Below, one piece after another: positions 1 to 64,000 of a DNA stretch of 64,000 bases (positions within the stretch are counted from its first letter, which is position 1; the number at the start of each line of letters is the position of its first letter). Under the pieces are notes generated by a model. That model was not told the DNA's origin. It did no database searches and saw only the letters and a list, made by a program, of their open reading frames with translations. Position numbers and translations under genes: made by a program. Origin of the DNA: an uncultured Pseudohongiella sp. (GTDB lineage Bacteria > Pseudomonadota > Gammaproteobacteria > Pseudomonadales > Pseudohongiellaceae); assembly GCA_965212375.1 (NCBI GenBank), contig OZ243108.1, positions 2,436,353-2,500,352 on the forward strand, written 5' to 3'.

Positions 1-267
1 GACGACAAAGAGGCGGCCGAGTCCTTACTTACCAAGCTCAGCGAGTATGGACTGTTTGCAGTTCCACACGGTGAACTGGAGTCTTGGCTAAGTGACCTAG
101 GAGCAACAGGTCATGGCCCCGACTGGCTTGTAGAGATATTTGAGAAAATTGGAGAAGACCCTGACGATCCAGATTTTCTTAAACCAGCCGACGGTGATGT
201 GTGGTCATTTCTTGACCACTTAAACAATTGGTTTACTAATCCAGCGAAGAAAGGCATTCCGAACTAG
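1..267 (+). CDS. C-terminal fragment of an unidentified protein (5' end outside window)
   Basis: Frame +1 is open from base 1 to TAG at 265-267 (88 codons, ...LFAVPHGELESWLSDLGATGHGPDWLVEIFEKIGEDP...). It is absent from the ORF track because the start lies upstream. No family recognised. Confidence 0.5.
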   Translation, partial: DDKEAAESLLTKLSEYGLFAVPHGELESWLSDLGATGHGPDWLVEIFEKIGEDPDDPDFLKPADGDVWSFLDHLNNWFTNPAKKGIPN

Positions 268-282
268 CCAATTAACCATCAA

Positions 283-301
283 ATCAATCAGGGCGTTATA
301 T
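283..301 (+). other. possible degenerate attC right-hand simple site (AATCAAT-CAGGGC-GTTATAT)
   Basis: Same layout as the clearer sites at 2731-2750, 4135-4154 and 8703-8722 (7-mer, 6-nt spacer xAGGGC, GTTAT core). The 2R-like box ends AAT rather than AAC, and no left half was found. Confidence 0.3.
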
Positions 302-349
302 GCCCGAGTTACTCTGAAACATATTTAGAAATACGCGGTGTAGAAAATA

Positions 350-1381
350 ATGGACAAGAAGTACCAAATCTTTGTTAGCTCTACATATGAAGACTTGAAA
401 GAAGAGCGAGATCAGGCCATTAAGGCCGTTTTAGAAATGGGGCACATTCCTGTAGGTATGGAAATGTTTAGCGCAGCTGATGAAGAGCAATGGAAGTTGA
501 TCGCTAGACAAATAGAGGCTACAGATTATTACATAATAATAGTAGGTCATCGTTATGGGTCTGAGACAGCAGAAGGTATTAGCTACACTGAAAAGGAATA
601 TGACTATGCGAAGTCATGTGGCGTTCCAACCCTTGGTTTTATTATTGATGAGAAAGCATCTTGGCCAGCAGTCAGAATTGACAAAGACACTAAGAAACTT
701 AAGAAGCTTGATAACTTTAAAAAGAAAGTAAAATCAAAGCTCGTGCAATTTTGGTCTGGAAAAGAGGATTTGCATGGAAAAATATCAATCTCGTTGGTTA
801 AGGCTATGAATACCAACCCTCGAACAGGATGGTCAAGAGCAGATGATGAGATTGGAGCAAATGTCACAAGAGAGCTGAGCAGGTTAAGCGCCGAAAATTC
901 GAAGCTCCGAGTTGAGAATGCTAGGTTACTTAACAACCAATTAGAGGCAGTTGATGAGGTAAGGGAAGTCGTCAATATCCTTAACGAGAACACAAGAACT
1001 CTAAGGATTCGATCAGGAGCTTCATTTGACACAGCGACTGAGCATGTTCGTACTTTGCTTCAATTATTTTTATCTGCTGCACCAAACCTTATACTAGAAA
1101 ACACTACAGAAGGAATAGCGGCCAATATTGCATATTCAATTGTAGGTACTAAGTATCATAACTATTGGCCTTTTGGAAAAGTAAATGCTGAGCATCTTAT
1201 AGCTGATTTTTCTGCCTTGGATCTAATAGAACCTTCACAGAAAAAACATCCCGTAAGTGATAAGAGCTCATATTGGTCACTGACAAAATTGGGTAAGCAG
1301 CTCCAAAAGAGGTCTCGAAAAATTCAGTTAGAAGAAGGAATCAGTACTTCAGAAGATACTTTAGACGATGAAAGTATATAA
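350..1381 (+). CDS. DUF4062 domain-containing protein (TIR-like N-terminal domain, coiled coil, unassigned C-terminal domain)
   Basis: 343-aa ORF. The N-terminus shows the DUF4062 signature (IFVSSTYEDLKEER...IPVGMEMF...DYYIIIVGHRYGS...GISYTEKEY), followed by a coiled-coil stretch (SRLSAENSKLRVENARLL). Confidence 0.75.
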   Translation: MDKKYQIFVSSTYEDLKEERDQAIKAVLEMGHIPVGMEMFSAADEEQWKLIARQIEATDYYIIIVGHRYGSETAEGISYTEKEYDYAKSCGVPTLGFIIDEKASWPAVRIDKDTKKLKKLDNFKKKVKSKLVQFWSGKEDLHGKISISLVKAMNTNPRTGWSRADDEIGANVTRELSRLSAENSKLRVENARLLNNQLEAVDEVREVVNILNENTRTLRIRSGASFDTATEHVRTLLQLFLSAAPNLILENTTEGIAANIAYSIVGTKYHNYWPFGKVNAEHLIADFSALDLIEPSQKKHPVSDKSSYWSLTKLGKQLQKRSRKIQLEEGISTSEDTLDDESI

Positions 1382-1455
1382 TAAATCAATCAACTCTGCT
1401 CGGAACCTAACCCGCTTTTGAACACACCTCAATCTACCAATAAGTGAGGTGTGAA

Positions 1456-1785
1456 ATGGCAAGACGCAAGCATTACATTTACTACGATGATGATTTTAAG
1501 GCGACTGCTGTGTCGCTTTCGGAGATTCCTGGCGTACTGGCCAAGCACGTGGCTGAAGCGCTAGATATTCATGAAGTCATGCTCTATCGTTGGCGCATGG
1601 AGATGCGACGAGGGCAAATCATGACCAAGAAGAAAAATATAAATATTGATCCTGAAGTAAAGTCAGAGCTCAAGCGTCTCAGAAAGCTCGAACGAGATCA
1701 CAACCTCCTGAAGGAGGAACATGCCCTTTTAAAAAAAGCCATCCAGTTCTCTTCACAAAGAAAGGGGAAGTCTTCGAATTCATAA
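1456..1785 (+). CDS. IS3-family transposase OrfA (HTH)
   Basis: ATG at 1456 inside track ORF 1444..1785. Typical IS3 OrfA with a leucine-zipper-like C-terminus (LKRLRKLERDHNLLKEEHALLKKA). Confidence 0.85.
   Translation: MARRKHYIYYDDDFKATAVSLSEIPGVLAKHVAEALDIHEVMLYRWRMEMRRGQIMTKKKNINIDPEVKSELKRLRKLERDHNLLKEEHALLKKAIQFSSQRKGKSSNS
1731..1738 (+). promoter_or_regulatory. programmed -1 ribosomal frameshift slippery site (AAAAAAAG) of the IS3 element
   Basis: The A7G run lies near the end of orfA. The -1 frame is open from 1737 into orfB (...SHPVLFTKKGEVFEFINQNRDRHSIALMCRVYNVSRHGF...). Confidence 0.7.
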
Positions 1786-1817
1786 ATCAGAATCGAGATA
1801 GACACAGCATTGCCCTG

Positions 1818-2621
1818 ATGTGCCGGGTGTATAACGTCAGTCGCCATGGTTTCAACTCTTGGAAAAGACGAGGTGTATCGACCAGGCGAAAGGAAGACAG
1901 CGAATGGTTTGTTCTGATCAGGCAGATATTTGAAAAACACGATGGCTGCTATGGCAGCCCCAAGATCACTCGAGAGATTAGGAAGCAAGGGTTAAGGATC
2001 GGCCAGAAGCGAGTAGCTCGTATCATGCGGAATCACGGGCTAAAAGCTGTCAAGGCCACACTCTATAAGTCCAGGCCAGGCTTAAAGCGACATACCCGCT
2101 CGCTGCCATGTCTTATTGAAGATATGAGGCTAACCAGGGTCAATCAACTCTGGGTTGGAGATGTCACATACATCAAGCTCAGGGACGGGAGCTGGCAGTA
2201 TTTGTCAGTGATTATGGATCGTTTTAGTAGGAAGATAGTTTCCTGGTCGCTCAGTGATACCAGAGATAGTAAGCTGACATTATCTTGCCTGCAGCGGGCT
2301 GCAAGAAATCAAGGAATCAGCCGAGGACTTATATTTCATTCTGACAGGGGGACTGAGTACCTGGCCGAGGGATACAGAAAACGGCTACGCCAGTATGGGA
2401 TTGATCAAAGCGTGAATCGAGTGATGCGGATGAATGACAACGCATTTATGGAATCATTTTTCCAGCAGTTCAAGACAGAGAAGATCAAACGGATTTTAAT
2501 AAAAACAACTGACCAGCTCAGAGCGATCATTGCTGAGTATATGCGCTACTACAACTATGAAAGGTCTCATTCATCCATTGGGTATATTTCACCCTATGAA
2601 TATGAGTGTAGAATGCAGTGA
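1818..2621 (+). CDS. IS3-family transposase OrfB (DDE/integrase core), expressed as OrfAB fusion
   Basis: 267-aa ORF in the -1 frame relative to orfA. rve-type motifs present (WVGDVTYI..., HSDRGTEY, NAFMESFF...E). Confidence 0.85.
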   Translation: MCRVYNVSRHGFNSWKRRGVSTRRKEDSEWFVLIRQIFEKHDGCYGSPKITREIRKQGLRIGQKRVARIMRNHGLKAVKATLYKSRPGLKRHTRSLPCLIEDMRLTRVNQLWVGDVTYIKLRDGSWQYLSVIMDRFSRKIVSWSLSDTRDSKLTLSCLQRAARNQGISRGLIFHSDRGTEYLAEGYRKRLRQYGIDQSVNRVMRMNDNAFMESFFQQFKTEKIKRILIKTTDQLRAIIAEYMRYYNYERSHSSIGYISPYEYECRMQ

Positions 2622-2730
2622 TAACTAATGGGTGTATGCAAAAGCGGGTTAAGTTCCGACACAGCCTGCTCCGCACGGTTTGCGAATGGCTTCACCATTC
2701 CATCGCAAACCGCGCTCCACAGACTGTGCC

Positions 2731-2750
2731 CATTACTAAGGGCGTTATGT
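2731..2750 (+). other. attC right-hand simple site (2R CATTACT, spacer AAGGGC, 1R GTTATGT); left half disrupted or absent next to IS3
   Basis: Same layout as 4135-4154. It is preceded by a long imperfect stem (2676-2717, CGGTTTGCGAATGG / CCATTCCATCGCAAACCG). GTTATGTG is complementary to CACATAAC at 4052-4059. Confidence 0.45.
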
Positions 2751-2835
2751 GCTTCAACGCGTCAGCTTCCGACCCAAAGCAGACTACTGTGACTTTTTCT
2801 ATTTTTCTTCGTCTAATTCCTAGTAACCCGGAGAA

Positions 2836-3939
2836 TTGGATATGAAGAATTTCGCCTTATTTGCCAGCCTGCTGATTTCACTGACTTTTCCGTTCCCAGT
2901 ACAGAGTCAATCGCCCTCTTTCTCCAATGAGGTCGACAAGCTGCTCGAAAGCACCTTTAGCCAAGCAGATCCAGGAATCGCTGTCGTGATAACAAAGCGA
3001 GGAGAAACAATTTACATGGGGGCCTTTGGCTCGGCTAATCTGGAGCTGCAAAAAGCACTTAATGTAGAGATGCCTTTTGAAATCGCATCAATAACCAAGC
3101 AAATAACCTCAGCGGCAATTCTAATGCTTGAAGACCAAGGAAAGCTGAGCATCAGCGACACGCTATCAAAATACTTTCCAGATCACCCTTCTCCCAATGC
3201 CACTCTTGAGCAGCTCATGCAGAATATCTCCGGAATTTTTGTCCCTGACCACTCAATGGGTTCGAATCATGTACGAGAGGATCTAAGCCGGGAAGATAGG
3301 TATGAACTAATAGTTTCTGGAGCGCCTTATTTCGAGCCAGGTGAAAGATACGCATATAGCAACTCAGGATATTGGCTACTGGGGGATATTATTGAGCAAG
3401 TATCTGGATTACCGTACGGTGAATTTGTTAGTCAATATATATTTGAGCCTTTAGGTATGGCCAACTCACACTACGGTTCTCACAGAGAAATAATTCCTAA
3501 TAGGGTTTCCGGCTATGACTATACTGACGAAGGAATTGTCAATGCCAGCTATACAAGTGAAACGTGGTCGTACTCGGCAGGTGGTTTGATATCTTCTGCA
3601 GTAGACATTGCGAAGTGGAACAATGCTTTGTTTGCCGGGCGTGTCATACCAATATCGAGCGTAGAAAAAATGACAACTCCGGCGATCTTAAATAGTGGAG
3701 AAACAATTCCCTATGGGTATGGGTTAGCTCTAGGAGAATTCAATGGATCTGGAACTGCTGGACACGGAGGTGGACACTCAGGATTTTTAATTCACTCAGA
3801 GCGCTTGATCGATGAAGAGATCTTCGTAGTAGTATTAGCAAATAGTTTCTATGTTACCAATGGGTATCGTCCCCCAGATCCCAAGAATCCTGCTTTAATC
3901 GCAAGACGTCTGGCACAAATGGCAATGGACGAATTATAG
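2836..3939 (+). CDS. serine hydrolase, beta-lactamase/PBP4*-family (secreted)
   Basis: 367-aa ORF with an N-terminal signal peptide, an SxxK motif (SITKQ), a YxN motif (YSNSGY) and an HGG box. Confidence 0.8.
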   Translation: MDMKNFALFASLLISLTFPFPVQSQSPSFSNEVDKLLESTFSQADPGIAVVITKRGETIYMGAFGSANLELQKALNVEMPFEIASITKQITSAAILMLEDQGKLSISDTLSKYFPDHPSPNATLEQLMQNISGIFVPDHSMGSNHVREDLSREDRYELIVSGAPYFEPGERYAYSNSGYWLLGDIIEQVSGLPYGEFVSQYIFEPLGMANSHYGSHREIIPNRVSGYDYTDEGIVNASYTSETWSYSAGGLISSAVDIAKWNNALFAGRVIPISSVEKMTTPAILNSGETIPYGYGLALGEFNGSGTAGHGGGHSGFLIHSERLIDEEIFVVVLANSFYVTNGYRPPDPKNPALIARRLAQMAMDEL

Positions 3940-4052
3940 CGATTTAGGAACAACTGTTTGTTGGAAGTAGATTACACAAGTTACTTCTATGTATGTGTAA
4001 TTCTGGCACGAAGCTGTCTTTAGACCAGAATCCTATTGTAAATGCGACCAAC

Positions 4053-4154
4053 ACATAACAAGCTGTTCCTGAGCGACCAAGGTAAATTGTCACAGCTCTT
4101 GCTTGCACAACCGCCGCGCCAATTCACCTTGGCGCCAGAACAAGGGCGTTATGT
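4053..4154 (+). other. integron attC recombination site (intact, about 102 bp)
   Basis: 1L ACATAAC, 5 nt, 2L GTTCCTG ... 2R CCAGAAC, AAGGGC, 1R GTTATGT. The arms (about 4046-4090 and 4119-4160) are complementary except for an unpaired spacer (AAGC versus GCCCT) and bulged bases. Confidence 0.7.
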
Positions 4155-4206
4155 GTTTCGAAGCGTTGGCTTCTGGCCGATTGCTTCCCTTATTGAAGAA
4201 TAATTA

Positions 4207-5256
4207 GTGAAAGAGAAAATGGAATACTCGCCTCTTGGTAACACTGGGCTCTACGTCTCTCGACTATGCTTGGGAACGATGAATTTTGGGCAGGGCCCAA
4301 TGAGTGCGCGTATTGGCAGTATGGGAGAAAAAGAAGTACAGGAACTGGTTGACCGTGCGTTTGATGTTGGGATCAACTTCTTCGACACGGCAAATCTATA
4401 CACAATGGGCGAGTCAGAGGTGTTACTTGGTAAAGCAATAGGGAATCGACGCGAGGAATCGGTAATCGCGACCAAGGTCTATAATCCCTTTTCAGGTGAT
4501 ATGAATTCGCTTGGAACGAGTAGGAAGGCGATCATGCGTGAGGCAGAGTCAAGCCTCAAAAGGTTGGGAACAGATTATATTGACCTCTACCAGGTACACT
4601 CATGGGATCCGACAACTCCGCTCGAAGAAACTCTTTCAGCACTCGACGACTTGGTAAGAAGCGGCAAGGTTCGTTACATTGGACTATCAAACTTTACCGG
4701 TTGGCAAATCGCGCGAGCTCACGGTATCTCTGAAGCCAGGGGCTTCCATAAGTTTATTTCGGCCCAGTCTTATTATTCTCTGGTAGGAAGGGAGCTTGAA
4801 TACGAGGTGCTTCCTGCTGCCCGCGATTTGCAGGTGGGGATCATGGTTTGGAGCCCACTTGCTAGTGGTTTCCTTAGCGGAAAGTACACGGGAAAGGACG
4901 GGGAACCAGGCAGGCGGACCACGGCTTCATTCCCACCAGTGAGTCAGCAGCAAGGTGATGCAGTTGTCGAGGTGTTAAGGGAGATAGCCTCAGCACAAGA
5001 TGCAACCCCGGCACAGATTGCACTCGCCTGGTTGCTTCATCAGCAGGGAGTCACAAGTGTAATCATCGGAGCGCGCCGCATCGAACAGTTTGAAGACAAT
5101 ATTCGGTCAGTCCAAATCAGCCTATCTGATGACGAAATAGCCCAATTGAATAGAGTTAGCCAGCCGGCAACACCTTTTACATACACGGATTTCAGCCTTC
5201 AGCGCGGTCAAACACTAGAGGAAAGATTAGCTCAAGTGGAAAATTCCGGTAAGTAA
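4207..5256 (+). CDS. aldo/keto reductase family oxidoreductase
   Basis: 349-aa ORF (alternative ATG at 4219). Typical AKR motifs present (GTMNFG, FFDTANLY, LYQVHSWD, GLSNF). Confidence 0.85.
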   Translation: MKEKMEYSPLGNTGLYVSRLCLGTMNFGQGPMSARIGSMGEKEVQELVDRAFDVGINFFDTANLYTMGESEVLLGKAIGNRREESVIATKVYNPFSGDMNSLGTSRKAIMREAESSLKRLGTDYIDLYQVHSWDPTTPLEETLSALDDLVRSGKVRYIGLSNFTGWQIARAHGISEARGFHKFISAQSYYSLVGRELEYEVLPAARDLQVGIMVWSPLASGFLSGKYTGKDGEPGRRTTASFPPVSQQQGDAVVEVLREIASAQDATPAQIALAWLLHQQGVTSVIIGARRIEQFEDNIRSVQISLSDDEIAQLNRVSQPATPFTYTDFSLQRGQTLEERLAQVENSGK

Positions 5257-5471
5257 TACACGGAATCGTTACATGTGGGGGAAAAGACATAAGCGATCTG
5301 ATCAGGAAGCGGAACGTCTCCATCAACAGAAAGAAAGGTTTTCGACGAAAGTGCGCTGAATTTCGGTTCGGAAATTCAAAGCTTACGTCAGCTATCGACC
5401 CAAAACGGACTGAACATCCCGATACGTCGATTTGAGAGAATTATCTGATTCTTACGCGAGTTGTCGCAAAC

Positions 5472-7058
5472 TTGGCTTGGCAGAGGTGCCTTGTGAGAAT
5501 ACTGGAGTGGTTGCTCGTTATTGTTCTGATGGTCAACCTCCTGCCATTTTTAAGCACACGGCTAGGAGAAAAGCTCAGCCGTGCTTTTCTTCTTGCAGTA
5601 CTCGTCGCTCATCTTCTGCTTGAAGGCATGAGATGGCAGATGGCTATTGCCTATCTGCTTGCTGTCGCTACGGTTCTTCTTTCAGTGTTGTCTCTGCCGT
5701 CGCCAACCTGGCTCAAGCGACTTGGGATCAGCACTGCGATTTTACTGCTTGGCCTGTCGGCCGTACTTGGCAGCGTATTCCAAATTAGCCCTATCCCCAA
5801 GCCCAATGGTGCTTATCAGGTTGGTACATTCAGCGGCTACTTGACTGACACTTCGAGGGTGGAAAGGTTCGATCCGAGTAGGAATCGAGGTTTGGAGTTC
5901 CGAATCTGGTATCCGGCTATTGTAAATGACGCAGACAAGTATGAGAAGAACACGCTCTTTAGCGAGCTCTACAGCGGTGGCTCAGATTGGCTTTCACTGC
6001 TATTTGGCTACATGGAGTACATCGAGACAAATTCGTTAGTCCATGCTCCCGTGTCTGCCGAAGGTCCATTCCCGCTCATTCTGTTCAATCATGGCCTCTA
6101 TATGGTAGTGGACGAAAGTCCTCAACTTATGGAGCATCTCGCAAGCCATGGCTATGTAGTGGCTTCACTAACTCATCCGTTTGAAAGCGCAAAGGTCAAT
6201 CGCCCGGATGGAGGCTTCGACAGATTCGCAATGCCAACAGACTATCCAGGAGACGTTGGCTTTACTGGCGAGGAAGTTAGCGATGGAGGTATTGGTAGCA
6301 CGCTGGATCAATACAGAGGCGAAGAGTTCTCTCAGATCATGGCTGCACTTTATGCCTACACGGATCACTTTCACGACGCAACAAGCAATGCCGAGCGAAG
6401 CGCCACTATTCAAGCAGCGCTTAACGACGATAAGATCAGCGTTCTCGGAGAAGTCTTATCAGCGGAAAACCTGGAAAACTTTTTTCGAATAAGACAGCAA
6501 GTACGCAATCGCTCAACGGCGTACTGGGTTGAGGATCAGCAGTTCTTCCTGAATGCTATCTCAACATTCGAGGCGCCCGTTGAAGGGTTCGCTGCGGCAG
6601 TTGATATAAACAATGTCGGAGTGATGGGCTTCTCTTACGGTGGTTCCGCTGCAGGCGCTTTCTGCAAGGTGGATATACGATGTTCCGCAGGGATAAACCT
6701 CGATGGGACCCAGTTTGGATCTGACTGGAATGTATCCGTGCCCGCGCCGTTCTTGCACGTCTATTCCGACACCAATACACACGGCAACGCTTACGCCTAC
6801 TATCCGCCAGGACCAGATTTCCAGGATGTCCACTTGCCTGGCACAGAGCATCAGGATTTCATTGGGGCCTTGGCGATGTTTCCAATCATCAACTTCTTCA
6901 GAGAGGAGGGAAGGTTAAGCTTTCAGGAGATTGCCACGCTTAAGAACGGCTTGGTCTTATCATTCTTCGATGAGTACTTAAGGGGTAAATCTGGAGAACT
7001 TGAAAGCTACTTGCGAGAAACGTCTAATCGTATTCGCGTTTTATACCCCCAGCAATAG
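5472..7058 (+). CDS. membrane-anchored alpha/beta hydrolase (PAF-acetylhydrolase/dienelactone-hydrolase-like)
   Basis: 528-aa ORF with N-terminal hydrophobic helices and a GxSxG nucleophile elbow (GFSYGG). The start codon is uncertain (TTG at 5472). Confidence 0.7.
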   Translation: MAWQRCLVRILEWLLVIVLMVNLLPFLSTRLGEKLSRAFLLAVLVAHLLLEGMRWQMAIAYLLAVATVLLSVLSLPSPTWLKRLGISTAILLLGLSAVLGSVFQISPIPKPNGAYQVGTFSGYLTDTSRVERFDPSRNRGLEFRIWYPAIVNDADKYEKNTLFSELYSGGSDWLSLLFGYMEYIETNSLVHAPVSAEGPFPLILFNHGLYMVVDESPQLMEHLASHGYVVASLTHPFESAKVNRPDGGFDRFAMPTDYPGDVGFTGEEVSDGGIGSTLDQYRGEEFSQIMAALYAYTDHFHDATSNAERSATIQAALNDDKISVLGEVLSAENLENFFRIRQQVRNRSTAYWVEDQQFFLNAISTFEAPVEGFAAAVDINNVGVMGFSYGGSAAGAFCKVDIRCSAGINLDGTQFGSDWNVSVPAPFLHVYSDTNTHGNAYAYYPPGPDFQDVHLPGTEHQDFIGALAMFPIINFFREEGRLSFQEIATLKNGLVLSFFDEYLRGKSGELESYLRETSNRIRVLYPQQ

Positions 7059-7116
7059 TATCGTGATCGGCACAAAGCAGGCCATAGGTCAGAGTATCTT
7101 TGTTAACGAGACCAAC

Positions 7117-7137
7117 ACATAACAATACGCTTTGAGT
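7117..7137 (+). other. attC left half (1L ACATAAC, AATAC, 2L-like GCTTTGAG), separated from its right half by an IS
   Basis: Complementary to 8536-8554 (CTCGAAAGG-ATT-GTTATGA). AACACATAAC (7114-7123) is the reverse complement of GTTATGTGTT (4148-4157). Confidence 0.6.
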
Positions 7138-8500
7138 TGGTCGTGAACCCATATTAGTCATGCAGCCATGGCATTGCTTTTCTGCAAAGCGAATAAATAG
7201 GTTGACTCATCGTAGGGTGTATTGGTCTGCCAGCACCTGAACAGAATACTGATCCACTTGAATGCGAGCATGCAAAGGATTGCCTGGTGTGACTTTCCTT
7301 CGTTGCGCTTTCTGTCATAAAACGCCTTGGCCCAATAGGAATATCGTCGCGTCTGATTAGCCCACTCCACGAAGGTCTGCCTGAGGAACTTGGGACAACA
7401 GTAGCGCCAATGAACCCAAGTCTTGGTGCCGCTGCGTTCCGTGACTGGCGCTACACCAGAGTACCGGGCGATCTCCTCGGCGGAACTGTAGCGCGTTCGA
7501 TCAGTTCCCAGAGCGACAAGCAGGCGTGGTCCGAAGACGGCGCCGGCGCCGGCGCCTGGCAGAGAATCGAACAGCTCATACTCGGCATGAGCCTGGCAGC
7601 GACTGGCGATGTCGAGATCGTATTCCTGGATTGTCAGCAGTAACTGACGGAGCTGCCGGGTCAGTGCGACGGTGCGCTTTTCGAACGGCACTAGAGTGCC
7701 TTCATCGTCCGTCAGGGGCATAGCCTTGCGGATGGCCGTGAGCCGTCTGGCCATGACCTCGGCCCGCCCACAGCGCCGGGACTTGAAGAAGTCCATGAGC
7801 GCCATATCGGACTCGGCCTGAGCATGGCCCAGGGTGGGCCAGCGGATGACGAAGTCACAGAACAACAAGGTATCGATATCGCCAAACCACTGTAATACCT
7901 AGGGATAGTAGGCCTTGAGCGAAGACGTCAGAGCATTGGTCAGATCGACTTTTTGATGCACAAAATCACGACGATCCTCTACAAGCCGCTGCAGAATGCG
8001 GGTCTTTGAATCCTCCGGTGCCAGCGGCCTAAGTGACTCCGGGTGTTTCAGCAAATAGTCCAATTGTAGAGCGGCGTCGGTCGGCTCATCCTTGGCGCCG
8101 CCCTGTAAGAATGAACCCCGATATCTTGCCAGGGCCCTGGGCGAGATCGGGAACAGGGTGATAAACGGGTATTTCAGCAAAGCCGATACTACCGGCCCGG
8201 CCTGGAGCTCCAGGCAAATGGCCACGGGCCGGCCCCGAAATCGCTTCTGCAGGGCGCGGGCCCAGCTGTCAATGGCCTCGGGGGAATGCTGGATTACTCC
8301 ATATTCCAAATCCCCTTTAGGTCCGGCCTTGAGGCAGAAATCATGCTTTTGGTAGGCCCAGTCCAGACCGATACGGGCGGCGAATCGCGGTGTTTGAGAC
8401 TTCATAAAGGCCCCCTGTTGTTGTACAGTTGAGTGGCTGTAGGGGTATGCAGCTTACTTCTTCGAAATGATTATAGATAAGTCGGTGTCACGACGATCTC
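7138..8500 (-). mobile_element. IS110-family (IS1111-like) insertion sequence inserted inside an attC site (boundaries approximate)
   Basis: Carries a DEDD-type transposase. TGAGT is present on both flanks (7133-7137 and 8501-8505). Joining the flanks restores a roughly 70-bp attC-like palindrome. Only weak subterminal repeats are seen (GTCGTGA). Confidence 0.65.
7158..8405 (-). pseudogene. IS110-family transposase interrupted by a single in-frame TAG
   Basis: Track ORFs 7899..8405 (N-terminal DEDD domain) and 7158..7868 (C-terminal Transposase_20-like, GVAPVTERSG) are in the same frame. They are separated only by the stop at 7899-7901 and would read through as 415 aa. Confidence 0.7.
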
Positions 8501-8554
8501 TGAGTATTCGTTAGCGAAGTAAGCACACCCGGTGGCTCGAAAGGATTGTTATGA
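8501..8554 (+). other. attC right half (central region, 2R-like CTCGAAA, 1R GTTATGA)
   Basis: CTCGAAAGG-ATT-GTTATGA (8536-8554) pairs with ACATAAC-AATAC-GCTTTGAG (7117-7136), leaving one bulged base. Confidence 0.55.
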
Positions 8555-8702
8555 GCATCAGGTGCTTCAATTCAATTGTTCGTAGCTACCGGGTGCATAC
8601 CTTCTTTAAGAATACAGTTTTTGGATCTGCAATACTGACCATTCAAGAAGGTCGAACAACTATAATCAGTTCAATCAAGGACAAACCGTTGCACGGTTTT
8701 CC

Positions 8703-8722
8703 CATTAACAAGGGAGTTATGT
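8703..8722 (+). other. attC right-hand simple site (2R CATTAAC, AAGGGA, 1R GTTATGT)
   Basis: Same layout as the other sites. The left half of this site is not confidently located. GTTATGTTCC (8716-8725) is the reverse complement of GGAACATAAC (9002-9011). Confidence 0.45.
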
Positions 8723-8830
8723 TCCTTGCTAAAGAAAGTGCATGAACAAAGACAAATTACAAAATGGGCATCATGAATGTTGTATTAGCGGAAAATTAGC
8801 AGCCGCATTTTAAGAAATACGGAGAAGGTA

Positions 8831-9010
8831 TTGAAACACGATTACAAGAAAGGCATTGGTCTCGGGACCATATTCTTCGTCGCTTTCTGGCTAACATTCG
8901 ATAATCTCGCACTAGGCATAGGGCTGGGAGTCGCGATGGGTGTTGCTCTTTCTGAAACTCCAGAACCAAAGAAAAACAGCGAGAACAATGTCAGTGACAA
9001 CGGAACATAA
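8831..9010 (+). CDS. small hydrophobic protein (59 aa), cassette-borne
   Basis: TTG start preceded by GGAGAAGG. It encodes LKHDYKKGIGLGTIFFVAFWLTFDNLALGIGLGVAMGVAL... The stop codon TAA lies within the ACATAAC core of the next attC. It is below the ORF-track size cutoff. Confidence 0.4.
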   Translation: MKHDYKKGIGLGTIFFVAFWLTFDNLALGIGLGVAMGVALSETPEPKKNSENNVSDNGT

Positions 9011-9079
9011 CAAGCGACTGTGGCGTCAATAACCAGTCTGCTTATTTTTTAGCAGGCCCATTAACAATGGGCGGTATGC
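9005..9079 (+). other. attC-like site (75 bp) with degenerate 1R core (GGTATGC)
   Basis: 1L ACATAAC ... 2R CATTAAC, 7 nt, GGTATGC. There is an internal stem CTGCT/AGCAG. The arms pair poorly, so the site may be decayed. Confidence 0.4.
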
Positions 9080-9102
9080 AAGTTCAGCTGCTACTGTACC
9101 CA

Positions 9103-9315
9103 TCAAGTATAAGAAATATCTAGTAGATCTCCGGGCTTACATTCTAGTACCTCACATATGGCCAGCAATGTGGTGAATCGAATCGCCCTGGCTCTATCAC
9201 ATTTAAGCTTAGATAAATTTGCGAATGAAATTCCTGTTCTTTCAGAAAGTTCAGTCAGTGACATTTGGCGTTGCACCAGTATCAGATCCATGTTGATTTT
9301 GATCCTCGGCTTCAT
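9103..9315 (-). CDS. XRE/Cro-type helix-turn-helix transcriptional regulator (YozG-like)
   Basis: 70-aa ORF (likely start at Met9, position 9291) with an HTH (MSLTELSERTGISFANLSKLK). Confidence 0.75.
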   Translation of the reverse strand: MKPRIKINMDLILVQRQMSLTELSERTGISFANLSKLKCDRARAIRFTTLLAICEVLECKPGDLLDISYT

Positions 9316-9340
9316 TTATGCGTCCCACTAACCACATTGT

Positions 9341-9400
9341 TATATCGATAATAGTGCCATATATATCGATTAGCAACATATTTATATTGATATTCGATAT
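9341..9400. promoter_or_regulatory. three ATCGAT-centred palindromes in the divergent promoter region (candidate operators of the XRE regulator)
   Basis: TATATCGATA (9341-9350), ATATATCGAT (9361-9370) and TATTCGATAT (9391-9400) lie between the divergent genes 9103..9315(-) and 9472..9669(+). Confidence 0.3.
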
Positions 9401-9471
9401 ATTGTTAAGGTAAAGTGGCGTCTCTCCTGTCATTAAGATGGGAGAATTCGGCGATAAACTGGAGGTCATTT

Positions 9472-9669
9472 ATGTTCGCGACGCTTATTACAGTGCTCGG
9501 GATAGCGTTCATTTCAGCTGTTACCTGGGCCAGCTACACGCTTGGCAAAACGAAAACCGAGAATGCGAGAGCTGCAGGAATAATAGGCTTTATGCTTTGC
9601 TTTATTCCTCCTTTTGCTCTTATTTACTTGGTCGTGCTCTTAGTCAAGCCAGAGGTTGATGTTGTATAG
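9472..9669 (+). CDS. small two-helix membrane protein (65 aa)
   Basis: ATG at 9472 preceded by GGAGG. Hydrophobic sequence (MFATLITVLGIAFISAV...GIIGFMLCFIPPFALIYLVVLLV). The track ORF starts earlier, at 9415. Confidence 0.55.
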   Translation: MFATLITVLGIAFISAVTWASYTLGKTKTENARAAGIIGFMLCFIPPFALIYLVVLLVKPEVDVV

Positions 9670-9762
9670 GGATCGCGAGGGACACTAATAGTTTAATAGC
9701 TTAAGAGAAGTTGAAGCTAGTTGCGAGCGTAAAGCTATTAAACTATTAGTGCCCCCTTCAGG
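9669..9762. repeat. 94-bp long-stem hairpin element, copy 1
   Basis: A 23-bp stem (GGGACACTAATAGTTTAATAGCT / AGCTATTAAACTATTAGTGCCCC) around a roughly 30-nt loop. It follows the stop of ORF 9472..9669 directly. Confidence 0.85.
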
Positions 9763-9801
9763 CTCTTAACAAGGGCGCTACGCGGAACAGGAGGATTCTT
9801 T

Positions 9802-10086
9802 ATGTCTCACAAAGAGCTGATAAGCCGCAACAGCGTGTTCGCATGGATAGCTGGTGCCACAGCATTGGTTTTGCTCATTCCCCTCGCTGCGATGCAGGTT
9901 ACTGCTGAAGTTCAATGGACACCAATCGACTTTGCCGTTATGGCATTGTTGCTTTTTGGTGCTGGCAGCTTTTATGTACTGAGCTGCCGCGTGCTTGGTT
10001 CTAGATTTCATCCATTGATCGCGATTACTTTCATCGGACTTGTTCTTTATGTCTGGGCGGAACTGGCTGTTGGCATTTTCCTTTAG
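9802..10086 (+). CDS. small membrane protein (94 aa)
   Basis: ATG preceded by AGGAGG. Three predicted hydrophobic helices. Confidence 0.6.
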   Translation: MSHKELISRNSVFAWIAGATALVLLIPLAAMQVTAEVQWTPIDFAVMALLLFGAGSFYVLSCRVLGSRFHPLIAITFIGLVLYVWAELAVGIFL

Positions 10087-10103
10087 ATTGGCGCCTTGAC
10101 AGC

Positions 10104-10188
10104 GGGATCGCAAGGGACACTAATAGCTTAAGAGAAGTTGAAGCCAGTTGCGAGCGTAAAGCTATTAAACTATTAGTGTCCCCTTCAG
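10104..10188. repeat. long-stem hairpin element, copy 2 (left arm 8 nt shorter)
   Basis: Near-identical to copy 1 but lacks TTAATAG in the left arm. It follows the stop of ORF 9802..10086. Confidence 0.85.
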
Positions 10189-10358
10189 CTCCCTTCAGGC
10201 TCCATATGTGCAAACGAAACATAACACTCAGTGCAATCGCCTCCTCATGGGCACTTGAGCAATTGCCTAGGCCACTTGCAGATCCGCTGCACCAGTCTGC
10301 TCGTCAGAACCCCAAACTAATAGCTCCCCTACTCTTTGCCCAATAACGAGGTGTCAAA

Positions 10359-10589
10359 ATGATTCTGTATTCATTAATTGCTTTTACAATAATCTTGAAT
10401 ATTGGCGTTTCGCGGCATGTGTATCTAAGCAGTCTTAGACTCGGGTATGAAAAGGTAGCTGAGATAGGTCTTATTTGGGTCCTTCCCATCATGGGGGCAT
10501 TGGTGTCACTCTGCATCACTTATCAAAGCCCAGCCAGAGTTCGCGAATACGAAAACATCAACAGATTTTTTTGCATGAAAGAGCATTAA
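10359..10589 (+). CDS. small membrane protein (76 aa)
   Basis: ATG preceded by GAGG. Two hydrophobic helices. Confidence 0.5.
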   Translation: MILYSLIAFTIILNIGVSRHVYLSSLRLGYEKVAEIGLIWVLPIMGALVSLCITYQSPARVREYENINRFFCMKEH

Positions 10590-10746
10590 TCTACGAAAAT
10601 CGACAGCTAACAATAAGGCCAGCGGGAAGCAGCTTGTCTGCCCTATTTGTGGCGTCCCCTGACCAGCTCAAGAGCCACCCTGATTTCACCCTGTGTATAA
10701 TCAAAAGCGTTTTCTGTGTACCATGTTTTCCAGATACACATCAGAT

Positions 10747-10840
10747 GGAAATCGAGAGAGACACTAGTAGTTTAATAGCTTAAGAGAAGTTGAAGCTAGT
10801 TTCGAGCGTAAAGCTATTAAACTATTAGTGTCCCCTTCAG
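10747..10840. repeat. long-stem hairpin element, copy 3, flanked by a 14-bp direct repeat
   Basis: Same element. GATACACATCAGAT occurs immediately on both sides (10733-10746 and 10841-10854). Confidence 0.85.
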
Positions 10841-10886
10841 GATACACATCAGATAGCTCATCCAGCGCAATTAAATGGAGTCAAAA

Positions 10887-10997
10887 ATGAGTGCAGCAGC
10901 AATTGGTGGAATAGTGGCCGTCGCTATAGCGATATTGGTTGTGGTTATATCTTCGAGTTCGAAGAAGAAACCGAAGGATGAACCAAAAGATCCATAG
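10887..10997 (+). CDS. very small single-helix membrane peptide (36 aa)
   Basis: ATG preceded by GGAG. Encodes MSAAAIGGIVAVAIAILVVVISSSSKKKPKDEPKDP. Below the ORF-track cutoff. Confidence 0.35.
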   Translation: MSAAAIGGIVAVAIAILVVVISSSSKKKPKDEPKDP

Positions 10998-11218
10998 ACC
11001 TGGCTCACTCCAAGACACTAGTAGGATAATAAAATAACTGGATAAGTCAGGCACCATCTTGCCTGATTACAACATGTCTTATTTCATTGTACGCCCGACT
11101 GTACTCATCGCACGGCAATGAGATCAGCCCCGCCTCGGGCCCTCAGGATATGTAGCTACACCTTTTTGGCCGTACCAATGGGTGTTGTTTAAACACGGAA
11201 ATACAAGGGTCTTAAAGC

Positions 11219-11941
11219 ATGACTACTCTGGTGGTAGGAGCAAGCGGTGCGACCGGGCGGTTGCTCGTCAGGCAGTTGCTGGATCGTGGGCAGACAGTGA
11301 AAGTGATAGTGAGATCGCCCGCCAGATTTCTCGACGCTGTTGGCGAGCACGAGAATCTATCTCTGATCCACGCTAACGTTCTGGATTTGAGTGATGCAGA
11401 ACTCGAGCAACAGGTGCGCGGATGCGATGCTGTTGCCTCATGTTTGGGTCACACAATGAGCTTCAAAGGAATGTTTGGCAACCCGCGGCGACTTGTGACC
11501 GATGCCACGCGACGACTTTGCGAGTCCATTCAGGCTAGTGAATCGGAAGGCTCAGTCAAATTTGTGCTCATGAATACATCAGGCAACCGTAATCGTGATC
11601 TCGAAGAATCCATATCGTTTGCGCAAAAGTGTGTTATGGGCTTGATCCGGTTGTTGGTACCACCCCATTCGGACAACGAACTTGCTGCAGAGTATTTACG
11701 CTCCGATGTCGGTCAGAACAACTCAAAAATTCAGTGGGCTGCTGTTCGCCCCGACGGACTGATTGATGAAGACACAGTTACTGACTATGAACTTCATGCA
11801 TCACCAACCAGAAGCCCGATATTTGATGCGGGAGTGACCAGTCGGATTAACGTCGCTCACTTCATGGCTGATCTGATTACCGACGACGCCTTGTGGAGCA
11901 CATGGAAGGGTCAGATGCCGGTCATTTACAACGCCGCATAA
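11219..11941 (+). CDS. NAD(P)H-binding atypical SDR (NmrA/BVR-B-like)
   Basis: 240-aa ORF with an N-terminal Rossmann motif VVGASGATGRLLV. Confidence 0.75.
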   Translation: MTTLVVGASGATGRLLVRQLLDRGQTVKVIVRSPARFLDAVGEHENLSLIHANVLDLSDAELEQQVRGCDAVASCLGHTMSFKGMFGNPRRLVTDATRRLCESIQASESEGSVKFVLMNTSGNRNRDLEESISFAQKCVMGLIRLLVPPHSDNELAAEYLRSDVGQNNSKIQWAAVRPDGLIDEDTVTDYELHASPTRSPIFDAGVTSRINVAHFMADLITDDALWSTWKGQMPVIYNAA

Positions 11942-12007
11942 AGAGGCGCTCAACCCGAAGCCCCACCAGGGACATTAGCAGGCCCGCCAACTACCCCCGA
12001 TTTCGCC

Positions 12008-12997
12008 ATGCATGAACAAGAAATCAAGATCCAATCAGCAGGTGCCGTACTGAGTGGCACGCTATGCACTCCCGAGAAGAATGGCCAATTTCCCGCTGTA
12101 CTAATGCTGCATGGCAGTGGGCCACTGGATCGTAATGAGAACATGAGGGGGCAAAAGCTCAACATATTTAATGCTATTGCCCATGCCCTGGCAGAGCATG
12201 GTATTGCCAGCTTACGATATGACAAACGCGGATGCGGCAAAAGTTCAGGCAACTACATCAAGGCCGGTCATGCTGATTTTGTCCAGGATGCAGTGCAATG
12301 CCTGGATACCATAGCCACATTAGAGAACGTTTCCGCAAACAGCGTATTTATTCTAGGGCATAGCGAGGGCAGCATTATCGCGCCCCAGGTTTCACAGCAG
12401 CGCCCGTCAGTGGCTGGCCTCATCCTCCTATGCCCATTTATCGAAAGGCTTGAGTCCATACTGACAAGACAGGCGGCGCAGCTTGAGAAAGAGGTGGATT
12501 CTTTGCCAGGTGTAGCCGGCACTTTTTATCGGTCATTGTTCAGGATTATTGGTAAGCCGCGGGCCACACAGCAGCGGCTGATACGCAAAGTCCGGGAAAC
12601 AGATACGGCAGTGATTCGCGTTGCGCTGTCCCGGCATCCGGCGAGATGGCTACGGGAGATGTTGGAGCTGGACCCAGACGCTATCTTTGCAGCAACCCGC
12701 GCGCCGATGTTACTGATAGCCGGAGAGAAAGACCTGCAGTGTAATCCGCAGGACATATTCCGCATCCCTGAAATCACCCAGGGCCCATCCGAGACCATGC
12801 TGGTTGAAGGGATGACCCATTTGCTGCGAATAGACGAAAACCCGGCAACCATCATGGGTTCTGCGCGGCAGTCTGGTGAGCCCCTGGTGGATTCTGTCAT
12901 TAAACGCACGGCGAATTGGATTCATGACACCTCGGCAGCTCTCAATCAGTTGCATGTGGCCAGCGCCGCTCGTGCGTGGAAACCCGATCCGCTGTAA
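12008..12997 (+). CDS. alpha/beta hydrolase
   Basis: 329-aa ORF with a GHSEGS nucleophile elbow and an HGSG oxyanion region. Confidence 0.75.
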   Translation: MHEQEIKIQSAGAVLSGTLCTPEKNGQFPAVLMLHGSGPLDRNENMRGQKLNIFNAIAHALAEHGIASLRYDKRGCGKSSGNYIKAGHADFVQDAVQCLDTIATLENVSANSVFILGHSEGSIIAPQVSQQRPSVAGLILLCPFIERLESILTRQAAQLEKEVDSLPGVAGTFYRSLFRIIGKPRATQQRLIRKVRETDTAVIRVALSRHPARWLREMLELDPDAIFAATRAPMLLIAGEKDLQCNPQDIFRIPEITQGPSETMLVEGMTHLLRIDENPATIMGSARQSGEPLVDSVIKRTANWIHDTSAALNQLHVASAARAWKPDPL

Positions 12998-13024
12998 ACA
13001 TCCCACGAGATCCAGATTCCGCGG

Positions 13025-14620
13025 CTAGTCTTCGTGCTCATCACTTACCTTCATTACCGTCTTGTCTTCCTCTTCCTTCAACCAGCGCACCTCATACAGT
13101 TCGCGGCGCCGGTCCAGGTGGTTGCGCACCGAACCCACGTTACGCAGGTCCTTTAGCTTCTCAAGATCCAGGTCAACGATCAGGGTCATCTCGGTGTTGG
13201 GCGTGGTTTCGGCCATCACCGCGTCATGGGGAAAGGCAAAATCTGACGGCGAATAAACCGCTGACTGGGCGTACTGAATGTCAGCGTTGTCTACCTTCGG
13301 CAGAATCCCCACGCTGCCGGCAATGGCAACATAGCACTCGTTTTCGATAGCACGGGCCTGAGCGCAGCAGCGCACCCGAAGGAAGCCATTCTTGGTGTCG
13401 GTCCAGTAGGGAATAAACAGCATCTGCATACCCTGGTCGGCCTGGATTCTGGCCAGCTCCGGAAACTCCGAGTCGTAGCAGATCAGAATGCCAATCTTGC
13501 CAAAATCGGTGTCGAATACCCGCAGGGTATCGCCGCCCTGCATGATCCAGTCGCGCTTTTCGGTCGGCGTGGGGTGAATCTTGTACTGGGTATCCACAGT
13601 GCCATCGCGGCGGCAAAGAAAGGCGACGTTGTAGAGTTCTTCGTTGTCCATCACCGGCATGGAGCCGGCGATGATATTGATATTGTAGGTGACTGCGAGT
13701 TTGCTGATCTCCTGCACCAGGGTATCGGTGAACCCGGCCAGAGTCTTCACCGCCTCAATCGATGTTTCTTGCGGCCCCAGGCCCATCAGCGGAGCATTAA
13801 AGAATTCCGGGAACAGCGCCACGTCGCACTGGTAAGTACTCAGTGCGTCAACGAAATACTCGAACTGCTGCACCATTTCTTCAACCGACTTCACCGTGCG
13901 CATCTGCCACTGCACCAGCCCAACCCGCGCGGTGGTGCGCGTCGCGCCGATGAGCGGACTTTTCTTGGGTTCGTAGTAAATATTGTTCCATTGCAACAGC
14001 GTCGCATACCCCATCGACGCGGTGTCGTCGGGTGAGTAGGCTTTGAGCAGACGTTTTACCTCAAAGTCGTTGGATAGCTGAAAGGTAAGAATCGGGTCGA
14101 AGATTTCCTTCTTCTTGACCTGCTCGATGTATTCCTTGGGGCTCATCTTGTCGGCGAACTTCTGGAAATTCGGAATCCGCCCGCCCGCGATGATCGCCTT
14201 GAGATTGAGGTTCTGGCAAAGCTCTTTACGCGCCTCATACAGTCTCCTGCCGAGCCGTAAGCCCCGGTATTCCGGATCAACAAACAGATCTACGCCGTAC
14301 AACACATCGCCCTTGCGGTCATGGGTGCTCAGGTAGGCGTTGCCGGTGATCTCCTCATAGGTATGCTGGTCGCCGAACTGGTCATAGTCGACAATCACGG
14401 AGAAGGCAGCCGCCACCACGCGGCCATGGTCCTCGATGCAAATCTGGCCTTCAGGGAACACCTTAAGCTGGGTACGGAACAGCTTTTCGTTGAAGTAGCC
14501 ATAGAAGTCATCATATATGGCGTACCACATTTTTTTGACGTCATCGTAATCATCAATGGTGAGATGACGCAGATTGAGTTTGTGTTCTGTCTCTTCCGTC
14601 ACTGGTAATTCTTCACTCAT
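13025..14620 (-). CDS. bifunctional GNAT N-acetyltransferase / carbon-nitrogen hydrolase (nitrilase-superfamily) fusion protein
   Basis: 531-aa ORF. The N-terminus has a GNAT motif (VDPEYRGLRLGRRLY). The C-terminus has the CN-hydrolase Glu-Lys-Cys elements (LFPEFF, YKIHPT, ILICYDSEFPE). Confidence 0.8.
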   Translation of the reverse strand: MSEELPVTEETEHKLNLRHLTIDDYDDVKKMWYAIYDDFYGYFNEKLFRTQLKVFPEGQICIEDHGRVVAAAFSVIVDYDQFGDQHTYEEITGNAYLSTHDRKGDVLYGVDLFVDPEYRGLRLGRRLYEARKELCQNLNLKAIIAGGRIPNFQKFADKMSPKEYIEQVKKKEIFDPILTFQLSNDFEVKRLLKAYSPDDTASMGYATLLQWNNIYYEPKKSPLIGATRTTARVGLVQWQMRTVKSVEEMVQQFEYFVDALSTYQCDVALFPEFFNAPLMGLGPQETSIEAVKTLAGFTDTLVQEISKLAVTYNINIIAGSMPVMDNEELYNVAFLCRRDGTVDTQYKIHPTPTEKRDWIMQGGDTLRVFDTDFGKIGILICYDSEFPELARIQADQGMQMLFIPYWTDTKNGFLRVRCCAQARAIENECYVAIAGSVGILPKVDNADIQYAQSAVYSPSDFAFPHDAVMAETTPNTEMTLIVDLDLEKLKDLRNVGSVRNHLDRRRELYEVRWLKEEEDKTVMKVSDEHED

Positions 14621-14805
14621 ATCGAACCTTTCTCACATTGACCGCAATTAGGTAGCAGTGGGTCGTGGTTAGTTAATTACGTTGATTGCTGGAGTCTTGA
14701 GTTGTCGCCACGTCCGGTTGCCAGCATCGCAGCTGCCGGATCGAAAACAAGGACCATGGCAAGGCAGCCGTTGCCTATCGTATCCCGGGGAAGCGCACGG
14801 CCGTG

Positions 14806-16071
14806 TCAGGTCAGCAGGTATTCCCGGTGCTGGCCGCGGGCGCAGTGGTTGGAGGCCATGGACGTGGAATAGGCACCCGCGTTGATCAGGGTCAGGTATC
14901 TGGCATCACGCATGTCGGGCATGAGGGCGTCGCGATAGAACACATCCAGAGCTTCGTTGATATTGCCAACCACGGTAACTTTCTCTGCCGTCTGCTGACC
15001 AGCTGGCCGACTCAGGGGCAATGGCTGAAAGCGCAGATCATAAAATGCTGGCTCCGGCGCCAGGTTGAAGCCGGCATCAACCCCCAGAAACAAGGTATCT
15101 GCCTTCTTTTCCAGATAGGTCTTGCTGAGCAACAGCAGCCCGGCATCTTTCATCACATACTCGCCAGGTTCGACGTCAAGCTTGAAGGGCTTGTCCTTGA
15201 AATGCTTGAACAGCATCTGCGCCCAGGCGTTGACGTCCAATCGGCCATCGGCGGCATCGTGAGGCACACCCAGCCCGCCGCCAATATTGACGCGTTCAAT
15301 GCTGTCGCACTGCTCGACAAACCACATGCAGCGACTGACCACCTGATCAAGCTGCGGGATTTGTTCGGTCAGGTAACCGCAGCCGGTGTGAAAGTGAATC
15401 CGGCTGATGGTGAGATTGAACTGTTTGGCAAGCGCCAGGGCCTCGTGAAACTGCTCCTGGTAAATTCCGAATTTGGTAATGGCACGACCGGCATACTGCA
15501 AACGTTCGTTGCCCTCCCGGCTAACACCCAGCCCCGGGTTTACGCGGATACCGATACTGCCGCCGGGGCGCAACTCGCCCCAGGTCTTGATGGCATGCAG
15601 GGAGTCACAGTTGATGTTCAGATCCCGGTAGCGGTTCAGCACCCGGTAATCCTCCTGGGAAAGCGAGCCGGCTGTGAAAGAAATATCTGCCGGGGAAAAA
15701 CCGCAGGAAACTGCCAATTCGACTTCCTGGGGCGAACAGGCATCGATGCCACACAGACCGCTCAGGTTCAGACTGGTCAACAGCGGAGCAAAGCGATTCG
15801 CCTTCATGGCATAAAGAATGCGGTAATTGGGGTTAGCACCGCTGCCAGTAAAACCTGCGTCGCATAAAGCGGTGTGCAGGCGCTCAAGATTGGCCTTGGC
15901 CCGCGCCAGGGAATACACGAACACCGGCGTGCCGAATTGTTCCGCCAGATCCTGAACCCGGTGTCCGGCAAAATGCAGTTCATTGTCGATAAAAGCCAAA
16001 TCGTCCCGCTGCCACCAGTCGGCCTGGTCTTCGTTCACTGCTGTCGCTAATTCTGATGTTGCTGTTTGCAC
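14806..16071 (-). CDS. fold-type III PLP-dependent decarboxylase-like enzyme (DAP/ornithine decarboxylase family), atypical active-site motif
   Basis: 421-aa ORF with the PLP-lysine motif YAMKAN, GGGLG and EPGEY. The position of the GPxCESGD motif reads VGNINEALD, with no Cys. Confidence 0.8.
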   Translation of the reverse strand: MQTATSELATAVNEDQADWWQRDDLAFIDNELHFAGHRVQDLAEQFGTPVFVYSLARAKANLERLHTALCDAGFTGSGANPNYRILYAMKANRFAPLLTSLNLSGLCGIDACSPQEVELAVSCGFSPADISFTAGSLSQEDYRVLNRYRDLNINCDSLHAIKTWGELRPGGSIGIRVNPGLGVSREGNERLQYAGRAITKFGIYQEQFHEALALAKQFNLTISRIHFHTGCGYLTEQIPQLDQVVSRCMWFVEQCDSIERVNIGGGLGVPHDAADGRLDVNAWAQMLFKHFKDKPFKLDVEPGEYVMKDAGLLLLSKTYLEKKADTLFLGVDAGFNLAPEPAFYDLRFQPLPLSRPAGQQTAEKVTVVGNINEALDVFYRDALMPDMRDARYLTLINAGAYSTSMASNHCARGQHREYLLT

Positions 16072-16285
16072 CCTATGATTCCTTCGGCATCGCCGGTATG
16101 AAAATGATTGCCTTGTAAATTGGCTTGCGCCTCTACTTCTTGCTTATTCCTGCTGGCCATTTTTCGAGCTTGTTCCCTTAAGCTCTTCCTTGCGCCAATT
16201 CCTTTTGCTTGCTCTTTTTGTCTGCTCGTTTTGTCTGCTCTGTTTGTCTACTCTTTTTTCAACTACAGCCACCTGCTACTCACGC

Positions 16286-16702
16286 CTATTCATTCCTGCC
16301 CTTGATCCAGCCCCGACAATTGGCGCTGCCACACCGGCACTGAAACTGCTTGAACAGAACCTCTTCGGTCTCCGCGTAGTCCATGAACAAATAGTCCCCG
16401 GCCGCAATATCCTGCAGCGCGACAACCTTCATGGTCTGCATATCAACCGAGACATTGGGCGCGCAGGAATGCAGAAAATAACCGCTGAAGTCGCGGTCCA
16501 GCAGGTGTTTTCCCGGCGCAACTTGCAGCGTATGCTGGAGTACTTCCGGTACTATTTCGCCCTGCAGATCACACAATAATTCACCGGCCCTGAAGTCCCG
16601 ATAGCTGATAACTCCTTTACCACTGTTCTCGTCCTTGCGAACCACAGCAAAATGCTCGCCAGGATAATCACGGCGCACCCCGGAATCATACGGGTCTGTC
16701 AT
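16286..16702 (-). CDS. SET-domain protein (putative lysine methyltransferase)
   Basis: 138-aa ORF with SET motifs LHSCAPN and YLFMDY and a post-SET Cys cluster CRCGSANC. Confidence 0.75.
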   Translation of the reverse strand: MTDPYDSGVRRDYPGEHFAVVRKDENSGKGVISYRDFRAGELLCDLQGEIVPEVLQHTLQVAPGKHLLDRDFSGYFLHSCAPNVSVDMQTMKVVALQDIAAGDYLFMDYAETEEVLFKQFQCRCGSANCRGWIKGRNE

Positions 16703-16986
16703 GAAATTCAGCCTCCTTTGGGCAATATCTGAGTTGTCAATCCGGCGGGCACCTTGCGGTGATGCCGGATTACTAAGGTAGCAAAAGCAAAGCGCCTTAT
16801 ATAGGCGATTGACCCCGGCGACAAGTGTTTTCGCGCGTTGTGATCCGCCCTATCGCCCGCAGGCAGGGGCGTACAGACAATTCACCGGAATCGGTATCGC
16901 CCCGCCCGGCAGGACTGGGTACAATCTACTGGCGGCCTGGCCACATCATTGTGAACCGCCATCAGGTGCATGAGATCATCACGGGC

Positions 16987-17268
16987 ATGAAGAAATTCTG
17001 GATATTTGGGCCAGCCACGGGGCTTGCAATTGTGGTGCTGCTGACACTGGTTTTTACCACCTGGAACTGGGTGGAGAATCCAGGCGGAATCTTCCGTGAC
17101 GCAAGCGGAACGCAATGGAGATTTGTTTACGATACCGCCGCCAGCTGGTTCCTGCCGACTTTGATCCCGGTAACAATCGCAGCCACACTTGGCCACATCG
17201 GCATTACCTGCTTGTTCAAGGTTTACAGAAAGTATTTTTCAGGCAATAGTGATCGCTCTGGCCAATAG
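16987..17268 (+). CDS. small membrane protein
   Basis: ATG at 16987 inside track ORF 16825..17268. Encodes MKKFWIFGPATGLAIVVLLTLVF... with 2-3 hydrophobic helices. Confidence 0.4.
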   Translation: MKKFWIFGPATGLAIVVLLTLVFTTWNWVENPGGIFRDASGTQWRFVYDTAASWFLPTLIPVTIAATLGHIGITCLFKVYRKYFSGNSDRSGQ

Positions 17269-17336
17269 AAGCCTGCTCTGCAGCAAGCTGAATGACTCGC
17301 TCAGGGTGAGCGGCGCCACACTAAAGGGAAAATGTT

Positions 17337-18140
17337 GTGTCACGATTAGAAGGCAAGATAGCACTGGTAACGGGTGCGGCCCAGGGTATTGGCCAGGCCA
17401 TCGCAGCACTGTTCGTATCCGAAGGTGCAACCGTCATCCTATCGGATATTAACGACGAAGCTGGCAAGACAGTGGCTGCAGAACTGGGGGAGCGCGCCGA
17501 GTATCTTCACCTGGACGTGGCCGAAGAGACTGCCTGGCAGAACGCTGCCCGGCATATCAATGACAAGTACGGACACCTGGACATCCTGGTCAATAACGCT
17601 GGCATCACCGGCTTCCTTGAAACCGCTGGCCCCCATGACCCGGAAAACCTTGATATGGCAAGTTGGCACAAGGTACACGACGTCAACCTGCACGGCACCG
17701 CGCTGGGATGCAAGTACGGCATTCAACTAATGAAGTCGTCCGCAAGCGCCAGCATTATCAATGTCTCCTCGCGTTCGGGTATGGTCGGCATTCCCGGTGC
17801 CGCTGCCTATGCATCCAGCAAGGCAGCAATGCGCAACCATACCAAAACTGTTGCGCTCTACTGCGCCAACGAGAACTACCCGATCCGCTGTAACTCTTTG
17901 CACCCCGCGGCGATTATGACTCCCTTGTGGGATGCCATGCTCGGCGAGGGCGAGGCCAGGGAAAAGACCTTGAAGGCAATCAGTGCGGATATCCCCATGG
18001 GCAAAATGGGTGATCCCATGGATGTTGCCTACGCGGCTCTATACCTGGCAGCCGATGAATCCAGCTATGTCACCGGCTCCGAGCTTACCATCGACGGCGG
18101 TATCCTGGCTGGAAGTACCGCCGCGCCCGCAAGTGACTAG
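17337..18140 (+). CDS. short-chain dehydrogenase/reductase (classical SDR)
   Basis: 267-aa ORF with TGAAQGIG, NNAG and the YxxxK motif (YASSKAA). Confidence 0.85.
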   Translation: MSRLEGKIALVTGAAQGIGQAIAALFVSEGATVILSDINDEAGKTVAAELGERAEYLHLDVAEETAWQNAARHINDKYGHLDILVNNAGITGFLETAGPHDPENLDMASWHKVHDVNLHGTALGCKYGIQLMKSSASASIINVSSRSGMVGIPGAAAYASSKAAMRNHTKTVALYCANENYPIRCNSLHPAAIMTPLWDAMLGEGEAREKTLKAISADIPMGKMGDPMDVAYAALYLAADESSYVTGSELTIDGGILAGSTAAPASD

Positions 18141-18198
18141 CAGGCAACTGGCGCCCTGCCGGGCCGGGTAGCCAGCGCACGCAGTGAACGCCAGCCAT

Positions 18199-18262
18199 GA
18201 ACACTAAGAGAGAGAACGCTAAAAGAGAGAACACTGAAAGAGAAAACACTAAAAGGGACACT
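18199..18262. repeat. 15-bp tandem repeat, about 4.3 copies (GAACACTAAGAGAGA)
   Basis: GAACACTAAGAGAGA, GAACGCTAAAAGAGA, GAACACTGAAAGAGA, AAACACTAAAAGGGA. It ends about 17 nt upstream of the ATG at 18279. Confidence 0.9.
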
Positions 18263-18278
18263 GAGGCCCAAACCCGTT

Positions 18279-18602
18279 ATGGACAAGGTCTTTTCCCATG
18301 AAAACCTGGCAATTGTGAACTCGGCAAAAAACCTGCTGGAGCTGAACAACATCGCCTGTTTCATCAAGAACGAATACCATGCCGCTGGCGGGCATGTCGG
18401 CTTCAGCGCGATACCTGTTGAGCTATGGGTGCACGATTCGACCCAGGCAGCGACGGCCCAAGCGTTGCTGGAAAAAGAGCTGGCCCCGGACCGCCAAAGC
18501 GAAGACTGGGTGTGTGAACACTGTGGCGAAAAAAATAGTGGTTCATTTGAGGTGTGCTGGCAGTGCCAGCACGCGCCCGGCGAGAATTCCAAATCCGACT
18601 AG
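18279..18602 (+). CDS. DUF2007-like small protein with C-terminal zinc ribbon
   Basis: 107-aa ORF with an N-terminal putative signal-transducing fold and two CxxC pairs (CEHCGEKNSGSFEVCWQC). Confidence 0.65.
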   Translation: MDKVFSHENLAIVNSAKNLLELNNIACFIKNEYHAAGGHVGFSAIPVELWVHDSTQAATAQALLEKELAPDRQSEDWVCEHCGEKNSGSFEVCWQCQHAPGENSKSD

Positions 18603-18628
18603 GCAGGCCCTGGCGTAGATATGATTAT

Positions 18629-19387
18629 ATGACAGTTGAAAATCAGCAAGACATGGATGGCATTTTGCAGACTGGCCAGGTAGTGGCCCGGGTGCGCGAT
18701 GCCATGCTCCAGGCTATTGAGCCCGGCATGACCACGGCCGAGCTTGATGCCTTGGGCGCACAGTTACTTGATAAATACGAAGCCAGATCCGCCCCCAGAG
18801 TGACCTATGATTTCCCCGGTGCGACCTGCATCAGTATCAATGAACAAGCAGCACATGGAATTCCAGGTGACCGGGTGATCAAGGCCGGTGATATCGTCAA
18901 CGTTGATGTGTCCGCAGAAAAAGGCGGCTACTTTGCCGATACTGGTGGCAGCATCGTGGTCCCGCCGATCACTGCGATAAAGTCCCGCTTGTGTGAAGCC
19001 ACTCGCCTGGCCCTGAAGCAGGCAATTAGCGAGGCTCGGGCCGGCGCCCGTATCAATCGCATTGGCCGGGCCATCCAGCGTACAGCCAAAGACCATGGCT
19101 TCGAGACCATCCGAAACCTTTCCGGCCACGGTATTGGTCGCAGTCTGCACGAAGAACCCACTGGCATAGTCAGCTACTATGACCGCCACGACACTCGCTG
19201 CCTGGTCAACGGTCAGGTGATCGCCATTGAGCCGTTCCTTTCAACCGATAGCACAATGGTTACTCAGGCACCCGATGGCTGGACGCTGGTGGGCCAGCCC
19301 GGCAATCTGTCAGCCCAGTATGAACACACCCTCATTGTTACCAAGGGTTCTCCCATTGTCGCCACTTTGTCACAACCGCCTGACTAG
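18629..19387 (+). CDS. map: type I methionine aminopeptidase
   Basis: ATG at 18629 inside track ORF 18554..19387. Metal-ligand motifs present (NVDVS, GHGIG, EPF, EHT). Confidence 0.85.
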   Translation: MTVENQQDMDGILQTGQVVARVRDAMLQAIEPGMTTAELDALGAQLLDKYEARSAPRVTYDFPGATCISINEQAAHGIPGDRVIKAGDIVNVDVSAEKGGYFADTGGSIVVPPITAIKSRLCEATRLALKQAISEARAGARINRIGRAIQRTAKDHGFETIRNLSGHGIGRSLHEEPTGIVSYYDRHDTRCLVNGQVIAIEPFLSTDSTMVTQAPDGWTLVGQPGNLSAQYEHTLIVTKGSPIVATLSQPPD

Positions 19388-19414
19388 GCCAGACCAGGAA
19401 AGCGGAACAGTCCC

Positions 19415-19903
19415 GTGAACATCAGAGTGGCAACGTCCGGTGACTTCGATGCGATTTGGCCGATCTTTCAGCAAGTCGTTGCCGCCGGCGACACCTACGG
19501 CTACCGACCCGACACCAGTAAAGAAGACGCATTCCACCTGTGGATGGAATCCCCGCGCCAGACCTATTTGGTTGAAGTCGATGGCCAGATTCTCGGCACC
19601 TACTATCTGAAAACCAATCAAGAGGGACCTGGCGCCCACGTCTGTAACTGTGGCTATATGGTGGCAGCCGCCGCCCGTGGCCAGGGCCTGGCCACGCTGA
19701 TGTGTGAGCATTCGCAACGCGAAGCAGTCAGGCTGGGTTATCGGGCGATGCAGTTCAATCTGGTAGCCAGCAGCAACGTGGGCGCGATGGCGCTTTGGGA
19801 GAAACTGGGTTTTGCACAAGTGGGGAGACTGCCGCTGGCATTCAATCACCCGAAGCGGGGCTTTGTTGATGCGCTGGTTATGTATAAGTGGCTTGTCGAC
19901 TGA
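19415..19903 (+). CDS. GNAT family N-acetyltransferase
   Basis: 162-aa ORF with the acetyl-CoA motif (ARGQGLATLM). Confidence 0.8.
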   Translation: MNIRVATSGDFDAIWPIFQQVVAAGDTYGYRPDTSKEDAFHLWMESPRQTYLVEVDGQILGTYYLKTNQEGPGAHVCNCGYMVAAAARGQGLATLMCEHSQREAVRLGYRAMQFNLVASSNVGAMALWEKLGFAQVGRLPLAFNHPKRGFVDALVMYKWLVD

Positions 19904-20001
19904 GCTATGGACTCGGCAAACCAATCCCCTTACCCTCGGCATCTACATCGGCAAACTATTGTTAGGCAAACCACCGTGCATGACTGACACAGCCTGCAGC
20001 C

Positions 20002-21021
20002 ATGATTAATGCGCTAAACAAAACCAGCCTTGTGCTTGCAGGTATTTTCTACCTGCTTGCCGGTTCGGCCGCCCAGGCGCAGCACAACGACATTCCCCGA
20101 ACCCCTTACGGGCACCCTGATCTGCAGGGCGACTGGATCAACGACGTGCAGGCACCGCTGGTGCGCCCGGAAGTCCTGGGTGAGCAGCAAGCCTACACTG
20201 AAGCCGAGGTGCGAACCCTGCTGGCCGCGCGCGCGGAACAACAACGCATGCGGGAACGGGCTTCCGACCCGAACCGGCCAGCACCACCGATAGGCGACAC
20301 AATAACCAACATCGCCGACGGCAATTTTCTCCCGGAAATGCCGCTGTCTCCTCCCTACGTCAACGGGGAATACCGGACTTCACTGATAATCGATCCTCCC
20401 GATGGCCGCGTGCCGTTGATCGATGGCGCCCGGGATTATTATGCGCAGCTACAGGCCCAGGGGTTTGGACAATTCGATGGCCCGGAAACCCGTCCCGCCA
20501 ATGAGCGCTGCCTGAATTCACCGGGCCAGTTGCCACTGGTTATCCAGATCCCGCCCGGCGATTCAAAGACCATGCAGATTATCCAGACCCGCGACTATGT
20601 GGTGCTGAATGCGGAATACGCCACCAGCGTTCGCATCGTCCCCCTGCACCTTGATGAAAACCCGATTGCCTGGCCGCAGTGGCGCGGTGTGTCGGTCGGA
20701 CACTGGCAAGGCGATACCCTGGTGATCCGCACCCGTCAGTTCCGCCCGGAACAAACCCGGCCCACCATACCCTCATCTGGGCAGCTGGAAACTATTGAAG
20801 AATTTACCCTGACTGGCGCTGATGAACTGCTCTATCGCTTCCGGTTTTCCGACCCGGAAACCATTGACGGGTCTTTCACCGGCGAGTTGCCACTAAGCCG
20901 GATGCCTGCGGGGCAGCGTCTCTACGAGTCCGCCTGTCACGAGGGCAACTACAGTTTACCCGGAGTACTGGCTGGCGCCCGGCGCGCGGAAATAGAACAG
21001 GAAATGGCAACCTCGCGCTAG
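20002..21021 (+). CDS. secreted hypothetical protein
   Basis: 339-aa ORF with a signal peptide (LAGSAAQAQ). No family recognised. Confidence 0.6.
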   Translation: MINALNKTSLVLAGIFYLLAGSAAQAQHNDIPRTPYGHPDLQGDWINDVQAPLVRPEVLGEQQAYTEAEVRTLLAARAEQQRMRERASDPNRPAPPIGDTITNIADGNFLPEMPLSPPYVNGEYRTSLIIDPPDGRVPLIDGARDYYAQLQAQGFGQFDGPETRPANERCLNSPGQLPLVIQIPPGDSKTMQIIQTRDYVVLNAEYATSVRIVPLHLDENPIAWPQWRGVSVGHWQGDTLVIRTRQFRPEQTRPTIPSSGQLETIEEFTLTGADELLYRFRFSDPETIDGSFTGELPLSRMPAGQRLYESACHEGNYSLPGVLAGARRAEIEQEMATSR

Positions 21022-21247
21022 TCAGGCCGGGGGACACCGCCAGGCGCCGGCCTGTGCCCCACCCTTCAGGGAACCTCTGAGTAATATCGATTTTCTGGCC
21101 CGTCTCCAGCATGTGACCCGCAACCCGGGGGCGCCAGCACTTTAGGACATACGTCCCAAACCCGCAGTTACGGGCGTTTGCCCAATTCTTCCAGCTCCAC
21201 ATTGGCCTAATCTGACCTCCACAAACCGGCGCAATGCGCCCAGGAGG

Positions 21248-21829
21248 TTGACCATGACTACCCACGATTTTTCCTATTCAACAACTGCCCGGCTTATCCA
21301 TCTCGGGCTGGCGGTGTTCGGCATCGCGGCTTTCCTGACCGGTGAACTGGCAGAAGACGGCGGTCGCTCGGGCTACCTGATCCATGCCTATCTCGGCCTG
21401 TCCCTCGCCGCAGTGATGCTGCTGCGCATGGGCACCGGGTTCGGCCACAGCCGAACGCTCGGATTTCGCCACTGGCGACTTTTTTCACGCGAACAGTGGC
21501 TGCAGACCCGTGCCGACATCGTTGGCCTGCTGCGCTTCAAAGTGCCCGAAGGCGGCCAGCATCGGGGCCTGTCCGGCTTCGTCCAGGCGCTGGGGCTGCT
21601 TATCTTTGCCTGGATGGCTGCATCTGGCACAGTACTTTACCTGACCGAGGGAAACGTCAGCCGGGCATTGTTTCACCGCCTGGAAGATTTTCACCTGCTG
21701 GGTGAGGGATTAATCCCGGTGTACTTGCTGCTTCATGTAGGCGCGGTAATTCTGCATACTCTGGTTGGCCAACCGGTCTGGCAACGCATGTTCCGTCCCG
21801 GCCGCCCAAGCAAATTCATTGACCAGTAA
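21248..21829 (+). CDS. cytochrome b561 / Ni-Fe-hydrogenase b-type cytochrome family membrane protein
   Basis: 193-aa ORF with four hydrophobic helices and conserved His positions (RLIHLGLAV..., HAYLGL, HLLGE, HVGAVILH). Confidence 0.65.
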   Translation: MTMTTHDFSYSTTARLIHLGLAVFGIAAFLTGELAEDGGRSGYLIHAYLGLSLAAVMLLRMGTGFGHSRTLGFRHWRLFSREQWLQTRADIVGLLRFKVPEGGQHRGLSGFVQALGLLIFAWMAASGTVLYLTEGNVSRALFHRLEDFHLLGEGLIPVYLLLHVGAVILHTLVGQPVWQRMFRPGRPSKFIDQ

Positions 21830-21837
21830 ATGACACT

Positions 21838-22386
21838 ATGCGCGCAAACCTGAAAAAGCTCCTGCCCGCCACCGTGCTGGCAGGAGCTGCCGCTTTTTTC
21901 GCCTACGACATCCTGGTGGACCTGCTGACCGGTATCGACAGCATGGGCCACATTGTTGTGGAGATGCTGGTGTTCATCGCCATTACCCTGGTGCTGGCAT
22001 ACGAAATAGCCCGGGTCCGCCAGCTCAATCAGGCCATCGTTCAGGAGCGCAGTAAAACCGCGCGCCTGGCTGGTGAAATGCTGGACGTGATGCGCGCACA
22101 GTTCACCAACTGGCAGCTTTCCGCATCCGAGGTCGACGTGGCGCTGCTGCTTATCAAGGGTCTGTCCATGAAAGAGATCGCCACGGCGCGCAACGTCAAG
22201 GAAAAAACCGTGCGTACCCAGGCGGCTAGCGTTTATGCAAAGTCCGGTCATGCCGGTCGGCACGAACTGGCTGCCCATTTCATTGAGGACCTGATGAGCG
22301 CCATACCTCTGGTTGAGCCTAAACCAAACCCAGCAGACTCGCGCGGGGACCACCTGGCGGCAGGTACTGAAAAGCTGGCCAGGTGA
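21838..22386 (+). CDS. membrane-anchored LuxR-family HTH regulator
   Basis: 182-aa ORF with two N-terminal helices and a LuxR C-terminal HTH (SASEVDVALLLIKGLSMKEIATARNVKEKTVRTQ). Confidence 0.75.
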   Translation: MRANLKKLLPATVLAGAAAFFAYDILVDLLTGIDSMGHIVVEMLVFIAITLVLAYEIARVRQLNQAIVQERSKTARLAGEMLDVMRAQFTNWQLSASEVDVALLLIKGLSMKEIATARNVKEKTVRTQAASVYAKSGHAGRHELAAHFIEDLMSAIPLVEPKPNPADSRGDHLAAGTEKLAR

Positions 22387-22419
22387 GCTGCAAGGACACA
22401 ACAGCTCAAAGGTTCATTC

Positions 22420-23133
22420 ATGGCTGAATGGTTGATTGTTCTAGGTCTGGCATCGGTCGCGGGGCTTGCCATGCCCGCCGGTGCCTGTCTGGCACGGTTC
22501 GAAAAGATTCGCCCCAACTGGCTGGACAATGAATTGCGTCATGGCGTGATCGCCTTCGGCGGCGGTGCCTTATTGTCAGCTGTGGCCCTGGTGCTGGTGC
22601 CGGAAGGCATCCATGGTCTATCAACGCTGGGCACTGCGGTCTGTTTTTCCGGTGGCGGCCTCGCCTTCATGGCGCTGGACATCGCACTGGCGAATCGGGA
22701 AAGCTCTGCCAGCCAGCTCACCGCCATGCTTGCCGATTTTCTACCGGAATCGTTGGCCCTGGGCGCTACATTTGCTCTCGGTGGACAATCTGCTCCACTG
22801 CTGGCCGGGTTGATCGCGCTGCAGAATCTGCCGGAAGGATTCAATGCCTACCGGGAGCTGATTGAGTCAGGTCCGATGCGTGGCACACAGGTGATTGCCG
22901 CATTTGCCTTGCTGGCACTGCTCGGACCCGTAGCCGCCCTGTCCGGATACTTTTGGCTGGCCGGTTTCCCTGTTCTCGTATCGGGCATTATGTTGTTTGC
23001 TGCGGGCGGGATTCTTTACGTTGTCTTTCAGGACATTGCGCCGCAGGCAAAACTTGAACGCAATTGGGCGCCATCACTTGGAGCAGTAGCCGGCTTTCTG
23101 CTCGGGCTGATCGGGCACATGTACGTAAGCTAA
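22420..23133 (+). CDS. ZIP family metal transporter
   Basis: 237-aa polytopic membrane ORF with the ZIP signature region (ALQNLPEGF). Confidence 0.7.
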   Translation: MAEWLIVLGLASVAGLAMPAGACLARFEKIRPNWLDNELRHGVIAFGGGALLSAVALVLVPEGIHGLSTLGTAVCFSGGGLAFMALDIALANRESSASQLTAMLADFLPESLALGATFALGGQSAPLLAGLIALQNLPEGFNAYRELIESGPMRGTQVIAAFALLALLGPVAALSGYFWLAGFPVLVSGIMLFAAGGILYVVFQDIAPQAKLERNWAPSLGAVAGFLLGLIGHMYVS

Positions 23134-23220
23134 ACACCCTCGTTTATCTTCTGTGCCATGACTTTGGCAGCGCTATTCACTATCCTGATATGCCTTATCT
23201 GATAACGCCTGGTGGCAGCC

Positions 23221-23622
23221 ATGAAAAAAGCGGTGCGCGACTTTCTCAAGGGCCTGGAAAACGATTCCCAGCGCGAAGATTCATTCAAACTGATCCGGCT
23301 GATGGAAGAAGAGTCTGGTTACCAGGCCGCCCTGCACGGCACCATGATCGGTTTTGGCATGTACCATTATAAATATGCAAGCGGCCGGGAGGGTGACTGG
23401 TTCGTCACCGGGTTCGCGCCCCGCAAACGCAACATGACGGTCTATATCATGCCGGGCTTTTCGGACTACGAGAAGGAGCTGGCAACGATCGGCAAGCACA
23501 AGTCGGCCAAGTCCTGTTTGTACTTCAACAAACTAACGGACCTGGATGAAAAGGTGCTGCGTAAGATGGTCCGTCACTCGGTGAAGACCATGCAGAAAAA
23601 GTACCCTTGCCGCGTCGACTGA
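23221..23622 (+). CDS. DUF1801 (YdhG-like) domain protein
   Basis: ATG at 23221 inside track ORF 23212..23622. Sequence typical of the DUF1801 family. Confidence 0.65.
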   Translation: MKKAVRDFLKGLENDSQREDSFKLIRLMEEESGYQAALHGTMIGFGMYHYKYASGREGDWFVTGFAPRKRNMTVYIMPGFSDYEKELATIGKHKSAKSCLYFNKLTDLDEKVLRKMVRHSVKTMQKKYPCRVD

Positions 23623-23783
23623 CTAATGCGCCCCGTTACACCCGGGCCATCTCTCAAGGGTATGCATCACTATACGCCTGGGGCGCAGAGCCACGTGTTT
23701 AACCGTGACTCCGGCCCCTGGCTATTTCCTGCATTCAGCCCCGGCCCCGAATAATCCTCTAGCGGGCCCGGGGCAAATCACCG

Positions 23784-26702
23784 CTAACGTGGAGTCCACT
23801 CGAATGAGGCCCAGAACTGGCGGCCCCAGGGAGTCGACAGGCGGGACTCAAAACCGCCCAGGATCGGCAACTGCTGCGGACGTTCTTCGAACAGATTATT
23901 CACCCCCAGACTGAGCACGAAATCGCTTTCCCAGAAGTCTTCCAGCGCGTAGGTGTAGCGCACATTGGTGCGCGATTCACCGTGAATAACATTACCCGCT
24001 GGGGCTTCCCAGCCATCGCCATAGTTATCGAAGACCCTGTCATCGAAAGTCACGTCGTCCCAGTAGTTGGTGGATATTGAGGCGCTGTGGTTATTCATGA
24101 ACCAGTTGAGCCGCAGGTTGTACTTCAGTTCCGGCAGCGGTGGGGCGATCCCCGAGTTGGCATTCTGAAAACCCAGTGCTTCGGTGCGACCGCCAAACAG
24201 ATCCTGGTACTCGTAGGTCAGGTAATTGGTTACCGTCCATGAGGCGTCAAATGTCCCCCAATTATCCATCTGCCAGCGATAGTCGATCTTCGCGTCAATC
24301 AGGTCAATCCACACCGAACTGATGTTCTGCGCCTGGCGAAAAATACGATCGAGCTCGAAGTTATCGAAGCGCTGCACCGGATTGCCCTGTTGTGTCGCCC
24401 GTCCCTGGTACCAGGCTTCTGCCTGCTGGCGACTTGCCGAGCCTGGAGTCGGGTCGTAGCTAGCCTCTGCAATACCGGTATCAGCCAGGAAATTCTGAAA
24501 CTCGAATGCCACCGTGTCCTGCTCGGTAAGCGTACGAATCCGGTTCGTGTACTCAATTTCCTGATAATCAATACTGACTTCCAGGCCGGACAGATTTGCA
24601 GTGGGCTGCCAGCTCAGGCCGATATTCTGGATTGTCGATTCCTCCGGCTTGAGACTGGGATTGCCCGACGCACAGCGTGTGGAGCCGGTCATTGGCTGAC
24701 CGGTAAACGGGTCCGTGCCGGAGAAAGTCTCCAGGCAGTTTTCATTGGGGATAAACGGTCGCGCCTGCTCTGGGGTCGGCGCCAGGAAGCTTTCGCCCCA
24801 GGATGCCCGTACCGCCAGTTCCGGCGTGATCTCCCAACGCGCCTGTACTTTCGGCGTGGTTGCTTCCAGTCCGAAATCCGTGAAGCGCTCGTGACGAACA
24901 GCCGCCTGAACATCAACGGTTTCCAAAATCGGGATCTCAAACTCCAGAAATGCTGCCTTGGTCTCTGACTGGAACGTGGCATCAAATGGCGCCGGCGCCC
25001 CGATCGCCGTGTTGTAGTCATGACCGGCCGCATCCAGCGGTACGACAAAATTGGAATTGGTCAGGTCACGCCACTGGAAACCAGCCGCCATACGCAGCGG
25101 CCCTGCCCACAGGTCAATCACTTCACCCGTGGCAGCGAATTCAAAGATATCCAGATAATCGCGACCGGTGAGCAGATTGTCCTGTACCTCGAACAGCCAG
25201 TTCGTCAGTTCCGGGCTGTTGGCGTGAATCGCCGGGTCGTGGCCGGGAAAACGGGGGTCAGCGGAGCCGAACGGATTCCAGTATTGGTCGCCATTGGGTC
25301 CGCCCTGCCCGTCCAGCGCCAGCTGCAGTTTGCCCAGATGAATGGCGCGCGAATCAGAGGTGTTCTTGCGCGCGCTATCCAGGTAGTAGGCGTAGGCTGT
25401 CCAGGTGTCGGACAAATTGAAATCCGCCTGCAGCTTGTAGCGGTTGGTGGCGGTATGGGTTTCAAATTCGCGCGAGCCACTGATGTCATCAAGGTGGGCT
25501 GGCCGGTGAGTGTAGGCCTCGGTGATCATGCGCCAGTTCCACGGCGAGACATCGAAGCCCCAGGGATTGGCCGGATGGTCCTCGCGCACCAGCAGGACGC
25601 GACGGTTGTTGGTAGAGGTCGCCGTGGTGGACGTGGTGCGGCCATCGGAGATCCGATAGGCATTCATCGCCACCAGGTTCAGGCCAAACCATTCTGCCGG
25701 TTCCCAGCTCACCGAATTGTAAAGATTGTAAACTGTCTGCTCGGTGCGGTAGGCAAATTGCTTGGTGTACTCGAACCGGCAGATATTGCCGCCGTTGGTC
25801 AACACGCCCGAGGGAGTGTTGAAAGCGCCTTTGCCGTGACCAGGCGCACCGTCGTTAAAAGTCTCACAAGCCGGGTCCACCAGGTTACCCCCGGTAGAGG
25901 TGCCGCCATGAAAATCGTAGAGATTCAGGGTCGGATCGGCGCCTACGATTTGTCGCCACGCGCCGGGATTACCCGAGGACGAAGAACCATTGTCCATCTC
26001 CCACTCGCGCAGTCGTTCGTATTGCATTAACGGCGTCATGGCGGTCCAGTCGAAGGCCCCCACATAGTTAATGCCGTTGTCAAAGGAGCGACCCCAGAGA
26101 AAACTCGCCTTCATGTCCTCCATCGAGTCATCGCCGTCTACCTGATAGTAGTTCCGATGACGAAAGCCATTGAACTCCTTGATAGGAATCATGTTCACGA
26201 CCCCTGCTACCGCATCGGAGCCATAAAGTGCAGAGCCGCCATCCAGTACCACCTCGAGTCGCTCTACCGCAATATCAGGCAGGGCCATATTGATGGACGG
26301 ATCGATCATTCGGGCGCCATCCACGAGTTGCAGCGTGGAATTCTCCCCCAGCCCGCGCAGATTGAAGCTGGCCCCCACCGAATCCTGCCCGCCATCCTGT
26401 GACGACAGTACATTGGCCACCACATCAGTATTCTGCGTATAGGTCAGGTCGCGGATGTAGTTTTCCATACTGGGGGCACCGGACTCATAAAGGTCCGCCT
26501 GCGTTACCGTGGACACGTTAGCGTCCTGGGCAAAAGCCGAGTTCCTGATATAGGAACCGGTGACAATGACTTCTTCTACTTGCGTAGCGTCATCCTGAGC
26601 GTGAACAAGGTTGGTTAAAACCAGGTTGGGTAAAACAAGTGGGGCAATCAGACACGAGCGAATGGCGTGGCGTAGGCAGCCACGCTTGGATAGGTAATGC
26701 AT
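23784..26702 (-). CDS. TonB-dependent outer-membrane receptor
   Basis: 972-aa ORF with a signal peptide, a plug region (EEVIVTGSYI, LRGLG) and a long beta-barrel. Confidence 0.85.
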   Translation of the reverse strand: MHYLSKRGCLRHAIRSCLIAPLVLPNLVLTNLVHAQDDATQVEEVIVTGSYIRNSAFAQDANVSTVTQADLYESGAPSMENYIRDLTYTQNTDVVANVLSSQDGGQDSVGASFNLRGLGENSTLQLVDGARMIDPSINMALPDIAVERLEVVLDGGSALYGSDAVAGVVNMIPIKEFNGFRHRNYYQVDGDDSMEDMKASFLWGRSFDNGINYVGAFDWTAMTPLMQYERLREWEMDNGSSSSGNPGAWRQIVGADPTLNLYDFHGGTSTGGNLVDPACETFNDGAPGHGKGAFNTPSGVLTNGGNICRFEYTKQFAYRTEQTVYNLYNSVSWEPAEWFGLNLVAMNAYRISDGRTTSTTATSTNNRRVLLVREDHPANPWGFDVSPWNWRMITEAYTHRPAHLDDISGSREFETHTATNRYKLQADFNLSDTWTAYAYYLDSARKNTSDSRAIHLGKLQLALDGQGGPNGDQYWNPFGSADPRFPGHDPAIHANSPELTNWLFEVQDNLLTGRDYLDIFEFAATGEVIDLWAGPLRMAAGFQWRDLTNSNFVVPLDAAGHDYNTAIGAPAPFDATFQSETKAAFLEFEIPILETVDVQAAVRHERFTDFGLEATTPKVQARWEITPELAVRASWGESFLAPTPEQARPFIPNENCLETFSGTDPFTGQPMTGSTRCASGNPSLKPEESTIQNIGLSWQPTANLSGLEVSIDYQEIEYTNRIRTLTEQDTVAFEFQNFLADTGIAEASYDPTPGSASRQQAEAWYQGRATQQGNPVQRFDNFELDRIFRQAQNISSVWIDLIDAKIDYRWQMDNWGTFDASWTVTNYLTYEYQDLFGGRTEALGFQNANSGIAPPLPELKYNLRLNWFMNNHSASISTNYWDDVTFDDRVFDNYGDGWEAPAGNVIHGESRTNVRYTYALEDFWESDFVLSLGVNNLFEERPQQLPILGGFESRLSTPWGRQFWASFEWTPR

Positions 26703-27151
26703 AGAATCTCTCCAGTTTCAGATTAGTATTTCTGGAACAGATTCCTGGGATGATCCAACTCCCGAGAATCTATTCTCCGGAGGGACTGCAAAGTCGCTTT
26801 GTTATTCTGGTTAAATTTTTACCGGTCTAGCGAGACGGCGCGACTTTCCCGATAGAAGCGTTATGGTGCTTCGTGCTGATCAGTGTACTCACGCTCGCCA
26901 CCACTGCCAATCGCAAGACCGATCCTGAAATTCTGGAGAGTGATCGTTCGCTCACCCATACGCCACCCACGATTTTTACGGCTAAGTGTTTAGTACCCTT
27001 ACTATTTTTTCGTGCGCGCAGGAATTTGACTGACACGCACTGGCTGGGGCAACGGTGAAAAATCGACACGGCAATTTGTGACAAATTGTTACAGAGAGGA
27101 GCGAATAGCGATAAGCGTGGTGATGCGCAACCAGGCGGTGTGCCGGCGGTC

Positions 27152-28078
27152 CTACCACCAGCCCGCGGTTTCCTGCGCATAGTTATAGCGCTGACGCATC
27201 TTCTCCAGGGTTTCCATTTGCAGGTTCGGGTCCATGGCGTTATCCGCCTGCAGGTCGGCCATCACCACCACGATAACGCGGCGATTCTGGGAGCGGCCCT
27301 CGGCGGTGTCGTTGGGCTGTTTCGGGCGGTGCTCGCCAAAGCCCACCGAGGACATACGAATGGAATCAACGCCGCTGGATTCAAACAGGCGCACCACGGA
27401 CGCGGCCCGGGCGGAGGACAATTCCCAGTTGGAGGGGAAGATCGAATTCTGGATCGGCATATTGTCGGTAAAGCCTTCCACCATCAGCGGATTGGGGTAG
27501 CGGGACAGAATATCGCCCATCCGGGCGAGGATTTCTTCCGCAGGAGTGGCCAGATCGGCGCTGCCGCTGGTAAACAGGATGTTGGATTTAATCTCGATCT
27601 CCATCCACAGTGGGTTCTGGCGGACATCAATCTGTTCGTCTTCAATCAACTCGCCGAAGGCGTCTTGCACTTCCCCTTCCAGAAATTGCAGCGTGGCGTT
27701 GACCGGAAACTCGCCTTCGCCGTCTCCGCCGGCGGCTTGCGTGGCGTCGCTTTCGGTTTCCACCTGCACGTCGACATCGCTCTTGCCCGGAATTTCCGGC
27801 TTGATGTTAATCGGAATTGGCACATCCATGATCACCGAGAAATCCGGTTGGCGAATGCTGCGCACGTTTTCGCCAAACTGGATCGGGGCAAAGGATTTGG
27901 TGATTGGTCGAAACGCCGCATTCATGGATTCCGACAGTACCCGGTATTTGCCCTCGTTCACCGATGACATGGAGTACATGACCACAAAGAATGCGAACAG
28001 CAGAGTAATGAAGTCGGCATAGGATACCAGCCAGCGTTCATGATTCTCGTGCTCTTCGGGTTTTTTCTTGCGTGCCAT
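27152..28078 (-). CDS. motB: flagellar motor stator protein MotB/MotD (OmpA-like C-terminus)
   Basis: 308-aa ORF. The N-terminus (HERWLVSYADFITLLFAFFVVMY) carries the plug/TM Asp. The C-terminus has a peptidoglycan-binding domain. Confidence 0.85.
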   Translation of the reverse strand: MARKKKPEEHENHERWLVSYADFITLLFAFFVVMYSMSSVNEGKYRVLSESMNAAFRPITKSFAPIQFGENVRSIRQPDFSVIMDVPIPINIKPEIPGKSDVDVQVETESDATQAAGGDGEGEFPVNATLQFLEGEVQDAFGELIEDEQIDVRQNPLWMEIEIKSNILFTSGSADLATPAEEILARMGDILSRYPNPLMVEGFTDNMPIQNSIFPSNWELSSARAASVVRLFESSGVDSIRMSSVGFGEHRPKQPNDTAEGRSQNRRVIVVVMADLQADNAMDPNLQMETLEKMRQRYNYAQETAGWW

Positions 28079-28166
28079 GGAAGGTCCGTTAGGCTATTGA
28101 ATGCATGTCCGACCTGCGTCGGGTCGATGATTTGACTAGAGACTGGCCTGCTTATAACTGGCCTGC

Positions 28167-28904
28167 TTATAAATAGCCGCGCAGCTTGGCCTCGATGTTG
28201 CGCGGGTTTTCGCCCTCGGCAATGCTCACCAGGCCGTCGATGATCATCTCCCGGTACAGGGACTGGCCGTTGGTCAGGGTTTTAAGCTTGTTGGCCATGG
28301 GCAGGAATACCAGGTTAGCCAGGCCCACCCCGTAAATTGTTGCCACGAAGGCCACCGCAATACCGGGGCCCAGTGCCTCGGGATTGGACAGATTTTCCAT
28401 CACGTGAATCAGGCCCATCACCGCGCCAATAATGCCGATGGTTGGCGAATAACCTCCAAAGCCTTCAAAGACCTTGGCGGCCTGTAAATCCTTGTCTTCC
28501 GCCGCCGACAGCTCAACTTCCAGGATGCCGCGCACCGATTCCGGTTCGTTGCCGTCTGCCAGCATCTGCAGGCCGTTTTTGGAAAACGCATCGGTTTCCT
28601 CCTCGGCCAGTTCCTGCAGCGACAATAAGCCTTCCTTGCGCGCGGTCTGACTCCATTCAACAATCTTTTCGATCGTTGCCTCGAAGTTGTTCTTCGGCGG
28701 AATAATCATCCATAGACTGCGTTTCAGGCTGAGCAAAAATATTTTCAACGGTGTCTGTACCATGACTGCACCCAGCGTCCCGCCAAAGACGATAAAAAAG
28801 GCAGTGAATATCATCAGCGATTCGGTATGACCGCCTTCCAGCAGGTTGCCGCCGACGATAGCTGTCAGGCCGATGATCAGCCCTATGATTGTCATGATAT
28901 CCAT
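28167..28904 (-). CDS. motA: flagellar motor stator protein MotA/MotC (PomA-like)
   Basis: 245-aa ORF with four TM helices of the MotA/TolQ/ExbB family. Lies immediately upstream of motB. Confidence 0.85.
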   Translation of the reverse strand: MDIMTIIGLIIGLTAIVGGNLLEGGHTESLMIFTAFFIVFGGTLGAVMVQTPLKIFLLSLKRSLWMIIPPKNNFEATIEKIVEWSQTARKEGLLSLQELAEEETDAFSKNGLQMLADGNEPESVRGILEVELSAAEDKDLQAAKVFEGFGGYSPTIGIIGAVMGLIHVMENLSNPEALGPGIAVAFVATIYGVGLANLVFLPMANKLKTLTNGQSLYREMIIDGLVSIAEGENPRNIEAKLRGYL

Positions 28905-29043
28905 GGATGATCCTGTTACGTCGCCGTCTGTCGGCGAGTCATGTAGTGACCGTTGCCTTGTTTCGGTCGGGTGTTATTGATGATTCGCCTGGTATCTCAA
29001 TTTACAACTCAGTTAATAGCTCAATTGATAACTCAATTTACAA

Positions 29044-29781
29044 CTACAAATCGTCTTCCTCGATCATGCTGTTGCGCATCTTGGTGCGCAGCCGGCTGGT
29101 GGCCTGGCTGTGGATCTGGCAGACCCGGGACTCACTGACGTTCAGCGTCTCGCCGATCTCCCGCAGGTTCATGCCGTAGTCGTAGTACAGAACCACTACC
29201 ATTTTTTCCTGCTCCGGCAGCTTGCCAATCGCCTCCGCCAGCTTCTTTTTCACTGACTCGTCGTGCAGACCCATCATGGTCTCGTCTTCTTCAGTAGACG
29301 GCTCGGAGAAGGTATTGTCGTCGTCCAGACTGAAAACTGTGCAGCTGGCAACGGTCTCCAGCAGTTCGGCATACTCCTGCATGGACAGGCCCAGCTCGGC
29401 AGCAATTTCCTTGTCGGTCGCCGTGCGACCGTTGCGGTTTTCCACCTCGCGGATCGCCTTGGACAAGCGGCGCGATTTCTGTTGCACCGAACGCGGCACC
29501 CAGGTCTCACGACGCAATTCATCAAGGATCGCACCGCGGATACGGATACTGGCGTAGGACTTGAACTCCGCGCCCTGGTTGGGCTCGTAGGTGCGCGCTG
29601 CCTCCAGCAGGCCGATCATGCCTACCTGGATCAGGTCTTCCACACACTTGTCCGGCGGCAGACGCACGCTGATATGGTGGGCGATAATTTTTACCAGGGG
29701 CAAGTGATCCTCGAACAACTTGTCCCGGGACAGGTACTCGTGCATTTCATATTGTGTGGCTGGATTGCTCATCAGACTCAT
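29044..29781 (-). CDS. fliA: RNA polymerase sigma factor FliA (sigma-28)
   Basis: 245-aa ORF with sigma-70 regions 2-4. Overlaps the flhG stop by 4 nt. Confidence 0.9.
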   Translation of the reverse strand: MSLMSNPATQYEMHEYLSRDKLFEDHLPLVKIIAHHISVRLPPDKCVEDLIQVGMIGLLEAARTYEPNQGAEFKSYASIRIRGAILDELRRETWVPRSVQQKSRRLSKAIREVENRNGRTATDKEIAAELGLSMQEYAELLETVASCTVFSLDDDNTFSEPSTEEDETMMGLHDESVKKKLAEAIGKLPEQEKMVVVLYYDYGMNLREIGETLNVSESRVCQIHSQATSRLRTKMRNSMIEEDDL

Positions 29782-30602
29782 CTCGCCGTGGCGTTTTCGA
29801 TACCCGCGACCCGTCCGACAAAAAATTCCAGATTGCCGGTGGTAGGCGGAAGTAAAGGTAAATGGTTAATGGATTTGGCCAGGCGTTGAAACGCCAGGCC
29901 GGAAGCGCTGGTGGGAAACTTCTCCACTACCGGTGCTTGCATGCGAATTGCTTCGCGCAGTTTTTCATCCATTGGAATACTGCCAAGAAAACCAACGGAG
30001 ACGTTCAGGTAGATGTCGGCGACATTGACCAGCTTGCTGTACAGCAAGCGGCCCTGCTCCGAGTCAGCCACCATGTTGGCCAGCACCTGAAAGCGCTTGA
30101 TGCCGTGCTCGGTATTCAGCACCTTCATCAGGGCATAGGCATCAGTCAGGGACGCGGGTTCATCGCAAACCACGATGATCACTTCCTGACAGGCTTTGCT
30201 GAAGGTAATCACACTGGGTGAGATACCGGCAGCGGTGTCGATAATCAAAACGTCCGCATCGTCCTGAAGCAGGTCGAAAGCGCGAACCAGATTGGCCTGT
30301 TCAAAGGTACTGAGCTCAGCCATCTTGCCGATACCGGACGATGCCGGTACCACGCGCAGGCCACCGGGACCATCGATGATGATGTCGGCAAGCTCACATT
30401 CACCGGTCACCACCTGATAAAGATCCTTGTTCGGCTTCAGGTTCAACATGACGTCGACATTGGCCATGCCAAGGTCGGCGTCCATCAACAACACCGACTT
30501 GCCGGTCTTGATCAGGCTCAGCGCCAGGTTGACCGAGACGTTGGTCTTGCCGACCCCGCCCTTGCCGCCTGATACCGCAATTGTTCTTACTGCATGGCTC
30601 AT
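29778..30602 (-). CDS. flhG: MinD/ParA-type ATPase FlhG (FleN), flagellar number regulator
   Basis: 274-aa ORF with a deviant Walker A (SGGKGGVGKT). Located between flhF and fliA. Confidence 0.85.
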   Translation of the reverse strand: MSHAVRTIAVSGGKGGVGKTNVSVNLALSLIKTGKSVLLMDADLGMANVDVMLNLKPNKDLYQVVTGECELADIIIDGPGGLRVVPASSGIGKMAELSTFEQANLVRAFDLLQDDADVLIIDTAAGISPSVITFSKACQEVIIVVCDEPASLTDAYALMKVLNTEHGIKRFQVLANMVADSEQGRLLYSKLVNVADIYLNVSVGFLGSIPMDEKLREAIRMQAPVVEKFPTSASGLAFQRLAKSINHLPLLPPTTGNLEFFVGRVAGIENATAR

Positions 30603-30631
30603 TGTTTCAGTCCAGTTCGTGGTTGGCCGCC

Positions 30632-31834
30632 TTAGCTGGCCAGTGCGCGTCCCTGTCCGTTCACGGACTCGCGATGCTCGATGGTAATGCGCTGCTGTCG
30701 CTGACGACGCAACTCGCGATAGTTTTCCAGCAGCTTGTTCCAGAAGAACTTTGCCTCGGCGGCGATCAGGTCCTCGGGAATGGACTGACCAATACCCAGG
30801 AAAGCCACTGGCAACCGGAAGCGAACCGCACCGGAAATAGCTGCGCCGATAGACACGTTTTCATCGGTCTTGGTGATAATCGCGCCAGCCAGGTTGATAT
30901 CCCGGTAGGCGCGAATAGTGTCGTTGATCACAGCTTCCTGGGCGGTCGCGGCCAGTACCAGGAAGGGAGTAATGTCGGCGTTGTCACCGATAATGCGCTG
31001 GTATTCGCCGGCCAGGGAGTCGGTGCGCGGATTTACGCCAGCGGTGTCGATAATCACCAGCTTGCGGCCGGCGAAACTGTCGAGAGTCTGACGCAGCTCG
31101 TCGGCGTCGGCGGCAACCTGTACCGGAATGCCCAGGGAGCTGCCCAGGGAGATTAATTGGTCCTTGCCGCCAACCCGCACGTTGTCAGTAGTTACCAGGG
31201 CAACCTGGTTGCGGCCATGCCGGGCGGCAAACTGGGCGGCAAGTTTTGCCGCCGTGGTGGTCTTGCCGACGCCGGTGGGACCGACCAGGGCGATGATGCC
31301 ACCGTCAGATAATGGATCATGGCCAGGCGCTTTCACTACCTTGGTCAGGATGCGCAGCGCGCGACGCCAGCCCAGCTCAAGGTCGGCACAGGGCAACACC
31401 CGGTTGACGATCTTGATCGCCAGATCCCGACTGACACCGACTTCCTCCAGTCGGCTTAGCAAGGCAATACGGTTCGGTTGCCGGGTCCGGGCATCACGCC
31501 AGGCCAGCTGCGCCAGCTCGCCTTCAAAAAGCTCCCGCAGGCGACCCAGTTCGGCCTGCATGTCCTGAAGCGACGGGGCCTGTTCGGTTCGTGTCTGCTT
31601 GTCGCTAAGGATCTCAAACAGGAACTCGTCCTTTTTCTTCGCGGCCGGCTTGTGCGGCGCCAGCCGCTGCATTTGTGCCTTTAGCTGCTTCGGATCGTAG
31701 TCACTGGCCGCCATTACTTCGATGAGACCATCGACGTTACGGCTGGATATCAGAACCGCGTCCTTACCCAGCTCGGCTCGCACCTTGGCCATGGCCTTCT
31801 GCATGTTCTCTTCCTGGAATCGTTCTACTCTCAC
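30632..31834 (-). CDS. flhF: SRP-type GTPase FlhF (flagellar placement)
   Basis: 400-aa ORF with G-motifs (GPTGVGKTTT, DTAG, TKTDE). Confidence 0.85.
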   Translation of the reverse strand: MRVERFQEENMQKAMAKVRAELGKDAVLISSRNVDGLIEVMAASDYDPKQLKAQMQRLAPHKPAAKKKDEFLFEILSDKQTRTEQAPSLQDMQAELGRLRELFEGELAQLAWRDARTRQPNRIALLSRLEEVGVSRDLAIKIVNRVLPCADLELGWRRALRILTKVVKAPGHDPLSDGGIIALVGPTGVGKTTTAAKLAAQFAARHGRNQVALVTTDNVRVGGKDQLISLGSSLGIPVQVAADADELRQTLDSFAGRKLVIIDTAGVNPRTDSLAGEYQRIIGDNADITPFLVLAATAQEAVINDTIRAYRDINLAGAIITKTDENVSIGAAISGAVRFRLPVAFLGIGQSIPEDLIAAEAKFFWNKLLENYRELRRQRQQRITIEHRESVNGQGRALAS

Positions 31835-31941
31835 GTTACTACCCTCGCGTTTCTAAACCGCTCTGTAATGCCACCCTCAACCGAGTGTGATCTGTCGAGT
31901 TTGATTTGAACCAGCCGGTCAGTTTGCAACTGGACACCTGC

Positions 31942-34059
31942 TTACGCGGCGTTTGATTCCAGCTGACCAACGGTCGATACCACCTGAATCTGTTTGTTGT
32001 TGGCAATCTCGTTGTAGGCCAGTACTTTCAGCCGCGGATTCGCGCTCTTCACGAATCGGGACATCCAGTTTCTGATCTGGTCTGACACCAGCAGTACCGG
32101 TATCTGTCCAGATGCTTCCAGCTCCTGACTGCGCATGTGAATCTCTTTCATGAACGACTCAGCCAGTCCTGGTTCCAGCCCGGCCAAACCGCCTTCGCGA
32201 TTGCCCGCAACTGACTCAAGCAATATCCGTTCCATACCTGCACCCATCGTAATTACGCGCATTTCAGGCTCCATACCGACGATTCCTTGACAGATAGTGC
32301 GTCCTAAACCGACACGTACCGCTGCCGTTAATTCGTCAGTATTGAGACCACGGCCGGAATGCTCGGCAATGGATTCAATAATGGTTCGCAGGTCGCGCAC
32401 CGGAACGCCTTCCGCCAGCAGGTTCTGCATGACCTTCAGAATCGTGCCCAGGGACACCACGTCCGGTACCAGGTTCTCCACCAGCTTCGGCGCAGTCCTG
32501 GACAGGTTATCCAGCAGCTTCTGCACCTCGTCATGACCCAGCAGCTCATGGGAGTAAGACTTCAGGGTGTGGCTCAGATGCGTGGCAATCACGGTACTGG
32601 CATCGACCACGGTATAGCCCTTGGACTGCGCCTCTTCCTTCTGGCTGGCTTCGATCCAGATGGTGTCGAGGTTGAAGGCCGGGTCTTTGCCCGCTATACC
32701 TTCAAGGTCGCCAAACACCTGCCCCGGGTTAATGGCCATTTCCATACCCGGATGGATCTGGCCTTCACTGACCGGCACGTCCATCAGCGTGATGCGATAG
32801 GAATTGGGAGGTAACGACAGGTTGTCGCGAATGTGTACCGAATGGACCAGGAAGCCCAGGTCCTGGGAAATCTTCTTGCGGACCGCCTTGATCCGATCAA
32901 GCAACTCGCCGCCCTGATTTTTGTCCACCAGGGAAATCAGGCGATAACCCACTTCCAGACCAATAATGTCGACCCCGAGAATGTCGTCCCAGCCCAGATC
33001 TTTCTGGGACTCGGCGACTTGCTGTTCGGCTTCTTCTTCCGGCTCTTCCACCACCGGAGCCGCATTCTTTCTGGCCAGCAGATAGCCAATGCCGATCAGT
33101 GCCGAGGAGATGAACAGGAAAATAAGATTCGGCATGCCGGGCACCAGGCCAAGCAAACCGATCACGCCCCCGGTGATCACGAAAACTTTCGGACTCTCGA
33201 ATACCTGGTCGAGAACCTGGCGGCCAACATCGGTAGCCGCGCCAACGCGCGTTACAATCAGCGCCGCCGCAACCGAGATCAGCAGGGACGGCACCTGGGC
33301 TACCAGGCCATCACCGATGGTCAGCAGCACATAGTTGGTGGCCGCTTCACCGGCCGACAGATTGTGCTGCAGCACGCCGATAGCAAAGCCGCCAATAATA
33401 TTGATAAACAGAATCAGGATGCCGGCGATGGCATCACCGCGGACGAACTTGCTGGCACCGTCCATGGCGCCGTAAAAACTGGATTCCTTCGCCACATCCT
33501 CACGGCGGGTGCGGGCGGTATCCTGATCGATCAGCCCGGAATTCAAATCGGCATCAATGGCCATCTGCTTGCCGGGCATGGCATCCAGGGTGAAACGCGC
33601 GGTGACTTCCGACACCCGGCCGGCACCCTTGGTGACCACCACAAAGTTGATGATGACCAGGATCGCAAACACCACCAGGCCGACCGCATAGTTGCCGCCC
33701 ACCACGAAATCGCCAAACGCCTCGATCACTCGACCGGCAGCGCCGGTACCGTTATGGCCCTCAATCAGCACCACCCGGGTGGAAGCAATGTTCAAGGCCA
33801 GACGCAGCAGTGTCATCACCAGCAGGATGCTTGGAAACACTGCGAAATCCAGCGGCCGACTGACATACACCGCCACCAATAGAATGATCAGCGACAGCGC
33901 AATGTTAAAGGTAAAGAAAAAGTCGAGGATGAACGGCGGCAGCGGCAGAATCATCATCGCCAGCAGCATGATGATTAATAGCGGCGCACCGAGACCTATC
34001 AAAGGCACTTCGACGCCGCCAATTGAAAACGGTTGCCCAGTTGTAGTTGCACCGGCCAT
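31942..34059 (-). CDS. flhA: flagellar type III export gate protein FlhA
   Basis: 705-aa ORF with the conserved FHIPEP region and a cytoplasmic C-terminal domain. Confidence 0.9.
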   Translation of the reverse strand: MAGATTTGQPFSIGGVEVPLIGLGAPLLIIMLLAMMILPLPPFILDFFFTFNIALSLIILLVAVYVSRPLDFAVFPSILLVMTLLRLALNIASTRVVLIEGHNGTGAAGRVIEAFGDFVVGGNYAVGLVVFAILVIINFVVVTKGAGRVSEVTARFTLDAMPGKQMAIDADLNSGLIDQDTARTRREDVAKESSFYGAMDGASKFVRGDAIAGILILFINIIGGFAIGVLQHNLSAGEAATNYVLLTIGDGLVAQVPSLLISVAAALIVTRVGAATDVGRQVLDQVFESPKVFVITGGVIGLLGLVPGMPNLIFLFISSALIGIGYLLARKNAAPVVEEPEEEAEQQVAESQKDLGWDDILGVDIIGLEVGYRLISLVDKNQGGELLDRIKAVRKKISQDLGFLVHSVHIRDNLSLPPNSYRITLMDVPVSEGQIHPGMEMAINPGQVFGDLEGIAGKDPAFNLDTIWIEASQKEEAQSKGYTVVDASTVIATHLSHTLKSYSHELLGHDEVQKLLDNLSRTAPKLVENLVPDVVSLGTILKVMQNLLAEGVPVRDLRTIIESIAEHSGRGLNTDELTAAVRVGLGRTICQGIVGMEPEMRVITMGAGMERILLESVAGNREGGLAGLEPGLAESFMKEIHMRSQELEASGQIPVLLVSDQIRNWMSRFVKSANPRLKVLAYNEIANNKQIQVVSTVGQLESNAA

Positions 34060-35210
34060 TACTGACTACTCCCCTGCTGTTCCCGATCGGAGTATTCCTC
34101 GGGGACTTTGATACTGCGCGGCGCCGTCGGCATCTTCCTGCGACCCTGACGCGCCTGGCGAAGTTGAAAAATGTAGGCCAGGACCTGGGCCACCGCCATA
34201 AACAGGTTGCCCGGAATTTCCTGGTTGATATCGGTTGAAGCGTAGAGCGCCCGCGCCAACGGTGGTGCCCGAAAAATGGCCACCTCGTTTTCCTCGGCTA
34301 TTTCGCGGATCCGTTTGGCCACAAAATCCTTGCCCTTGGCAACTACTCGTGGGGCACCGGCGCTGTCCTGGTCATAGCGCAGCGCAACCGCATAATGTGT
34401 CGGGTTGGTGATAATCACGTCTGCGGTAGGCACCTCGCTCATCATGCGCTGGTTCGCCATTTCCTGCTGTCTCTCACGGATGGCACTCTTCACTTCCGGC
34501 TTGCCATCGGTTTCCTTCATTTCGTCCTTCACTTCCTGCTTGGTCATGCGGATCTGTTTGTTGAACTCAAAGAGTTGAAACGGCACGTCCATGGCGGCGA
34601 CCAGAATCAGCACGGCGCTGAAACCCAGCAGGCACCAGATGAACATCGACCCGGTTGCCTCGAAGGCCTGGGTCAGGGGCTGCAATGGCAGGCGGAGAAT
34701 GTCATCCAGCACCGCATACAGGACCAGACAGGCCATCCCGCCAACCAACAGAAACTTGCCGATTGCCTTCACCAGCTCCATCAACGACTTGGGGGAAAAT
34801 ATCCGACCCATGCCCTTGATGATGCTGATGCGTTCGGCCTTGGGGCGAATCTGGTCGGCACTGAACACCCAGCCGCCCATAGAAAGGGGACTGGCAATGG
34901 TGGTGACCAGCACCAGTGAGATCAGCGGCACCAGCATCCAGACGCTATCCATGATGGTTTCCAACAGCTCGACCGGCATAAGCTTGTCGCTGAACGCCGC
35001 TTCGCGACCGAAACTGAGTCCTTCATTCAGCATGGTTTTGATATCCTGAATAATTGCCTTGCCGAAAAACATCATTCCGAATCCTGACGCCAGCAACGAC
35101 ACCAGAGTATTGAGTTCCTTTGAACGAGCGACCTGACCCTTTTTCTTGGTGTCTTCCCGCCGTTTGGGGGTCGCCTGTTCGGTTTTTTCCTGACCGGGTT
35201 GCTCTGCCAT
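34059..35210 (-). CDS. flhB: flagellar export switch protein FlhB
   Basis: 383-aa ORF with the NPTH autocleavage motif (IITNPTHYAVAL). Confidence 0.9.
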   Translation of the reverse strand: MAEQPGQEKTEQATPKRREDTKKKGQVARSKELNTLVSLLASGFGMMFFGKAIIQDIKTMLNEGLSFGREAAFSDKLMPVELLETIMDSVWMLVPLISLVLVTTIASPLSMGGWVFSADQIRPKAERISIIKGMGRIFSPKSLMELVKAIGKFLLVGGMACLVLYAVLDDILRLPLQPLTQAFEATGSMFIWCLLGFSAVLILVAAMDVPFQLFEFNKQIRMTKQEVKDEMKETDGKPEVKSAIRERQQEMANQRMMSEVPTADVIITNPTHYAVALRYDQDSAGAPRVVAKGKDFVAKRIREIAEENEVAIFRAPPLARALYASTDINQEIPGNLFMAVAQVLAYIFQLRQARQGRRKMPTAPRSIKVPEEYSDREQQGSSQ

Positions 35211-35218
35211 AGCCCCTC

Positions 35219-35989
35219 CTAATTCACCATGGTCCGCATGAAGTCAAAGCCCGTGGCAAACAGGTCTTCAAGCAGTGGAATCAGGACCGGTACGCTGAAG
35301 AACATCAGCACAAACCCGGCCAGCATGGTGGTAGGGAAACCCACCGCGAAAATATTGAGCTGCGGCGCCGCGCGGGTAATCACGCCAAACGCGAGATTCA
35401 CCAGCAGCACGCCTACCATTACCGGTAGCGCCACCATGACTGCCGCCATAAACAGCTCGGCAGCAAACAGCGCGATGTCGCCAAAGATCTGGGTGCCGTT
35501 GAGTGGCGAACCCACCGGCAGGTAAGTGAAGCTGTCAGCCACCACCTGCAGTAATAAAAGATGGCCATCCATAGCAAGAAAATAGAGAGTGCCCAATATC
35601 AGGTACAGCTGGCCCAGCATTGTTACCTGCACGCCGTTCTGGGGGTCCACAGAAGACGCAAAACCAAGGCCCATGGTGGTAGCCATTGCCTGGCCAGCCA
35701 TGATCAGGGCAGAGAAAACAATCTGCAGAATAAGACCCATGACGATGCCAACGCTGACCTGCTGCAACGCGGTAAGCAGACCGGTGGGGCTGAAGGGCTC
35801 AATGGTTTCGTTAAAAGGCAAACCTGGCACCAGCACCAGGGTGATCAGCACGGCGAGAATGACGCGCACCCGCACCGGGACCGTCTGTGCACCAAATACC
35901 GGTGCAACCATGAACAGTGCGCCGATACGCAAAAACGGCCAGAAGAAATCTCCTACCCATGCCGTGACTGTGTCCAGTGAAATTTCCAT
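35219..35989 (-). CDS. fliR: flagellar export apparatus protein FliR
   Basis: 256-aa polytopic membrane ORF at the conserved position after fliQ. Confidence 0.85.
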   Translation of the reverse strand: MEISLDTVTAWVGDFFWPFLRIGALFMVAPVFGAQTVPVRVRVILAVLITLVLVPGLPFNETIEPFSPTGLLTALQQVSVGIVMGLILQIVFSALIMAGQAMATTMGLGFASSVDPQNGVQVTMLGQLYLILGTLYFLAMDGHLLLLQVVADSFTYLPVGSPLNGTQIFGDIALFAAELFMAAVMVALPVMVGVLLVNLAFGVITRAAPQLNIFAVGFPTTMLAGFVLMFFSVPVLIPLLEDLFATGFDFMRTMVN

Positions 35990-36014
35990 GGTTTTTCGTT
36001 GTTATCCGATCAGG

Positions 36015-36284
36015 TTAGCCAATCAGGTCCGGTATGCGGAGAAACAGCTGCTCGGTGTAAACCACCCAGGAACTCAGCAGCCACGGACCCATCAATACCA
36101 GCGCGACAACCAGCGCCAGTAGCTTGGGAATAAAACTCAGGGTTTGTTCCTGGATCTGCGTTGCTGCCTGCAGCACGCCCACCAGCAAACCCACTGCCAG
36201 CGCCGAGAGCAGTAGCGGTCCCGCCAGGGCCACGATCAGGAACAACGCTTCGCGGCCTACCTGTAAAACAACATCTTCATTCAT
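36015..36284 (-). CDS. fliQ: flagellar export apparatus protein FliQ
   Basis: 89-aa ORF with two TM helices at the conserved position. Confidence 0.85.
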   Translation of the reverse strand: MNEDVVLQVGREALFLIVALAGPLLLSALAVGLLVGVLQAATQIQEQTLSFIPKLLALVVALVLMGPWLLSSWVVYTEQLFLRIPDLIG

Positions 36285-36314
36285 AGTTCGTTATCCTTGT
36301 TGCAGCGCGACTGA

Positions 36315-37058
36315 TCAGGCCACCGCAAAACTGGAAGCCAACGTGCCTACTACCAGGGTCCAGCCGTCCACCATGACAAACAGCATGATCTTGAACGGCA
36401 ACGAGATCAGCATTGGCGACAGCATCATCATGCCCATGGACATCAGGATGGAGGCAACCACCAGATCGATAACCAGGAACGGGATGAAAATCAAAAAGCC
36501 GATCTGGAAAGCAGTTTTCAGCTCACTGGTGAGATAAGCCGGAACCAGCACCCGGAACGGCACTTCTTCCACGGTATCGAATCCTTCGTAGCCCGCCATC
36601 TGGGAAAACAGCGCCAGGTCTGATTCGCGGGTCTGATCGGCCATGAACTTGTGAAACGGGCCACCGGCTTCGGTTAACGCCGCATCAAAGCCCAGGCTCT
36701 CGTTCATGTAGGGCTCAATACCGTTCTGGTAAGCGGTTTCGAACACCGGCGCCATGACAAACACGGTCATGAACAGCGCCAGGCCCAGGATGATCTGGTT
36801 CGATGGAGTCGACATCAGCCCCAGTGCCTGCCGGAGAATCGACAACACGATGATGATGCGCGTGAACGAGGTCATGGCCATCAGCCCTGCCGGCAACAGG
36901 GTCAGCACCGTCATCAGCATCAGAATCTGCAGACTAATGCTGTAGTCGGTACCACCGCTGGTATTGGATTGGGAGGTCACCAGGGTCAGGTCCGACTGGG
37001 CAAATGCCAGATCCGGTACCAGAATCAACGCAACAAGTAGCGTAAGCGCGCGCAACAT
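36315..37058 (-). CDS. fliP: flagellar export apparatus protein FliP
   Basis: 247-aa ORF with a signal peptide and conserved FliP motifs. Confidence 0.9.
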   Translation of the reverse strand: MLRALTLLVALILVPDLAFAQSDLTLVTSQSNTSGGTDYSISLQILMLMTVLTLLPAGLMAMTSFTRIIIVLSILRQALGLMSTPSNQIILGLALFMTVFVMAPVFETAYQNGIEPYMNESLGFDAALTEAGGPFHKFMADQTRESDLALFSQMAGYEGFDTVEEVPFRVLVPAYLTSELKTAFQIGFLIFIPFLVIDLVVASILMSMGMMMLSPMLISLPFKIMLFVMVDGWTLVVGTLASSFAVA

Positions 37059-37513
37059 CAGGAGCGGCCTCGCTGGGTAACAGCCTGCAGCAGACTGGCG
37101 AAATTCGGATTGTTCACAGGACGGGTAGTTGCCGCCTCTGCATCTACCGGCTCGCGCATTTCATGGACCATGTTGACTCGACCCGGGCTGGCGCTGATTA
37201 GCAGTTGCTCGTTGCCCACCTGTACCAGCAGCAGACGGTCCTTGTTGCTCAGTGCCAGGCCGCCCACGATACGAATGTGCGCCGAAGACCCGGCAGTGAA
37301 CATATTGAATTTGCGGATGGCGAACGACAGGCCAACGATCAGCACGATTACTACACCCAGCGCCAATAACATCTGCACCAGGCTACCCGTATCCAGAACC
37401 GACACCGGACTGGCGGCTGGCGTCGCTTCCGCCGCACGTGCACCAGGTACCAGCAACATCAGACTCAAAGCCAGAGCAATCAGTGACAACAGCTGTAACA
37501 AACCTTGCTTCAT
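37058..37513 (-). CDS. fliO: flagellar protein FliO
   Basis: 151-aa ORF with a single TM helix. Start and stop overlap fliN and fliP. Confidence 0.7.
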   Translation of the reverse strand: MKQGLLQLLSLIALALSLMLLVPGARAAEATPAASPVSVLDTGSLVQMLLALGVVIVLIVGLSFAIRKFNMFTAGSSAHIRIVGGLALSNKDRLLLVQVGNEQLLISASPGRVNMVHEMREPVDAEAATTRPVNNPNFASLLQAVTQRGRS

Positions 37514-37932
37514 AATTTTTCCAGATCCAGTCCCGGGGGGATTTCCACTTCACCCATGCGAATGCCATACAATTGCTGCAAGGCAATGGCCTCACCTACT
37601 GCGATAATCTGCTCGCTGATTCGCACGTCGATGGTGTCCACAGACACATGGCGCAACTCCACGAAGGAGCCCTCACACAGTTCCATCAACTGTTTGATGG
37701 TGATTGAGGTGCGACCAACCTCGAAGGTCAGGGTCAGGGGTACATCGTTCATGATCTCGATAGGCGGCACTTCACGATTAATGGTGGCCGGCATATTGCG
37801 GCCGGACTGTGCAACCTGCAGCGAATCCATGGTCACCGGCTGGCGCTCACGCAATGTCGCCTGTGCGCTACCGGGATTACCGATCCCGGGCTGCTGATCC
37901 ACACCGGGCTGGTTCTGTGTCATGTCACTCAT
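37510..37932 (-). CDS. fliN: flagellar motor switch protein FliN
   Basis: 140-aa ORF with a C-terminal SpoA domain. Confidence 0.85.
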   Translation of the reverse strand: MSDMTQNQPGVDQQPGIGNPGSAQATLRERQPVTMDSLQVAQSGRNMPATINREVPPIEIMNDVPLTLTFEVGRTSITIKQLMELCEGSFVELRHVSVDTIDVRISEQIIAVGEAIALQQLYGIRMGEVEIPPGLDLEKL

Positions 37933-37975
37933 GGCTTACCTCTTGACCCGGCTGTCTGCCTGGCCGTTGCTCTTG

Positions 37976-38917
37976 CTAAACGCGATTAAGAATTTCCAGC
38001 CCGACCTTGCCGTTTAGCTCGCCCATGCGCGCCTTGAACTTGGTCCTGCCGTTGACTTTCACATCCACCTGCTCGGGGGAATCCACACCAATAATGTCGC
38101 CACGGGACATCTTGAAAATCTCACCGATGGTGAGCCGGGCACCGCTTAGCTCGCCGGTGACATCCATCTCAAAATCGTGCGCTACGGCGCGCAGAACATC
38201 ACGAGTGCTCAATCCTGCGTCTGCCAGCTTGGATTTCTTGTTGCGGAACAGGGAGTCGATAATGTGGCCCGGCATCAGCAACTGGATCTCGCCGCCGCCG
38301 CCGGAGAATTCCACGCGAAACGGACGAATCATCAACACGTCGGAATCGTTGTAGGCTGACAGGTGAGCCGGGTTCATCTCTGATTCGGTAATGGTGAACT
38401 CATGGTCGGAGATTTCCTTCCAGCTGTCCTTGATGGCTTCGATGATGGTTCTCAGGATTAACTGAATCACCCGCTGTTCGGTCTGGGTAAACTCACGACC
38501 GGTCACCTGGGTCGGGCGTGTGCCGCCGCCGAAAAAGGTATTCACCAGCGCGAATACCAGCTTGGCGTCCATGACAATGGCGGAAAAACCCACCATGCCC
38601 GACAGTAGAAAGGTGGTCATGCTGGTCGGCACGTACAGCGACTTCACGTACTTGGCGTATTTCTCAATGCGGATGTCCTGGCGCTTTACTTCGACGCTCT
38701 TGTGCAGCAGACCCAGCAGCTTGATGCTGAGACTGGCCTGCATGCGCTCATCGGCGGCCTGGATTTCCTGCGACCAGCCGGAGACACGATTCATGCCGCT
38801 GGTCAGATCGTAGAGCGTGTAGTCTTCTGCTTCAGCAGCAGTATTCTTCTGGCTGTCGTCGTCACCGACGCCGTGTAACAGGGCGTCGATTTCGTTTTGT
38901 GATAACAGGTCACTCAT
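37976..38917 (-). CDS. fliM: flagellar motor switch protein FliM
   Basis: 313-aa ORF with the N-terminal CheY-P-binding motif LSQNEIDALL. Confidence 0.9.
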   Translation of the reverse strand: MSDLLSQNEIDALLHGVGDDDSQKNTAAEAEDYTLYDLTSGMNRVSGWSQEIQAADERMQASLSIKLLGLLHKSVEVKRQDIRIEKYAKYVKSLYVPTSMTTFLLSGMVGFSAIVMDAKLVFALVNTFFGGGTRPTQVTGREFTQTEQRVIQLILRTIIEAIKDSWKEISDHEFTITESEMNPAHLSAYNDSDVLMIRPFRVEFSGGGGEIQLLMPGHIIDSLFRNKKSKLADAGLSTRDVLRAVAHDFEMDVTGELSGARLTIGEIFKMSRGDIIGVDSPEQVDVKVNGRTKFKARMGELNGKVGLEILNRV

Positions 38918-38966
38918 GGTCTGTATCTCGTAAGAGGTCCGTTTTACTGGCGATAGCTAGTCGCGA

Positions 38967-39989
38967 TCAGCCGATCATGTCGGCTTCGTCTTCCTTCAGT
39001 TCGATGTCGCCGGCGTCGGCCATCTTCTTGGCCACCGCCAGGATTTCCTTCTGCGCTGTTTCCACATCGCTGACCCGAACCGGGCCCAGCTCTTCCATGT
39101 CCTCCTGGAAGATTTCTGCTGCCCGGGACGACATGTTCTTGATGACCTTGTCGGTGATGGACTGGTCGGCACCCTTGAGGGCCAGGGCCAGGCGGTCCGT
39201 GGCGACTTCACGCAGTACTTTCTGGAAGTCACGATCGGGAATGTCCTTGAGATCGCCAAATACAAACATCTGGTCAAGGATCTTCTGGGCCAGCTCATCA
39301 CTGACCTCAGTGATTTTCTCCATCAGGGTGTCTTCAACTGACTTTTCCAGGGAGTTCAGAATATTGGCGACGTTCTTGACGCCACCCATGGCCGAGGACT
39401 GCTTGGTGACCACGCCCTCGACCTGCTTCTCGAGGGAGTGATTGAGTTCCTGCAAGGCTTTCGGATCAACCGAATCCATCTCCGCCATGCGTACGATCAA
39501 CTCAACCACCGCGTTTTCCGGCATATGGCCAAGTACTTCACCGGACAGCTCCGGGCCCAGATAGGAAATAACAATCGCCTGAATTTGCGGGTGCTCGTTC
39601 TGGATAATGCCCGCCACCAGCGCCGGCTCCATCCACTTCAAAGAATCCAGACCCTTGGTGTTTCCGCCCATGAGAATCTTTTCAAGAATCTCACCTGCTG
39701 CTTCTTCACCAAGGGCCTGGGTAAGCACCGCGCGTGTATATTCGTCAGCCACAATGTTGATGTAACCGTCAGACTCACAGTCTTTGAGGAAGTTGGACAG
39801 AATCTCGTTAACTTCATCAGTGGTGAGTTCGTTCATGCGCGACATCTCAACACCGATCTTCTGGACTTCTTCACTGGACAGGTGCTTGAGCACATTGGCG
39901 GCCCCTTCCTCACCCATCACCATCAGGAACTGCGCCGCGCGGGCGGGTCCGGTGTTTCGTGCAAGTTGTCTGCGATCTACTGTGTTCAT
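38967..39989 (-). CDS. fliG: flagellar motor switch protein FliG
   Basis: 340-aa ORF with the EHPQ motif (NEHPQIQA) and the MFVFGDL motif. Confidence 0.9.
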   Translation of the reverse strand: MNTVDRRQLARNTGPARAAQFLMVMGEEGAANVLKHLSSEEVQKIGVEMSRMNELTTDEVNEILSNFLKDCESDGYINIVADEYTRAVLTQALGEEAAGEILEKILMGGNTKGLDSLKWMEPALVAGIIQNEHPQIQAIVISYLGPELSGEVLGHMPENAVVELIVRMAEMDSVDPKALQELNHSLEKQVEGVVTKQSSAMGGVKNVANILNSLEKSVEDTLMEKITEVSDELAQKILDQMFVFGDLKDIPDRDFQKVLREVATDRLALALKGADQSITDKVIKNMSSRAAEIFQEDMEELGPVRVSDVETAQKEILAVAKKMADAGDIELKEDEADMIG

Positions 39990-40041
39990 GGCACTTCCGG
40001 AATCTTTACCTTAGGTCTCTGACTTGTCGGTTTTGTGGCTA

Positions 40042-40055
40042 GTCAATGGATTGAC
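40042..40055. promoter_or_regulatory. FleQ-box-like palindrome GTCAATGGATTGAC in the fliG leader
   Basis: Inverted repeat GTCAAT/ATTGAC (6-bp arms) around a central GG. It matches the Pseudomonas FleQ consensus GTCaNTAAAtTGAC at 12 of 14 positions. It lies between the sigma54 promoter and the fliG start. Confidence 0.4.
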
Positions 40056-40190
40056 AACGTCGGTTTTCCATCCGTTAATTTTTTTGACACCCGTCCTGGC
40101 CGGTTTTGCTGCAGCCCAGTGTTTGCGGGACTTGCGGCGGTCTTGCCTGGTATCGTCAGGGCGTCTTAACTGTTCGACACAGGGTATTGA

Positions 40191-40205
40191 GCAAGGACTG
40201 TGCCA
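40191..40205 (-). promoter_or_regulatory. sigma-54 (RpoN) promoter upstream of fliG
   Basis: The minus strand reads TGGCACAGTCCTTGC, an exact TGGCAC-N5-TTGC (-24/-12) consensus, about 200 nt upstream of the fliG start. Confidence 0.65.
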
Positions 40206-40381
40206 ACGGATTTCAAAAAGTACTAAAGCCTTCAAGGGCGGGGGTCGTAAGGCATGAGACGGGTTATGGCGCGGCCTCGCGGCTACCCGATTTTCGACCT
40301 CTGATTGCTGTCGCTCGATTCTGCAGCCACAGGGAGTTGTTAACCTGTTTTTAAAAACAAGGCAGCGCGGGAGATACGGGC

Positions 40382-41479
40382 TTGCAGCTAACCAGACTCG
40401 ATGTACGGCAGATTCCCGGCCGAGAGAAAAACCTGAGTTGGAAACTCAATCAGGAAATGCTGGCCCAGGTGGTGGGTAAAGCCAAAGACGGCGCTTCCCT
40501 GCTGCGCATCGGTGGCAATGTCTATCACGCCACGTCGAAAACACCCCTGGAGCAGAACTCATCGCTGATAGTCCGGGTGGCGGCTCTCGGTCCGCAGCTG
40601 GCGCTGGAAGTGGTGGAGAATCTGCGCGCGCCGCACAATCCGAATCAGCCATCCACCGTGGTGTCCGGGCATCTGCTGGAACAAGCCCGGCGACTGCGGC
40701 GCAACAACCTGACCCACCTGGTCCAGATTCCCTATCAGAAATCACCGGCAGCACTGCAGGCCCTGCCCGGGGACAGCATGATCCTGCTGAATCGATTGAA
40801 GCGGGCCCTGCTAAGCCCCAGCGAGTTGGGCAAGAGTGACCGGCTGCGGCCGGCGCTACTCAACTCGGGGTTATTTCTGGAAAGTAAACTCAGCGCCGCT
40901 TCACAAGGCCCGGTCGACGGTGATGGCTGGTTTGGCGACGACCTGAAAGCGTTACTGCTGCGCCTGGTGAACAGCCTGGGGGGCGGTGGCGGACTGCACA
41001 GCAAGGGCGTGGCTCACGAACCCTATGGCGTGACCCTGTACCGTGAGCTGTATCACCAGCCTATCGGCCTGCGCAAGGAAGTGATCGGGCATGCCGAGAA
41101 TATCCTGCAGAAAATTGTCGACAGCCAATACCGGACCGTAGATGAAACCGACGACAACTGGCAGCGGTGGGTGTTTGAGCTACCGCTGTACAACAATCAG
41201 CATCCGGATTCCGTGCCGCTGATTATCCACGGCGAGAAAGAATCGTCCCGGGAACACCGCGACCGCAATCGCTGGGGTGTGGAATTTTCCCTGCGCCTGG
41301 AACAGGGGGGACTGGTCAAGGCGCGACTCAAGCTGACCGGGTCTGCATTACGCATTGAACTGGCCTGCGAGAATGACAACCTCGCCCACCGCCTGCACCT
41401 GAGCCAGGACCGCCTGCGCCGCCAGCTCGCCTCCGGCGGGCTGGAACTTGAATCCTTCACCGCCGCCAATGGCTGGTAA
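40382..41479 (+). CDS. FliK-like flagellar hook-length control protein (short form)
   Basis: 365-aa ORF (TTG start, uncertain), divergent from fliG. Its layout resembles the short FliK-like proteins that precede FlhB-CTD-like genes. The assignment is tentative. Confidence 0.55.
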   Translation: MQLTRLDVRQIPGREKNLSWKLNQEMLAQVVGKAKDGASLLRIGGNVYHATSKTPLEQNSSLIVRVAALGPQLALEVVENLRAPHNPNQPSTVVSGHLLEQARRLRRNNLTHLVQIPYQKSPAALQALPGDSMILLNRLKRALLSPSELGKSDRLRPALLNSGLFLESKLSAASQGPVDGDGWFGDDLKALLLRLVNSLGGGGGLHSKGVAHEPYGVTLYRELYHQPIGLRKEVIGHAENILQKIVDSQYRTVDETDDNWQRWVFELPLYNNQHPDSVPLIIHGEKESSREHRDRNRWGVEFSLRLEQGGLVKARLKLTGSALRIELACENDNLAHRLHLSQDRLRRQLASGGLELESFTAANGW

Positions 41480-41497
41480 GCATTACACGGAAAATCA

Positions 41498-41785
41498 ATG
41501 TCCACAGACAAACAGAACAATTTTGCATCGGCAATAAAATTCAAGGCAGATGATGGTCCTGCCGTGGTCGCCCAGGGCTACGGTGCCCTGGCCAGCGCCA
41601 TTGAAGGCACCGCCCGCAATTTCAATATCCCGGTGCTGCAGGATTTTGCCCTGAGCCAGGAGCTGGCCAGTATTCCGCTGGGGGAAGAAATTCCCGAGGA
41701 CCTGGTGTTCGCCATTGCCTCGGTGTTTGAGTACCTGATGAGTATGGATGATGATCCCGGTGCTGAGATTGAGGCCCCGGACTAG
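41498..41785 (+). CDS. FlhB C-terminal-domain-like protein (YlqH / EscU-YscU-HrcU family, stand-alone)
   Basis: 95-aa ORF that aligns by eye with B. subtilis YlqH and the post-NPTH part of FlhB (AIKFKADDGPAVVAQGYGALASAIEGTARNFNIPVLQD...EIPEDL). Confidence 0.7.
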   Translation: MSTDKQNNFASAIKFKADDGPAVVAQGYGALASAIEGTARNFNIPVLQDFALSQELASIPLGEEIPEDLVFAIASVFEYLMSMDDDPGAEIEAPD

Positions 41786-41870
41786 TACCAGGCGACAGGT
41801 TCAAACGCCATGGTCGCAGAAGTTCGCACGCTATGAGCGACCTGACTGTTACTGCGCATCCACGGTCTGA

Positions 41871-43511
41871 TCAAACCTTCGCACTGAGCTGCGCCACTTC
41901 CTCCATCAAAATGTAGTGGCTGTCTTTGTAGTCCAGCGGTGTGTCTATAAGATGCACGCCGCCCGCAGCAAACGCCTCATCAATCAGTCGACACAGACCG
42001 TCGCTGGATTCCAGCCGATGCCCTTTGGCGCCGTAGGACTGCGCATACTGGACAAAATCAGGATTGCCAAAACGCAGACCAAAATCCTGAAATTCCATGC
42101 TCTGCTGCTTCCAGCGAATCATGCCGTAGGCATCATCACGCAGCACCAGCACTACCAGATTCAGGTCAAGGCGCACCGCGGTTTCCATCTCCTGCGAGTT
42201 CATCATGAAGCCGCCGTCGCCGCAGATTGCCACCACCCGTTTATCCGGGTAGCGCAAACAGGCTGCCATCGCTGCCGGCAGGCCTGCGCCCATGCTGGCC
42301 AGGGCATTGTCCAGCAACAGACTGTTTCGGCGTCTGGCCGGGTAGTTCCTGGCAAACCAGATTTTGTACAGACCGTTATCAAGAGACAGTACCGCGTCAT
42401 CACCCAGGGCTTTCTCCACATCGGCCACCAGGCGCTGAGGGAGCAGCGGAAAATCAGTTGCCGTGGTGTTTCGCGCGCTGTGTTCACGCAGGGCATCGCG
42501 CGCCGCCATAAAGCAGGTGAAGTCCCAGTGCTGCTCCGGCTTGAGTCGCTCCAGCAGTTGCCAGATGGAATTGGCAATATCGCCGATCACTTCGGCCTGG
42601 GGAAAATACACCGGGTCGACCCTGGCCGGGTAGAAGTTAATATGGATAACCGTGAAGCCGCCCTTGCGCATCAGAAACGGCGGCTTTTCCACCACGTCGT
42701 GGCCAACGTTGATGACGAGGTCAGCCTTCTCAAACGCCCGGTGCACAAAGTCGTTCTGCGACAAGGCGGCACAGCCCAGAAACAATTCGCTGGATTCATC
42801 AATGACACCCTTGCCCATCTGCGTGGTAACAAACGGAATGCCCAACTCCTCGGTCATCCGGGTCAGCATCTTCGAGGTCATCTTGCGGTTCGCACCGGCG
42901 CCGATCAGCATCAGCGGGTGCCGGGCTTTTTTGATCAATTCCACGGCCCGGTCAATCGCCTTGGGCTCGGCCACTGGCCGGCGCGGATTGCCGCGCGGTA
43001 ACACCGGCATATCACTGTCTTCCTTGGCGATATCTTCCGGCAATTCCAGGTGGGTCGCACCAGGCCGCTCTTCTTCGGCGATGCGAAAGGCTTCGCGGAC
43101 CCGGGCCGGGACATAGTCAGCGCCAACGATCTGCCGGGTGTACTTGGTGACCGGCGTGAGCACGTCAACCACATCAATAATCTGGAACTCACCCTGCTTG
43201 CTGGACTTGATCGGTTTCTGCCCGGTAATCATTACCATGGGCATGGCACCCAGATTGGCATAGGCGGCAGCCGTGACCAGATTGGTGGCGCCCGGCCCAA
43301 GCGTGGCGAGAACAACTCCGGCCTGCCCGGTCAGCCGCCCCCAGGTAGCCGCCATGAATCCCGCCGCCTGTTCATGGCGACAAAGAATAATGTCGATGTC
43401 GGAGGTACGCAGGGCTTCCATGAGATCGAGGTTTTCCTCGCCAGGAACCGCGAAGATGCGCTCGACGCCTTCGGCTTCGAGGGCCTGGACCATAAGTTCG
43501 GCTGCTTTCAA
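41871..43511 (-). CDS. thiamine-pyrophosphate enzyme, catabolic acetolactate synthase-like
   Basis: 546-aa ORF with an N-terminal TPP_enzyme_N domain (VERIFAVPGEENL, GPGATN) and a C-terminal TPP-binding motif (GDGGFMMN). Confidence 0.8.
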   Translation of the reverse strand: MKAAELMVQALEAEGVERIFAVPGEENLDLMEALRTSDIDIILCRHEQAAGFMAATWGRLTGQAGVVLATLGPGATNLVTAAAYANLGAMPMVMITGQKPIKSSKQGEFQIIDVVDVLTPVTKYTRQIVGADYVPARVREAFRIAEEERPGATHLELPEDIAKEDSDMPVLPRGNPRRPVAEPKAIDRAVELIKKARHPLMLIGAGANRKMTSKMLTRMTEELGIPFVTTQMGKGVIDESSELFLGCAALSQNDFVHRAFEKADLVINVGHDVVEKPPFLMRKGGFTVIHINFYPARVDPVYFPQAEVIGDIANSIWQLLERLKPEQHWDFTCFMAARDALREHSARNTTATDFPLLPQRLVADVEKALGDDAVLSLDNGLYKIWFARNYPARRRNSLLLDNALASMGAGLPAAMAACLRYPDKRVVAICGDGGFMMNSQEMETAVRLDLNLVVLVLRDDAYGMIRWKQQSMEFQDFGLRFGNPDFVQYAQSYGAKGHRLESSDGLCRLIDEAFAAGGVHLIDTPLDYKDSHYILMEEVAQLSAKV

Positions 43512-43759
43512 GGGGACTCCTTGGTTATCAATTAGCGAACTGTGTTTATAGCACAGAGCATTGGTGGTCTTTAAACCTACTAGTCACGCAGAGGTTTGGA
43601 TCAGAAGCAAAGAGACTGGGCAAGCTCAAACAGGTGACTGGCGGGGCCAGCCTGAAATCAAGGGGTTGGAGTAGCATGCGTCTTCTGTCCGGCGCTGGTC
43701 CGGGATAAGCGGAGCTACGTAAGTTCTGGTATGCCAGCAAGCCAACACCAACTGGTCCA

Positions 43760-44080
43760 ATGACCGAGACTCCAAGACAGCCCACCCGCGCGGCGGCAGA
43801 CAAACCAGGCAACTGTTGCCTCTGCAGTCGCCAGGTCCCGCTGACCTTTCACCACCTGATTCCACGTAAAGTGCACCGGCGGAATTACTTCCGAAAGCAT
43901 AAAGACAGGGAATCACTGAATTTGGGCATTTATGTATGCCGGCTTTGCCATCGAGGTATTCATAAGCTCTATGATGAGATGACGCTGGCCAAGGAACTGA
44001 ACAGTCTCGAAGCCCTGAAAGCGGACCCGGATCTGGCCAGGCACTTCGCCTGGAGTGCGAAGCAGAAGCGGCGGTGGTAG
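43760..44080 (+). CDS. small HNH-like zinc-finger protein
   Basis: 106-aa ORF with CCLC...HHLIP...CRLCH, a pattern typical of minimal HNH nucleases. Confidence 0.55.
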   Translation: MTETPRQPTRAAADKPGNCCLCSRQVPLTFHHLIPRKVHRRNYFRKHKDRESLNLGIYVCRLCHRGIHKLYDEMTLAKELNSLEALKADPDLARHFAWSAKQKRRW

Positions 44081-44175
44081 CCCGAATGATTCGAGCGCAG
44101 AGATTAAGGCTGAAGTTGGCCTGAACCTAATGTAAAGTAAGTTCCAGAATCAGCAACCTCTTATGGAACAGAATA

Positions 44176-45699
44176 ATGAAAGCAAATTCCCCACACGCGA
44201 TCTTCACGGTATTTTCTGCTTTGTTGTTCACTCTCGCTGGGCACATCCATGCTGCTGAGGTTTCAGGTGGCCCGGTCAGTGATGGCTCTGTCGATAGCGT
44301 GAATGCCCGAGCTGATTATTTCAGATTGAGCAGTGAATACGTGCCACCTCCCGGGGAGGCGATTCACCATCACACCGCGGGCTACGCCAAGATACTTTGC
44401 TCCGCCATCTTCATCACCGGCCTCGACCCCGAGGATGCGGCAGCCAATGTGGGAGGTTTTATTTCCCCATTCGATCAGCGCCATCATGTCGTTGAAACCC
44501 GCATTGACCGTGTCCGTGAGGAAGTCTCCCTTGTTTTGTCCGACGGCGCGGTGAGAACCGCCAGGCGCTATGACAATCAAGGCTGCATTACCCATGCGCT
44601 GGGTGAAAACGGTGTCCACTTCACCCCTTCTGTTGTCGAGACAACCCTGCCTCCCGCCCACAGCACACCATGGCCGATGGGCGATGAGCTATCCACGGAT
44701 CCCTGGCCAGAGGGGGTAGACACTGAACTGGCACAACGGGCTTTGGACGCCGGGTTTGGTGGCGCCGACGCAAGAACGCTTGCCCTGGTAGTGACCTATC
44801 AGGGACGCATTCTCGGTGAACGCTACAGCGACGAAGTCGACATCCACACCCCGCTGGAAAGCTGGTCCATGACCAAGAGCCTTACCGGCACGCTAATGGG
44901 CATACTTATTCAGCAGGGAGAGTATGACCTCTGGCAGAATGCACCGATTCCTGAATGGCAGGTCAATCCAGGTGACCCACGACAGAATATTCGCGTCGGT
45001 GACATCATGCGGATGTCGAGTGGCATCATGATCAACGCGCCATCGGATCCGGATTTCGACACCAGCACTTATCCGGATCATCTTTATCTGTACACCGGAG
45101 GTGTCAATCAGTATAGCTACGCGGCAACCCGGCGCGCTGAGTACCCTGCGAATACAATTGGCCGCTATCGCAATACCGACCCAGTGTTGGCCAGTTACCT
45201 TGTCCGCCTGGCAGTAGAGGGTCGTGGCGAAAACTACCACTCATTTCCGCAACGGGCCCTGTTCGACAAGTTGGGAATGCGCGATGCAATGATCGAAACA
45301 GATCCCTTCGGTAATTTTCTGGGTCAGGGCCTGGCTTTCATGCCCGCCAGGGATTGGGCAAGACTCGGCAATTTGTATCTGCAGGACGGCGTTTGGAACG
45401 GAGAAAGACTGCTGCCAGAAGGCTACGTGGAATACGCCCGCACAACTGCTCCTGCGTGGGAGGCTGATGGACGGCCGGTTTACGGCGGGGCTTTCTTCTG
45501 GGTTGACAATGAAGTAGGTGCCGACGGAATTCCCCGCAACTTCTCCATGCGCGGCGCGGGCGGCCAGTCTACGACGATTATCCCGAGTCACGAACTGGTG
45601 ATTGTCCGTATCGGCAAATACTCAGGTGCCTCAGAAGTGAACGGGACTATGCGCGAAATGTTGCCCATGCTGCTGGAGGCAGTGCCCGAGGTTGAGTGA
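44176..45699 (+). CDS. secreted serine hydrolase (beta-lactamase family)
   Basis: 507-aa ORF with a signal peptide and an SxxK motif (SMTKS). Confidence 0.75.
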   Translation: MKANSPHAIFTVFSALLFTLAGHIHAAEVSGGPVSDGSVDSVNARADYFRLSSEYVPPPGEAIHHHTAGYAKILCSAIFITGLDPEDAAANVGGFISPFDQRHHVVETRIDRVREEVSLVLSDGAVRTARRYDNQGCITHALGENGVHFTPSVVETTLPPAHSTPWPMGDELSTDPWPEGVDTELAQRALDAGFGGADARTLALVVTYQGRILGERYSDEVDIHTPLESWSMTKSLTGTLMGILIQQGEYDLWQNAPIPEWQVNPGDPRQNIRVGDIMRMSSGIMINAPSDPDFDTSTYPDHLYLYTGGVNQYSYAATRRAEYPANTIGRYRNTDPVLASYLVRLAVEGRGENYHSFPQRALFDKLGMRDAMIETDPFGNFLGQGLAFMPARDWARLGNLYLQDGVWNGERLLPEGYVEYARTTAPAWEADGRPVYGGAFFWVDNEVGADGIPRNFSMRGAGGQSTTIIPSHELVIVRIGKYSGASEVNGTMREMLPMLLEAVPEVE

Positions 45700-45722
45700 A
45701 TGAGTTGGGGACACTGACAACT

Positions 45723-46806
45723 CTTGGTTTCAAGTAATAAGTGCAATTTAATTAAGCAGCAAGTAAATCCACTCGCTGCCCCATAAATAATTCATTGGGG
45801 GACTTATTGCCTCGCGTTTTCCTGGGCCGATTATTCAATCTGCTCATTACCGCTTTGATCTGTTTATCGGTGACCTTGTTAAAATCTATGCCTTTAGGAA
45901 AGTACTGACGAATGAGACCGTTGGTATTTTCGTTTATTCCCCTTTCCCAGGAAGCATAAGGGTGAGCAAAATATATCTTTGCGTTCAATCCTTTGGCAAT
46001 GGCCTCATGTTTTATGAATTCGCGGCCATTATCAAACGTAATGGTTTTCACCCTTTCCTGTAGAGCTTTCATGTGTTTGACCGCGGCTTTGGCAAGTAAG
46101 TCAGGGCGTTTGCCAGAAAGGCGAACGATTACCGTGTAGAGAGTCTTGCGCTCAACCATCGTCAGAATGGCACTCTTGCGCCTATAACCCATGACGGTGT
46201 CACCTTCCCAATCACCGATTCTCGTGCGCCGATCTACTATTGCTGGCCGGTGTTCTATGCCCACCCTGCGCGGTATGCCAGTCCTTCGGTCGTTGTGGCC
46301 ATAGCGTTTCCTGTAAGGCCTCCTGGCTATACGAAGATGTTTGTAGAGCTCTCCACCTTCCGCTTTATCAGCGTAGATTAGCTGATACACAGTTTCGTGA
46401 TGCAGAGACACTTTTTTGTAGATTTTCAGGTAATCCACCGTCTGCTGGGGGCTCAGATCCTGCTCTATTAGCCTGACTATCCAAATCCAAATCTGCTCTG
46501 TCACTTTATAGGCTTTGTATGCCTCTCGCCGTCTTGTGACGCAGCGCCGATGGGCTCTGCTGGCTTCGTAACTCCTAGGACCACCGTTTCGGTGAAGCTC
46601 TCGACTAATCGTTGAAGGGCTCCTGTGTAAACAGTCAGCGATCTCTTTCTGGCTATGGCCTTCTTTCTTCATCGCGCAAATCTGGTATCGTTCAAATTCG
46701 GTCAGCTGTTTGTAGCTCATAAGGCATTTTCCTTTGGCGAGAAAAATGACGAACTATAGCAGCTGGCCGTCTTTCTCAGGAATTGCGCTTATTATCCGAA
46801 ACCAGG
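45723..46806 (-). mobile_element. IS30-family insertion sequence (1084 bp) with 3-bp target duplication ACT
   Basis: Imperfect 26-bp inverted repeats (CTTGGTTTCAAGTAATAAGTGCAATT versus CCTGGTTTCGGATAATAAGCGCAATT). ACT is present at 45720-45722 and 46807-46809. Removing the IS restores the sequence seen intact at 50928-50975. Confidence 0.85.
45752..46720 (-). CDS. IS30-family transposase
   Basis: 322-aa ORF with an N-terminal HTH (SQKEIADCLHRSPSTISRELHRN) and a DDE core. Confidence 0.9.
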   Translation of the reverse strand: MSYKQLTEFERYQICAMKKEGHSQKEIADCLHRSPSTISRELHRNGGPRSYEASRAHRRCVTRRREAYKAYKVTEQIWIWIVRLIEQDLSPQQTVDYLKIYKKVSLHHETVYQLIYADKAEGGELYKHLRIARRPYRKRYGHNDRRTGIPRRVGIEHRPAIVDRRTRIGDWEGDTVMGYRRKSAILTMVERKTLYTVIVRLSGKRPDLLAKAAVKHMKALQERVKTITFDNGREFIKHEAIAKGLNAKIYFAHPYASWERGINENTNGLIRQYFPKGIDFNKVTDKQIKAVMSRLNNRPRKTRGNKSPNELFMGQRVDLLAA

Positions 46807-46958
46807 ACTTAACAACTTAACCAGTGTGTCAGAACACAAAGCCCTGCGGGCTCCGCACGACCGGAGAGATTGATTCAGAATTTGGCTGAGCCGAATTCCT
46901 CACCCTTCGGACCACGCAGAAAGCGCACGGTCTGCGCCGCTGGCGCGGCTTTCGAACT
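46807..46958. repeat. dispersed copy of the tRNA-Arg-3'-end-like structured repeat (its first 21 bp are at 45702-45722, displaced by IS30)
   Basis: Aligns with 50941-51104 along its whole length. It contains GCACGACCGGAGAGATT (46855-46871), 16/17 identical to the 3' end of the tRNA-Arg gene. Confidence 0.85.
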
Positions 46959-47061
46959 CCCAACCAAAATGTGGGTACCCTGCATATTGCTGCAGACTCG
47001 ACAGCAACAACGGCAATCGGGGTGTGCATGGACATACTCACTCGCTGGATAGACAGGAATC

Positions 47062-47964
47062 TTAATCCACCTCGATGCACATCAGATCCTCGGCCACGGT
47101 GACCGGCCCCGTGTAGTATTCAGAGAGGATCGCCAGGTTCTCCGCTAGCTGCTCCGGCTCGGGGTTGGAGATGTGACTGACCACTACCTCACCGACTCCG
47201 GCTGCGGCAGCCATCTGACCCCAGACACTGGGTGTAGCATGCAGTTCCACCATCAATCCCGTGCTGTCTTCGTTGGCGGTCAGGTGAATGACCAGCACGT
47301 CGGCGCCGCTGGCGAAATCGATAAACGTGTCATCTGACCCGTTTTGATCGCTGGCGAAGACGATACTGGAATCGCCATGATCGATGCGATATCCGACGGT
47401 GGGTACATTGCCATGGGGCACGCCAGTACCGGTCACCCGTAATTCCCCGGATTCCCGGACTGCAGTCACCCTGCCGGAATTCACTGACACTTCCACGGCC
47501 CGGTAGTCGAGCCTGTCGCGCAGCACCGCAAACACCCCACCCGCCCCGAACAGATTCCGGGCATAAGCCTCGACACCCGGATAAATCCCTCCGGCCACTG
47601 GACCCGACAGGGTAAAAGTTCCCCCTACAGGCCACAGGATGGCAGGCAGCTCTGCAGAATGATCTGGATGAAAGTGGCTCAGGGCGATCAGGTCGATGTC
47701 ATTCAGATCGGCTCCGGACTGGTGAAACAGGTTCTTGCTGCCACCGCCCGCATCCACGAGGACTCGGCTGCGGCCGTCTACCCACAAGACGTAGGCACTC
47801 GATGCCCGTCCGTCCGAAGCGGCGGGCCCTCCCGACCCCAGGACCTGCAAATGCAGACCGGTGTCCTGGCAGACCCCATAGGCTTTCAGACCGAATGTGC
47901 TGGCTGCGCCCAACAGGACCAGGCCGATAATTGTCTGCTTACAAGGCATAGCATGCCCCTCCAA
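47062..47964 (-). CDS. secreted metallo-beta-lactamase-fold hydrolase
   Basis: 300-aa ORF with a signal peptide and the HxHxDH motif (HFHPDH). Confidence 0.8.
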   Translation of the reverse strand: MEGHAMPCKQTIIGLVLLGAASTFGLKAYGVCQDTGLHLQVLGSGGPAASDGRASSAYVLWVDGRSRVLVDAGGGSKNLFHQSGADLNDIDLIALSHFHPDHSAELPAILWPVGGTFTLSGPVAGGIYPGVEAYARNLFGAGGVFAVLRDRLDYRAVEVSVNSGRVTAVRESGELRVTGTGVPHGNVPTVGYRIDHGDSSIVFASDQNGSDDTFIDFASGADVLVIHLTANEDSTGLMVELHATPSVWGQMAAAAGVGEVVVSHISNPEPEQLAENLAILSEYYTGPVTVAEDLMCIEVD

Positions 47965-48023
47965 TGCGCGGTGGCCGCGACTGTCAGTGCCGCGGACACA
48001 ATCCAGCTACCGGAACTCGCAGC

Positions 48024-49235
48024 CTAGAGCAGCTCGCGCCCAAGGGTGCCACGTGGCACTCGATGTCCCACATCATGAATATAATCCGCGCCAATCGAAT
48101 CCATTGTCGGTGTTCCGCTGCTGCGCATGGCAATCAGCAGTTCGCGATTCAGCAGGTCCAGTACCCGCTCGACCCCGGCCTGGCCGAAGGCACCCAGCCC
48201 CCAACAGTAGGGTCTGCCAATGCCTACCGCATTCGCGCCCAGCGCGAGGGCCTTGTAGATGTCGGTGCCGCGGCGAAAGCCGCCATCGACGACGATGGGC
48301 ACGCGTCCGTCGACCACGCTGACGATCTCCGGCAGACACTCGATGGTCGCTCGCCCCGTATCAGTGGCACGTCCGCCGTGATTCGAGACCCAGACAGCGT
48401 CGGCGCCGTGCTCTACCGCGAGGGCGGCATCCTCCGCGACCTCGATCCCCTTGATGACGATCTTCATGTCGGTCACGTCCCTCATCCGGCCGATCACATC
48501 CCAGGACAACCCCGGATTCATCAGATTGACGCCGCGCATGTTGAGTCCCTCGAAGATCGGCTTCTGCTGGCCACGATGACAGCTCAGGCAATTACGCGAG
48601 TCTTCCCGCATCATTATCGATTGGGTCTCGGTGTTGCGTCCGGCCGGCAAATCAATGGTCAGGCAGACAGCCGTACAGCCGGCGGCCTCGGCGCGCTGCA
48701 GGATGGCGACCGTATAGTCCCAGCGGTCCGTGGGATAGAGTTGGTGCCAGATGGGTGCGCCTCTGGCCTCGGCAACTTGTTCAACCGGGGTGGAGGACTG
48801 CGTGGACAGCACCAGGTGATGGTCCTTGGTGGCAGCCGCCCGGGCTGTGCCCAGCTCCGCCTCGGCGTGATAGGCGCCCTGGCTGCCAACGGGACACAGA
48901 ATAATAGGTGAACTGGCCTGCGTACCCAGGATGTCGACCGTGGTGTCGGACTGACTCACATCCACCAGCCGCCGTGGCTTGATCTGGAAGCGTGTGAACC
49001 CCTCTCGATTGGCGCGCAGGGTCACATCACCATCCACCCCCGTGTTCAGGTAGCCCAAATGAGCCGGGGGAATCTTCGTGCTCGCCACCGCTTCCATCTC
49101 CCAGACGTTGATCACGTCACGGGGGTCGGTGAGGCGCTCGCCGAGCGTTTCTTCGACTTCCTGAGCAAAAGCGGAAAAACTGGTCAATATAGGGCTGGCA
49201 GCCAGAAATTTGAGGAGTTCTCGACGATTATTCAT
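48024..49235 (-). CDS. FMN-dependent alpha-hydroxy-acid dehydrogenase/oxidase family protein with Tat-type signal peptide
   Basis: 403-aa ORF with the N-terminus MNNRRELLKFLAASPILTSFSAFAQE (twin-arginine motif) and the family motif VSNHGGR. Confidence 0.8.
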   Translation of the reverse strand: MNNRRELLKFLAASPILTSFSAFAQEVEETLGERLTDPRDVINVWEMEAVASTKIPPAHLGYLNTGVDGDVTLRANREGFTRFQIKPRRLVDVSQSDTTVDILGTQASSPIILCPVGSQGAYHAEAELGTARAAATKDHHLVLSTQSSTPVEQVAEARGAPIWHQLYPTDRWDYTVAILQRAEAAGCTAVCLTIDLPAGRNTETQSIMMREDSRNCLSCHRGQQKPIFEGLNMRGVNLMNPGLSWDVIGRMRDVTDMKIVIKGIEVAEDAALAVEHGADAVWVSNHGGRATDTGRATIECLPEIVSVVDGRVPIVVDGGFRRGTDIYKALALGANAVGIGRPYCWGLGAFGQAGVERVLDLLNRELLIAMRSSGTPTMDSIGADYIHDVGHRVPRGTLGRELL

Positions 49236-49611
49236 GGGGTTTCCTGATTCGACTTGTGGGGTGACTGGTAGCAGGCACCAGCCAATTAACAGCTAAAAAC
49301 TAGCGTCAAGACCTGGCAATGTCCAGTGCAGTTGATCAGAGGAGCTATCCGGAGCCAGGTTCAAAGGGGTCGGTTTCATAAGGGGTCGGTTTCATAAGGG
49401 GCAGAGTGACTTGATCGGCACTTCGTTCCCGTTGATCCTCTGGTCAGCATACTCAAAAAGAGTTGACTGACTGACCGTAAGGAACACACTACCTTCATAC
49501 AATGTATTGTCACCGTTGAAGCCTCCACAGAGGCTGCCGGCACCTCCCGTTTCCAGGCGTGCCTGACGTGGCTGTACCTCATCAAGCAGGATTTGAAGAG
49601 AGAGACTGAAA

Positions 49612-50166
49612 TTGCCAAGGATTTGCGTGTTTGCCGGCTCCAGCAGCGGCAATAAGACTGCCTACCTGGACGTGGCGCAGGACTTGGGCCGGATACTGTC
49701 CGAGCACGGCTTCGGCGTCGTCTACGGCGGCGCCTCCATAGGCCTGATGGGGGCCATGGCCGATGCGGCTCTGACCGGCGGCGGCGAGGTGATCGGCGTC
49801 ATACCCCACTCCATCGCGGAAAGAGAACTGGCCCACAGCGGATTGACAGAACTGCATCTAGTCGCCTCCATGCACGAACGCAAGGCGATGATGGCAGAAT
49901 TGGCGGATGCCTTCATTGCCCTGCCGGGCGGTATCGGCACCCTGGAGGAAACCTTCGAGATCTGGACCTGGCGTCAGCTGGGAATTCACAGTAAGCCCAT
50001 CGGCATTCTCAACGCCCAGGGCTTCTATGACAGCCTGCTGAGCTTTCTTGATCAACTCGTGGAGGCAGAATTTGTCAGGCCAGCCAATCGCGAGGACCTG
50101 CTGGTCGAAACCACCGCCGAAGCTTTGATCAACGGGATTCTGACCTCTCTGCCTGGCTCTGACTGA
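49612..50166 (+). CDS. LOG family protein (TIGR00730 Rossmann fold, cytokinin riboside 5'-monophosphate phosphoribohydrolase-like)
   Basis: 184-aa ORF with the GGxxxGLMG and PGGxGTxEE motifs (ALPGGIGTLEE). Confidence 0.85.
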   Translation: MPRICVFAGSSSGNKTAYLDVAQDLGRILSEHGFGVVYGGASIGLMGAMADAALTGGGEVIGVIPHSIAERELAHSGLTELHLVASMHERKAMMAELADAFIALPGGIGTLEETFEIWTWRQLGIHSKPIGILNAQGFYDSLLSFLDQLVEAEFVRPANREDLLVETTAEALINGILTSLPGSD

Positions 50167-50358
50167 CGGCTTGCAAGCTACGAAGGCTATTACGAATACG
50201 CATGCATACTTCCCTGCAGCCAGGTGAATTCTTACAAGCAACATGCATGGTGATATTTGGGCCTGGTTGCCGATATTCGGCGGAACAGCTGAATGGCATC
50301 AAAACGGTGGACCCAAAGGGGTCAGGTCAACACTGACCTACTGCATGTTGTCACTAAT

Positions 50359-50784
50359 CTAGGCAGCCAGTTTAGTCAGTACTTCTGCAAGGTCCCGTAG
50401 ATTGAAGGGCTTTGTTAAATGACCGACCACTTTCAGTTGTAAGCCGACTCCCTGGAGCCGGGCCAGTTCCCTCTTACGCCGGGATTTCCCGCTAATAATG
50501 ATAATCCTTGCATCACAGCCATTTTCTGCAAGCAATTCAAGAAAGGCTAACCCCTCATCACCGTAACGCGAAGGCTCATCACCTTCAGCTGCGCTGAAAC
50601 CCAGGTCCAGGGTAATGACTGTCGGTTTGAACACGATTGCTGCCAACTCGGCGCCGTCCAAATCGCTGACCTGCATAATTTCGTAGCCGGCCTGCTTACC
50701 TGCTTCCTCTATAACCAGGGCCTCTACAGGCCCATCCTCGATTACGAGCAGCCTGGGGGCCTCATCCAGTGAAATATCGATCAT
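50359..50784 (-). CDS. stand-alone response-regulator receiver domain protein
   Basis: ATG at 50784 inside track ORF 50359..50817. Receiver motifs present (LLVIEDGP, VITLDLG, IIISG, LTKPF). Confidence 0.7.
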   Translation of the reverse strand: MIDISLDEAPRLLVIEDGPVEALVIEEAGKQAGYEIMQVSDLDGAELAAIVFKPTVITLDLGFSAAEGDEPSRYGDEGLAFLELLAENGCDARIIIISGKSRRKRELARLQGVGLQLKVVGHLTKPFNLRDLAEVLTKLAA

Positions 50785-50920
50785 TGGTGCTCTCAGTCGG
50801 CAAAGAACAGAAGCCAAAGGTGTTCTTCCGGTCCTGAATCTGGCTTCAGTCTTGTGAATTTAATAATGGTTTGCCAGAAAACTCTTACGGATTTCCTGGC
50901 GCTTTCCTTGAGCATTTTTT

Positions 50921-51520
50921 AGTTGAGGACACTGACAACTTAACAACTTAACAACTTAACAACTTAACCAGTATGTCAGTACAAGGAGCCCTACGGGCTC
51001 TGCACGCCCGGAGAGATTGATTCTGAATTTGGCTGAGCCAAAATCTTTACCTTTCGGGTCGCGCAAGAAGCGTGCGGTCTGCGCCGCTGGCACGGCTTTC
51101 GAACTGAGGAGTTCGAACCAAGTCCGCAAGGACTTACCAAACAAAAAAGGGAGCCTGTGAACATTCTTTCGGATCTGTGCGCGGGATCAGGAAGCCTTCG
51201 GCTTCCTCCGGAGAGAGTGATTCAGATTTTGGCTGAGCCAAAATCTTCACCCTGCGGGCCGCGCGGAAGGCGTGCGGTCTGCGCCGCTGGCGCGGCTTCC
51301 GAACTGAGGAGTTCGAACCAAGTCCGCAAGGACTTACCAAACAAAAAAGGGAGCCTGTGAACATTCTTTCGGATCTGTGCGCGGGATCAGGAAGCCTTCG
51401 GCTTCCTCCGGAGAGAGTGATTCAGATTTTGGCTGAGCCAAAATCTTCACCCTGCGGGCCGCGCGGAAGGCGCGCGGTCTGCGCCGCTGGCGCGGCTTTC
51501 GAACTGAGGAGTTCGAACCA
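50921..51520. repeat. array of three copies of a highly structured repeat with exact 200-bp period, adjacent to tRNA-Arg
   Basis: The cores at 51008-51120, 51208-51320 and 51408-51520 are near-identical. The linkers 51121-51207 and 51321-51407 are identical. The first copy is preceded by (TAACAACT)x4 and carries GCACGCCCGGAGAGATT (51002-51018), identical to tRNA gene positions 51579-51595. Confidence 0.9.
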
Positions 51521-51542
51521 ATTCTCCCCACATACCATCTAT

Positions 51543-51571
51543 AAAAAAGCCCTCACAAGGAGGGCTTTTTT
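51543..51571. terminator. bidirectional Rho-independent terminator
   Basis: Stem GCCCTC/GAGGGC (51549-51554 / 51560-51565) flanked by an A6 run upstream and a T6 run downstream. It lies directly 3' of the tRNA on the minus strand. Confidence 0.75.
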
Positions 51572-51576
51572 ATAGA

Positions 51577-51653
51577 TGGCACGCCCGGAGAGATTCGAAC
51601 TCCCGACCAACTGGTTCGAAGCCAGTTACTCTATCCAGCTGAGCTACGGGCGC
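51577..51653 (-). tRNA. tRNA-Arg (anticodon UCG)
   Basis: The minus strand reads GCGCCCGTAGCTCAGCTGGATAGAGTAACTGGCTTCGAACCAGTTGGTCGGGAGTTCGAATCTCTCCGGGCGTGCCA. It folds as a 77-nt cloverleaf with anticodon loop CTTCGAA, an encoded CCA and a G1-U72 wobble. Confidence 0.9.
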
Positions 51654-52075
51654 GTGATTTGGTACTTTTATGTTGTTGGTGCCTGCGGCACCTCGGAGAC
51701 ATCCGCCTCCGTTTCCCTGCCCGGCCAGCAACCCAAGCAAGGGGCGGAATTATAAAGGCTTACGCGCGAATTTCCTAATTCAGCGGGGAATCTGTTTGGT
51801 CGTAGGTACTGTACAGGGATTAGACAAGTATCCCTTCAAATTATTGGGATCTGTGTCAAAATTCCTACAATTTACTGGTGCTGGCCATTCACTTGGGGGC
51901 GAAGTTCGACTTATTCTATGGTCTTTGTTCGTCCGAATTCATGGAAGGAAGTCGGTAGTGGAGGTGTTGCCGCGCAGGCTTTCGCAGCGCCATTGCCCCC
52001 CACAGGTAGGGATAGTTCCCTGCTGACGGCCTCAAATCAGTGGCTTTCGGCACCCGGAGCCCGGCATTGACCTGC

Positions 52076-54349
52076 ATGAGACAAGTTCGATTGATCTACT
52101 TTTGTAGTGTTATTGCCTGCCTGCAAATTGCAGTCTCAGCATCTGCAGTCCTCGCGGCGGAACAGGAGCAATCAATTGACGCGCTGCTTGTATCTGGCAG
52201 TGGCGGCCTTGCTACCTGGACGCAGAACTACAACGAACAGCTGCGGAGTCTGCTCGGACCGGCGCTGAGCAGCAATGTCACTCCGGAATTCCTCCCCCTG
52301 ATAGATTCCAGTCCTGAAGATCGCGAATTGATTGCTCGCTCGCTGGCGCTCAAGCACAGCAACCGGGAGATAGACCTGGTAATTGCGGTTCTTATCGAAG
52401 CGAATTCCTTCATTCACGAGTACGGCGATTATTTTGCCCCGGATGCAACAGTCTTGCATGTCCTGCCCGGACCAGATATCGCCGAAAGCGCGGGCGATCG
52501 ACCCGATCGTGCAGTCCTGACCAGCGCCATCAACCTGGCCACTGCCAATACTATCGAACTGATCCCGCGATTGTTTCCTGACATGGAGCGAATCTACGTG
52601 GTAGGTGGTGTGGGAGAGGGTGACGCCAGCTACATGAGCCGCTTTCGCGAGGTAGCCGCGAATACGGAGTCGAACCTTGATTTTCAGTATCTGACCGGCT
52701 TGCCGCCGGATGACCTGGTGAATGAGCTCAACAGTGCGCCGGCCAACAGCGGGGTCATCATGACCATCTACGATCTGGACAACACCGGACAACTGCAACA
52801 AACCATGTCCGTGACTCGGCTGATGGTAGATAACATCGATTTACCGGTGTTCGCGATGAACGATACCCAACCACCGGCGGGCGCCACAGGGGGCAATGTC
52901 ACCACCACCGCCGCCTATGCCCGGTCAACCTACGAGCTGATCCAGCGCATCCTGGCCGACGAAATCCCAACCCAGCCAGTCACCGCCGGCACGGAATATA
53001 TGTTTAACGGCCAGCAACTGGATCGTTTCGATGTGAGCCGCAGTCGTTTGCCGGATGACAGCATTGTTATTAATGACCAGCCAAATCTGTGGCGCGACTA
53101 TCCGGGCTGGATCGCTCTGGGACTGGGCATTATTATCGCGCAGCTGGCCCTGATCGGCCTGATGCTGGAAGCCCGGCGTCGCAGCCGGGTAGCCGAAGAA
53201 GCGCTCCGCCATACCCAGAAAATGGAAGCGCTGGGCGATCTTGCCGGCGGGATCGCGCATGACTTCAACAACATCCTGATGGCCATCATGGCCAACGCGG
53301 AGCTGGCCAAAACCACGCTGAACGAGCCCCAAAAAGCCGATTCCCGGCTCAGCAATATTCTCTCCGCCAGCAACCGGGCCAAGGGCCTTATTTCCCAGAT
53401 TCTGTTGTTCAGTCGCCAGGCTGCGACCCAGTCCTTTGAAGAAACCGACCTGTCACCAACGCTTCAGGAGTCCGTTGACCAGATTCGCGCTTTTTTACCT
53501 CGCAGCTGCGAGGTAACCCTGGAATGCGATGCTGAACTTGCCCCGGTGCGCGCGGACACCAACCAGCTGCATCAGGCGTTCATGAATATCTGTATCAATG
53601 CCCAGCACGCCATGAACAATGAAGGGACGATCCACGTGACGGCCCGCAATGTGCAGATCGACTACGAACAGAAAATCTACGGACAGCACCTGCCAGCTGG
53701 CAACTACGTCGCCATTACGGTCAGCGATACCGGCAAGGGCATCGCGGACAAGGACCTGCATCATATATTCGAGCCCTTCTATTCCACCAAGCCCTCCGGC
53801 CGCGGCACCGGCCTGGGTCTTGCGCTGGTGTACCGCATTGTCCGTGCTCACTACGGCTTCATCGATGTGGAAACCAGGCCCGGCGAAGGCACCACGTTTA
53901 CGATTTATCTGACCGCCTCATCCCAACCGATGAGTCAGCTGGCCGGTACCCAGGATACAGATACCAGTGCTGGTCGCGGCCAGCGCATTATGCTGGTGGA
54001 TGACGATGACATGGTGCTGGATGCGACCGAGCGCATCCTGACGCGTAAAGGCTTCAGGGTTGATGCTTTTCGCAGCCCCCTGAAGGCTCTGGAAGCAGCA
54101 AAGAAAAACCCGCGGGCCTGGGATCTGGTGTTTACCGATTTGTCGATGCCGGAGATGGATGGCGTGCGGCTGGTCACCCAGATTCGTCAGTTACGGCCAG
54201 ATGTTCCGGTCATTCTCTATACCGGTTACCTGGATGCGGTTGAGTCCATCGAGATCGAGAATCTGCGTATTCTCAGCAAGCCCAGCCGGGTCGATGAGAT
54301 AGCCAGTGTCGTCAACGAGTGCCTGTCTGTATCCGAAAGCAGTTATTGA
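52076..54349 (+). CDS. hybrid sensor histidine kinase/response regulator with periplasmic ABC-substrate-binding-like sensor domain
   Basis: ATG at 52076 (track start is 52040). The periplasmic domain of about 330 aa is followed by a TM helix, a HisKA H-box (HDFNNIL), an HATPase domain (GxGxG) and a C-terminal receiver (DLSMPEMDG). Confidence 0.85.
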   Translation: MRQVRLIYFCSVIACLQIAVSASAVLAAEQEQSIDALLVSGSGGLATWTQNYNEQLRSLLGPALSSNVTPEFLPLIDSSPEDRELIARSLALKHSNREIDLVIAVLIEANSFIHEYGDYFAPDATVLHVLPGPDIAESAGDRPDRAVLTSAINLATANTIELIPRLFPDMERIYVVGGVGEGDASYMSRFREVAANTESNLDFQYLTGLPPDDLVNELNSAPANSGVIMTIYDLDNTGQLQQTMSVTRLMVDNIDLPVFAMNDTQPPAGATGGNVTTTAAYARSTYELIQRILADEIPTQPVTAGTEYMFNGQQLDRFDVSRSRLPDDSIVINDQPNLWRDYPGWIALGLGIIIAQLALIGLMLEARRRSRVAEEALRHTQKMEALGDLAGGIAHDFNNILMAIMANAELAKTTLNEPQKADSRLSNILSASNRAKGLISQILLFSRQAATQSFEETDLSPTLQESVDQIRAFLPRSCEVTLECDAELAPVRADTNQLHQAFMNICINAQHAMNNEGTIHVTARNVQIDYEQKIYGQHLPAGNYVAITVSDTGKGIADKDLHHIFEPFYSTKPSGRGTGLGLALVYRIVRAHYGFIDVETRPGEGTTFTIYLTASSQPMSQLAGTQDTDTSAGRGQRIMLVDDDDMVLDATERILTRKGFRVDAFRSPLKALEAAKKNPRAWDLVFTDLSMPEMDGVRLVTQIRQLRPDVPVILYTGYLDAVESIEIENLRILSKPSRVDEIASVVNECLSVSESSY

Positions 54350-54484
54350 GCGATCAATCGTCAAGCACCAGGACCGCCGCTCGCAGTTGCGAGCCGATTC
54401 GGTAAACTGGCTCGTCGAATCATGCTACCCTGCCCTGCCTGATGGTCAGCAAACTCCGGCCTTCACTAGCGAACATGACTGGCC

Positions 54485-56794
54485 ATGAATTCGATGCAGC
54501 AAGCCCAAACCCAGAAGGTACTGGTCTGCCCAAAAACGCTGCTGCGACCCTTCCTGCTCGTATTGCTGCTAACGGTGACCTGGGATTCTTATCTCGGCGC
54601 CCAGACCAGCAACGACTCAACACTGATCATCTATGGTACGGGCGGCATAACCAACTACGATCTGTCGTTTAACCAGGCTTTCCTGGATGCCCTGGGCCCC
54701 ACCCTCGGCGCTACCGCGGTTCCGGAAGTGATTAACCTGCATCTCGCCACGGAGCGGCAGCGCGCCAACTATGCCGAGTCATTGCGCATTAAATACGGCG
54801 ACAGCAACCTGCCCGTAGTGGTCACGTTATTCGCCGATGCCGAAGCATTCGTGTCTGACTATGGCGACGTTTTTGCACCGGATGCCGTCCACATTCATGT
54901 CTTGCCGGGCGAAAGCTTTGTCCTGGATGCTTCCCCGGAATCCGATGATGAGCAGCACTACAGTGTACCCAGCGTTATTCAATCAGCGGTGCGCGAAACC
55001 GCTGGCCTGATCAACAGGCTGTACCCGCAATTGGACACACTCTATGTGCTCAGCGGTGCAGGTTTTACTGATCGCAGCTACCTGGAGCGCTACCGGGTCA
55101 CGCTATCGGAGCTTGACCTGCCGTTTCAGATTGAATACCTGGTGGGCCTGCCGCTGTCGGAATTGCAGCGCCGCATCGGCGCCCTGTCTGGCAACAATGC
55201 CTTGCTCATGGCCACCTACGACGTGGACCGCGATGGCGTCCCTTCGACCACGCGCGGGGTGGCACGCACCCTGACTGACGAATTCAATATACCCCTGTTC
55301 GCCAATATCACCGAGCTGGTTGAGGTTGGCAGTGTGGGCGGCAGCATTACCCCCACCGCCAGCTACGCTCAGGCTGCTGCCACGCTGGTGAGCAGTGTCC
55401 TGGCAGGGACTCCCCCAGCGGCGCCAGTGATTGCCGAAACGCGATTCCAGTTCAACGGGGCCATGCTTGATCGTTTTCAGATTAATCGCGCTCTGCTGCC
55501 GCCCGGCAGCGAGATTGTCAACGATGTCCCCAATCTGTGGCGCGACTATGGCAACTGGATCGTGGTGGGGCTGGCGATTATTGTTGCGCAACTGGTATTG
55601 ATTTCACTGTTGCTGCTGGCGGTACGTCGCCGCAAGGCCGCGGAAGCGAAGCTGCTGGCCGTCAACAAGCTCGAGGCGCTGGGCAATCTGGCCGGTGGTA
55701 TCGCGCACGACTTCAACAACATCCTGATGGCGATGATGGCCAATGCCGAACTGGCCAGCCTTGACGCTGACAACGCCGACAAGGTGAAACCACGTCTCAG
55801 GCAATTGCTGCTGGCTGGCAATCGCGCCAAGGGGCTGGTAGCCCAGATCCTCATGTTCAGTCGCGACGCCTCTATCCAGCTCAATGAAGACGTGGACATG
55901 GTGCAGCTGGTCGGCGAGTCCATCGAACAGATTCAAAGCCTGATCAGCAACTCTTGTACAGTGTCCTGCGACTACGCCCTGGATGCGGCCTGGGTAAGGG
56001 GCGACCCCAATCAATTACATCAGGCCCTGATGAATATCTGCATCAACGCCAAACACGCCATGGAAGATGGCGGCAAACTACGGATCGAGGTGAAGGAAGA
56101 AACCATCGACGCGGCACAGCGAATTCACAACCAGATAATGCCGGCAGGCACCTACGTGAGCGTGCGCGTTAACGACACCGGCAAGGGGATTTCCCCCGAG
56201 CATCTGCCCCATATTTTCGAACCGTTCTACACCACCAAGCCATCCGGCAAGGGCACCGGTCTGGGTCTGGCCCTGGTGTATCGCATTATCAAGGCTCACG
56301 ATGGATATATTGATGTCAGCTCCAGCCCCGATGTGGGAACCACGTTCACGATTTACCTGAAACCGATAGCGCGACCGGAATCGACAGCTATTCCGGTACT
56401 GCAGGACAGCACGCCACGGGGTCACGGCGAACATATTCTGTTGGTGGACGATGACCAGATGGTGCTCGATACCAACCGCCAATGCCTGCAGCAACTAGGC
56501 TATCGCGTCACGGCATTTGGCAGCTCCCTTGATGCCCTGCACACCTTCAATGCTGACCCGCAGACGTTTGATCTGGTCTACACCGATCTGTCCATGCCGG
56601 AAATGGATGGTGCCCGGCTCGCGACGAATATCCGTCAACGCCGAGCTGATATCGGTATCGTGCTGAATACCGGCTACCTGGATGCAGTGGACAATGTCGA
56701 CATTGAGAACCTGCGCTTGATCAGCAAGCCCGCCGATATCAACCAGATTGCGGTGGCAGTTGCCGAGGTGCTGAGAAACTCGCCCGGGCACTGA
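54485..56794 (+). CDS. hybrid sensor histidine kinase/response regulator, paralogue of the preceding gene
   Basis: 769-aa ORF with the same architecture. Many blocks are identical to the upstream gene (NLWRDY, GGIAHDFNNILMA, HIFEPFY.TKPSG.GTGLGLALVYRI). Confidence 0.85.
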   Translation: MNSMQQAQTQKVLVCPKTLLRPFLLVLLLTVTWDSYLGAQTSNDSTLIIYGTGGITNYDLSFNQAFLDALGPTLGATAVPEVINLHLATERQRANYAESLRIKYGDSNLPVVVTLFADAEAFVSDYGDVFAPDAVHIHVLPGESFVLDASPESDDEQHYSVPSVIQSAVRETAGLINRLYPQLDTLYVLSGAGFTDRSYLERYRVTLSELDLPFQIEYLVGLPLSELQRRIGALSGNNALLMATYDVDRDGVPSTTRGVARTLTDEFNIPLFANITELVEVGSVGGSITPTASYAQAAATLVSSVLAGTPPAAPVIAETRFQFNGAMLDRFQINRALLPPGSEIVNDVPNLWRDYGNWIVVGLAIIVAQLVLISLLLLAVRRRKAAEAKLLAVNKLEALGNLAGGIAHDFNNILMAMMANAELASLDADNADKVKPRLRQLLLAGNRAKGLVAQILMFSRDASIQLNEDVDMVQLVGESIEQIQSLISNSCTVSCDYALDAAWVRGDPNQLHQALMNICINAKHAMEDGGKLRIEVKEETIDAAQRIHNQIMPAGTYVSVRVNDTGKGISPEHLPHIFEPFYTTKPSGKGTGLGLALVYRIIKAHDGYIDVSSSPDVGTTFTIYLKPIARPESTAIPVLQDSTPRGHGEHILLVDDDQMVLDTNRQCLQQLGYRVTAFGSSLDALHTFNADPQTFDLVYTDLSMPEMDGARLATNIRQRRADIGIVLNTGYLDAVDNVDIENLRLISKPADINQIAVAVAEVLRNSPGH

Positions 56795-56913
56795 GCTTGC
56801 CTGTCACTGCGCATTGTTCGCCCGTAGCGCCCCTGCACTGACACTATCTTTACTCTGAAACCCTGCTGATGCAGAATTTCCGACCATGATCCACACTCAC
56901 CAGGGACGTTGCC

Positions 56914-57396
56914 GTGGAACCCATCAATGCTGTTGAATCTATCGCCAGTGTTATCCAGCTTGCGGTAGCACCGGTTTTCCTGCTGGCCGGTATCGCTGGC
57001 ATGCTCAACGTACTCGGTATCAGGCTGGGCCGCGTGGTCGATCGGGCCCGTGTGGTTGAAGCCCGCCTGGCCATTGAGAAACACTCCGAGCGCCGCGACA
57101 TTCTGCAGTCTGAAACCGAAGCCCTGTGGAAGCGCATTCGTCTGGTCAACTGGTCAGTGCGGATGTTCGTCAGTGGCGCGCTGCTGGTATGCATGGTGAT
57201 CATGACCCTGTTTCTCGGCGAACTGGCGGGGCTAAACCTGTCTTTCACCATCGCGGCACTTTTTATTGGAGCCATGTGTCTTCTTATTTTTGGCCTGATT
57301 CTGTTCCTGTTCGAAGTGAGCATCTCGACGCGGCGGATCCGTCAGGGTATTACCGAGATACTGCACAAGGATGAAGAAGAACAGCCGCCTGTTTGA
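56914..57396 (+). CDS. DUF2721 family membrane protein
   Basis: 160-aa ORF with an N-terminus typical of the family (SVIQLAVAPVFLLAGIAGMLNVL) and three TM helices. Confidence 0.7.
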   Translation: MEPINAVESIASVIQLAVAPVFLLAGIAGMLNVLGIRLGRVVDRARVVEARLAIEKHSERRDILQSETEALWKRIRLVNWSVRMFVSGALLVCMVIMTLFLGELAGLNLSFTIAALFIGAMCLLIFGLILFLFEVSISTRRIRQGITEILHKDEEEQPPV

Positions 57397-57426
57397 TCGC
57401 CCTTTAGGATTCAGCCAAATAGTAAA

Positions 57427-57458
57427 GGCGCTACTGCTAGTCAGCAGCGCCTTTTTTA
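57427..57458 (+). terminator. Rho-independent terminator
   Basis: GGCGCTACTG...CAGCAGCGCC stem followed by TTTTTT, about 30 nt after the stop of 56914..57396. Confidence 0.75.
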
Positions 57459-58248
57459 TTGCCAGATCAGTGGCTAGCTAAAAATATCGATAATGCGGCT
57501 GTACCTGGGTAAAGCCACCGCTGGGCGCGACAGTCCGCCAGGCCTCATCGTCCAGCACCTGGCCATCAATGCGCGGAACCGTGGTCAGGGGAAAACGCGG
57601 TGGTCGACGGACGAACCGCATTGGTGATGACATTCCGGGCAGTGTGGCTGCGGGTAACCCCAACAGGGTGGCAGCCGCAGCAACAAACAGGGCTCGCAAG
57701 CGCAACGCGCCGCCTGGCGTATCCATTATAAGTCTCTCCTGGAGACAGTACCGGTGTGTGGCTCTTGTTATGGGGCGAATGGCCTGGCCGGACACTGGAA
57801 AGCGCGGTAAAGTGGCTAGAAGTTTCTGCAATATCAATTGTTTAGCCAAAGCATCAGCCGTCGTAACTGCAATAAGTTGTTACGTCACCAGGCGCTCGCC
57901 CCACCGCGATCGAGCACTGCAGCAAGGCCTCCCCCTGCATTGCTGGCCAGCTGCGAAAACTCAGCCCCGGTTCAGTTTTCGAGCAATATCCTGTCAGTTT
58001 ATGACTGTCTGGCGACCACCAGCGATCACCAGCGTGTACATTGCGGCCAATGTGTCATCGCCAGGCCAACGGAGAACGTTCTCCCAGCTAGCGAAGGCAT
58101 GATTATGCGACCAACCCTGGGCAGTGGATTCCGGACTTTTTCAGGGTTAGAAAACGGGATACCATGCCCGCCTTTTTTTACCGGCGCGGCGTGCAGCAGC
58201 CTGACATGAAGGCCAATAAGGCCAAGTAAGATAGAGGAGAGATAAACA

Positions 58249-60450
58249 GTGCCTAGAGCAATAGTGTTCCTGATCCTGGGATTACTCAGTGTGACCGCAG
58301 CCCGGGCGCAAGACGCAAGTGTCGAGCGCGGCCGGGTGCTGTTCCAGAACGAGTGCTCCCGATGTCACGTGCCGGTCGAGATGGACGCGCGACTGCGCGC
58401 CCGCTGGGTGGGCCGTACTGGTCAGGAGCTCTACCAACAGATTCGCTCCACCATGCCAGCAGAGACCCCTGGCTCACTGAGCAATGAAGAGTACTATGAC
58501 CTCACTGCCTTCATCCTGCAGTCCGGCAACGTCAATATTGATGGCGGCACCATGGCGGTGTCGGCCCTGTCACGACTGGAGATTGACCCGGCAGTTGTGG
58601 CCGTCAATGCCGATGCCGAAGCGACGGTCAACTGGACACACTACAACGGCGATGAACGCGCCACTCGCTATGTACCAATCGATCAAATAAACGCCGATAA
58701 CGTCGATCAGCTGCAAGTGGCCTGGACACTGGATACCGGTCCCTTTGGGCCCAACCCGGAAACCTATAGCACCGCGACACCGCTGATGGTTAATGGCCGC
58801 CTGTTCACCACGGCTGGCCCAACCCGCAATGTGGTCAGCGTCGATGCCGCCTCGGGCCAGCTGCTGTGGATGTGGCGGCCGCAGGAAGACGAACGTTTTG
58901 ATGCCGCACCGCGCAAGGGCTCGGGCAAGGGCCTTGCCTATTACAGCAACGGCGCCGAGGAAGTCATTTTCACCATGACGCCGGGCTACTACCTGGTGGC
59001 ACTCAACGCCCATACTGGCGATCCGGTGCAGTCATTCGGGGCCGGCGGTTTTATCGATCTGCAGCAGGGCCTGCGCCGTGGCCCGGGTCGTGACGATCTG
59101 GATATCGGCATCACCTTCCCGCCCATGGTGGTGGACGATGTGGTCATTACCGGCGCCGCCCACGAGGTCGGCATGCGTCCGGTATCAGCCAGCAACGTCA
59201 AGGGCGACATCCGCGCCTGGGACGCCAACAGCGGTGAATTGTTGTGGACCTTCCAGACAATTCCCGAGCCCGGTGACAAGGGCTACGACACCTGGCTGAA
59301 TGGTTCCGCCAGCTACACTGGCAATGCTGGCGTCTGGGCCCCCATGTCTGCCGACCCGGAACGTGGCCATGTGTACCTGCCGGTCGAGTCCGCCACCGGC
59401 GACCGCTATGGCGGCGACCGCCACGGCAACAACCTGTTTTCCAGCTCCACCGTGGCGCTGGACTACCGCACCGGTGAAATGCAGTGGCATTTCCAGACCA
59501 CGCATCATGACATCTGGGATTGGGACACGCCGTCGGCGCCGCTGGTGATCGATTTGCCGGACGGCCGCGAAGCCGTGGTGCAAACCCTGAAGCAGTCGCA
59601 TCTGTTCATGTTTGATCCCGACACCGGCGAGCCCCTGTTTCCGGTTGAGGAACGACCGGTTCCCGCCAGTGATACCCCCGGCGAACAAACCGCACAAACC
59701 CAGCCATTTCCGCTGCTGCCGGCACCCTATGATCGACAGGGTTTCCAGGCCGATGACCTGAACGACATGACGCCCGAGATTCATGCCCGCGCCAGGGAAA
59801 TTGCTGCGGATTACCGCATGAGTGAACTGTTCACGCCACCGTCGCTGTACCAGCATCCGAAAGACGGCAGCCTCGGCACACTGCACCTGCCTTCTTCCAC
59901 CGGCGGCTCGAACTGGGAAGGGTCAGCCTATGATCCGGAAACCGGCATCATCTATGTGCCGTCCCGCACCGCCACCAGCGTGCTGTCTCTGGTCAATGAC
60001 CCGGATGCATCGTCGATACGCTATATCCAGGGCGGCGGTCGCTCCCCGTCAGTGGATGGTATTCCCCTGGTCAAGCCACCGTGGGGGCGCATCACCGCAA
60101 TTGACCTGACTACCGGTGAACACGTCTGGCAGGTAGTCAATGGTGACACCCCGGATGAAATCAGGAATCACGAACTGCTGGCCGGCGTCGATTTCCCCCC
60201 CACCGGCAAGCCCACCCGCTCCGGGGTCCTGCTCACCAAAAGCCTGCTGTTCCATGGCGAAGGTCCGGGCGGCGATCCTTACCTGCACGCCCTGGACAAG
60301 GCCACCGGTGAGCGCATTGCTGCGGTGCAATTGCCAGCGTCGGTCACCGGCGTGCCGATGACTTACGTTCTGGACGGCAAGCAGTACCTGGTGATGACGG
60401 TCAGCGATTTTCAGAACGCCGCAAAGTTGATCGCTCTCGCCCTGCCATGA
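58249..60450 (+). CDS. PQQ-dependent dehydrogenase (beta-propeller) with N-terminal c-type cytochrome domain
   Basis: 733-aa ORF (GTG start) with a signal peptide, a haem c motif CSRCH near residue 36, and PQQ-propeller tryptophan-docking repeats. Confidence 0.8.
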   Translation: MPRAIVFLILGLLSVTAARAQDASVERGRVLFQNECSRCHVPVEMDARLRARWVGRTGQELYQQIRSTMPAETPGSLSNEEYYDLTAFILQSGNVNIDGGTMAVSALSRLEIDPAVVAVNADAEATVNWTHYNGDERATRYVPIDQINADNVDQLQVAWTLDTGPFGPNPETYSTATPLMVNGRLFTTAGPTRNVVSVDAASGQLLWMWRPQEDERFDAAPRKGSGKGLAYYSNGAEEVIFTMTPGYYLVALNAHTGDPVQSFGAGGFIDLQQGLRRGPGRDDLDIGITFPPMVVDDVVITGAAHEVGMRPVSASNVKGDIRAWDANSGELLWTFQTIPEPGDKGYDTWLNGSASYTGNAGVWAPMSADPERGHVYLPVESATGDRYGGDRHGNNLFSSSTVALDYRTGEMQWHFQTTHHDIWDWDTPSAPLVIDLPDGREAVVQTLKQSHLFMFDPDTGEPLFPVEERPVPASDTPGEQTAQTQPFPLLPAPYDRQGFQADDLNDMTPEIHARAREIAADYRMSELFTPPSLYQHPKDGSLGTLHLPSSTGGSNWEGSAYDPETGIIYVPSRTATSVLSLVNDPDASSIRYIQGGGRSPSVDGIPLVKPPWGRITAIDLTTGEHVWQVVNGDTPDEIRNHELLAGVDFPPTGKPTRSGVLLTKSLLFHGEGPGGDPYLHALDKATGERIAAVQLPASVTGVPMTYVLDGKQYLVMTVSDFQNAAKLIALALP

Positions 60451-60483
60451 TCGCGCGCTGAGCTGCCAGCAAGCTAGTCCGAA

Positions 60484-60518
60484 AAACCCGGCCTTTACGA
60501 AGCGCCGGGTTTTTTTTA
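60484..60518 (+). terminator. Rho-independent terminator
   Basis: AACCCGGC...GCCGGGTT stem followed by a T8 run, after the stop of the PQQ dehydrogenase. Confidence 0.8.
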
Positions 60519-60689
60519 TGGCTGGCAGGTTGAAAAAACGGGGTTGCCATTGGTACTGTGTTTATATACAGTATTGATGAATTAATGGCTCAACGGCCAA
60601 CTGTCCAGCCGCACAGGCTTGTTTTTGCCAGCCTGCACTGGGTAATCTGTGGCCGACCAGCAAGCCAATCCCAGGGCAAGGAACAAGCC

Positions 60690-61328
60690 ATGGCAAAAAC
60701 TGACCGTCCCGGCTCACACCGCCAGAGCACACCCACCTCAGGCGCCAGCAGCGCAGCCAGCGAGCAGCGCTGCTGGTGGCCGGGTAACGACCCGATGTAC
60801 ATCGCCTACCACGACGAAGAATGGGGCGTCCCGGTGTACGACGACCAGAAGCATTTTGAATTCCTGTGCCTGGAAGGTCAGCAAGCCGGGCTGAGCTGGA
60901 TTACCGTGCTGCGCAAGCGGGAAAACTATCGCCGCGCGTTCAAAGGCTTCGACCCTGAGAAAGTCGCCCGGATGCGCGACAGCACCCTGGAAAAACTGCT
61001 CCTGGATACAGGCCTGATACGCAATCGCGGCAAGCTGTTTGCCGTGCGCAATAACGCCCGTATTTTTCTCGACATCCAGTCGGAATGCGGCTCCTTCACT
61101 GACTATATCTGGTCATTCGTGGGCGGCAAACAGCCGCTGGATGGCGCTCGTCGCGAGCGCAGTGACGTGCCCGCCACAACCCCGGAAAGTGATGCGCTGT
61201 CGGCGGATCTCAAGCAGCGCGGATTCAAGTTTGTTGGCAGCACGGTTTGCTATGCACACATGCAGGCAGCCGGACTGGTCAATGACCACACGCGTAATTG
61301 TTTTCGCTACCTGCAACTGAAAAGCTGA
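60690..61328 (+). CDS. tag: DNA-3-methyladenine glycosylase I
   Basis: ATG at 60690 inside track ORF 60558..61328. Tag motifs present (RCWW, YHDEEWGVPV, FEFLCLEGQQAGLSW, CYAHMQAAGLVNDH). Confidence 0.85.
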   Translation: MAKTDRPGSHRQSTPTSGASSAASEQRCWWPGNDPMYIAYHDEEWGVPVYDDQKHFEFLCLEGQQAGLSWITVLRKRENYRRAFKGFDPEKVARMRDSTLEKLLLDTGLIRNRGKLFAVRNNARIFLDIQSECGSFTDYIWSFVGGKQPLDGARRERSDVPATTPESDALSADLKQRGFKFVGSTVCYAHMQAAGLVNDHTRNCFRYLQLKS

Positions 61329-61396
61329 CGCATCTGGTTAGCCCAGACGCACAAGCTGTCCTGCAAATTACCAACCCAGTCCCGGAGGGATACAAC

Positions 61397-61777
61397 ATGA
61401 TTGGCTATGTCACACTCGGTACCAACGACTTACAAAAATCAGCCGCATTTTATGATGCTCTACTGGCGGAGATTGGCGCCAAACGCTTTATGGAATTCGA
61501 CACGTTTATCGCCTGGGCGGTCAGCCCGTCGGCACCGGCGTTGTCCATCACCGCTCCCCACAACAAGGAAGCTGCCACCGTTGGCAACGGCAGCATGGTG
61601 GCACTGGCGGTGGATTCCCCGGCGAAGGTGGATTCGATCTATAACAAGGCGATTGAATTGGGTGCCCAGGACGAGGGGCCGGCCGGGCCGCGCAGCGACA
61701 ATTTTTATGCCGGTTATTTTCGCGACCCGGATGGCAACAAACTGAACGTATTCTGCATTCCACAGGCCGGCAGCTAA
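61397..61777 (+). CDS. VOC (glyoxalase/bleomycin-resistance/dioxygenase) family protein
   Basis: ATG at 61397 preceded by GGAGGG. 126 aa with a typical VOC fold sequence (IGYVTLGTNDLQKSAAFYDALL...FRDPDGNKL). Confidence 0.8.
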   Translation: MIGYVTLGTNDLQKSAAFYDALLAEIGAKRFMEFDTFIAWAVSPSAPALSITAPHNKEAATVGNGSMVALAVDSPAKVDSIYNKAIELGAQDEGPAGPRSDNFYAGYFRDPDGNKLNVFCIPQAGS

Positions 61778-61944
61778 TCCTGTAGCCGTCGGCACGCAGC
61801 AGTCCGGGGCGAAACGATTCCGCCCCGGACTCGCCCGTCGATTTTGTCTACGCAAGCGGTATACGCTGCGCGCCCTGCACCACTGGATTTACCAGACCGA
61901 TAGAGAATTTCTAGCGCAATGCCACTGCCTGGAACAGCCTGACC

Positions 61945-62202
61945 CTACAAATTGCTGATGTGACGCTCCAGCTCAAAGCCGCGGTCGGTGACGATGCTCT
62001 CCAACACCACAATGCGCTCTTTCAACTGCCGAATCTCGGTTTTTAATTCATCAGTTGAATTGTCATTCAATTCCTTTCTGAGATCGCCGAACTTGCGGTC
62101 GGTACTGCGCTTGTACTTGAAGTATTCTGTGATGAAGGTGATCAAGCTGATTGGCAGCATAATCGCCATCATGATTGAAAACAGTTCCAGGCCTGCATCC
62201 AT
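61945..62202 (-). CDS. small single-TM protein, PspB-like (tentative)
   Basis: 85-aa ORF with an N-terminal TM helix followed by a charged helix (IRQLKERIVVLESIV) that resembles PspB. No pspA or pspC is adjacent. Confidence 0.5.
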   Translation of the reverse strand: MDAGLELFSIMMAIMLPISLITFITEYFKYKRSTDRKFGDLRKELNDNSTDELKTEIRQLKERIVVLESIVTDRGFELERHISNL

Positions 62203-62289
62203 GATCGATTCCCCTGTACAGTTAATGAGGCTGTAAGCAATAAGCAGTAGTCAGGCTTTACGTTTTGGCCCCTGTTGTCAGGGGCCTTT

Positions 62290-62359
62290 GTTATGAAATC
62301 CAGGCCATGAAAGAAAGGCCATGAAAAACAGGCCATGAAAGACAGACCATGCAAGCCAA
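62290..62359. repeat. 14-bp tandem repeat, about 5 copies (GCCATGAAAGACAG)
   Basis: GCCATGAAAGAAAG, GCCATGAAAAACAG, GCCATGAAAGACAG, ACCATGCAAGCCAA, plus a degenerate first unit. It lies about 90-160 nt upstream of the minus-strand start at 62202. Confidence 0.85.
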
Positions 62360-62696
62360 ACCTAAAAGCGACGAACGTCACATCCGGCACAACGGGTCAG
62401 ACCGACGGCAGCTTAGCCGCCCGCTGCCCCGTCATAACCGGGCCTGCCTCCATGGAAGAGCAAGATTCAGGCCAGCCAAATTTCTATCGAAATATCAGCA
62501 ACCTGGCGTATAGCCACTGACTAATCGTGGTGCGCATCTGGGGAAAACTACTAACTGTTGGCGATCCTGACAACCCGCGGTGTTTAACAAGGCAGTTTTT
62601 CGCCAGCTTGATTCTCTGCCAAATCCGGCGCTTTTTAGTAGTCTTTCTATTGGCATCCTATTGCGCTTTCTATTGCGCTTTCTATTACTCTTCCTA

Positions 62697-63191
62697 TTAC
62701 TCTTCCTCTTCCTCGATCTCGCGCTGGAGCCGGGCATAGGCGATGGAATTCATTTCCTGGGCGCGGTTGTCGAAGATTACGCGCTGCAGAATCCCCGCTA
62801 TGGACTGATGAAAATCGTCCACGTGCAGATAGGCGGCGACATTGCCATCAGTCGGATCAAGCGCGATCTGACGCAAATCGTTACGGTGATCTTCGGTAAT
62901 GATCAGCACCGGAGTCGGACCACGTAGCGGGCTACGCTTTTCATCCTGGCGAAGCCGAAACAGGAACTGATCCCGGGGGCGCTTGTAGTCATTCCAGCCG
63001 GTGATGATGCAGGACAGGCGATTGGTCAACATACCAAACAATCGATTGTACTGCCGCAACGCTTCAAGTGCGTTGACTTCATTATAGGTGTTGATGGTTG
63101 TATACAAGCCGGTTTGACCGATGAGCTTGGCGCATTCATCTACCAGCTCGTTGTTCAGGTCGTACAGCAGGACAACGGGTTTGAAACTCAT
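62697..63191 (-). CDS. hypothetical protein (receiver-like alternating pattern, acidic C-terminal tail)
   Basis: 164-aa ORF ending ...REIEEEEE. No canonical receiver Asp pocket was recognised. Confidence 0.55.
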   Translation of the reverse strand: MSFKPVVLLYDLNNELVDECAKLIGQTGLYTTINTYNEVNALEALRQYNRLFGMLTNRLSCIITGWNDYKRPRDQFLFRLRQDEKRSPLRGPTPVLIITEDHRNDLRQIALDPTDGNVAAYLHVDDFHQSIAGILQRVIFDNRAQEMNSIAYARLQREIEEEEE

Positions 63192-63322
63192 GGCCTGATC
63201 ACTTGTTCTTATTCGTTCTTATTTATCGGTGCTTGTTTGTATCGATATCGGCTTGGCGCAGCTGTTCCTGATTGGCACTGTGATGGACGACGCTGTTGCG
63301 CGCTGTCCCTGAACAGCGGTAA

Positions 63323-64000
63323 TTAGCTGGAGCGGAAAAACACATTGCTTGAAATCGGGTCTCTGGTGGTACGCGTCCGGTTTGCTGGCACTGACTCGTC
63401 TTCGTAGCCAAAGCTTATCCCGAATAAAATTTTCGTGCCATCGTGTATGTCAAACGCCTCGCGGACCAGATCCGGGTAGTTGCGCATGGTGCCCATGGGG
63501 CAACTGTGGATGCCAAACGCCACCATGGCAAGCATCAGCGTTTGCGCCCACATGCCGACGTCGATTGCCACCGTGGTGCCAAACGCCGGGTCCATCCCTA
63601 TGAAGGCAATGTGTGGGGCATCGAAAAACTCGAAATTACGCAGCACAGCATATTTGCGCCCTTCCTTGTCATGGCGCTCGATGCCCATTTCCGAATACAG
63701 TGCAACCGCGCACTCCACCTGCCGCTTGCGGTATTCATTCTCAAAATCGCCACGGTAGTCATAGTCCGGGTTCGGCGGCACTCCGCTCGCGGTATTGTCG
63801 ACCATTTGCTGTCGAAGCCGGTCCTTCAACTCGCCGGAGGCGATGTAGGCCTTCCAGGGCTGTACGTTACAGTTCGACGGTGCCTGCTGGGCAATAGTGA
63901 AAATTCGCTCGAGCACCTCGGGCGGCACCGGTTTGTCGAGAAAGCCGCGCACTGACCGGCGCGTAGAGATGGCGTCCAGCAGGCTGATATCTGGACCGGA
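63323..64000 (-). CDS. nitroreductase family protein (5' end just outside window)
   Basis: The track ORF starts at GTG 63952, but the frame stays open to the window edge. The upstream residues (SGPDISLLDAISTRRSVRGF) are the typical nitroreductase N-terminal motif. Confidence 0.8.
   Translation of the reverse strand, partial: SGPDISLLDAISTRRSVRGFLDKPVPPEVLERIFTIAQQAPSNCNVQPWKAYIASGELKDRLRQQMVDNTASGVPPNPDYDYRGDFENEYRKRQVECAVALYSEMGIERHDKEGRKYAVLRNFEFFDAPHIAFIGMDPAFGTTVAIDVGMWAQTLMLAMVAFGIHSCPMGTMRNYPDLVREAFDIHDGTKILFGISFGYEDESVPANRTRTTRDPISSNVFFRSS

Follow-up and report, generated by a model that had tools for sequence, protein, structure and literature searches.

The window analysed here is a 64,000-nt stretch of a contig (OZ243108.1, positions 2,436,353 to 2,500,352; assembly GCA_965212375.1) from an uncultured Pseudohongiella sp. 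Its first ~11.1 kb hold a series of mostly plus-strand ORFs, separated by imperfect palindromes and interrupted by two insertion sequences (Table 1), and the flanking flagellar and housekeeping genes place them in a chromosomal setting. An earlier note on this DNA had described the first 11 kb as AT-richer, and this is borne out: GC per kb is 0.42-0.50 over 1-11 kb vs 0.51-0.63 in the remaining window, and 45.3% for the array with both insertion sequences removed vs 56.4%. The predominance of plus-strand ORFs also holds; on the minus strand lie only the transposase of the IS110-type element and a single HTH gene. The OLD-family gene, of which the window has the 3' end, is complete (556 aa) on L001:804-2474, and its homologues are flanked by attCs at six other loci (L004, L005, L007, L008, L011 and L032). 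The IS3-family element has 29-nt terminal inverted repeats (1400-1428 and 2631-2659), and an AT-rich palindrome (inverted repeat I16) lies between the HTH_26 regulator and the 73-aa membrane ORF.

Table 1. Features of the first 11 kb, in positions of the window
Positions	Strand	Feature	Details
1-267	+	3' end of cassette-borne OLD-family (ATPase-TOPRIM) nuclease gene	Pfam AAA_21/AAA_15/OLD-like_TOPRIM; PADLOC Old, 1.4e-20
270-301	+	attC remnant, centre deleted, without 2R or central stem	AATTAAC-CATCA-AATCAAT fused to CAGGGC-GTTATAT; family model 18.2 bits, E 0.058
350-1381	+	DUF4062 protein, 343 aa, cassette ORF	Pfam PF13271, 9e-32
1397-2661	+	IS3-family insertion sequence inside left half of an attC	orfA 1444-1785, orfB 1818-2621; HTH_Tnp_1 and rve domains
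2662-2750	+	Right part of IS3-split attC	Long central stem 2660-2685/2703-2728; 2R CCCATTACT, AAGGGC, R' GTTATGT at 2744-2750
2836-3939	+	Beta-lactamase-family serine hydrolase, 367 aa, cassette ORF	Pfam PF00144, 1e-55
4053-4154	+	Intact canonical attC, 102 nt	Fold z -6.68; family model 50.9 bits; foreign-integron model 26.6 bits, best in window
4207-5256	+	Aldo/keto reductase, 349 aa, cassette ORF	Pfam PF00248, 7e-80
5288-5378	+	Possible fully decayed attC junction, weak	ACATAAG ... AAAGC-TTACGTC
5472-7058	+	Alpha/beta hydrolase, PAF-acetylhydrolase-like, 528 aa, cassette ORF	Pfam PF03403
7117-7126	+	Left end of E-type attC	R'' ACATAAC and spacer AAT; L044:1509-1565 matches window 7070-7126
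7127-8663	-	IS110-family (DEDD) insertion sequence, 1,537 bp, in attC	DEDD_Tnp_IS110 and Transposase_20 domains
8443-8601	-	Bridge-RNA-like structured region, left end of IS110-family element	Fold z -4.63; two-loop consensus structure in 5 relatives
8567-8578, 8542-8553	-	Target loop guides (predicted fold)	CAAUUGAAUUGA, CAUAACAAUCCU
8494-8505, 8470-8476	-	Donor loop guides (predicted fold)	ACUCAGAGAUCG, CUAUAAU
8664-8722	+	Right part of E-type attC	Spacer-2L GTTCAATC ... 2R CCCATTAAC-AAGGGA-R' GTTATGT; both models match over 8660-8722
8831-9010	+	Predicted membrane protein, 59 aa, cassette ORF	ORF list; no Pfam match
9005-9079	+	Degenerate attC	R'' ACATAAC ... 2R CCCATTAAC-AATGGGC-GGTATGC; crossover GTT -> GGT; repeat family D7
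9103-9315	-	HTH_26 regulator	Pfam PF13443, 9e-19
9438-9659	+	Membrane ORF, 73 aa	ORF
9672-9762		D1 palindromic repeat, copy 1	Perfect 24-bp stem, 29-nt loop; fold z -6.36
9763-9783	+	attC right-hand remnant	CTCTTAAC-AAGGGC-GCTACGC; weak family-model alignment at 9699-9783
9802-10086	+	Membrane ORF, 94 aa	ORF; no Pfam match
10099-10189		D1 palindromic repeat, copy 2	Left arm with 8-nt deletion
10359-10589	+	Membrane ORF, 76 aa	ORF
10751-10841		D1 palindromic repeat, copy 3	13-19-nt direct repeats on both sides: 10728-10746, 10836-10854 (D19)
10875-10997	+	Membrane ORF, 40 aa, last low-GC unit	Kept at array end in sister genome L054

The palindromes have the architecture of attC, the recombination site of integron cassettes. 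The motifs that the note had reported are present: AAGGGCGTTATGT has exact copies at 2738-2750 and 4142-4154, and copies that differ by one or two mismatches at 289-301 and 8710-8722. When up to two mismatches are allowed, there are seven matches vs 1.19 expected, the three outside the array being at chance level. The site at 4053-4154, which had been called intact, is laid out as ACATAAC-5 nt-GTTCCTG ... CCAGAAC-AAGGGC-GTTATGT, and its complementary arms fold on the bottom strand (-31.8 kcal/mol, 0/200 shuffles) into a 10-bp R box and an L box, with the spacer left unpaired and single bases (T, T and G) bulged out at three places on the R''/L'' side. A covariance model of this attC family (the family model), run over 128 kb with filters off, returned only three matches: this site (E 9e-10), 8660-8722 (43 bits, E 7e-8) and the remnant at 270-301. 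A second model, derived solely from attCs in the integrons of other organisms, among them one locus that has a full intI (the foreign-integron model), likewise ranked 4053-4154 first in the 128 kb (E 1e-3) and 8660-8722 next (21.9 bits, E 0.013); no other match had an E value below 2. Across 20 attCs, 94% of the L-box pairs are paired, and compensatory changes occur in five of the six; covariation scores 0.357 vs 0.127 in shuffles, none of 500 of which reached the observed value.

The organisation of the units is that of cassettes. Each would once have been a circle, inserted by an integron integrase that recombined the folded bottom strand of attC at G|TT of R', and a cassette inserted in this way would begin with the complement of the R'' flank in its own attC, which lies downstream. 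This relation, which the note had pointed out at three places, is found at all of them (2744 vs 4050, 9/10; 4148 vs 7114, 10/10; 8716 vs 9002, 10/10). Because GTTATGTG is common to the first two pairs, only the bases past the 7-mer are informative; eight of these nine match.

Of about nine junctions in total, one is the intact attC, one is split by the IS3-family element and one by the IS110-family element; the others have undergone internal deletion, carry a mutated crossover GTT, or survive as half-sites. The model thresholds are passed by two sites, the other junctions having been identified from partial motifs. The IS3-split attC, with a degenerate left part at about 1373-1396, has no model score, being split, and neither model matches the degenerate attC at 9005-9079. 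At the candidate junction 5288-5378, the covariance models gave no match and the fold test no signal; 5386-5411 shares 85% identity with the leader found after R', at 2760-2785 (repeat D10). The claim that the sites become degenerate past 9.1 kb agrees with inspection of the sequence and of the family-model alignments. A left-hand remnant, ACATAAC, lies at 10219-10225, 3' of the second D1 copy. The cassette nature of 9.1-11.1 kb is weaker, since only half-site remnants and the unexplained D1 palindrome family are found there.

Intergenic imperfect palindromes might also represent a generic REP/MITE family or transcription terminators with no relation to integrons, and the window does hold D1 palindromes and a REP-like 200-nt repeat. 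However, 53 kb of core sequence contain no matches on either strand, so that the palindromes were not found in the non-cassette contexts that the note had named as refuting its reading. Furthermore, the strict layout (R''-5 nt-2L / 2R-6 nt-R', with bulges), the recognition of the sites by models from foreign integrons, the R'/R'' relation and the targeting of these sites by an attC-homing IS family all make such an origin extremely improbable. It could also be postulated that the attC-like sites are coincidental and lie in a generic island acquired by horizontal transfer, such as a defence island; low GC, the IS elements and the OLD-family nuclease would fit. This is highly improbable: the same attC evidence opposes it, the unit sizes and the co-orientation of the ORFs are typical of cassettes, and in L004 the OLD gene forms a single-gene cassette of its own beside intI. 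At that locus, which belongs to another genome, a real intI (52% identity with IntI1 across 320 aa) is followed by attCs and an OLD cassette; this copy has 75% amino acid identity to that of the window and lies 1.6 kb from the intI. In addition, the attC family of the window forms arrays in other metagenome contigs, such as L045, with 14 attC matches in 12.3 kb; there, the attCs stand behind co-oriented ORFs and the R'/R'' pairs match.

Given these findings, the reading as an integron-type cassette array whose integrase is absent from the window is supported by independent covariance models, bottom-strand folds, the occurrence of the attC family in other arrays and a homologous cassette beside a real intI. 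The further expectation that intI, attI and Pc lie to the left of position 1 is not supported: the next 2.2 kb upstream carry at least two further cassettes, another attC and a second IS, without intI, and neither attI nor Pc was seen for this genome. No intI was found by tblastn in the window, L001, L042-45 or L054-61, with IntI1 and the L004 IntI as queries, the former validated only through its strong L004 match. At the same locus of a sister genome (L054), a 3-kb array with entirely different cassettes and a 220-nt IS remnant is bordered by the pilZ/129-aa gene on one side and the NAD-binding gene on the other; intI is on neither side, and core flagellar genes pass straight into cassettes.

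It is nevertheless possible, if rather doubtful, that a complete sedentary chromosomal integron is present, of which the window shows the distal end, with functional intI, attI and Pc beyond the recovered 2.2 kb upstream. The cassette orientation points left, the array goes on in that direction, one attC is still intact, and the wholly different cassettes of sister genomes imply integrase activity after their divergence. However, in L054, the only relative with a fully sequenced array, the left end meets core genes without intI or a remnant of it. The contigs of two more relatives stop some 0.3-0.5 kb inside the variable region, and from the pilZ/129-aa (113-aa in one) core genes to that point they lack intI. 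The inactivation of most attCs would be unusual under an active cis integrase.

Taken together, these results suggest, with a probability of roughly 0.8, that a decaying integron-type cassette array, probably a CALIN, lies on the chromosome of an uncultured marine Pseudohongiellaceae gammaproteobacterium, that the first ~11.1 kb are the distal part of this array, and that an IS110-family element acts in it as a specialised attC parasite. The family of the host was assigned through FlhA, which matches MAGs named Pseudohongiellaceae. The cassettes would have been assembled by past IntI activity, with intI probably absent in cis, and an integrase-less decaying array is the most likely state. A CALIN is reportedly defined, in IntegronFinder (Cury et al. 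2016), as a cluster of attC sites without an integron integrase. Like CALINs and sedentary arrays, the array is chromosomal, has GC below that of its host and no integrase nearby, and consists of co-oriented, mostly promoterless cassettes, each closed by an attC (R''-L''...L'-R') with extrahelical bases. Numerous ORFs of unknown function, small membrane proteins and a defence gene (OLD) as a cassette are further likenesses, and the array is an already known, ordinary kind of element. Unlike those arrays, it is heavily degraded, with one intact attC in ~9 junctions, and unlike the Vibrio VCRs, which are one species-specific repeat, its attCs are heterogeneous (at least three types, 61-102 nt).

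The attC split by the IS110-family element had been placed at 7117-7137/8501-8554, which is wrong. In L044, which has the uninterrupted site, the homologue of 7070-7126 runs straight into that of 8664-8737; the inserted element is therefore 7127-8663, and the true attC is 7117-7126 plus 8664-8722. A relative (L052) is 82% identical over exactly these 1,537 bp (positions 1-1537). When the element is removed in silico, the bottom strand of the restored site forms the canonical hairpin (z -3.26). An "empty cassette" proposed at 8555-8716 disappears, because 8501-8554 lies inside the element, in its 5' non-coding region. The transposase gene runs from 8405 to 7158 and carries a TAG codon in frame (7899-7901); the right end of the element is 31 nt long and its 5' non-coding left end 258 nt (8406-8663). 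Five related elements in other arrays all sit after TAAC-AA, on the strand opposite to the cassettes.

The 5' non-coding end would encode a two-loop bridge RNA; the predicted region matches no Rfam family. In this model, one loop pairs with both attC strands at the R''/spacer junction (xxxTAAC-AA | spacer-2L) and the other with the element's own ends; insertion would therefore always occur directly after TAACAA, in a single orientation. The guide CAUAACAAU copies the R''/spacer sequence of attC, and the 5' target guide co-varies with the left flank of each element, which it matches (L046 and L048, 9/9; window and L052, 8/9). RNA-guided targeting of attC, by an element whose transposase copy here has an in-frame stop, is a prediction from sequence.

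Elements with a similar preference are said to form the IS1111-attC group (ISPst6, ISKpn4 and ISPa25; Tetu & Holmes 2008; Post & Hall 2009). The window element, compared by features rather than sequence, resembles them in its DEDD transposase, its site- and orientation-specific insertion at one attC end, and predicted guide segments that match both target strands; degenerate IS footprints in chromosomal arrays, such as the L054 remnant, are a further likeness. A seekRNA has been demonstrated for that group, and those of ISKpn4 and ISPst6 map 3' of tnp (PMC11187229). In contrast, the long non-coding region and predicted guide RNA of the window element lie 5' of tnp, an IS110-type layout. Since it also has IS1111-like subterminal inverted repeats of ~9-12 bp (AGTTnTTCG), its subgroup is left between IS110 and IS1111. 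As in the IS621-type bridge-RNA recombinases (PMC11208160), the left end has a predicted ncRNA that folds into two internal loops, each with a 5' guide that equals the left flank and a 3' guide complementary to the right one, and a short core common to target and IS ends lies within the pairings. Unlike in those elements, the predicted core is TT rather than CT, and the target is a structured attC of another mobile system rather than a REP or linear site. The predicted targeting logic agrees with the published bridge and seek RNAs (PMC11208160, PMC11187229).

The third D1 copy is missing at the homologous site of L054.

The first 11 kb of the window are a real integron-type cassette array, and this array belongs to a well-known kind of element. 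GC content per kb is 0.42-0.50 in this region vs 0.51-0.63 beyond it; with the two insertion sequences (ISs) excluded, the array has 45.3% GC and the remaining window 56.4%, in agreement with the AT-richness remarked on in the earlier note. As that note also had it, the ORFs of the array lie mainly on the + strand, the exceptions being one transposase gene and one HTH gene, and the coordinates it gave for motifs and for cassette-logic pairs are all correct. The motif AAGGGCGTTATGT is present in exact copies at 2738-2750 and 4142-4154 and in degenerate copies at 289-301 and 8710-8722; when up to 2 mismatches are allowed, there are 7 matches vs 1.19 expected, and the three outside the array, each with 2 mismatches, are at chance level. 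The bases following G|TT had been claimed to complement the sequence that flanks the next R'' (R''/L'' and L'/R', or 1L/2L and 2R/1R, being the left and right attC arms), and they do match at 9/10, 10/10 and 10/10 positions. Since two of these pairs share the frequent GTTATGTG, only bases beyond this 7-mer are informative; of these, 8/9 match. The same signature of a circular cassette is found, with different sequences, in two metagenome contigs with related attCs (L043, L045) and in a sister genome (L054). Furthermore, the array holds at least two attCs of the same orientation, at cassette-sized spacing and behind co-oriented ORFs: two strong attCs lie 3.0 kb apart after IS removal, and L001, a metagenome contig that overlaps the window start and adds 2.2 kb upstream, carries four attC matches.

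The site at 4053-4154 reads R'' ACATAAC, 5 nt, 2L GTTCCTG, and, on the right, 2R CCAGAAC, the 6 nt AAGGGC and R' GTTATGT. Its proposed intactness, with complementary arms, unpaired spacer and bulges, is confirmed by the bottom-strand fold (-31.8 kcal/mol, z -6.68, 0/200 shuffles), which has a 10-bp R box, an L box, an unpaired central spacer and three single-base bulges (T, T, G), all on the R''/L'' side. This is the side on which the extrahelical bases of attC sites lie. Hand-written attC grammars found this site, overlooked most of the true attCs in the positive control, the Thiomicrorhabdus MAG L004, and gave chance matches in core genes; consequently, covariance models were used instead, and as Rfam has no attC model, two were built. 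The first, R1, was trained on 20 attCs, all from outside the window, and was run with filters off on both strands of the 64 kb. It finds the intact site (50.9 bits, E 9e-10), 8660-8722 (43 bits, E 7e-8) and 270-301 (18.2 bits, E 0.058), with no further match below E 1. Because part of this training set had been reached via similarity to the window, the second model, R2, was trained only on attCs of other organisms, namely six genomes (L004, L005, L007, L008, L011, L032) reached via protein homology to the OLD cassette, among them L004 with a full intI. In 128 kb, R2 ranks the intact site first (26.6 bits, E 1e-3) and 8660-8722 second (21.9 bits, E 0.013), the next match having only E 2. Within the 20 training attCs, L-box pairs are 94% paired, with compensatory changes in 5/6 pairs, and the covariation score is 0.357 vs 0.127 shuffled (0/500 shuffles reach it) and collapses once the columns are shifted against their partners. 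Pairing within a single site is poor at the three outer R-box positions, as expected because those R' bases belong to the next cassette in the array. The alternative that the palindromes are a dispersed REP or MITE family was rejected, since outside cassette arrays no copies were found in the 53 kb of core sequence at 11-64 kb or in about 700 kb of fetched loci.

attC junctions of the array and copies of the D1 repeat
Feature	Coordinates	State
Junction	270-301	internal deletion
Junction	about 1373-1396 + 2662-2750	split by IS3-family element (1397-2661); R'' degenerate
Junction	4053-4154	intact
Junction	about 5288-5378	possible, fully decayed (weak)
Junction	7117-7126 + 8664-8722	split by IS110-type element
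Junction	9005-9079	crossover GTT -> GGT
Junction	9763-9783	right half only (GCTACGC)
Junction	10219-10225	left half only
D1 copy	9672-9762	
D1 copy	10099-10189	
D1 copy	10751-10841	
D1 copy	11013-11031	partial

The weak candidate near 5.3 kb has neither a fold signal nor a covariance-model match. From 9.6 kb on, and only at this decayed end of the array, small membrane ORFs are interspersed with D1, a repeat of 91 nt in which a perfect stem of 24 bp encloses a 29-nt loop that is conserved. D1 was rejected as a type of attC, given its perfect stem, its lack of bulges and its reversed GTT/AAC order; no Rfam family matches it, and neither viral contigs nor other fetched loci contain copies. The third copy has 13-19-nt flanking direct repeats and is absent from the homologous site of L054, so that it looks like an insertion, and D1 is possibly a MITE-like element. 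At 9103-9659, inside what should be a single cassette, a HTH_26 regulator and a 73-aa membrane protein are divergent around an AT-rich palindrome (9361-9402). Two conserved stretches lie outside the canonical attC boundaries: a module of ~48 nt directly upstream of R'' in unrelated cassettes (window 4005-4052 and 7069-7116, L044:1509-1555; 74-86% identity), and a leader of ~35 nt directly after R' (2751-2785, 4155-4178, 5386-5411).

The earlier note had placed a split attC at 7117-7137/8501-8554, and this placement is not upheld. The metagenome contig L044 carries an uninterrupted site that joins 7126 to 8664 (L044:1509-1565 matches window 7070-7126, L044:1563-1634 matches 8664-8737, and nothing lies between), and the attC is consequently 7117-7126 + 8664-8722, which folds as a canonical hairpin on the bottom strand when the insert is removed (z -3.26). 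The insert, 7127-8663, belongs to the IS110 family and lies on the - strand; the relative L052 shows 82% identity with it across precisely those 1,537 bp. An "empty cassette" proposed at 8555-8716 has to be given up as well. The DEDD/Transposase_20 gene (Pfam; 8405->7158) has an in-frame TAG at 7899-7901, which is shared by the independent contig L001 (100% identical). The transposase has 5,965 relatives at E <= 1e-20, and its best match in a plasmid tblastn search is 51% identical. The window IS and five related elements, the six insertions examined, all lie directly after xxxTAAC-AA, on the strand opposite the cassettes and inside arrays with attC matches.

The most interesting element of the region is this attC-homing IS with its predicted upstream bridge RNA. 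The element has a right end of 31 nt and a 5' left end of 258 nt, and the latter gives a good fold (z -4.63); across five relatives, a conserved outer stem of this left end surrounds two stem-loops with internal loops, and no Rfam family covers it. On the 3' side of the target loop, CAUAACAAU (8542-8553) has the same sequence as ACATAAC-AAT in the attC top strand, and the 5' side (8567-8578) corresponds to the sequence across the insertion point from it. The 5' guide varies with the target of each relative: CTTGAACGT in L046 and GTTAATTTT in L048 each match their own flank at 9/9 positions, the guide of L051 matches at 7/8, and those of the window and L052 match at 8/9. In the donor loop, ACUCAGAGAUCG and CUAUAAU match the right and left ends of the element plus the TT core. 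The left end would thus be a structured ncRNA whose guides co-vary with the target, as is characteristic of the bridge RNAs or seekRNAs of IS110 elements; such guide logic, which fits the IS at 7127-8663, has been published (PMC11208160, PMC11187229). The stretch 8501-8554 is the guide region of the IS, which explains its resemblance to half an attC.

In its target, attC, the window IS resembles the IS1111-attC group. However, that layout is defined by a long non-coding region and guide RNA downstream of tnp (PMC11187229, PMC11208160), as with the seekRNA of ISKpn4 and ISPst6 (PMC11187229), whereas such a long right end is absent here. The features of the window IS are hybrid: an upstream predicted bridge RNA, yet subterminal repeats of about 9-12 bp. 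A second, diverged element of IS110 type has its left end at L001:1-87 (2.1-2.2 kb upstream of the window start), where it is inserted, like the window IS, after TAAC-AA in a further E-type attC (the type at 7117-7126 + 8664-8722), and this explains why two independent assemblies break there. The metagenome assemblies that cover this region break at IS, attC or D1 repeats.

The setting of the array is chromosomal, the flanks carrying flhA, flhF, fliG, a TonB-dependent receptor gene and others, and FlhA has counterparts of 99-100% identity in MAGs named Pseudohongiellaceae. The 4.11-Mb sister genome L054 (nucleotide identity about 89%) shares synteny with the window between 28 kb and 10,841. 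Read in window orientation, flgA, flgM, flgN and pilZ come first there, then a conserved gene of 129 aa and a non-coding stretch of about 350 nt. GTTATGTACC is followed by a cassette of 141 aa, and an E-type attC scoring 73 bits lies between this cassette and the next one, of 182 aa. After these come R''+AAT with 220 nt left over from the attC-homing IS, the remains of an IS3 element and the right half of an attC, and then a TonB_C cassette, a 40-aa ORF (window 10875-10997) and an NAD-binding gene. That an array occupies the syntenic site indicates that the locus is old; the cassette content is completely turned over between L054 and the window. At L054:14635-15079, within an attC, a fragment of an IS3 transposase is joined to the 220-nt right-end footprint of the attC-homing IS; both IS families also disrupt attCs of the window. 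A stretch of ~220 nt after the 129-aa gene next to pilZ is conserved and non-coding (L054:16157-16508, L062:11345-11640), and the variable cassette region starts right after it. GTTATGTACC marks the beginning of the first L054 cassette and lacks a hairpin upstream of it, an attI-like arrangement, though no integrase gene is present.

An exact attC-pattern scan of metagenome contigs returned four related contigs, with no intI among the contigs returned. One of these, L045, is a 12.3-kb array with 14 attC matches behind co-oriented ORFs, in which matching R'/R'' pairs include GTTAGCC/GGCTAAC and GTTACTG/CAGTAAC; L043 has three attCs with the same pairing logic. The gene cut by the window start (1-267; L001:804-2474) encodes an OLD-family ATPase-TOPRIM nuclease. 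Its best genome match, 75% identical, is in L004, where it is a single-gene cassette within an eight-attC array, 1.6 kb from an intI whose product shares 52% identity with IntI1 over 320 aa. The homologues of five further genomes also have a flanking attC. Homologues (L003-L040) with 51-75% identity occur in Bacteroidota, Cyanobacteria, Acidobacteriota, Planctomycetota, Gracilibacteria and Proteobacteria. This spread over phyla, with at least six attC-flanked cases, argues for a very widely travelled defence cassette.

The absence of an integrase from the window, as noted earlier, stands. Neither IntI1, a query that found the L004 intI at 9e-96, nor the L004 protein as a second query has a match in the window, and no IntI-like sequence is present in the 2.2 kb upstream (L001) or in related arrays. 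L054 has no intI on either side of its array, and two further relatives have none between the core genes pilZ/129-aa (113-aa in one) and the contig end, which comes about 0.3-0.5 kb into the variable region. A CALIN is an attC cluster with no integron integrase within 4 kb. This is what is found from 2.2 kb upstream through the 64 kb, with the start of the array lying further left than the covered sequence. Taken together, these results make a decaying CALIN that lacks an integrase and occupies a conserved chromosomal site the most likely reading of the array, with a probability of roughly 0.55. The main rival, a complete integron with a distant intI, which would place this gene, along with attI and Pc at the array start, to the left of the covered sequence, is possible rather than probable. 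The region adds a further chromosomal cassette array or CALIN, from the little-studied marine family Pseudohongiellaceae, and the array carries a defence nuclease cassette common to several phyla.

More tentatively, the locus may combine an IS lineage programmed to attC with an array whose cassettes are captured by a trans-acting integrase. If so, the IS would represent a large, apparently undescribed DEDD lineage (thousands of metagenome relatives, typically of 413 aa) with a left-end bridge RNA programmed for the R''/spacer junction of integron attCs, and would form, next to the IS1111-attC elements, a second group that homes to attCs, with an independent organisation. Such an RNA-guided parasite would inactivate attCs and may be a driver of decay in arrays that lack an integrase; a fixed site without a cis integrase, together with full cassette turnover between sister species, would point to capture by an integrase acting in trans. 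Aside from that reading, the IS is of more use than the array itself, as a natural case, at the level of sequence, of a bridge-RNA recombinase whose programmable loop is tuned to the recombination site of another mobile system. The covariation of guide and target across relatives offers directly testable guide-target pairs, and the case explains how non-coding IS ends come to be mistaken for attC halves in annotation.

Elsewhere in the window, a 200-nt GC-rich REP-like unit in 2.6 tandem copies (51008-51521) adjoins tRNA-Arg(tcg) (51577-51653, - strand). A further copy lies at 46863-46958 (46.9 kb), and just upstream of each unit is a short AACTTAAC microsatellite (50937-50968, 46807-46822). 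In the contig L042 of a relative, this same repeat together with the tRNA (L042:973-1113) lies ~90 bp from the last attC of an array; thus, the array there ends at the tRNA, 40 kb from its position in the window. Finally, 52040-54349 and 54485-56794 encode two tandem paralogous hybrid histidine kinases of 769 aa each.

Follow-up and report, generated by a model that had tools for sequence, protein, structure and literature searches.

The window analyzed here is a 64,000-nucleotide stretch of DNA from an uncultured Pseudohongiella sp., in which an intact tRNA-Arg(UCG) gene is followed on its 3' side by three tandem units of a structured repeat, with a further, dispersed unit some 4 kb away. Units were scored with two covariance models: R1, restricted to the core (the module described below), and R2, a model of the unit built from marine units alone. 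The features of the locus are the following:

45702-45722, plus strand: left part of the leader of copy 0 (repeat family D10, 95%; reconstruction)
45723-46806, minus strand: IS30-family insertion sequence, with its transposase ORF at 45752-46720 (Pfam HTH_38, HTH_23 and rve)
46860-46966, minus strand: dispersed RtT-like unit 0, module 46872-46952 (R2 64.6 bits; R1 59.6)
50921-51001, plus strand: leader, with a GGACACTG...CAGTGTC hairpin whose loop holds (ACAACTTA)x4.2, then a small GAGCCC-UACG-GGGCUC hairpin (TRF)
51007-51121, minus strand: RtT-like unit 1, distal, module 51019-51099 (R2 73.1 bits; R1 53.6; 17-mer)
51121-51207, no strand: 87-bp linker 1 (comparison with linker 2 and with locus L002)
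51207-51321, minus strand: RtT-like unit 2, module 51219-51299 (R2 83.9 bits; R1 74.2)
51321-51407, no strand: 87-bp linker 2 (comparison with linker 1)
51407-51521, minus strand: RtT-like unit 3, tRNA-proximal, module 51419-51499 (R2 87.1 bits; R1 76.2 for the module)
51506-51537, plus strand: degenerate inverted copy of the tRNA T-arm, acceptor 3' strand and CCA (GAGGAGTTCGAACCAATTCTCCCCACATACCA; sequence)
51537-51578, no strand: bidirectional intrinsic terminator made of an A-tract, a GCCCTC/GAGGGC hairpin and a T-tract (inverted repeat I1, 84% complementary; sequence)
51577-51653, minus strand: tRNA-Arg(UCG) gene, intact (ARAGORN; Rfam tRNA 65.2 bits)

A 200-bp period was identified by TRF at 51008-51521 (2.6 copies, 95% matches), and a repeat search returned a 152-nt segment in four copies, starting at 46807, 50954, 51154 and 51354, in agreement with the first-pass annotation of this DNA, which had placed three units at an exact 200-bp period next to tRNA-Arg. 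The linkers, also described there as identical, match at 87 of 87 positions, which argues for a recent amplification event; linker 1 contains a GNRA-capped hairpin, a half-copy of the tRNA terminator of the related locus L002 (CCAAACAAAAAAGGGAGCC) and a UUCG-capped hairpin. The leader motif GGACACTNACAACTTAACAAC was seen again adjoining modules at five other loci. The 17-mer GCACGCCCGGAGAGATT, which had been noticed in the outer copies, is present at 51002-51018 and at the tRNA 3' end (51579-51595, minus strand), with 0 matches expected by chance, and recurs with one mismatch at 46855-46871. The array closes, as proposed, at the bidirectional terminator, which is the centre of a 32-nt imperfect palindrome extending into the 3' end of tRNA-Arg. 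The inverted tRNA segment lies between the last module and this terminator, and analogous cognate copies are found at loci L006, L037 and L089.

The fourth copy had been reported as split by IS30. The copy and the split were both recovered, but it is the leader that is interrupted (45702-45722, continuing at 46807-46859), while the core is whole. The IS30-family element has terminal inverted repeats (21/28) and a 3-bp target duplication (ACT/ACT), and represents a secondary insertion into the (ACAACTTA)n leader. Its DDE transposase was the only such hit when the ORFs of 44.2-54.3 kb were searched against Pfam, with no integrase in 45.7-51.6 kb. Neither ARAGORN nor the Rfam tRNA model found a cloverleaf in the window other than the real tRNA-Arg.

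Each unit is a pseudo-tRNA 3'-half fragment cut between T-loop nucleotides G57 and A58 (TTCG/AATC, the slash marking the cut) and filled by a module. Thus, unit 3 consists of the 5' part of a pseudo T-loop, a four-hairpin module and AATCACTCTCTCCGG. The latter is all that is left of the tRNA 3' end in units 2 and 3, so that the inner units keep just 9-10 tRNA nucleotides, and CCA is absent from the units. The left flank of unit 1 (51002-51018) reproduces tRNA-Arg nucleotides 58-74 perfectly, and the flanks of unit 0 rebuild nucleotides ~43-57 (CGAACTCCCAACCAA, 16/17) and 58-74 (46855-46871, 16/17). The conserved module is 73-83 nt long and reads, on the strand antisense to the tRNA, GATTC, hairpin 1 (TTTGGCTNAGCCAAA), TCACCC, hairpin 2, hairpin 3, GT, hairpin 4 and TTT. 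Two motifs that had been likened to tRNA parts belong to this module: GCTCAGC, taken for D-arm-like, is simply the apex of hairpin 1, with a variable TNA loop, and GAATC, taken for T-loop-like, is the conserved module end that abuts A58. The reading of the units as decayed tRNA pseudogenes is not supported, since only the short flanks derive from a tRNA and the ~80-nt core is an unrelated conserved module. The module ends, GATTC... and ...CTTT/TTGT, are not inverted repeats; no terminal inverted repeats were found there, nor any target duplication longer than 1-2 nt at the junctions, unlike in a DDE-type MITE, with its inverted ends and target-site duplication of fixed length.

In marine bacteria, the module is found widely next to genes for tRNAs and 5S rRNA. 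A scan of genomes placed it by tRNA genes for Lys, Ser and Arg in MAGs of Pseudomonadales and Pseudohongiella, and a scan of marine metagenomes yielded at least 120 loci; among the matches listed, R1 gave ~180 significant copies, from 99 sources that comprise marine metagenomes and Pseudohongiella-like genomes. At least 10 different tRNAs (Arg, Lys, Ser and Gln among them) and 5S rRNA are served. All 98 copies within 700 nt of a tRNA, among the matches listed, are antisense to it; some copies sit within 5S rRNA 3' fragments, and the 5S-linked ones are sense to the 5S gene. On the tRNA 3' side, the flank clearly follows the identity of the tRNA nearby, matching nucleotides 58-71 of the cognate at 9.1/14 positions vs 6.5/14 for non-cognate tRNAs. 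Among the unique copies in the matches listed, the left flank ends in GATT in 87/146 and (T)CGAA(C) opens the right flank in 95/146, the remaining ones abutting another module or lying in a 5S context.

Hairpins are strongly supported by covariation. In the structure alignment 94.7% of cells are paired and 13 of 22 pairs show double changes, values that none of 500 shuffles reached. The compensatory T-A to A-T change that had been pointed out in a 9-bp stem recurs throughout the family (column pair 10:26, AU 47, UA 24). Pairing is 93% Watson-Crick, with 23 G.U vs 36 A.C cells; G.U amounts to only 1-2% of cells on either strand and neither strand is clearly favoured; in the outer pairs of hairpin 1, G.U is favoured on the tRNA strand (26 vs 2 cells), these being A.C on the antisense strand. 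The description of these repeats as tRNA-anchored, structured, mimicking the tRNA 3' end and showing compensatory changes is upheld, and the checks put forward with it (Rfam, homologue search, covariation) proved to be appropriate. The split of the T-loop, the wider family and the connection with RtT had not been part of that description.

In E. coli, knowledge of repeats of the tRNA-Tyr 3' end goes back to the 1970s. The RtT RNA (Rfam RF00391; gene rttR, with the tpr ORF), a stable species of ~170 nt processed from a transcript shared with the tRNA, has, to our knowledge, no established function. The E. coli tyrT repeat consists of AAGGTTCGA, a 75-nt four-hairpin module and AATCCTTCCCCCACCACCA. 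As in that case, the units described here are tandem, lie immediately 3' of the tRNA gene in the same orientation, and are made of a pseudo T-arm 5' part ending in GGTTCG(A) (GAUGAGAA..GGUUCG(A) at the RNA level), a four-hairpin insert of ~75-80 nt and AATCC (AAUCC..) followed by the tRNA's own 3' nucleotides from A58, these being partial in units 2 and 3; they can be aligned with the E. coli units. Both share the motifs GAUGAGAA(C/G), CCCGAAGGG(U/C)GAG and CGCTGGCGC, as well as an inverted stretch that is the complement of the T-stem and acceptor 3' strand. In contrast, hairpin 1 is short and GC-rich in E. coli but AT-rich and of 8-10 bp here; E. coli lacks a terminator between tRNA and repeat, where a strong one is present here; the E. 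coli repeats include 19 nt of tRNA end with CCA, which is missing here; the period is 178 bp there and 200 bp here; and the present family serves many tRNAs plus 5S rRNA.

When run on E. coli, R2 recovered exactly the four RtT units, each over its whole length and in register, at 13.5-14.9 bits and E-values from 3e-4 to 9e-4, against 5.7 bits for the match ranked next. The T-loop-derived flanks contribute part of these scores, and the core-only R1 did not detect RtT. In the Rfam check suggested in the first-pass annotation, the RtT model scored 29.5 bits at L088, 19.7 at L001 and 15.1 (E=6.3) at 51410-51538 (minus strand) in the window, all below the gathering score of 45 bits, whereas E. coli controls reached 133-137. 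A second model, RF02902 (AaHKsRNA22), gave 38.0 bits on a type-B module of L001 (4817-4913) and 31.1 on L008, short of its gathering score of 39.8, and did not match the window copies at E<=10. Its Aggregatibacter RNA, sRNA22, has the same hairpin order on the tRNA strand, i.e. ACAAAACGC..GCGUUUUG, CGUU..AACG, GCCCC-AAA-GGGGC, a long AT-rich hairpin and GAGU..AAUC. The family appears distantly related to the E. coli RtT repeats, and we are confident of the architecture and of the RtT-like classification.

Comparison of related loci showed that the module is a discrete unit, gained or lost precisely. Unit 2 of L004 holds a 77-nt module at GGCTT/TCGAAC for which unit 2 of L006 provides the empty site, with an ambiguity of just 1 nt, and two modules are present in L078 at the place where L093, L025 and L122 each have a single one. 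Head-to-tail runs contain up to five modules, and a module may also be inserted at the end junction of another, without target duplication. Besides, tRNA genes with promoters are split exactly at 57/58 at L052, L089, L014 and L044, the 3' unit of L089 ending in a perfect duplicate of nucleotides 58-76 plus a terminator. Placement is fixed: modules lie in one orientation at the same phosphodiester of the TTCG/AA T-loop, at a site in the 5S rRNA 3' fragment, or beside another module. Differences of a single module between tandem modules, such as L078 vs L093, could result from homologous deletion instead of transposition.

From these data, we interpret the locus as an RtT-like tRNA-linked repeat, based on a module that inserts with site and orientation specificity and amplified by unequal recombination, a statement to which, as a whole, we assign a probability of roughly 0.6. 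The precise single-module indels, the head-to-tail arrays, the opposite orientation with respect to 5S and tRNA genes and the near-exclusive Watson-Crick pairing argue that the core is primarily an insertion module. The partial duplications of tRNA 3' ends, the inverted copy by the terminator and the perfect duplicate at L089 are left unexplained by this interpretation.

It is also conceivable, although we consider it unlikely, that the units are genes or co-transcribed modules for an RtT-type structured RNA with a mimic of the T-arm/acceptor minihelix, in which the four-hairpin insert replaces the T-loop, selection acts on the RNA and the array increases dosage. Proteins that process or bind tRNAs might, for instance, use such an RNA as a substrate or be decoyed by it, or it might modulate the stringent response, as proposed for rtT. 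A functional RNA would account equally well for the strong covariation and the conserved unpaired motifs (GATTC, TCACCC); annotation places both E. coli rtT RNA and Aggregatibacter sRNA22 on the tRNA strand, the strand on which the outer pairs of hairpin 1 become G.U; the split copies of L052 and L089 are driven by tRNA promoters, no terminator parts tRNA-Lys from its module in L001 and L005, and the fold z-scores of the window array are -15.8 (plus strand) and -7.8 (minus strand). However, a strong terminator separates tRNA and array in the window, G.U pairs are scarce on either strand, and the UNCG and GNRA loops are not on the strand of the known RtT RNA but on the other one. Furthermore, decay is evident in the tRNA-like flanks and inverted copies, modules are found inside disrupted genes and in spacerless head-to-tail arrays that differ by precise indels, and no single transcriptional relationship holds, because modules are antisense to tRNAs and sense to 5S rRNA. 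Among the three readings offered in the first-pass annotation, a tandem family of tRNA-like small RNAs was the closest, given the resemblance to E. coli RtT RNA, but behaviour at the DNA level argues that the core is primarily an insertion module.

Another of those readings, serial att-site scars, is improbable. Units would be attL/attR-type scars left by repeatedly integrated and lost integrase islands or miniature integrative elements, with crossover in the T-loop and the module as a conserved attP arm. As in tRNA att sites with that crossover, the T-loop is the target, the tRNA 3' end is directly repeated and there is a synteny breakpoint, the distal end of the array being precisely where synteny with L002 stops; leader-plus-module copies (86% identity) flank a 4.1-kb gene segment on both sides, the 3' unit of L089 has the form that delivery of a new 3' end by an element would produce, and a tyrosine recombinase lies 2.7-3.9 kb from the tRNA-Ser(UGA) arrays, conserved only at those loci. 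On the other hand, integrases are absent from 45.7-51.6 kb and from most of the at least 120 related loci; viral contigs and phage and plasmid collections gave no match; one module serves at least 10 different tRNAs plus fragments of 5S rRNA; and junctions share at most 1-2 nt, a misfit with a 6-7-bp T-loop overlap. The units are ~80-200 bp, and 77-nt modules insert alone, head to tail, being too small for a double-stranded circle. A contiguous att-site block with an integrase island was not found, the block being split at 57/58 by the module. Ordinary tandem duplication of tRNA-flanking DNA, with chance tRNA similarity and slippage and no special element, can be dismissed: the exact 200-bp period and identical linkers do show recent duplication of the unit, but the family survey refutes it, with a core conserved with covariation at hundreds of loci, beside different tRNAs and in different organisms.

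Returning to the insertion module, we see about an even chance that it is mobile. It would then be a non-autonomous insertion element, specific for site and orientation, and its spread would depend on an enzyme that reads the hairpins in trans. This enzyme would most likely recognize hairpins in single-stranded DNA, as do the Y1/HUH transposases of IS200/IS605 and REP elements, the alternative being a site-specific recombinase. Insertion into a redundant tRNA copy would be followed by decay of the disrupted copy, of which the flanks alone survive, and unequal recombination may then multiply whole 200-bp units. Any RNA, by analogy with E. coli rtT, would come from the tRNA strand through read-through or tRNA promoters, with its tRNA-like ends trimmed. 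The likeness to IS200/IS605-type PATEs and REP/RAYT is a mechanistic analogy only: the modules are also short, ORF-less and hairpin-dominated, with structure conserved more than sequence, lack terminal inverted repeats and target duplications, and insert in a given orientation by a short fixed sequence that survives, which makes head-to-tail arrays possible. Unlike those elements, they have four different hairpins instead of similar ones at the left and right ends and cleavage sites 3-6 nt from the hairpins, and no Y1/HUH transposase or other mobilizing enzyme was found among the ORFs of the collected loci, where clustering revealed no transposase or recombinase family recurring across loci. 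Tentatively, and with somewhat less than even odds, the 77-nt module could define a new class of tiny mobile element that homes to the T-loop TTCG/AA and a 5S 3'-end site in one orientation, without target duplication, probably moving as single-stranded DNA or even via RNA, with E. coli RtT and Aggregatibacter sRNA22 as domesticated or fossil members.

This locus and its ~180 relatives suggest that the RtT-type phenomenon is neither an oddity of E. coli nor a feature of one tRNA. A similar module occupies the same T-loop position beside many tRNAs, and accompanies 5S rRNA, in marine Gammaproteobacteria, and acts like an insertion unit, which provides a concrete, testable hypothesis on the origin of RtT-type RNAs. 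The module family also accounts for some tRNA 'pseudogenes', miscalled tRNAs and assembly-breaking repeats at tRNA loci, and the findings point to an enzyme with specificity for T-loop DNA. If the class of mobile element is real, the nearly 50-year-old tyrT curiosity would be the trace left by a selfish element that occurs throughout Gammaproteobacteria and remodels stable-RNA loci.

The repeats beside tRNA-Arg(UCG) share a split pseudo-tRNA architecture, in which a tRNA fragment is interrupted by a conserved, covarying four-hairpin module. The 200-bp tandem period reported in the first-pass annotation was recovered with Tandem Repeats Finder (2.6 copies, 95% matches, no indels, 51008-51521), and a repeat search returned its four copies as a 152-nt segment starting at 46807, 50954, 51154 and 51354. 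The identity of the linkers (87/87 between 51121-51207 and 51321-51407), the compensatory change in a 9-bp stem and a bidirectional terminator between array and tRNA (around 51537-51578) also held, as did the sharing of the 17-mer GCACGCCCGGAGAGATT, which is present in the tRNA, at 51002-51018 and, with one mismatch, at 46855-46871, with a chance expectation of none. This 17-mer is the reverse complement of tRNA-Arg nucleotides 58-74. At Rfam gathering thresholds the tRNA was the sole match.

Repeat units and tRNA gene in the window
46860-46966, minus strand, dispersed unit (copy 0)
51007-51121, minus strand, array unit 1
51207-51321, minus strand, array unit 2
51407-51521, minus strand, array unit 3
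51577-51653, minus strand, tRNA-Arg(UCG)

On the strand antisense to the tRNA, which is the window plus strand, all units consist of three parts. The first is the tRNA sequence running from A58 toward the 3' end, in reverse complement (...GGAGAGATT); the second is a conserved core with GATTC at its start and CTTT at its end; the third, starting CGAAC, corresponds to T-loop nucleotides 53-57 in reverse complement. The copy-0 flanks CGAACTCCCAACCAA and GCACGACCGGAGAGATT reconstruct tRNA-Arg nucleotides ~43-74, and the unit is therefore a tRNA-Arg 3' half with an insert of 81 nt, the module, between G57 and A58. Minus-strand ORFs of 62-76 aa generated by the repeats run through the units (50956-51144, 51134-51364 and 51334-51531). 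These probably spurious ORFs lie on the tRNA strand and are reminiscent of tpr, which is annotated within E. coli RtT.

The dispersed copy had been described as split by an IS30-family element (45723-46806), which was borne out by its HTH_38 and rve domains; the element has inverted repeats matching at 21/28 positions, a 3-bp duplication (ACT) and a 322-aa transposase on the minus strand. It is inserted in the copy-0 leader, within the (ACAACTTA)n repeat, leaving the core untouched, and its excision in silico makes this leader collinear with that of the array. A hairpin motif, GGACACTNACAACTTAACAAC (CACTG...CAGTG), with a varying number of ACAACTTA octamers in the loop, lies at 50921-50985, and was also found in L007 165-185(-), L008 1036-1056(+), L047 890-910(-), L066 5382-5402(+) and L084 301-321(-), L numbers denoting related loci fetched from GTDB genomes and metagenomes. 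In four of these five contigs it lies 60-110 nt away on the 5' (GATTC) side of the module, and in L008 just past the module 3' end. The motif may be a regulatory site or a further repeat family; it showed no convincing promoter. The 4.1-kb segment at 46.9-50.9 kb, flanked on both sides by leader-plus-module copies that are 86% identical, encodes an MBL-fold protein, an FMN-dependent dehydrogenase, a LOG-family protein and a receiver domain, with no integrase. Upstream of the LOG-family gene there is an intergenic 16-bp tandem repeat, AAGGGGTCGGTTTCAT (2.7 copies, 49360-49401), and a similar sequence, AAAGGGGTCGGAGGCATTTATT, comes after the modules in L008. Window positions 51010-55998 align at 87% identity with the L002 contig, from a Pseudohongiella MAG, and synteny between them breaks off precisely at the array's distal end (window 51010, L002 6302).

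One pattern scan of GTDB genomes located the core in Pseudomonadales and Pseudohongiella MAGs beside three different tRNAs, namely tRNA-Lys(UUU) in L001 and L005, tRNA-Ser(UGA) in L004 and L006, and tRNA-Arg(UCG) in L002, and in each of these loci the adjoining flank resembles its own neighbouring tRNA. A further candidate, L003 (Acidimicrobiia), was discarded as a chance pattern match within a coding region. The metagenome scan gave at least 120 loci, mostly marine. Extraction between the boundaries GATTC... and ...|CGAAC yielded 85 unique modules with lengths of 73-83 nt, of which 75 were aligned. The four-hairpin fold is well supported by this alignment, with 94.7% of cells paired (82% in shuffles, 32-47% with partners slid), changes on both sides in 13 of 22 pairs, and a covariation score of 0.308 vs 0.093; none of 500 shuffles equalled the observed values. 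A covariance model of the module alone detected around 180 significant copies in 99 sources, among the matches listed, and scored the four window copies at 53.6-76.2 bits. Some modules carry a secondary insert of ~60-75 nt ending in GACGAT(C) (L004 7025-7090, L076 12768-13041, L121, L011 200-343), usually between hairpins 1 and 2, where it replaces CTCA, and between hairpins 3 and 4 in L011; it may be another, nested small element.

Both the site and the orientation of the module are strict. Of the 146 unique full-length copies among the matches listed, 87 have a left flank ending in GATT and 95 a right flank starting with CGAAC or T|CGAA, while nearly all remaining copies directly adjoin a further module (CTTT|GATTC and similar) or are in a 5S context. 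All 98 copies located within 700 nt of a tRNA gene, among the matches listed, are antisense to it, the tRNAs being Arg-UCG, -ACG, -CCU and -UCU, Lys-UUU, Ser-GGA, -GCU and -UGA, Gln, Gly and Pro. Left flanks match the cognate tRNA at 9.1/14 positions and non-cognate ones at 6.5/14; the cognate signal in the right flank is weak (6.8/14 vs 6.0/14). Three contexts could be distinguished. In the first, to which the window belongs, the tRNA is intact and modules lie downstream of it and of its terminator; the stretch separating module from terminator often holds a degenerate copy of the tRNA 3' end in inverted orientation (window 51506-51537; L006, L037, L089). In the second, one or two modules interrupt an additional, promoter-bearing copy of a tRNA, whose sequence is preserved as far as G57 (L014, L044, L052, L064, L075, L089, L097, L108). 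The third context is downstream of 5S rRNA genes, within a duplicated 5S 3' fragment (GGTCATAGT|module|CAGGCAT; L008 722-797 and 937-1010, L015 539-864, L043 5970-6047), where modules run in the sense direction of the 5S gene, in contrast to the antisense tRNA-linked copies.

Precise single-module differences and recent duplication of whole units were observed. In unit 2 of L004 a 77-nt module lies exactly between GGCTT(T) and (T)CGAAC, while unit 2 of L006 is uninterrupted there, with a 1-nt boundary ambiguity and no duplication; L078 carries a pair of modules at a position with a single one in L093, L025 and L122, a difference that homologous deletion could explain as well. Modules also follow each other head to tail with zero spacer, in runs of up to five, and their ends have no terminal inverted repeats. 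The module is most likely a non-autonomous insertion element recognised via its hairpins. Several features favour a mechanism based on single-stranded DNA, which would be of the IS200/IS605 or REP type: no target duplication or inverted repeats, a target retained beside the insert, head-to-tail arrays and a size of 77 nt; a 77-bp double-stranded circle would be implausibly small. Insertions in redundant tRNA copies would then decay until short flanks remain, and arrays would grow by unequal recombination. This proposal does not explain the inverted tRNA-end copies or the mobilising enzyme, and ORF clustering on the fetched loci gave no recurrent partner enzyme.

Repeats of the RtT type linked to tRNAs have been known since the 1970s from work on tyrT. 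The Rfam RtT model (RF00391, gathering score 45) gave 15.1 bits in the window, 19.7 in L001 and 29.5 in L088, on the tRNA strand, and AaHKsRNA22 of Aggregatibacter (RF02902, gathering score 39.8) gave 38.0 bits on the type-B module of L001; both families are already in Rfam, and these sub-threshold matches are telling. The E. coli tyrT 178-bp repeat reads as GGATGAGAAGCTTCGACCAAGGTTCGA, a 75-nt insert with four hairpins, and AATCCTTCCCCCACCACCA. Its T-loop is split as in the marine units, at 57|58 or no more than 1 nt away, and the orientation agrees; the motifs GAUGAGAA(C/G), CCCGAAGGG(Y)GAG and CGCTGGCGC are common to both. A covariance model of the whole tRNA-strand unit, built from 17 marine units only, recovered exactly the four RtT units in the tyrT region, full length and in register (13.5-14.9 bits, E 3e-4 to 9e-4; next best match 5.7 bits), and scored the four window units at 64.6-87.1 bits; the model of the core alone did not detect E. 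coli RtT. The two loci are probably homologous. Given the shared architecture, this probable homology and a score below the Rfam criterion, the locus was filed as RtT-like and not as an RtT member. We give a probability of roughly 0.4 to a new class of T-loop-homing micro-elements that includes E. coli RtT.

A viable though rather unlikely alternative is that the units encode a selected RtT-type RNA. Pairing is 93% Watson-Crick, with G.U on the antisense strand in 23 cells and A.C, equivalent to G.U on the tRNA strand, in 36; these become 14 and 16 after removal of two edge pairs, and, taken by themselves, the outer pairs of hairpin 1 show a preference for the tRNA strand (26 vs 2). This pattern is atypical of selected RNA helices and fits a structure read on DNA or on both strands. 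Under the insertion-module reading, any transcripts would likewise come from the tRNA strand and be trimmed as rtT is, and an RNA role may exist on top of a mobile origin. An RNA on the antisense strand, suggested by UNCG and GNRA loops, was dropped, since E. coli RtT RNA is on the opposite strand with the same loop orientation and the G.U versus A.C counts give the antisense strand no preference. Also set aside were a CsrB/RsmZ-type GGA sponge or Qrr-like tandem sRNAs, prompted by GGA motifs and the tandem layout (no Rfam support, no sigma-54 or GacA box, and a background-level sigma-70 scan with 3 sites vs 3.1 expected), a hammerhead-like reading of CUGAGGAG / GAUGAGAAC, which lacks the core, and a retroviral-PBS-like idea, for which the complement of CCA is missing.

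Still less probable is that the repeats are att scars left by integrases. A 404-aa tyrosine recombinase (Phage_integrase and SAM-like N-terminal domains) lies 2.7-3.9 kb from the arrays in all five tRNA-Ser(UGA) loci (L004 2967-4181; L006 690-1904; L080, L121, L126) and is not conserved at other tRNA loci. L089 carries a perfect duplicate of nucleotides 58-76 plus terminator, which the insertion-module proposal does not explain and an integrative mini-element fits better. However, the identity block expected of att scars is interrupted, integrases are nearly absent, many tRNAs and 5S are used, and the module had no match in viral contigs or in phage and plasmid collections. The junctions seen are not those expected from a 6-7-bp T-loop overlap acting as integrase crossover. 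The family survey excludes simple local duplication.

With respect to the insertion-module reading, searches of the available literature turned up no T-loop-split tRNA-linked modules beyond RtT, and we found no description there of repeats built around a module at one T-loop phosphodiester, of one module serving many tRNAs and 5S rRNA in marine Gammaproteobacteria, or of its insertion-like polymorphism. These modules can also give rise to spurious tRNA annotations, as in L016 2675-2749, where the 'tRNA-Pro(AGG)' called by ARAGORN joins part of a module to the first 57 nt of a disrupted copy resembling tRNA-Arg(ACG).
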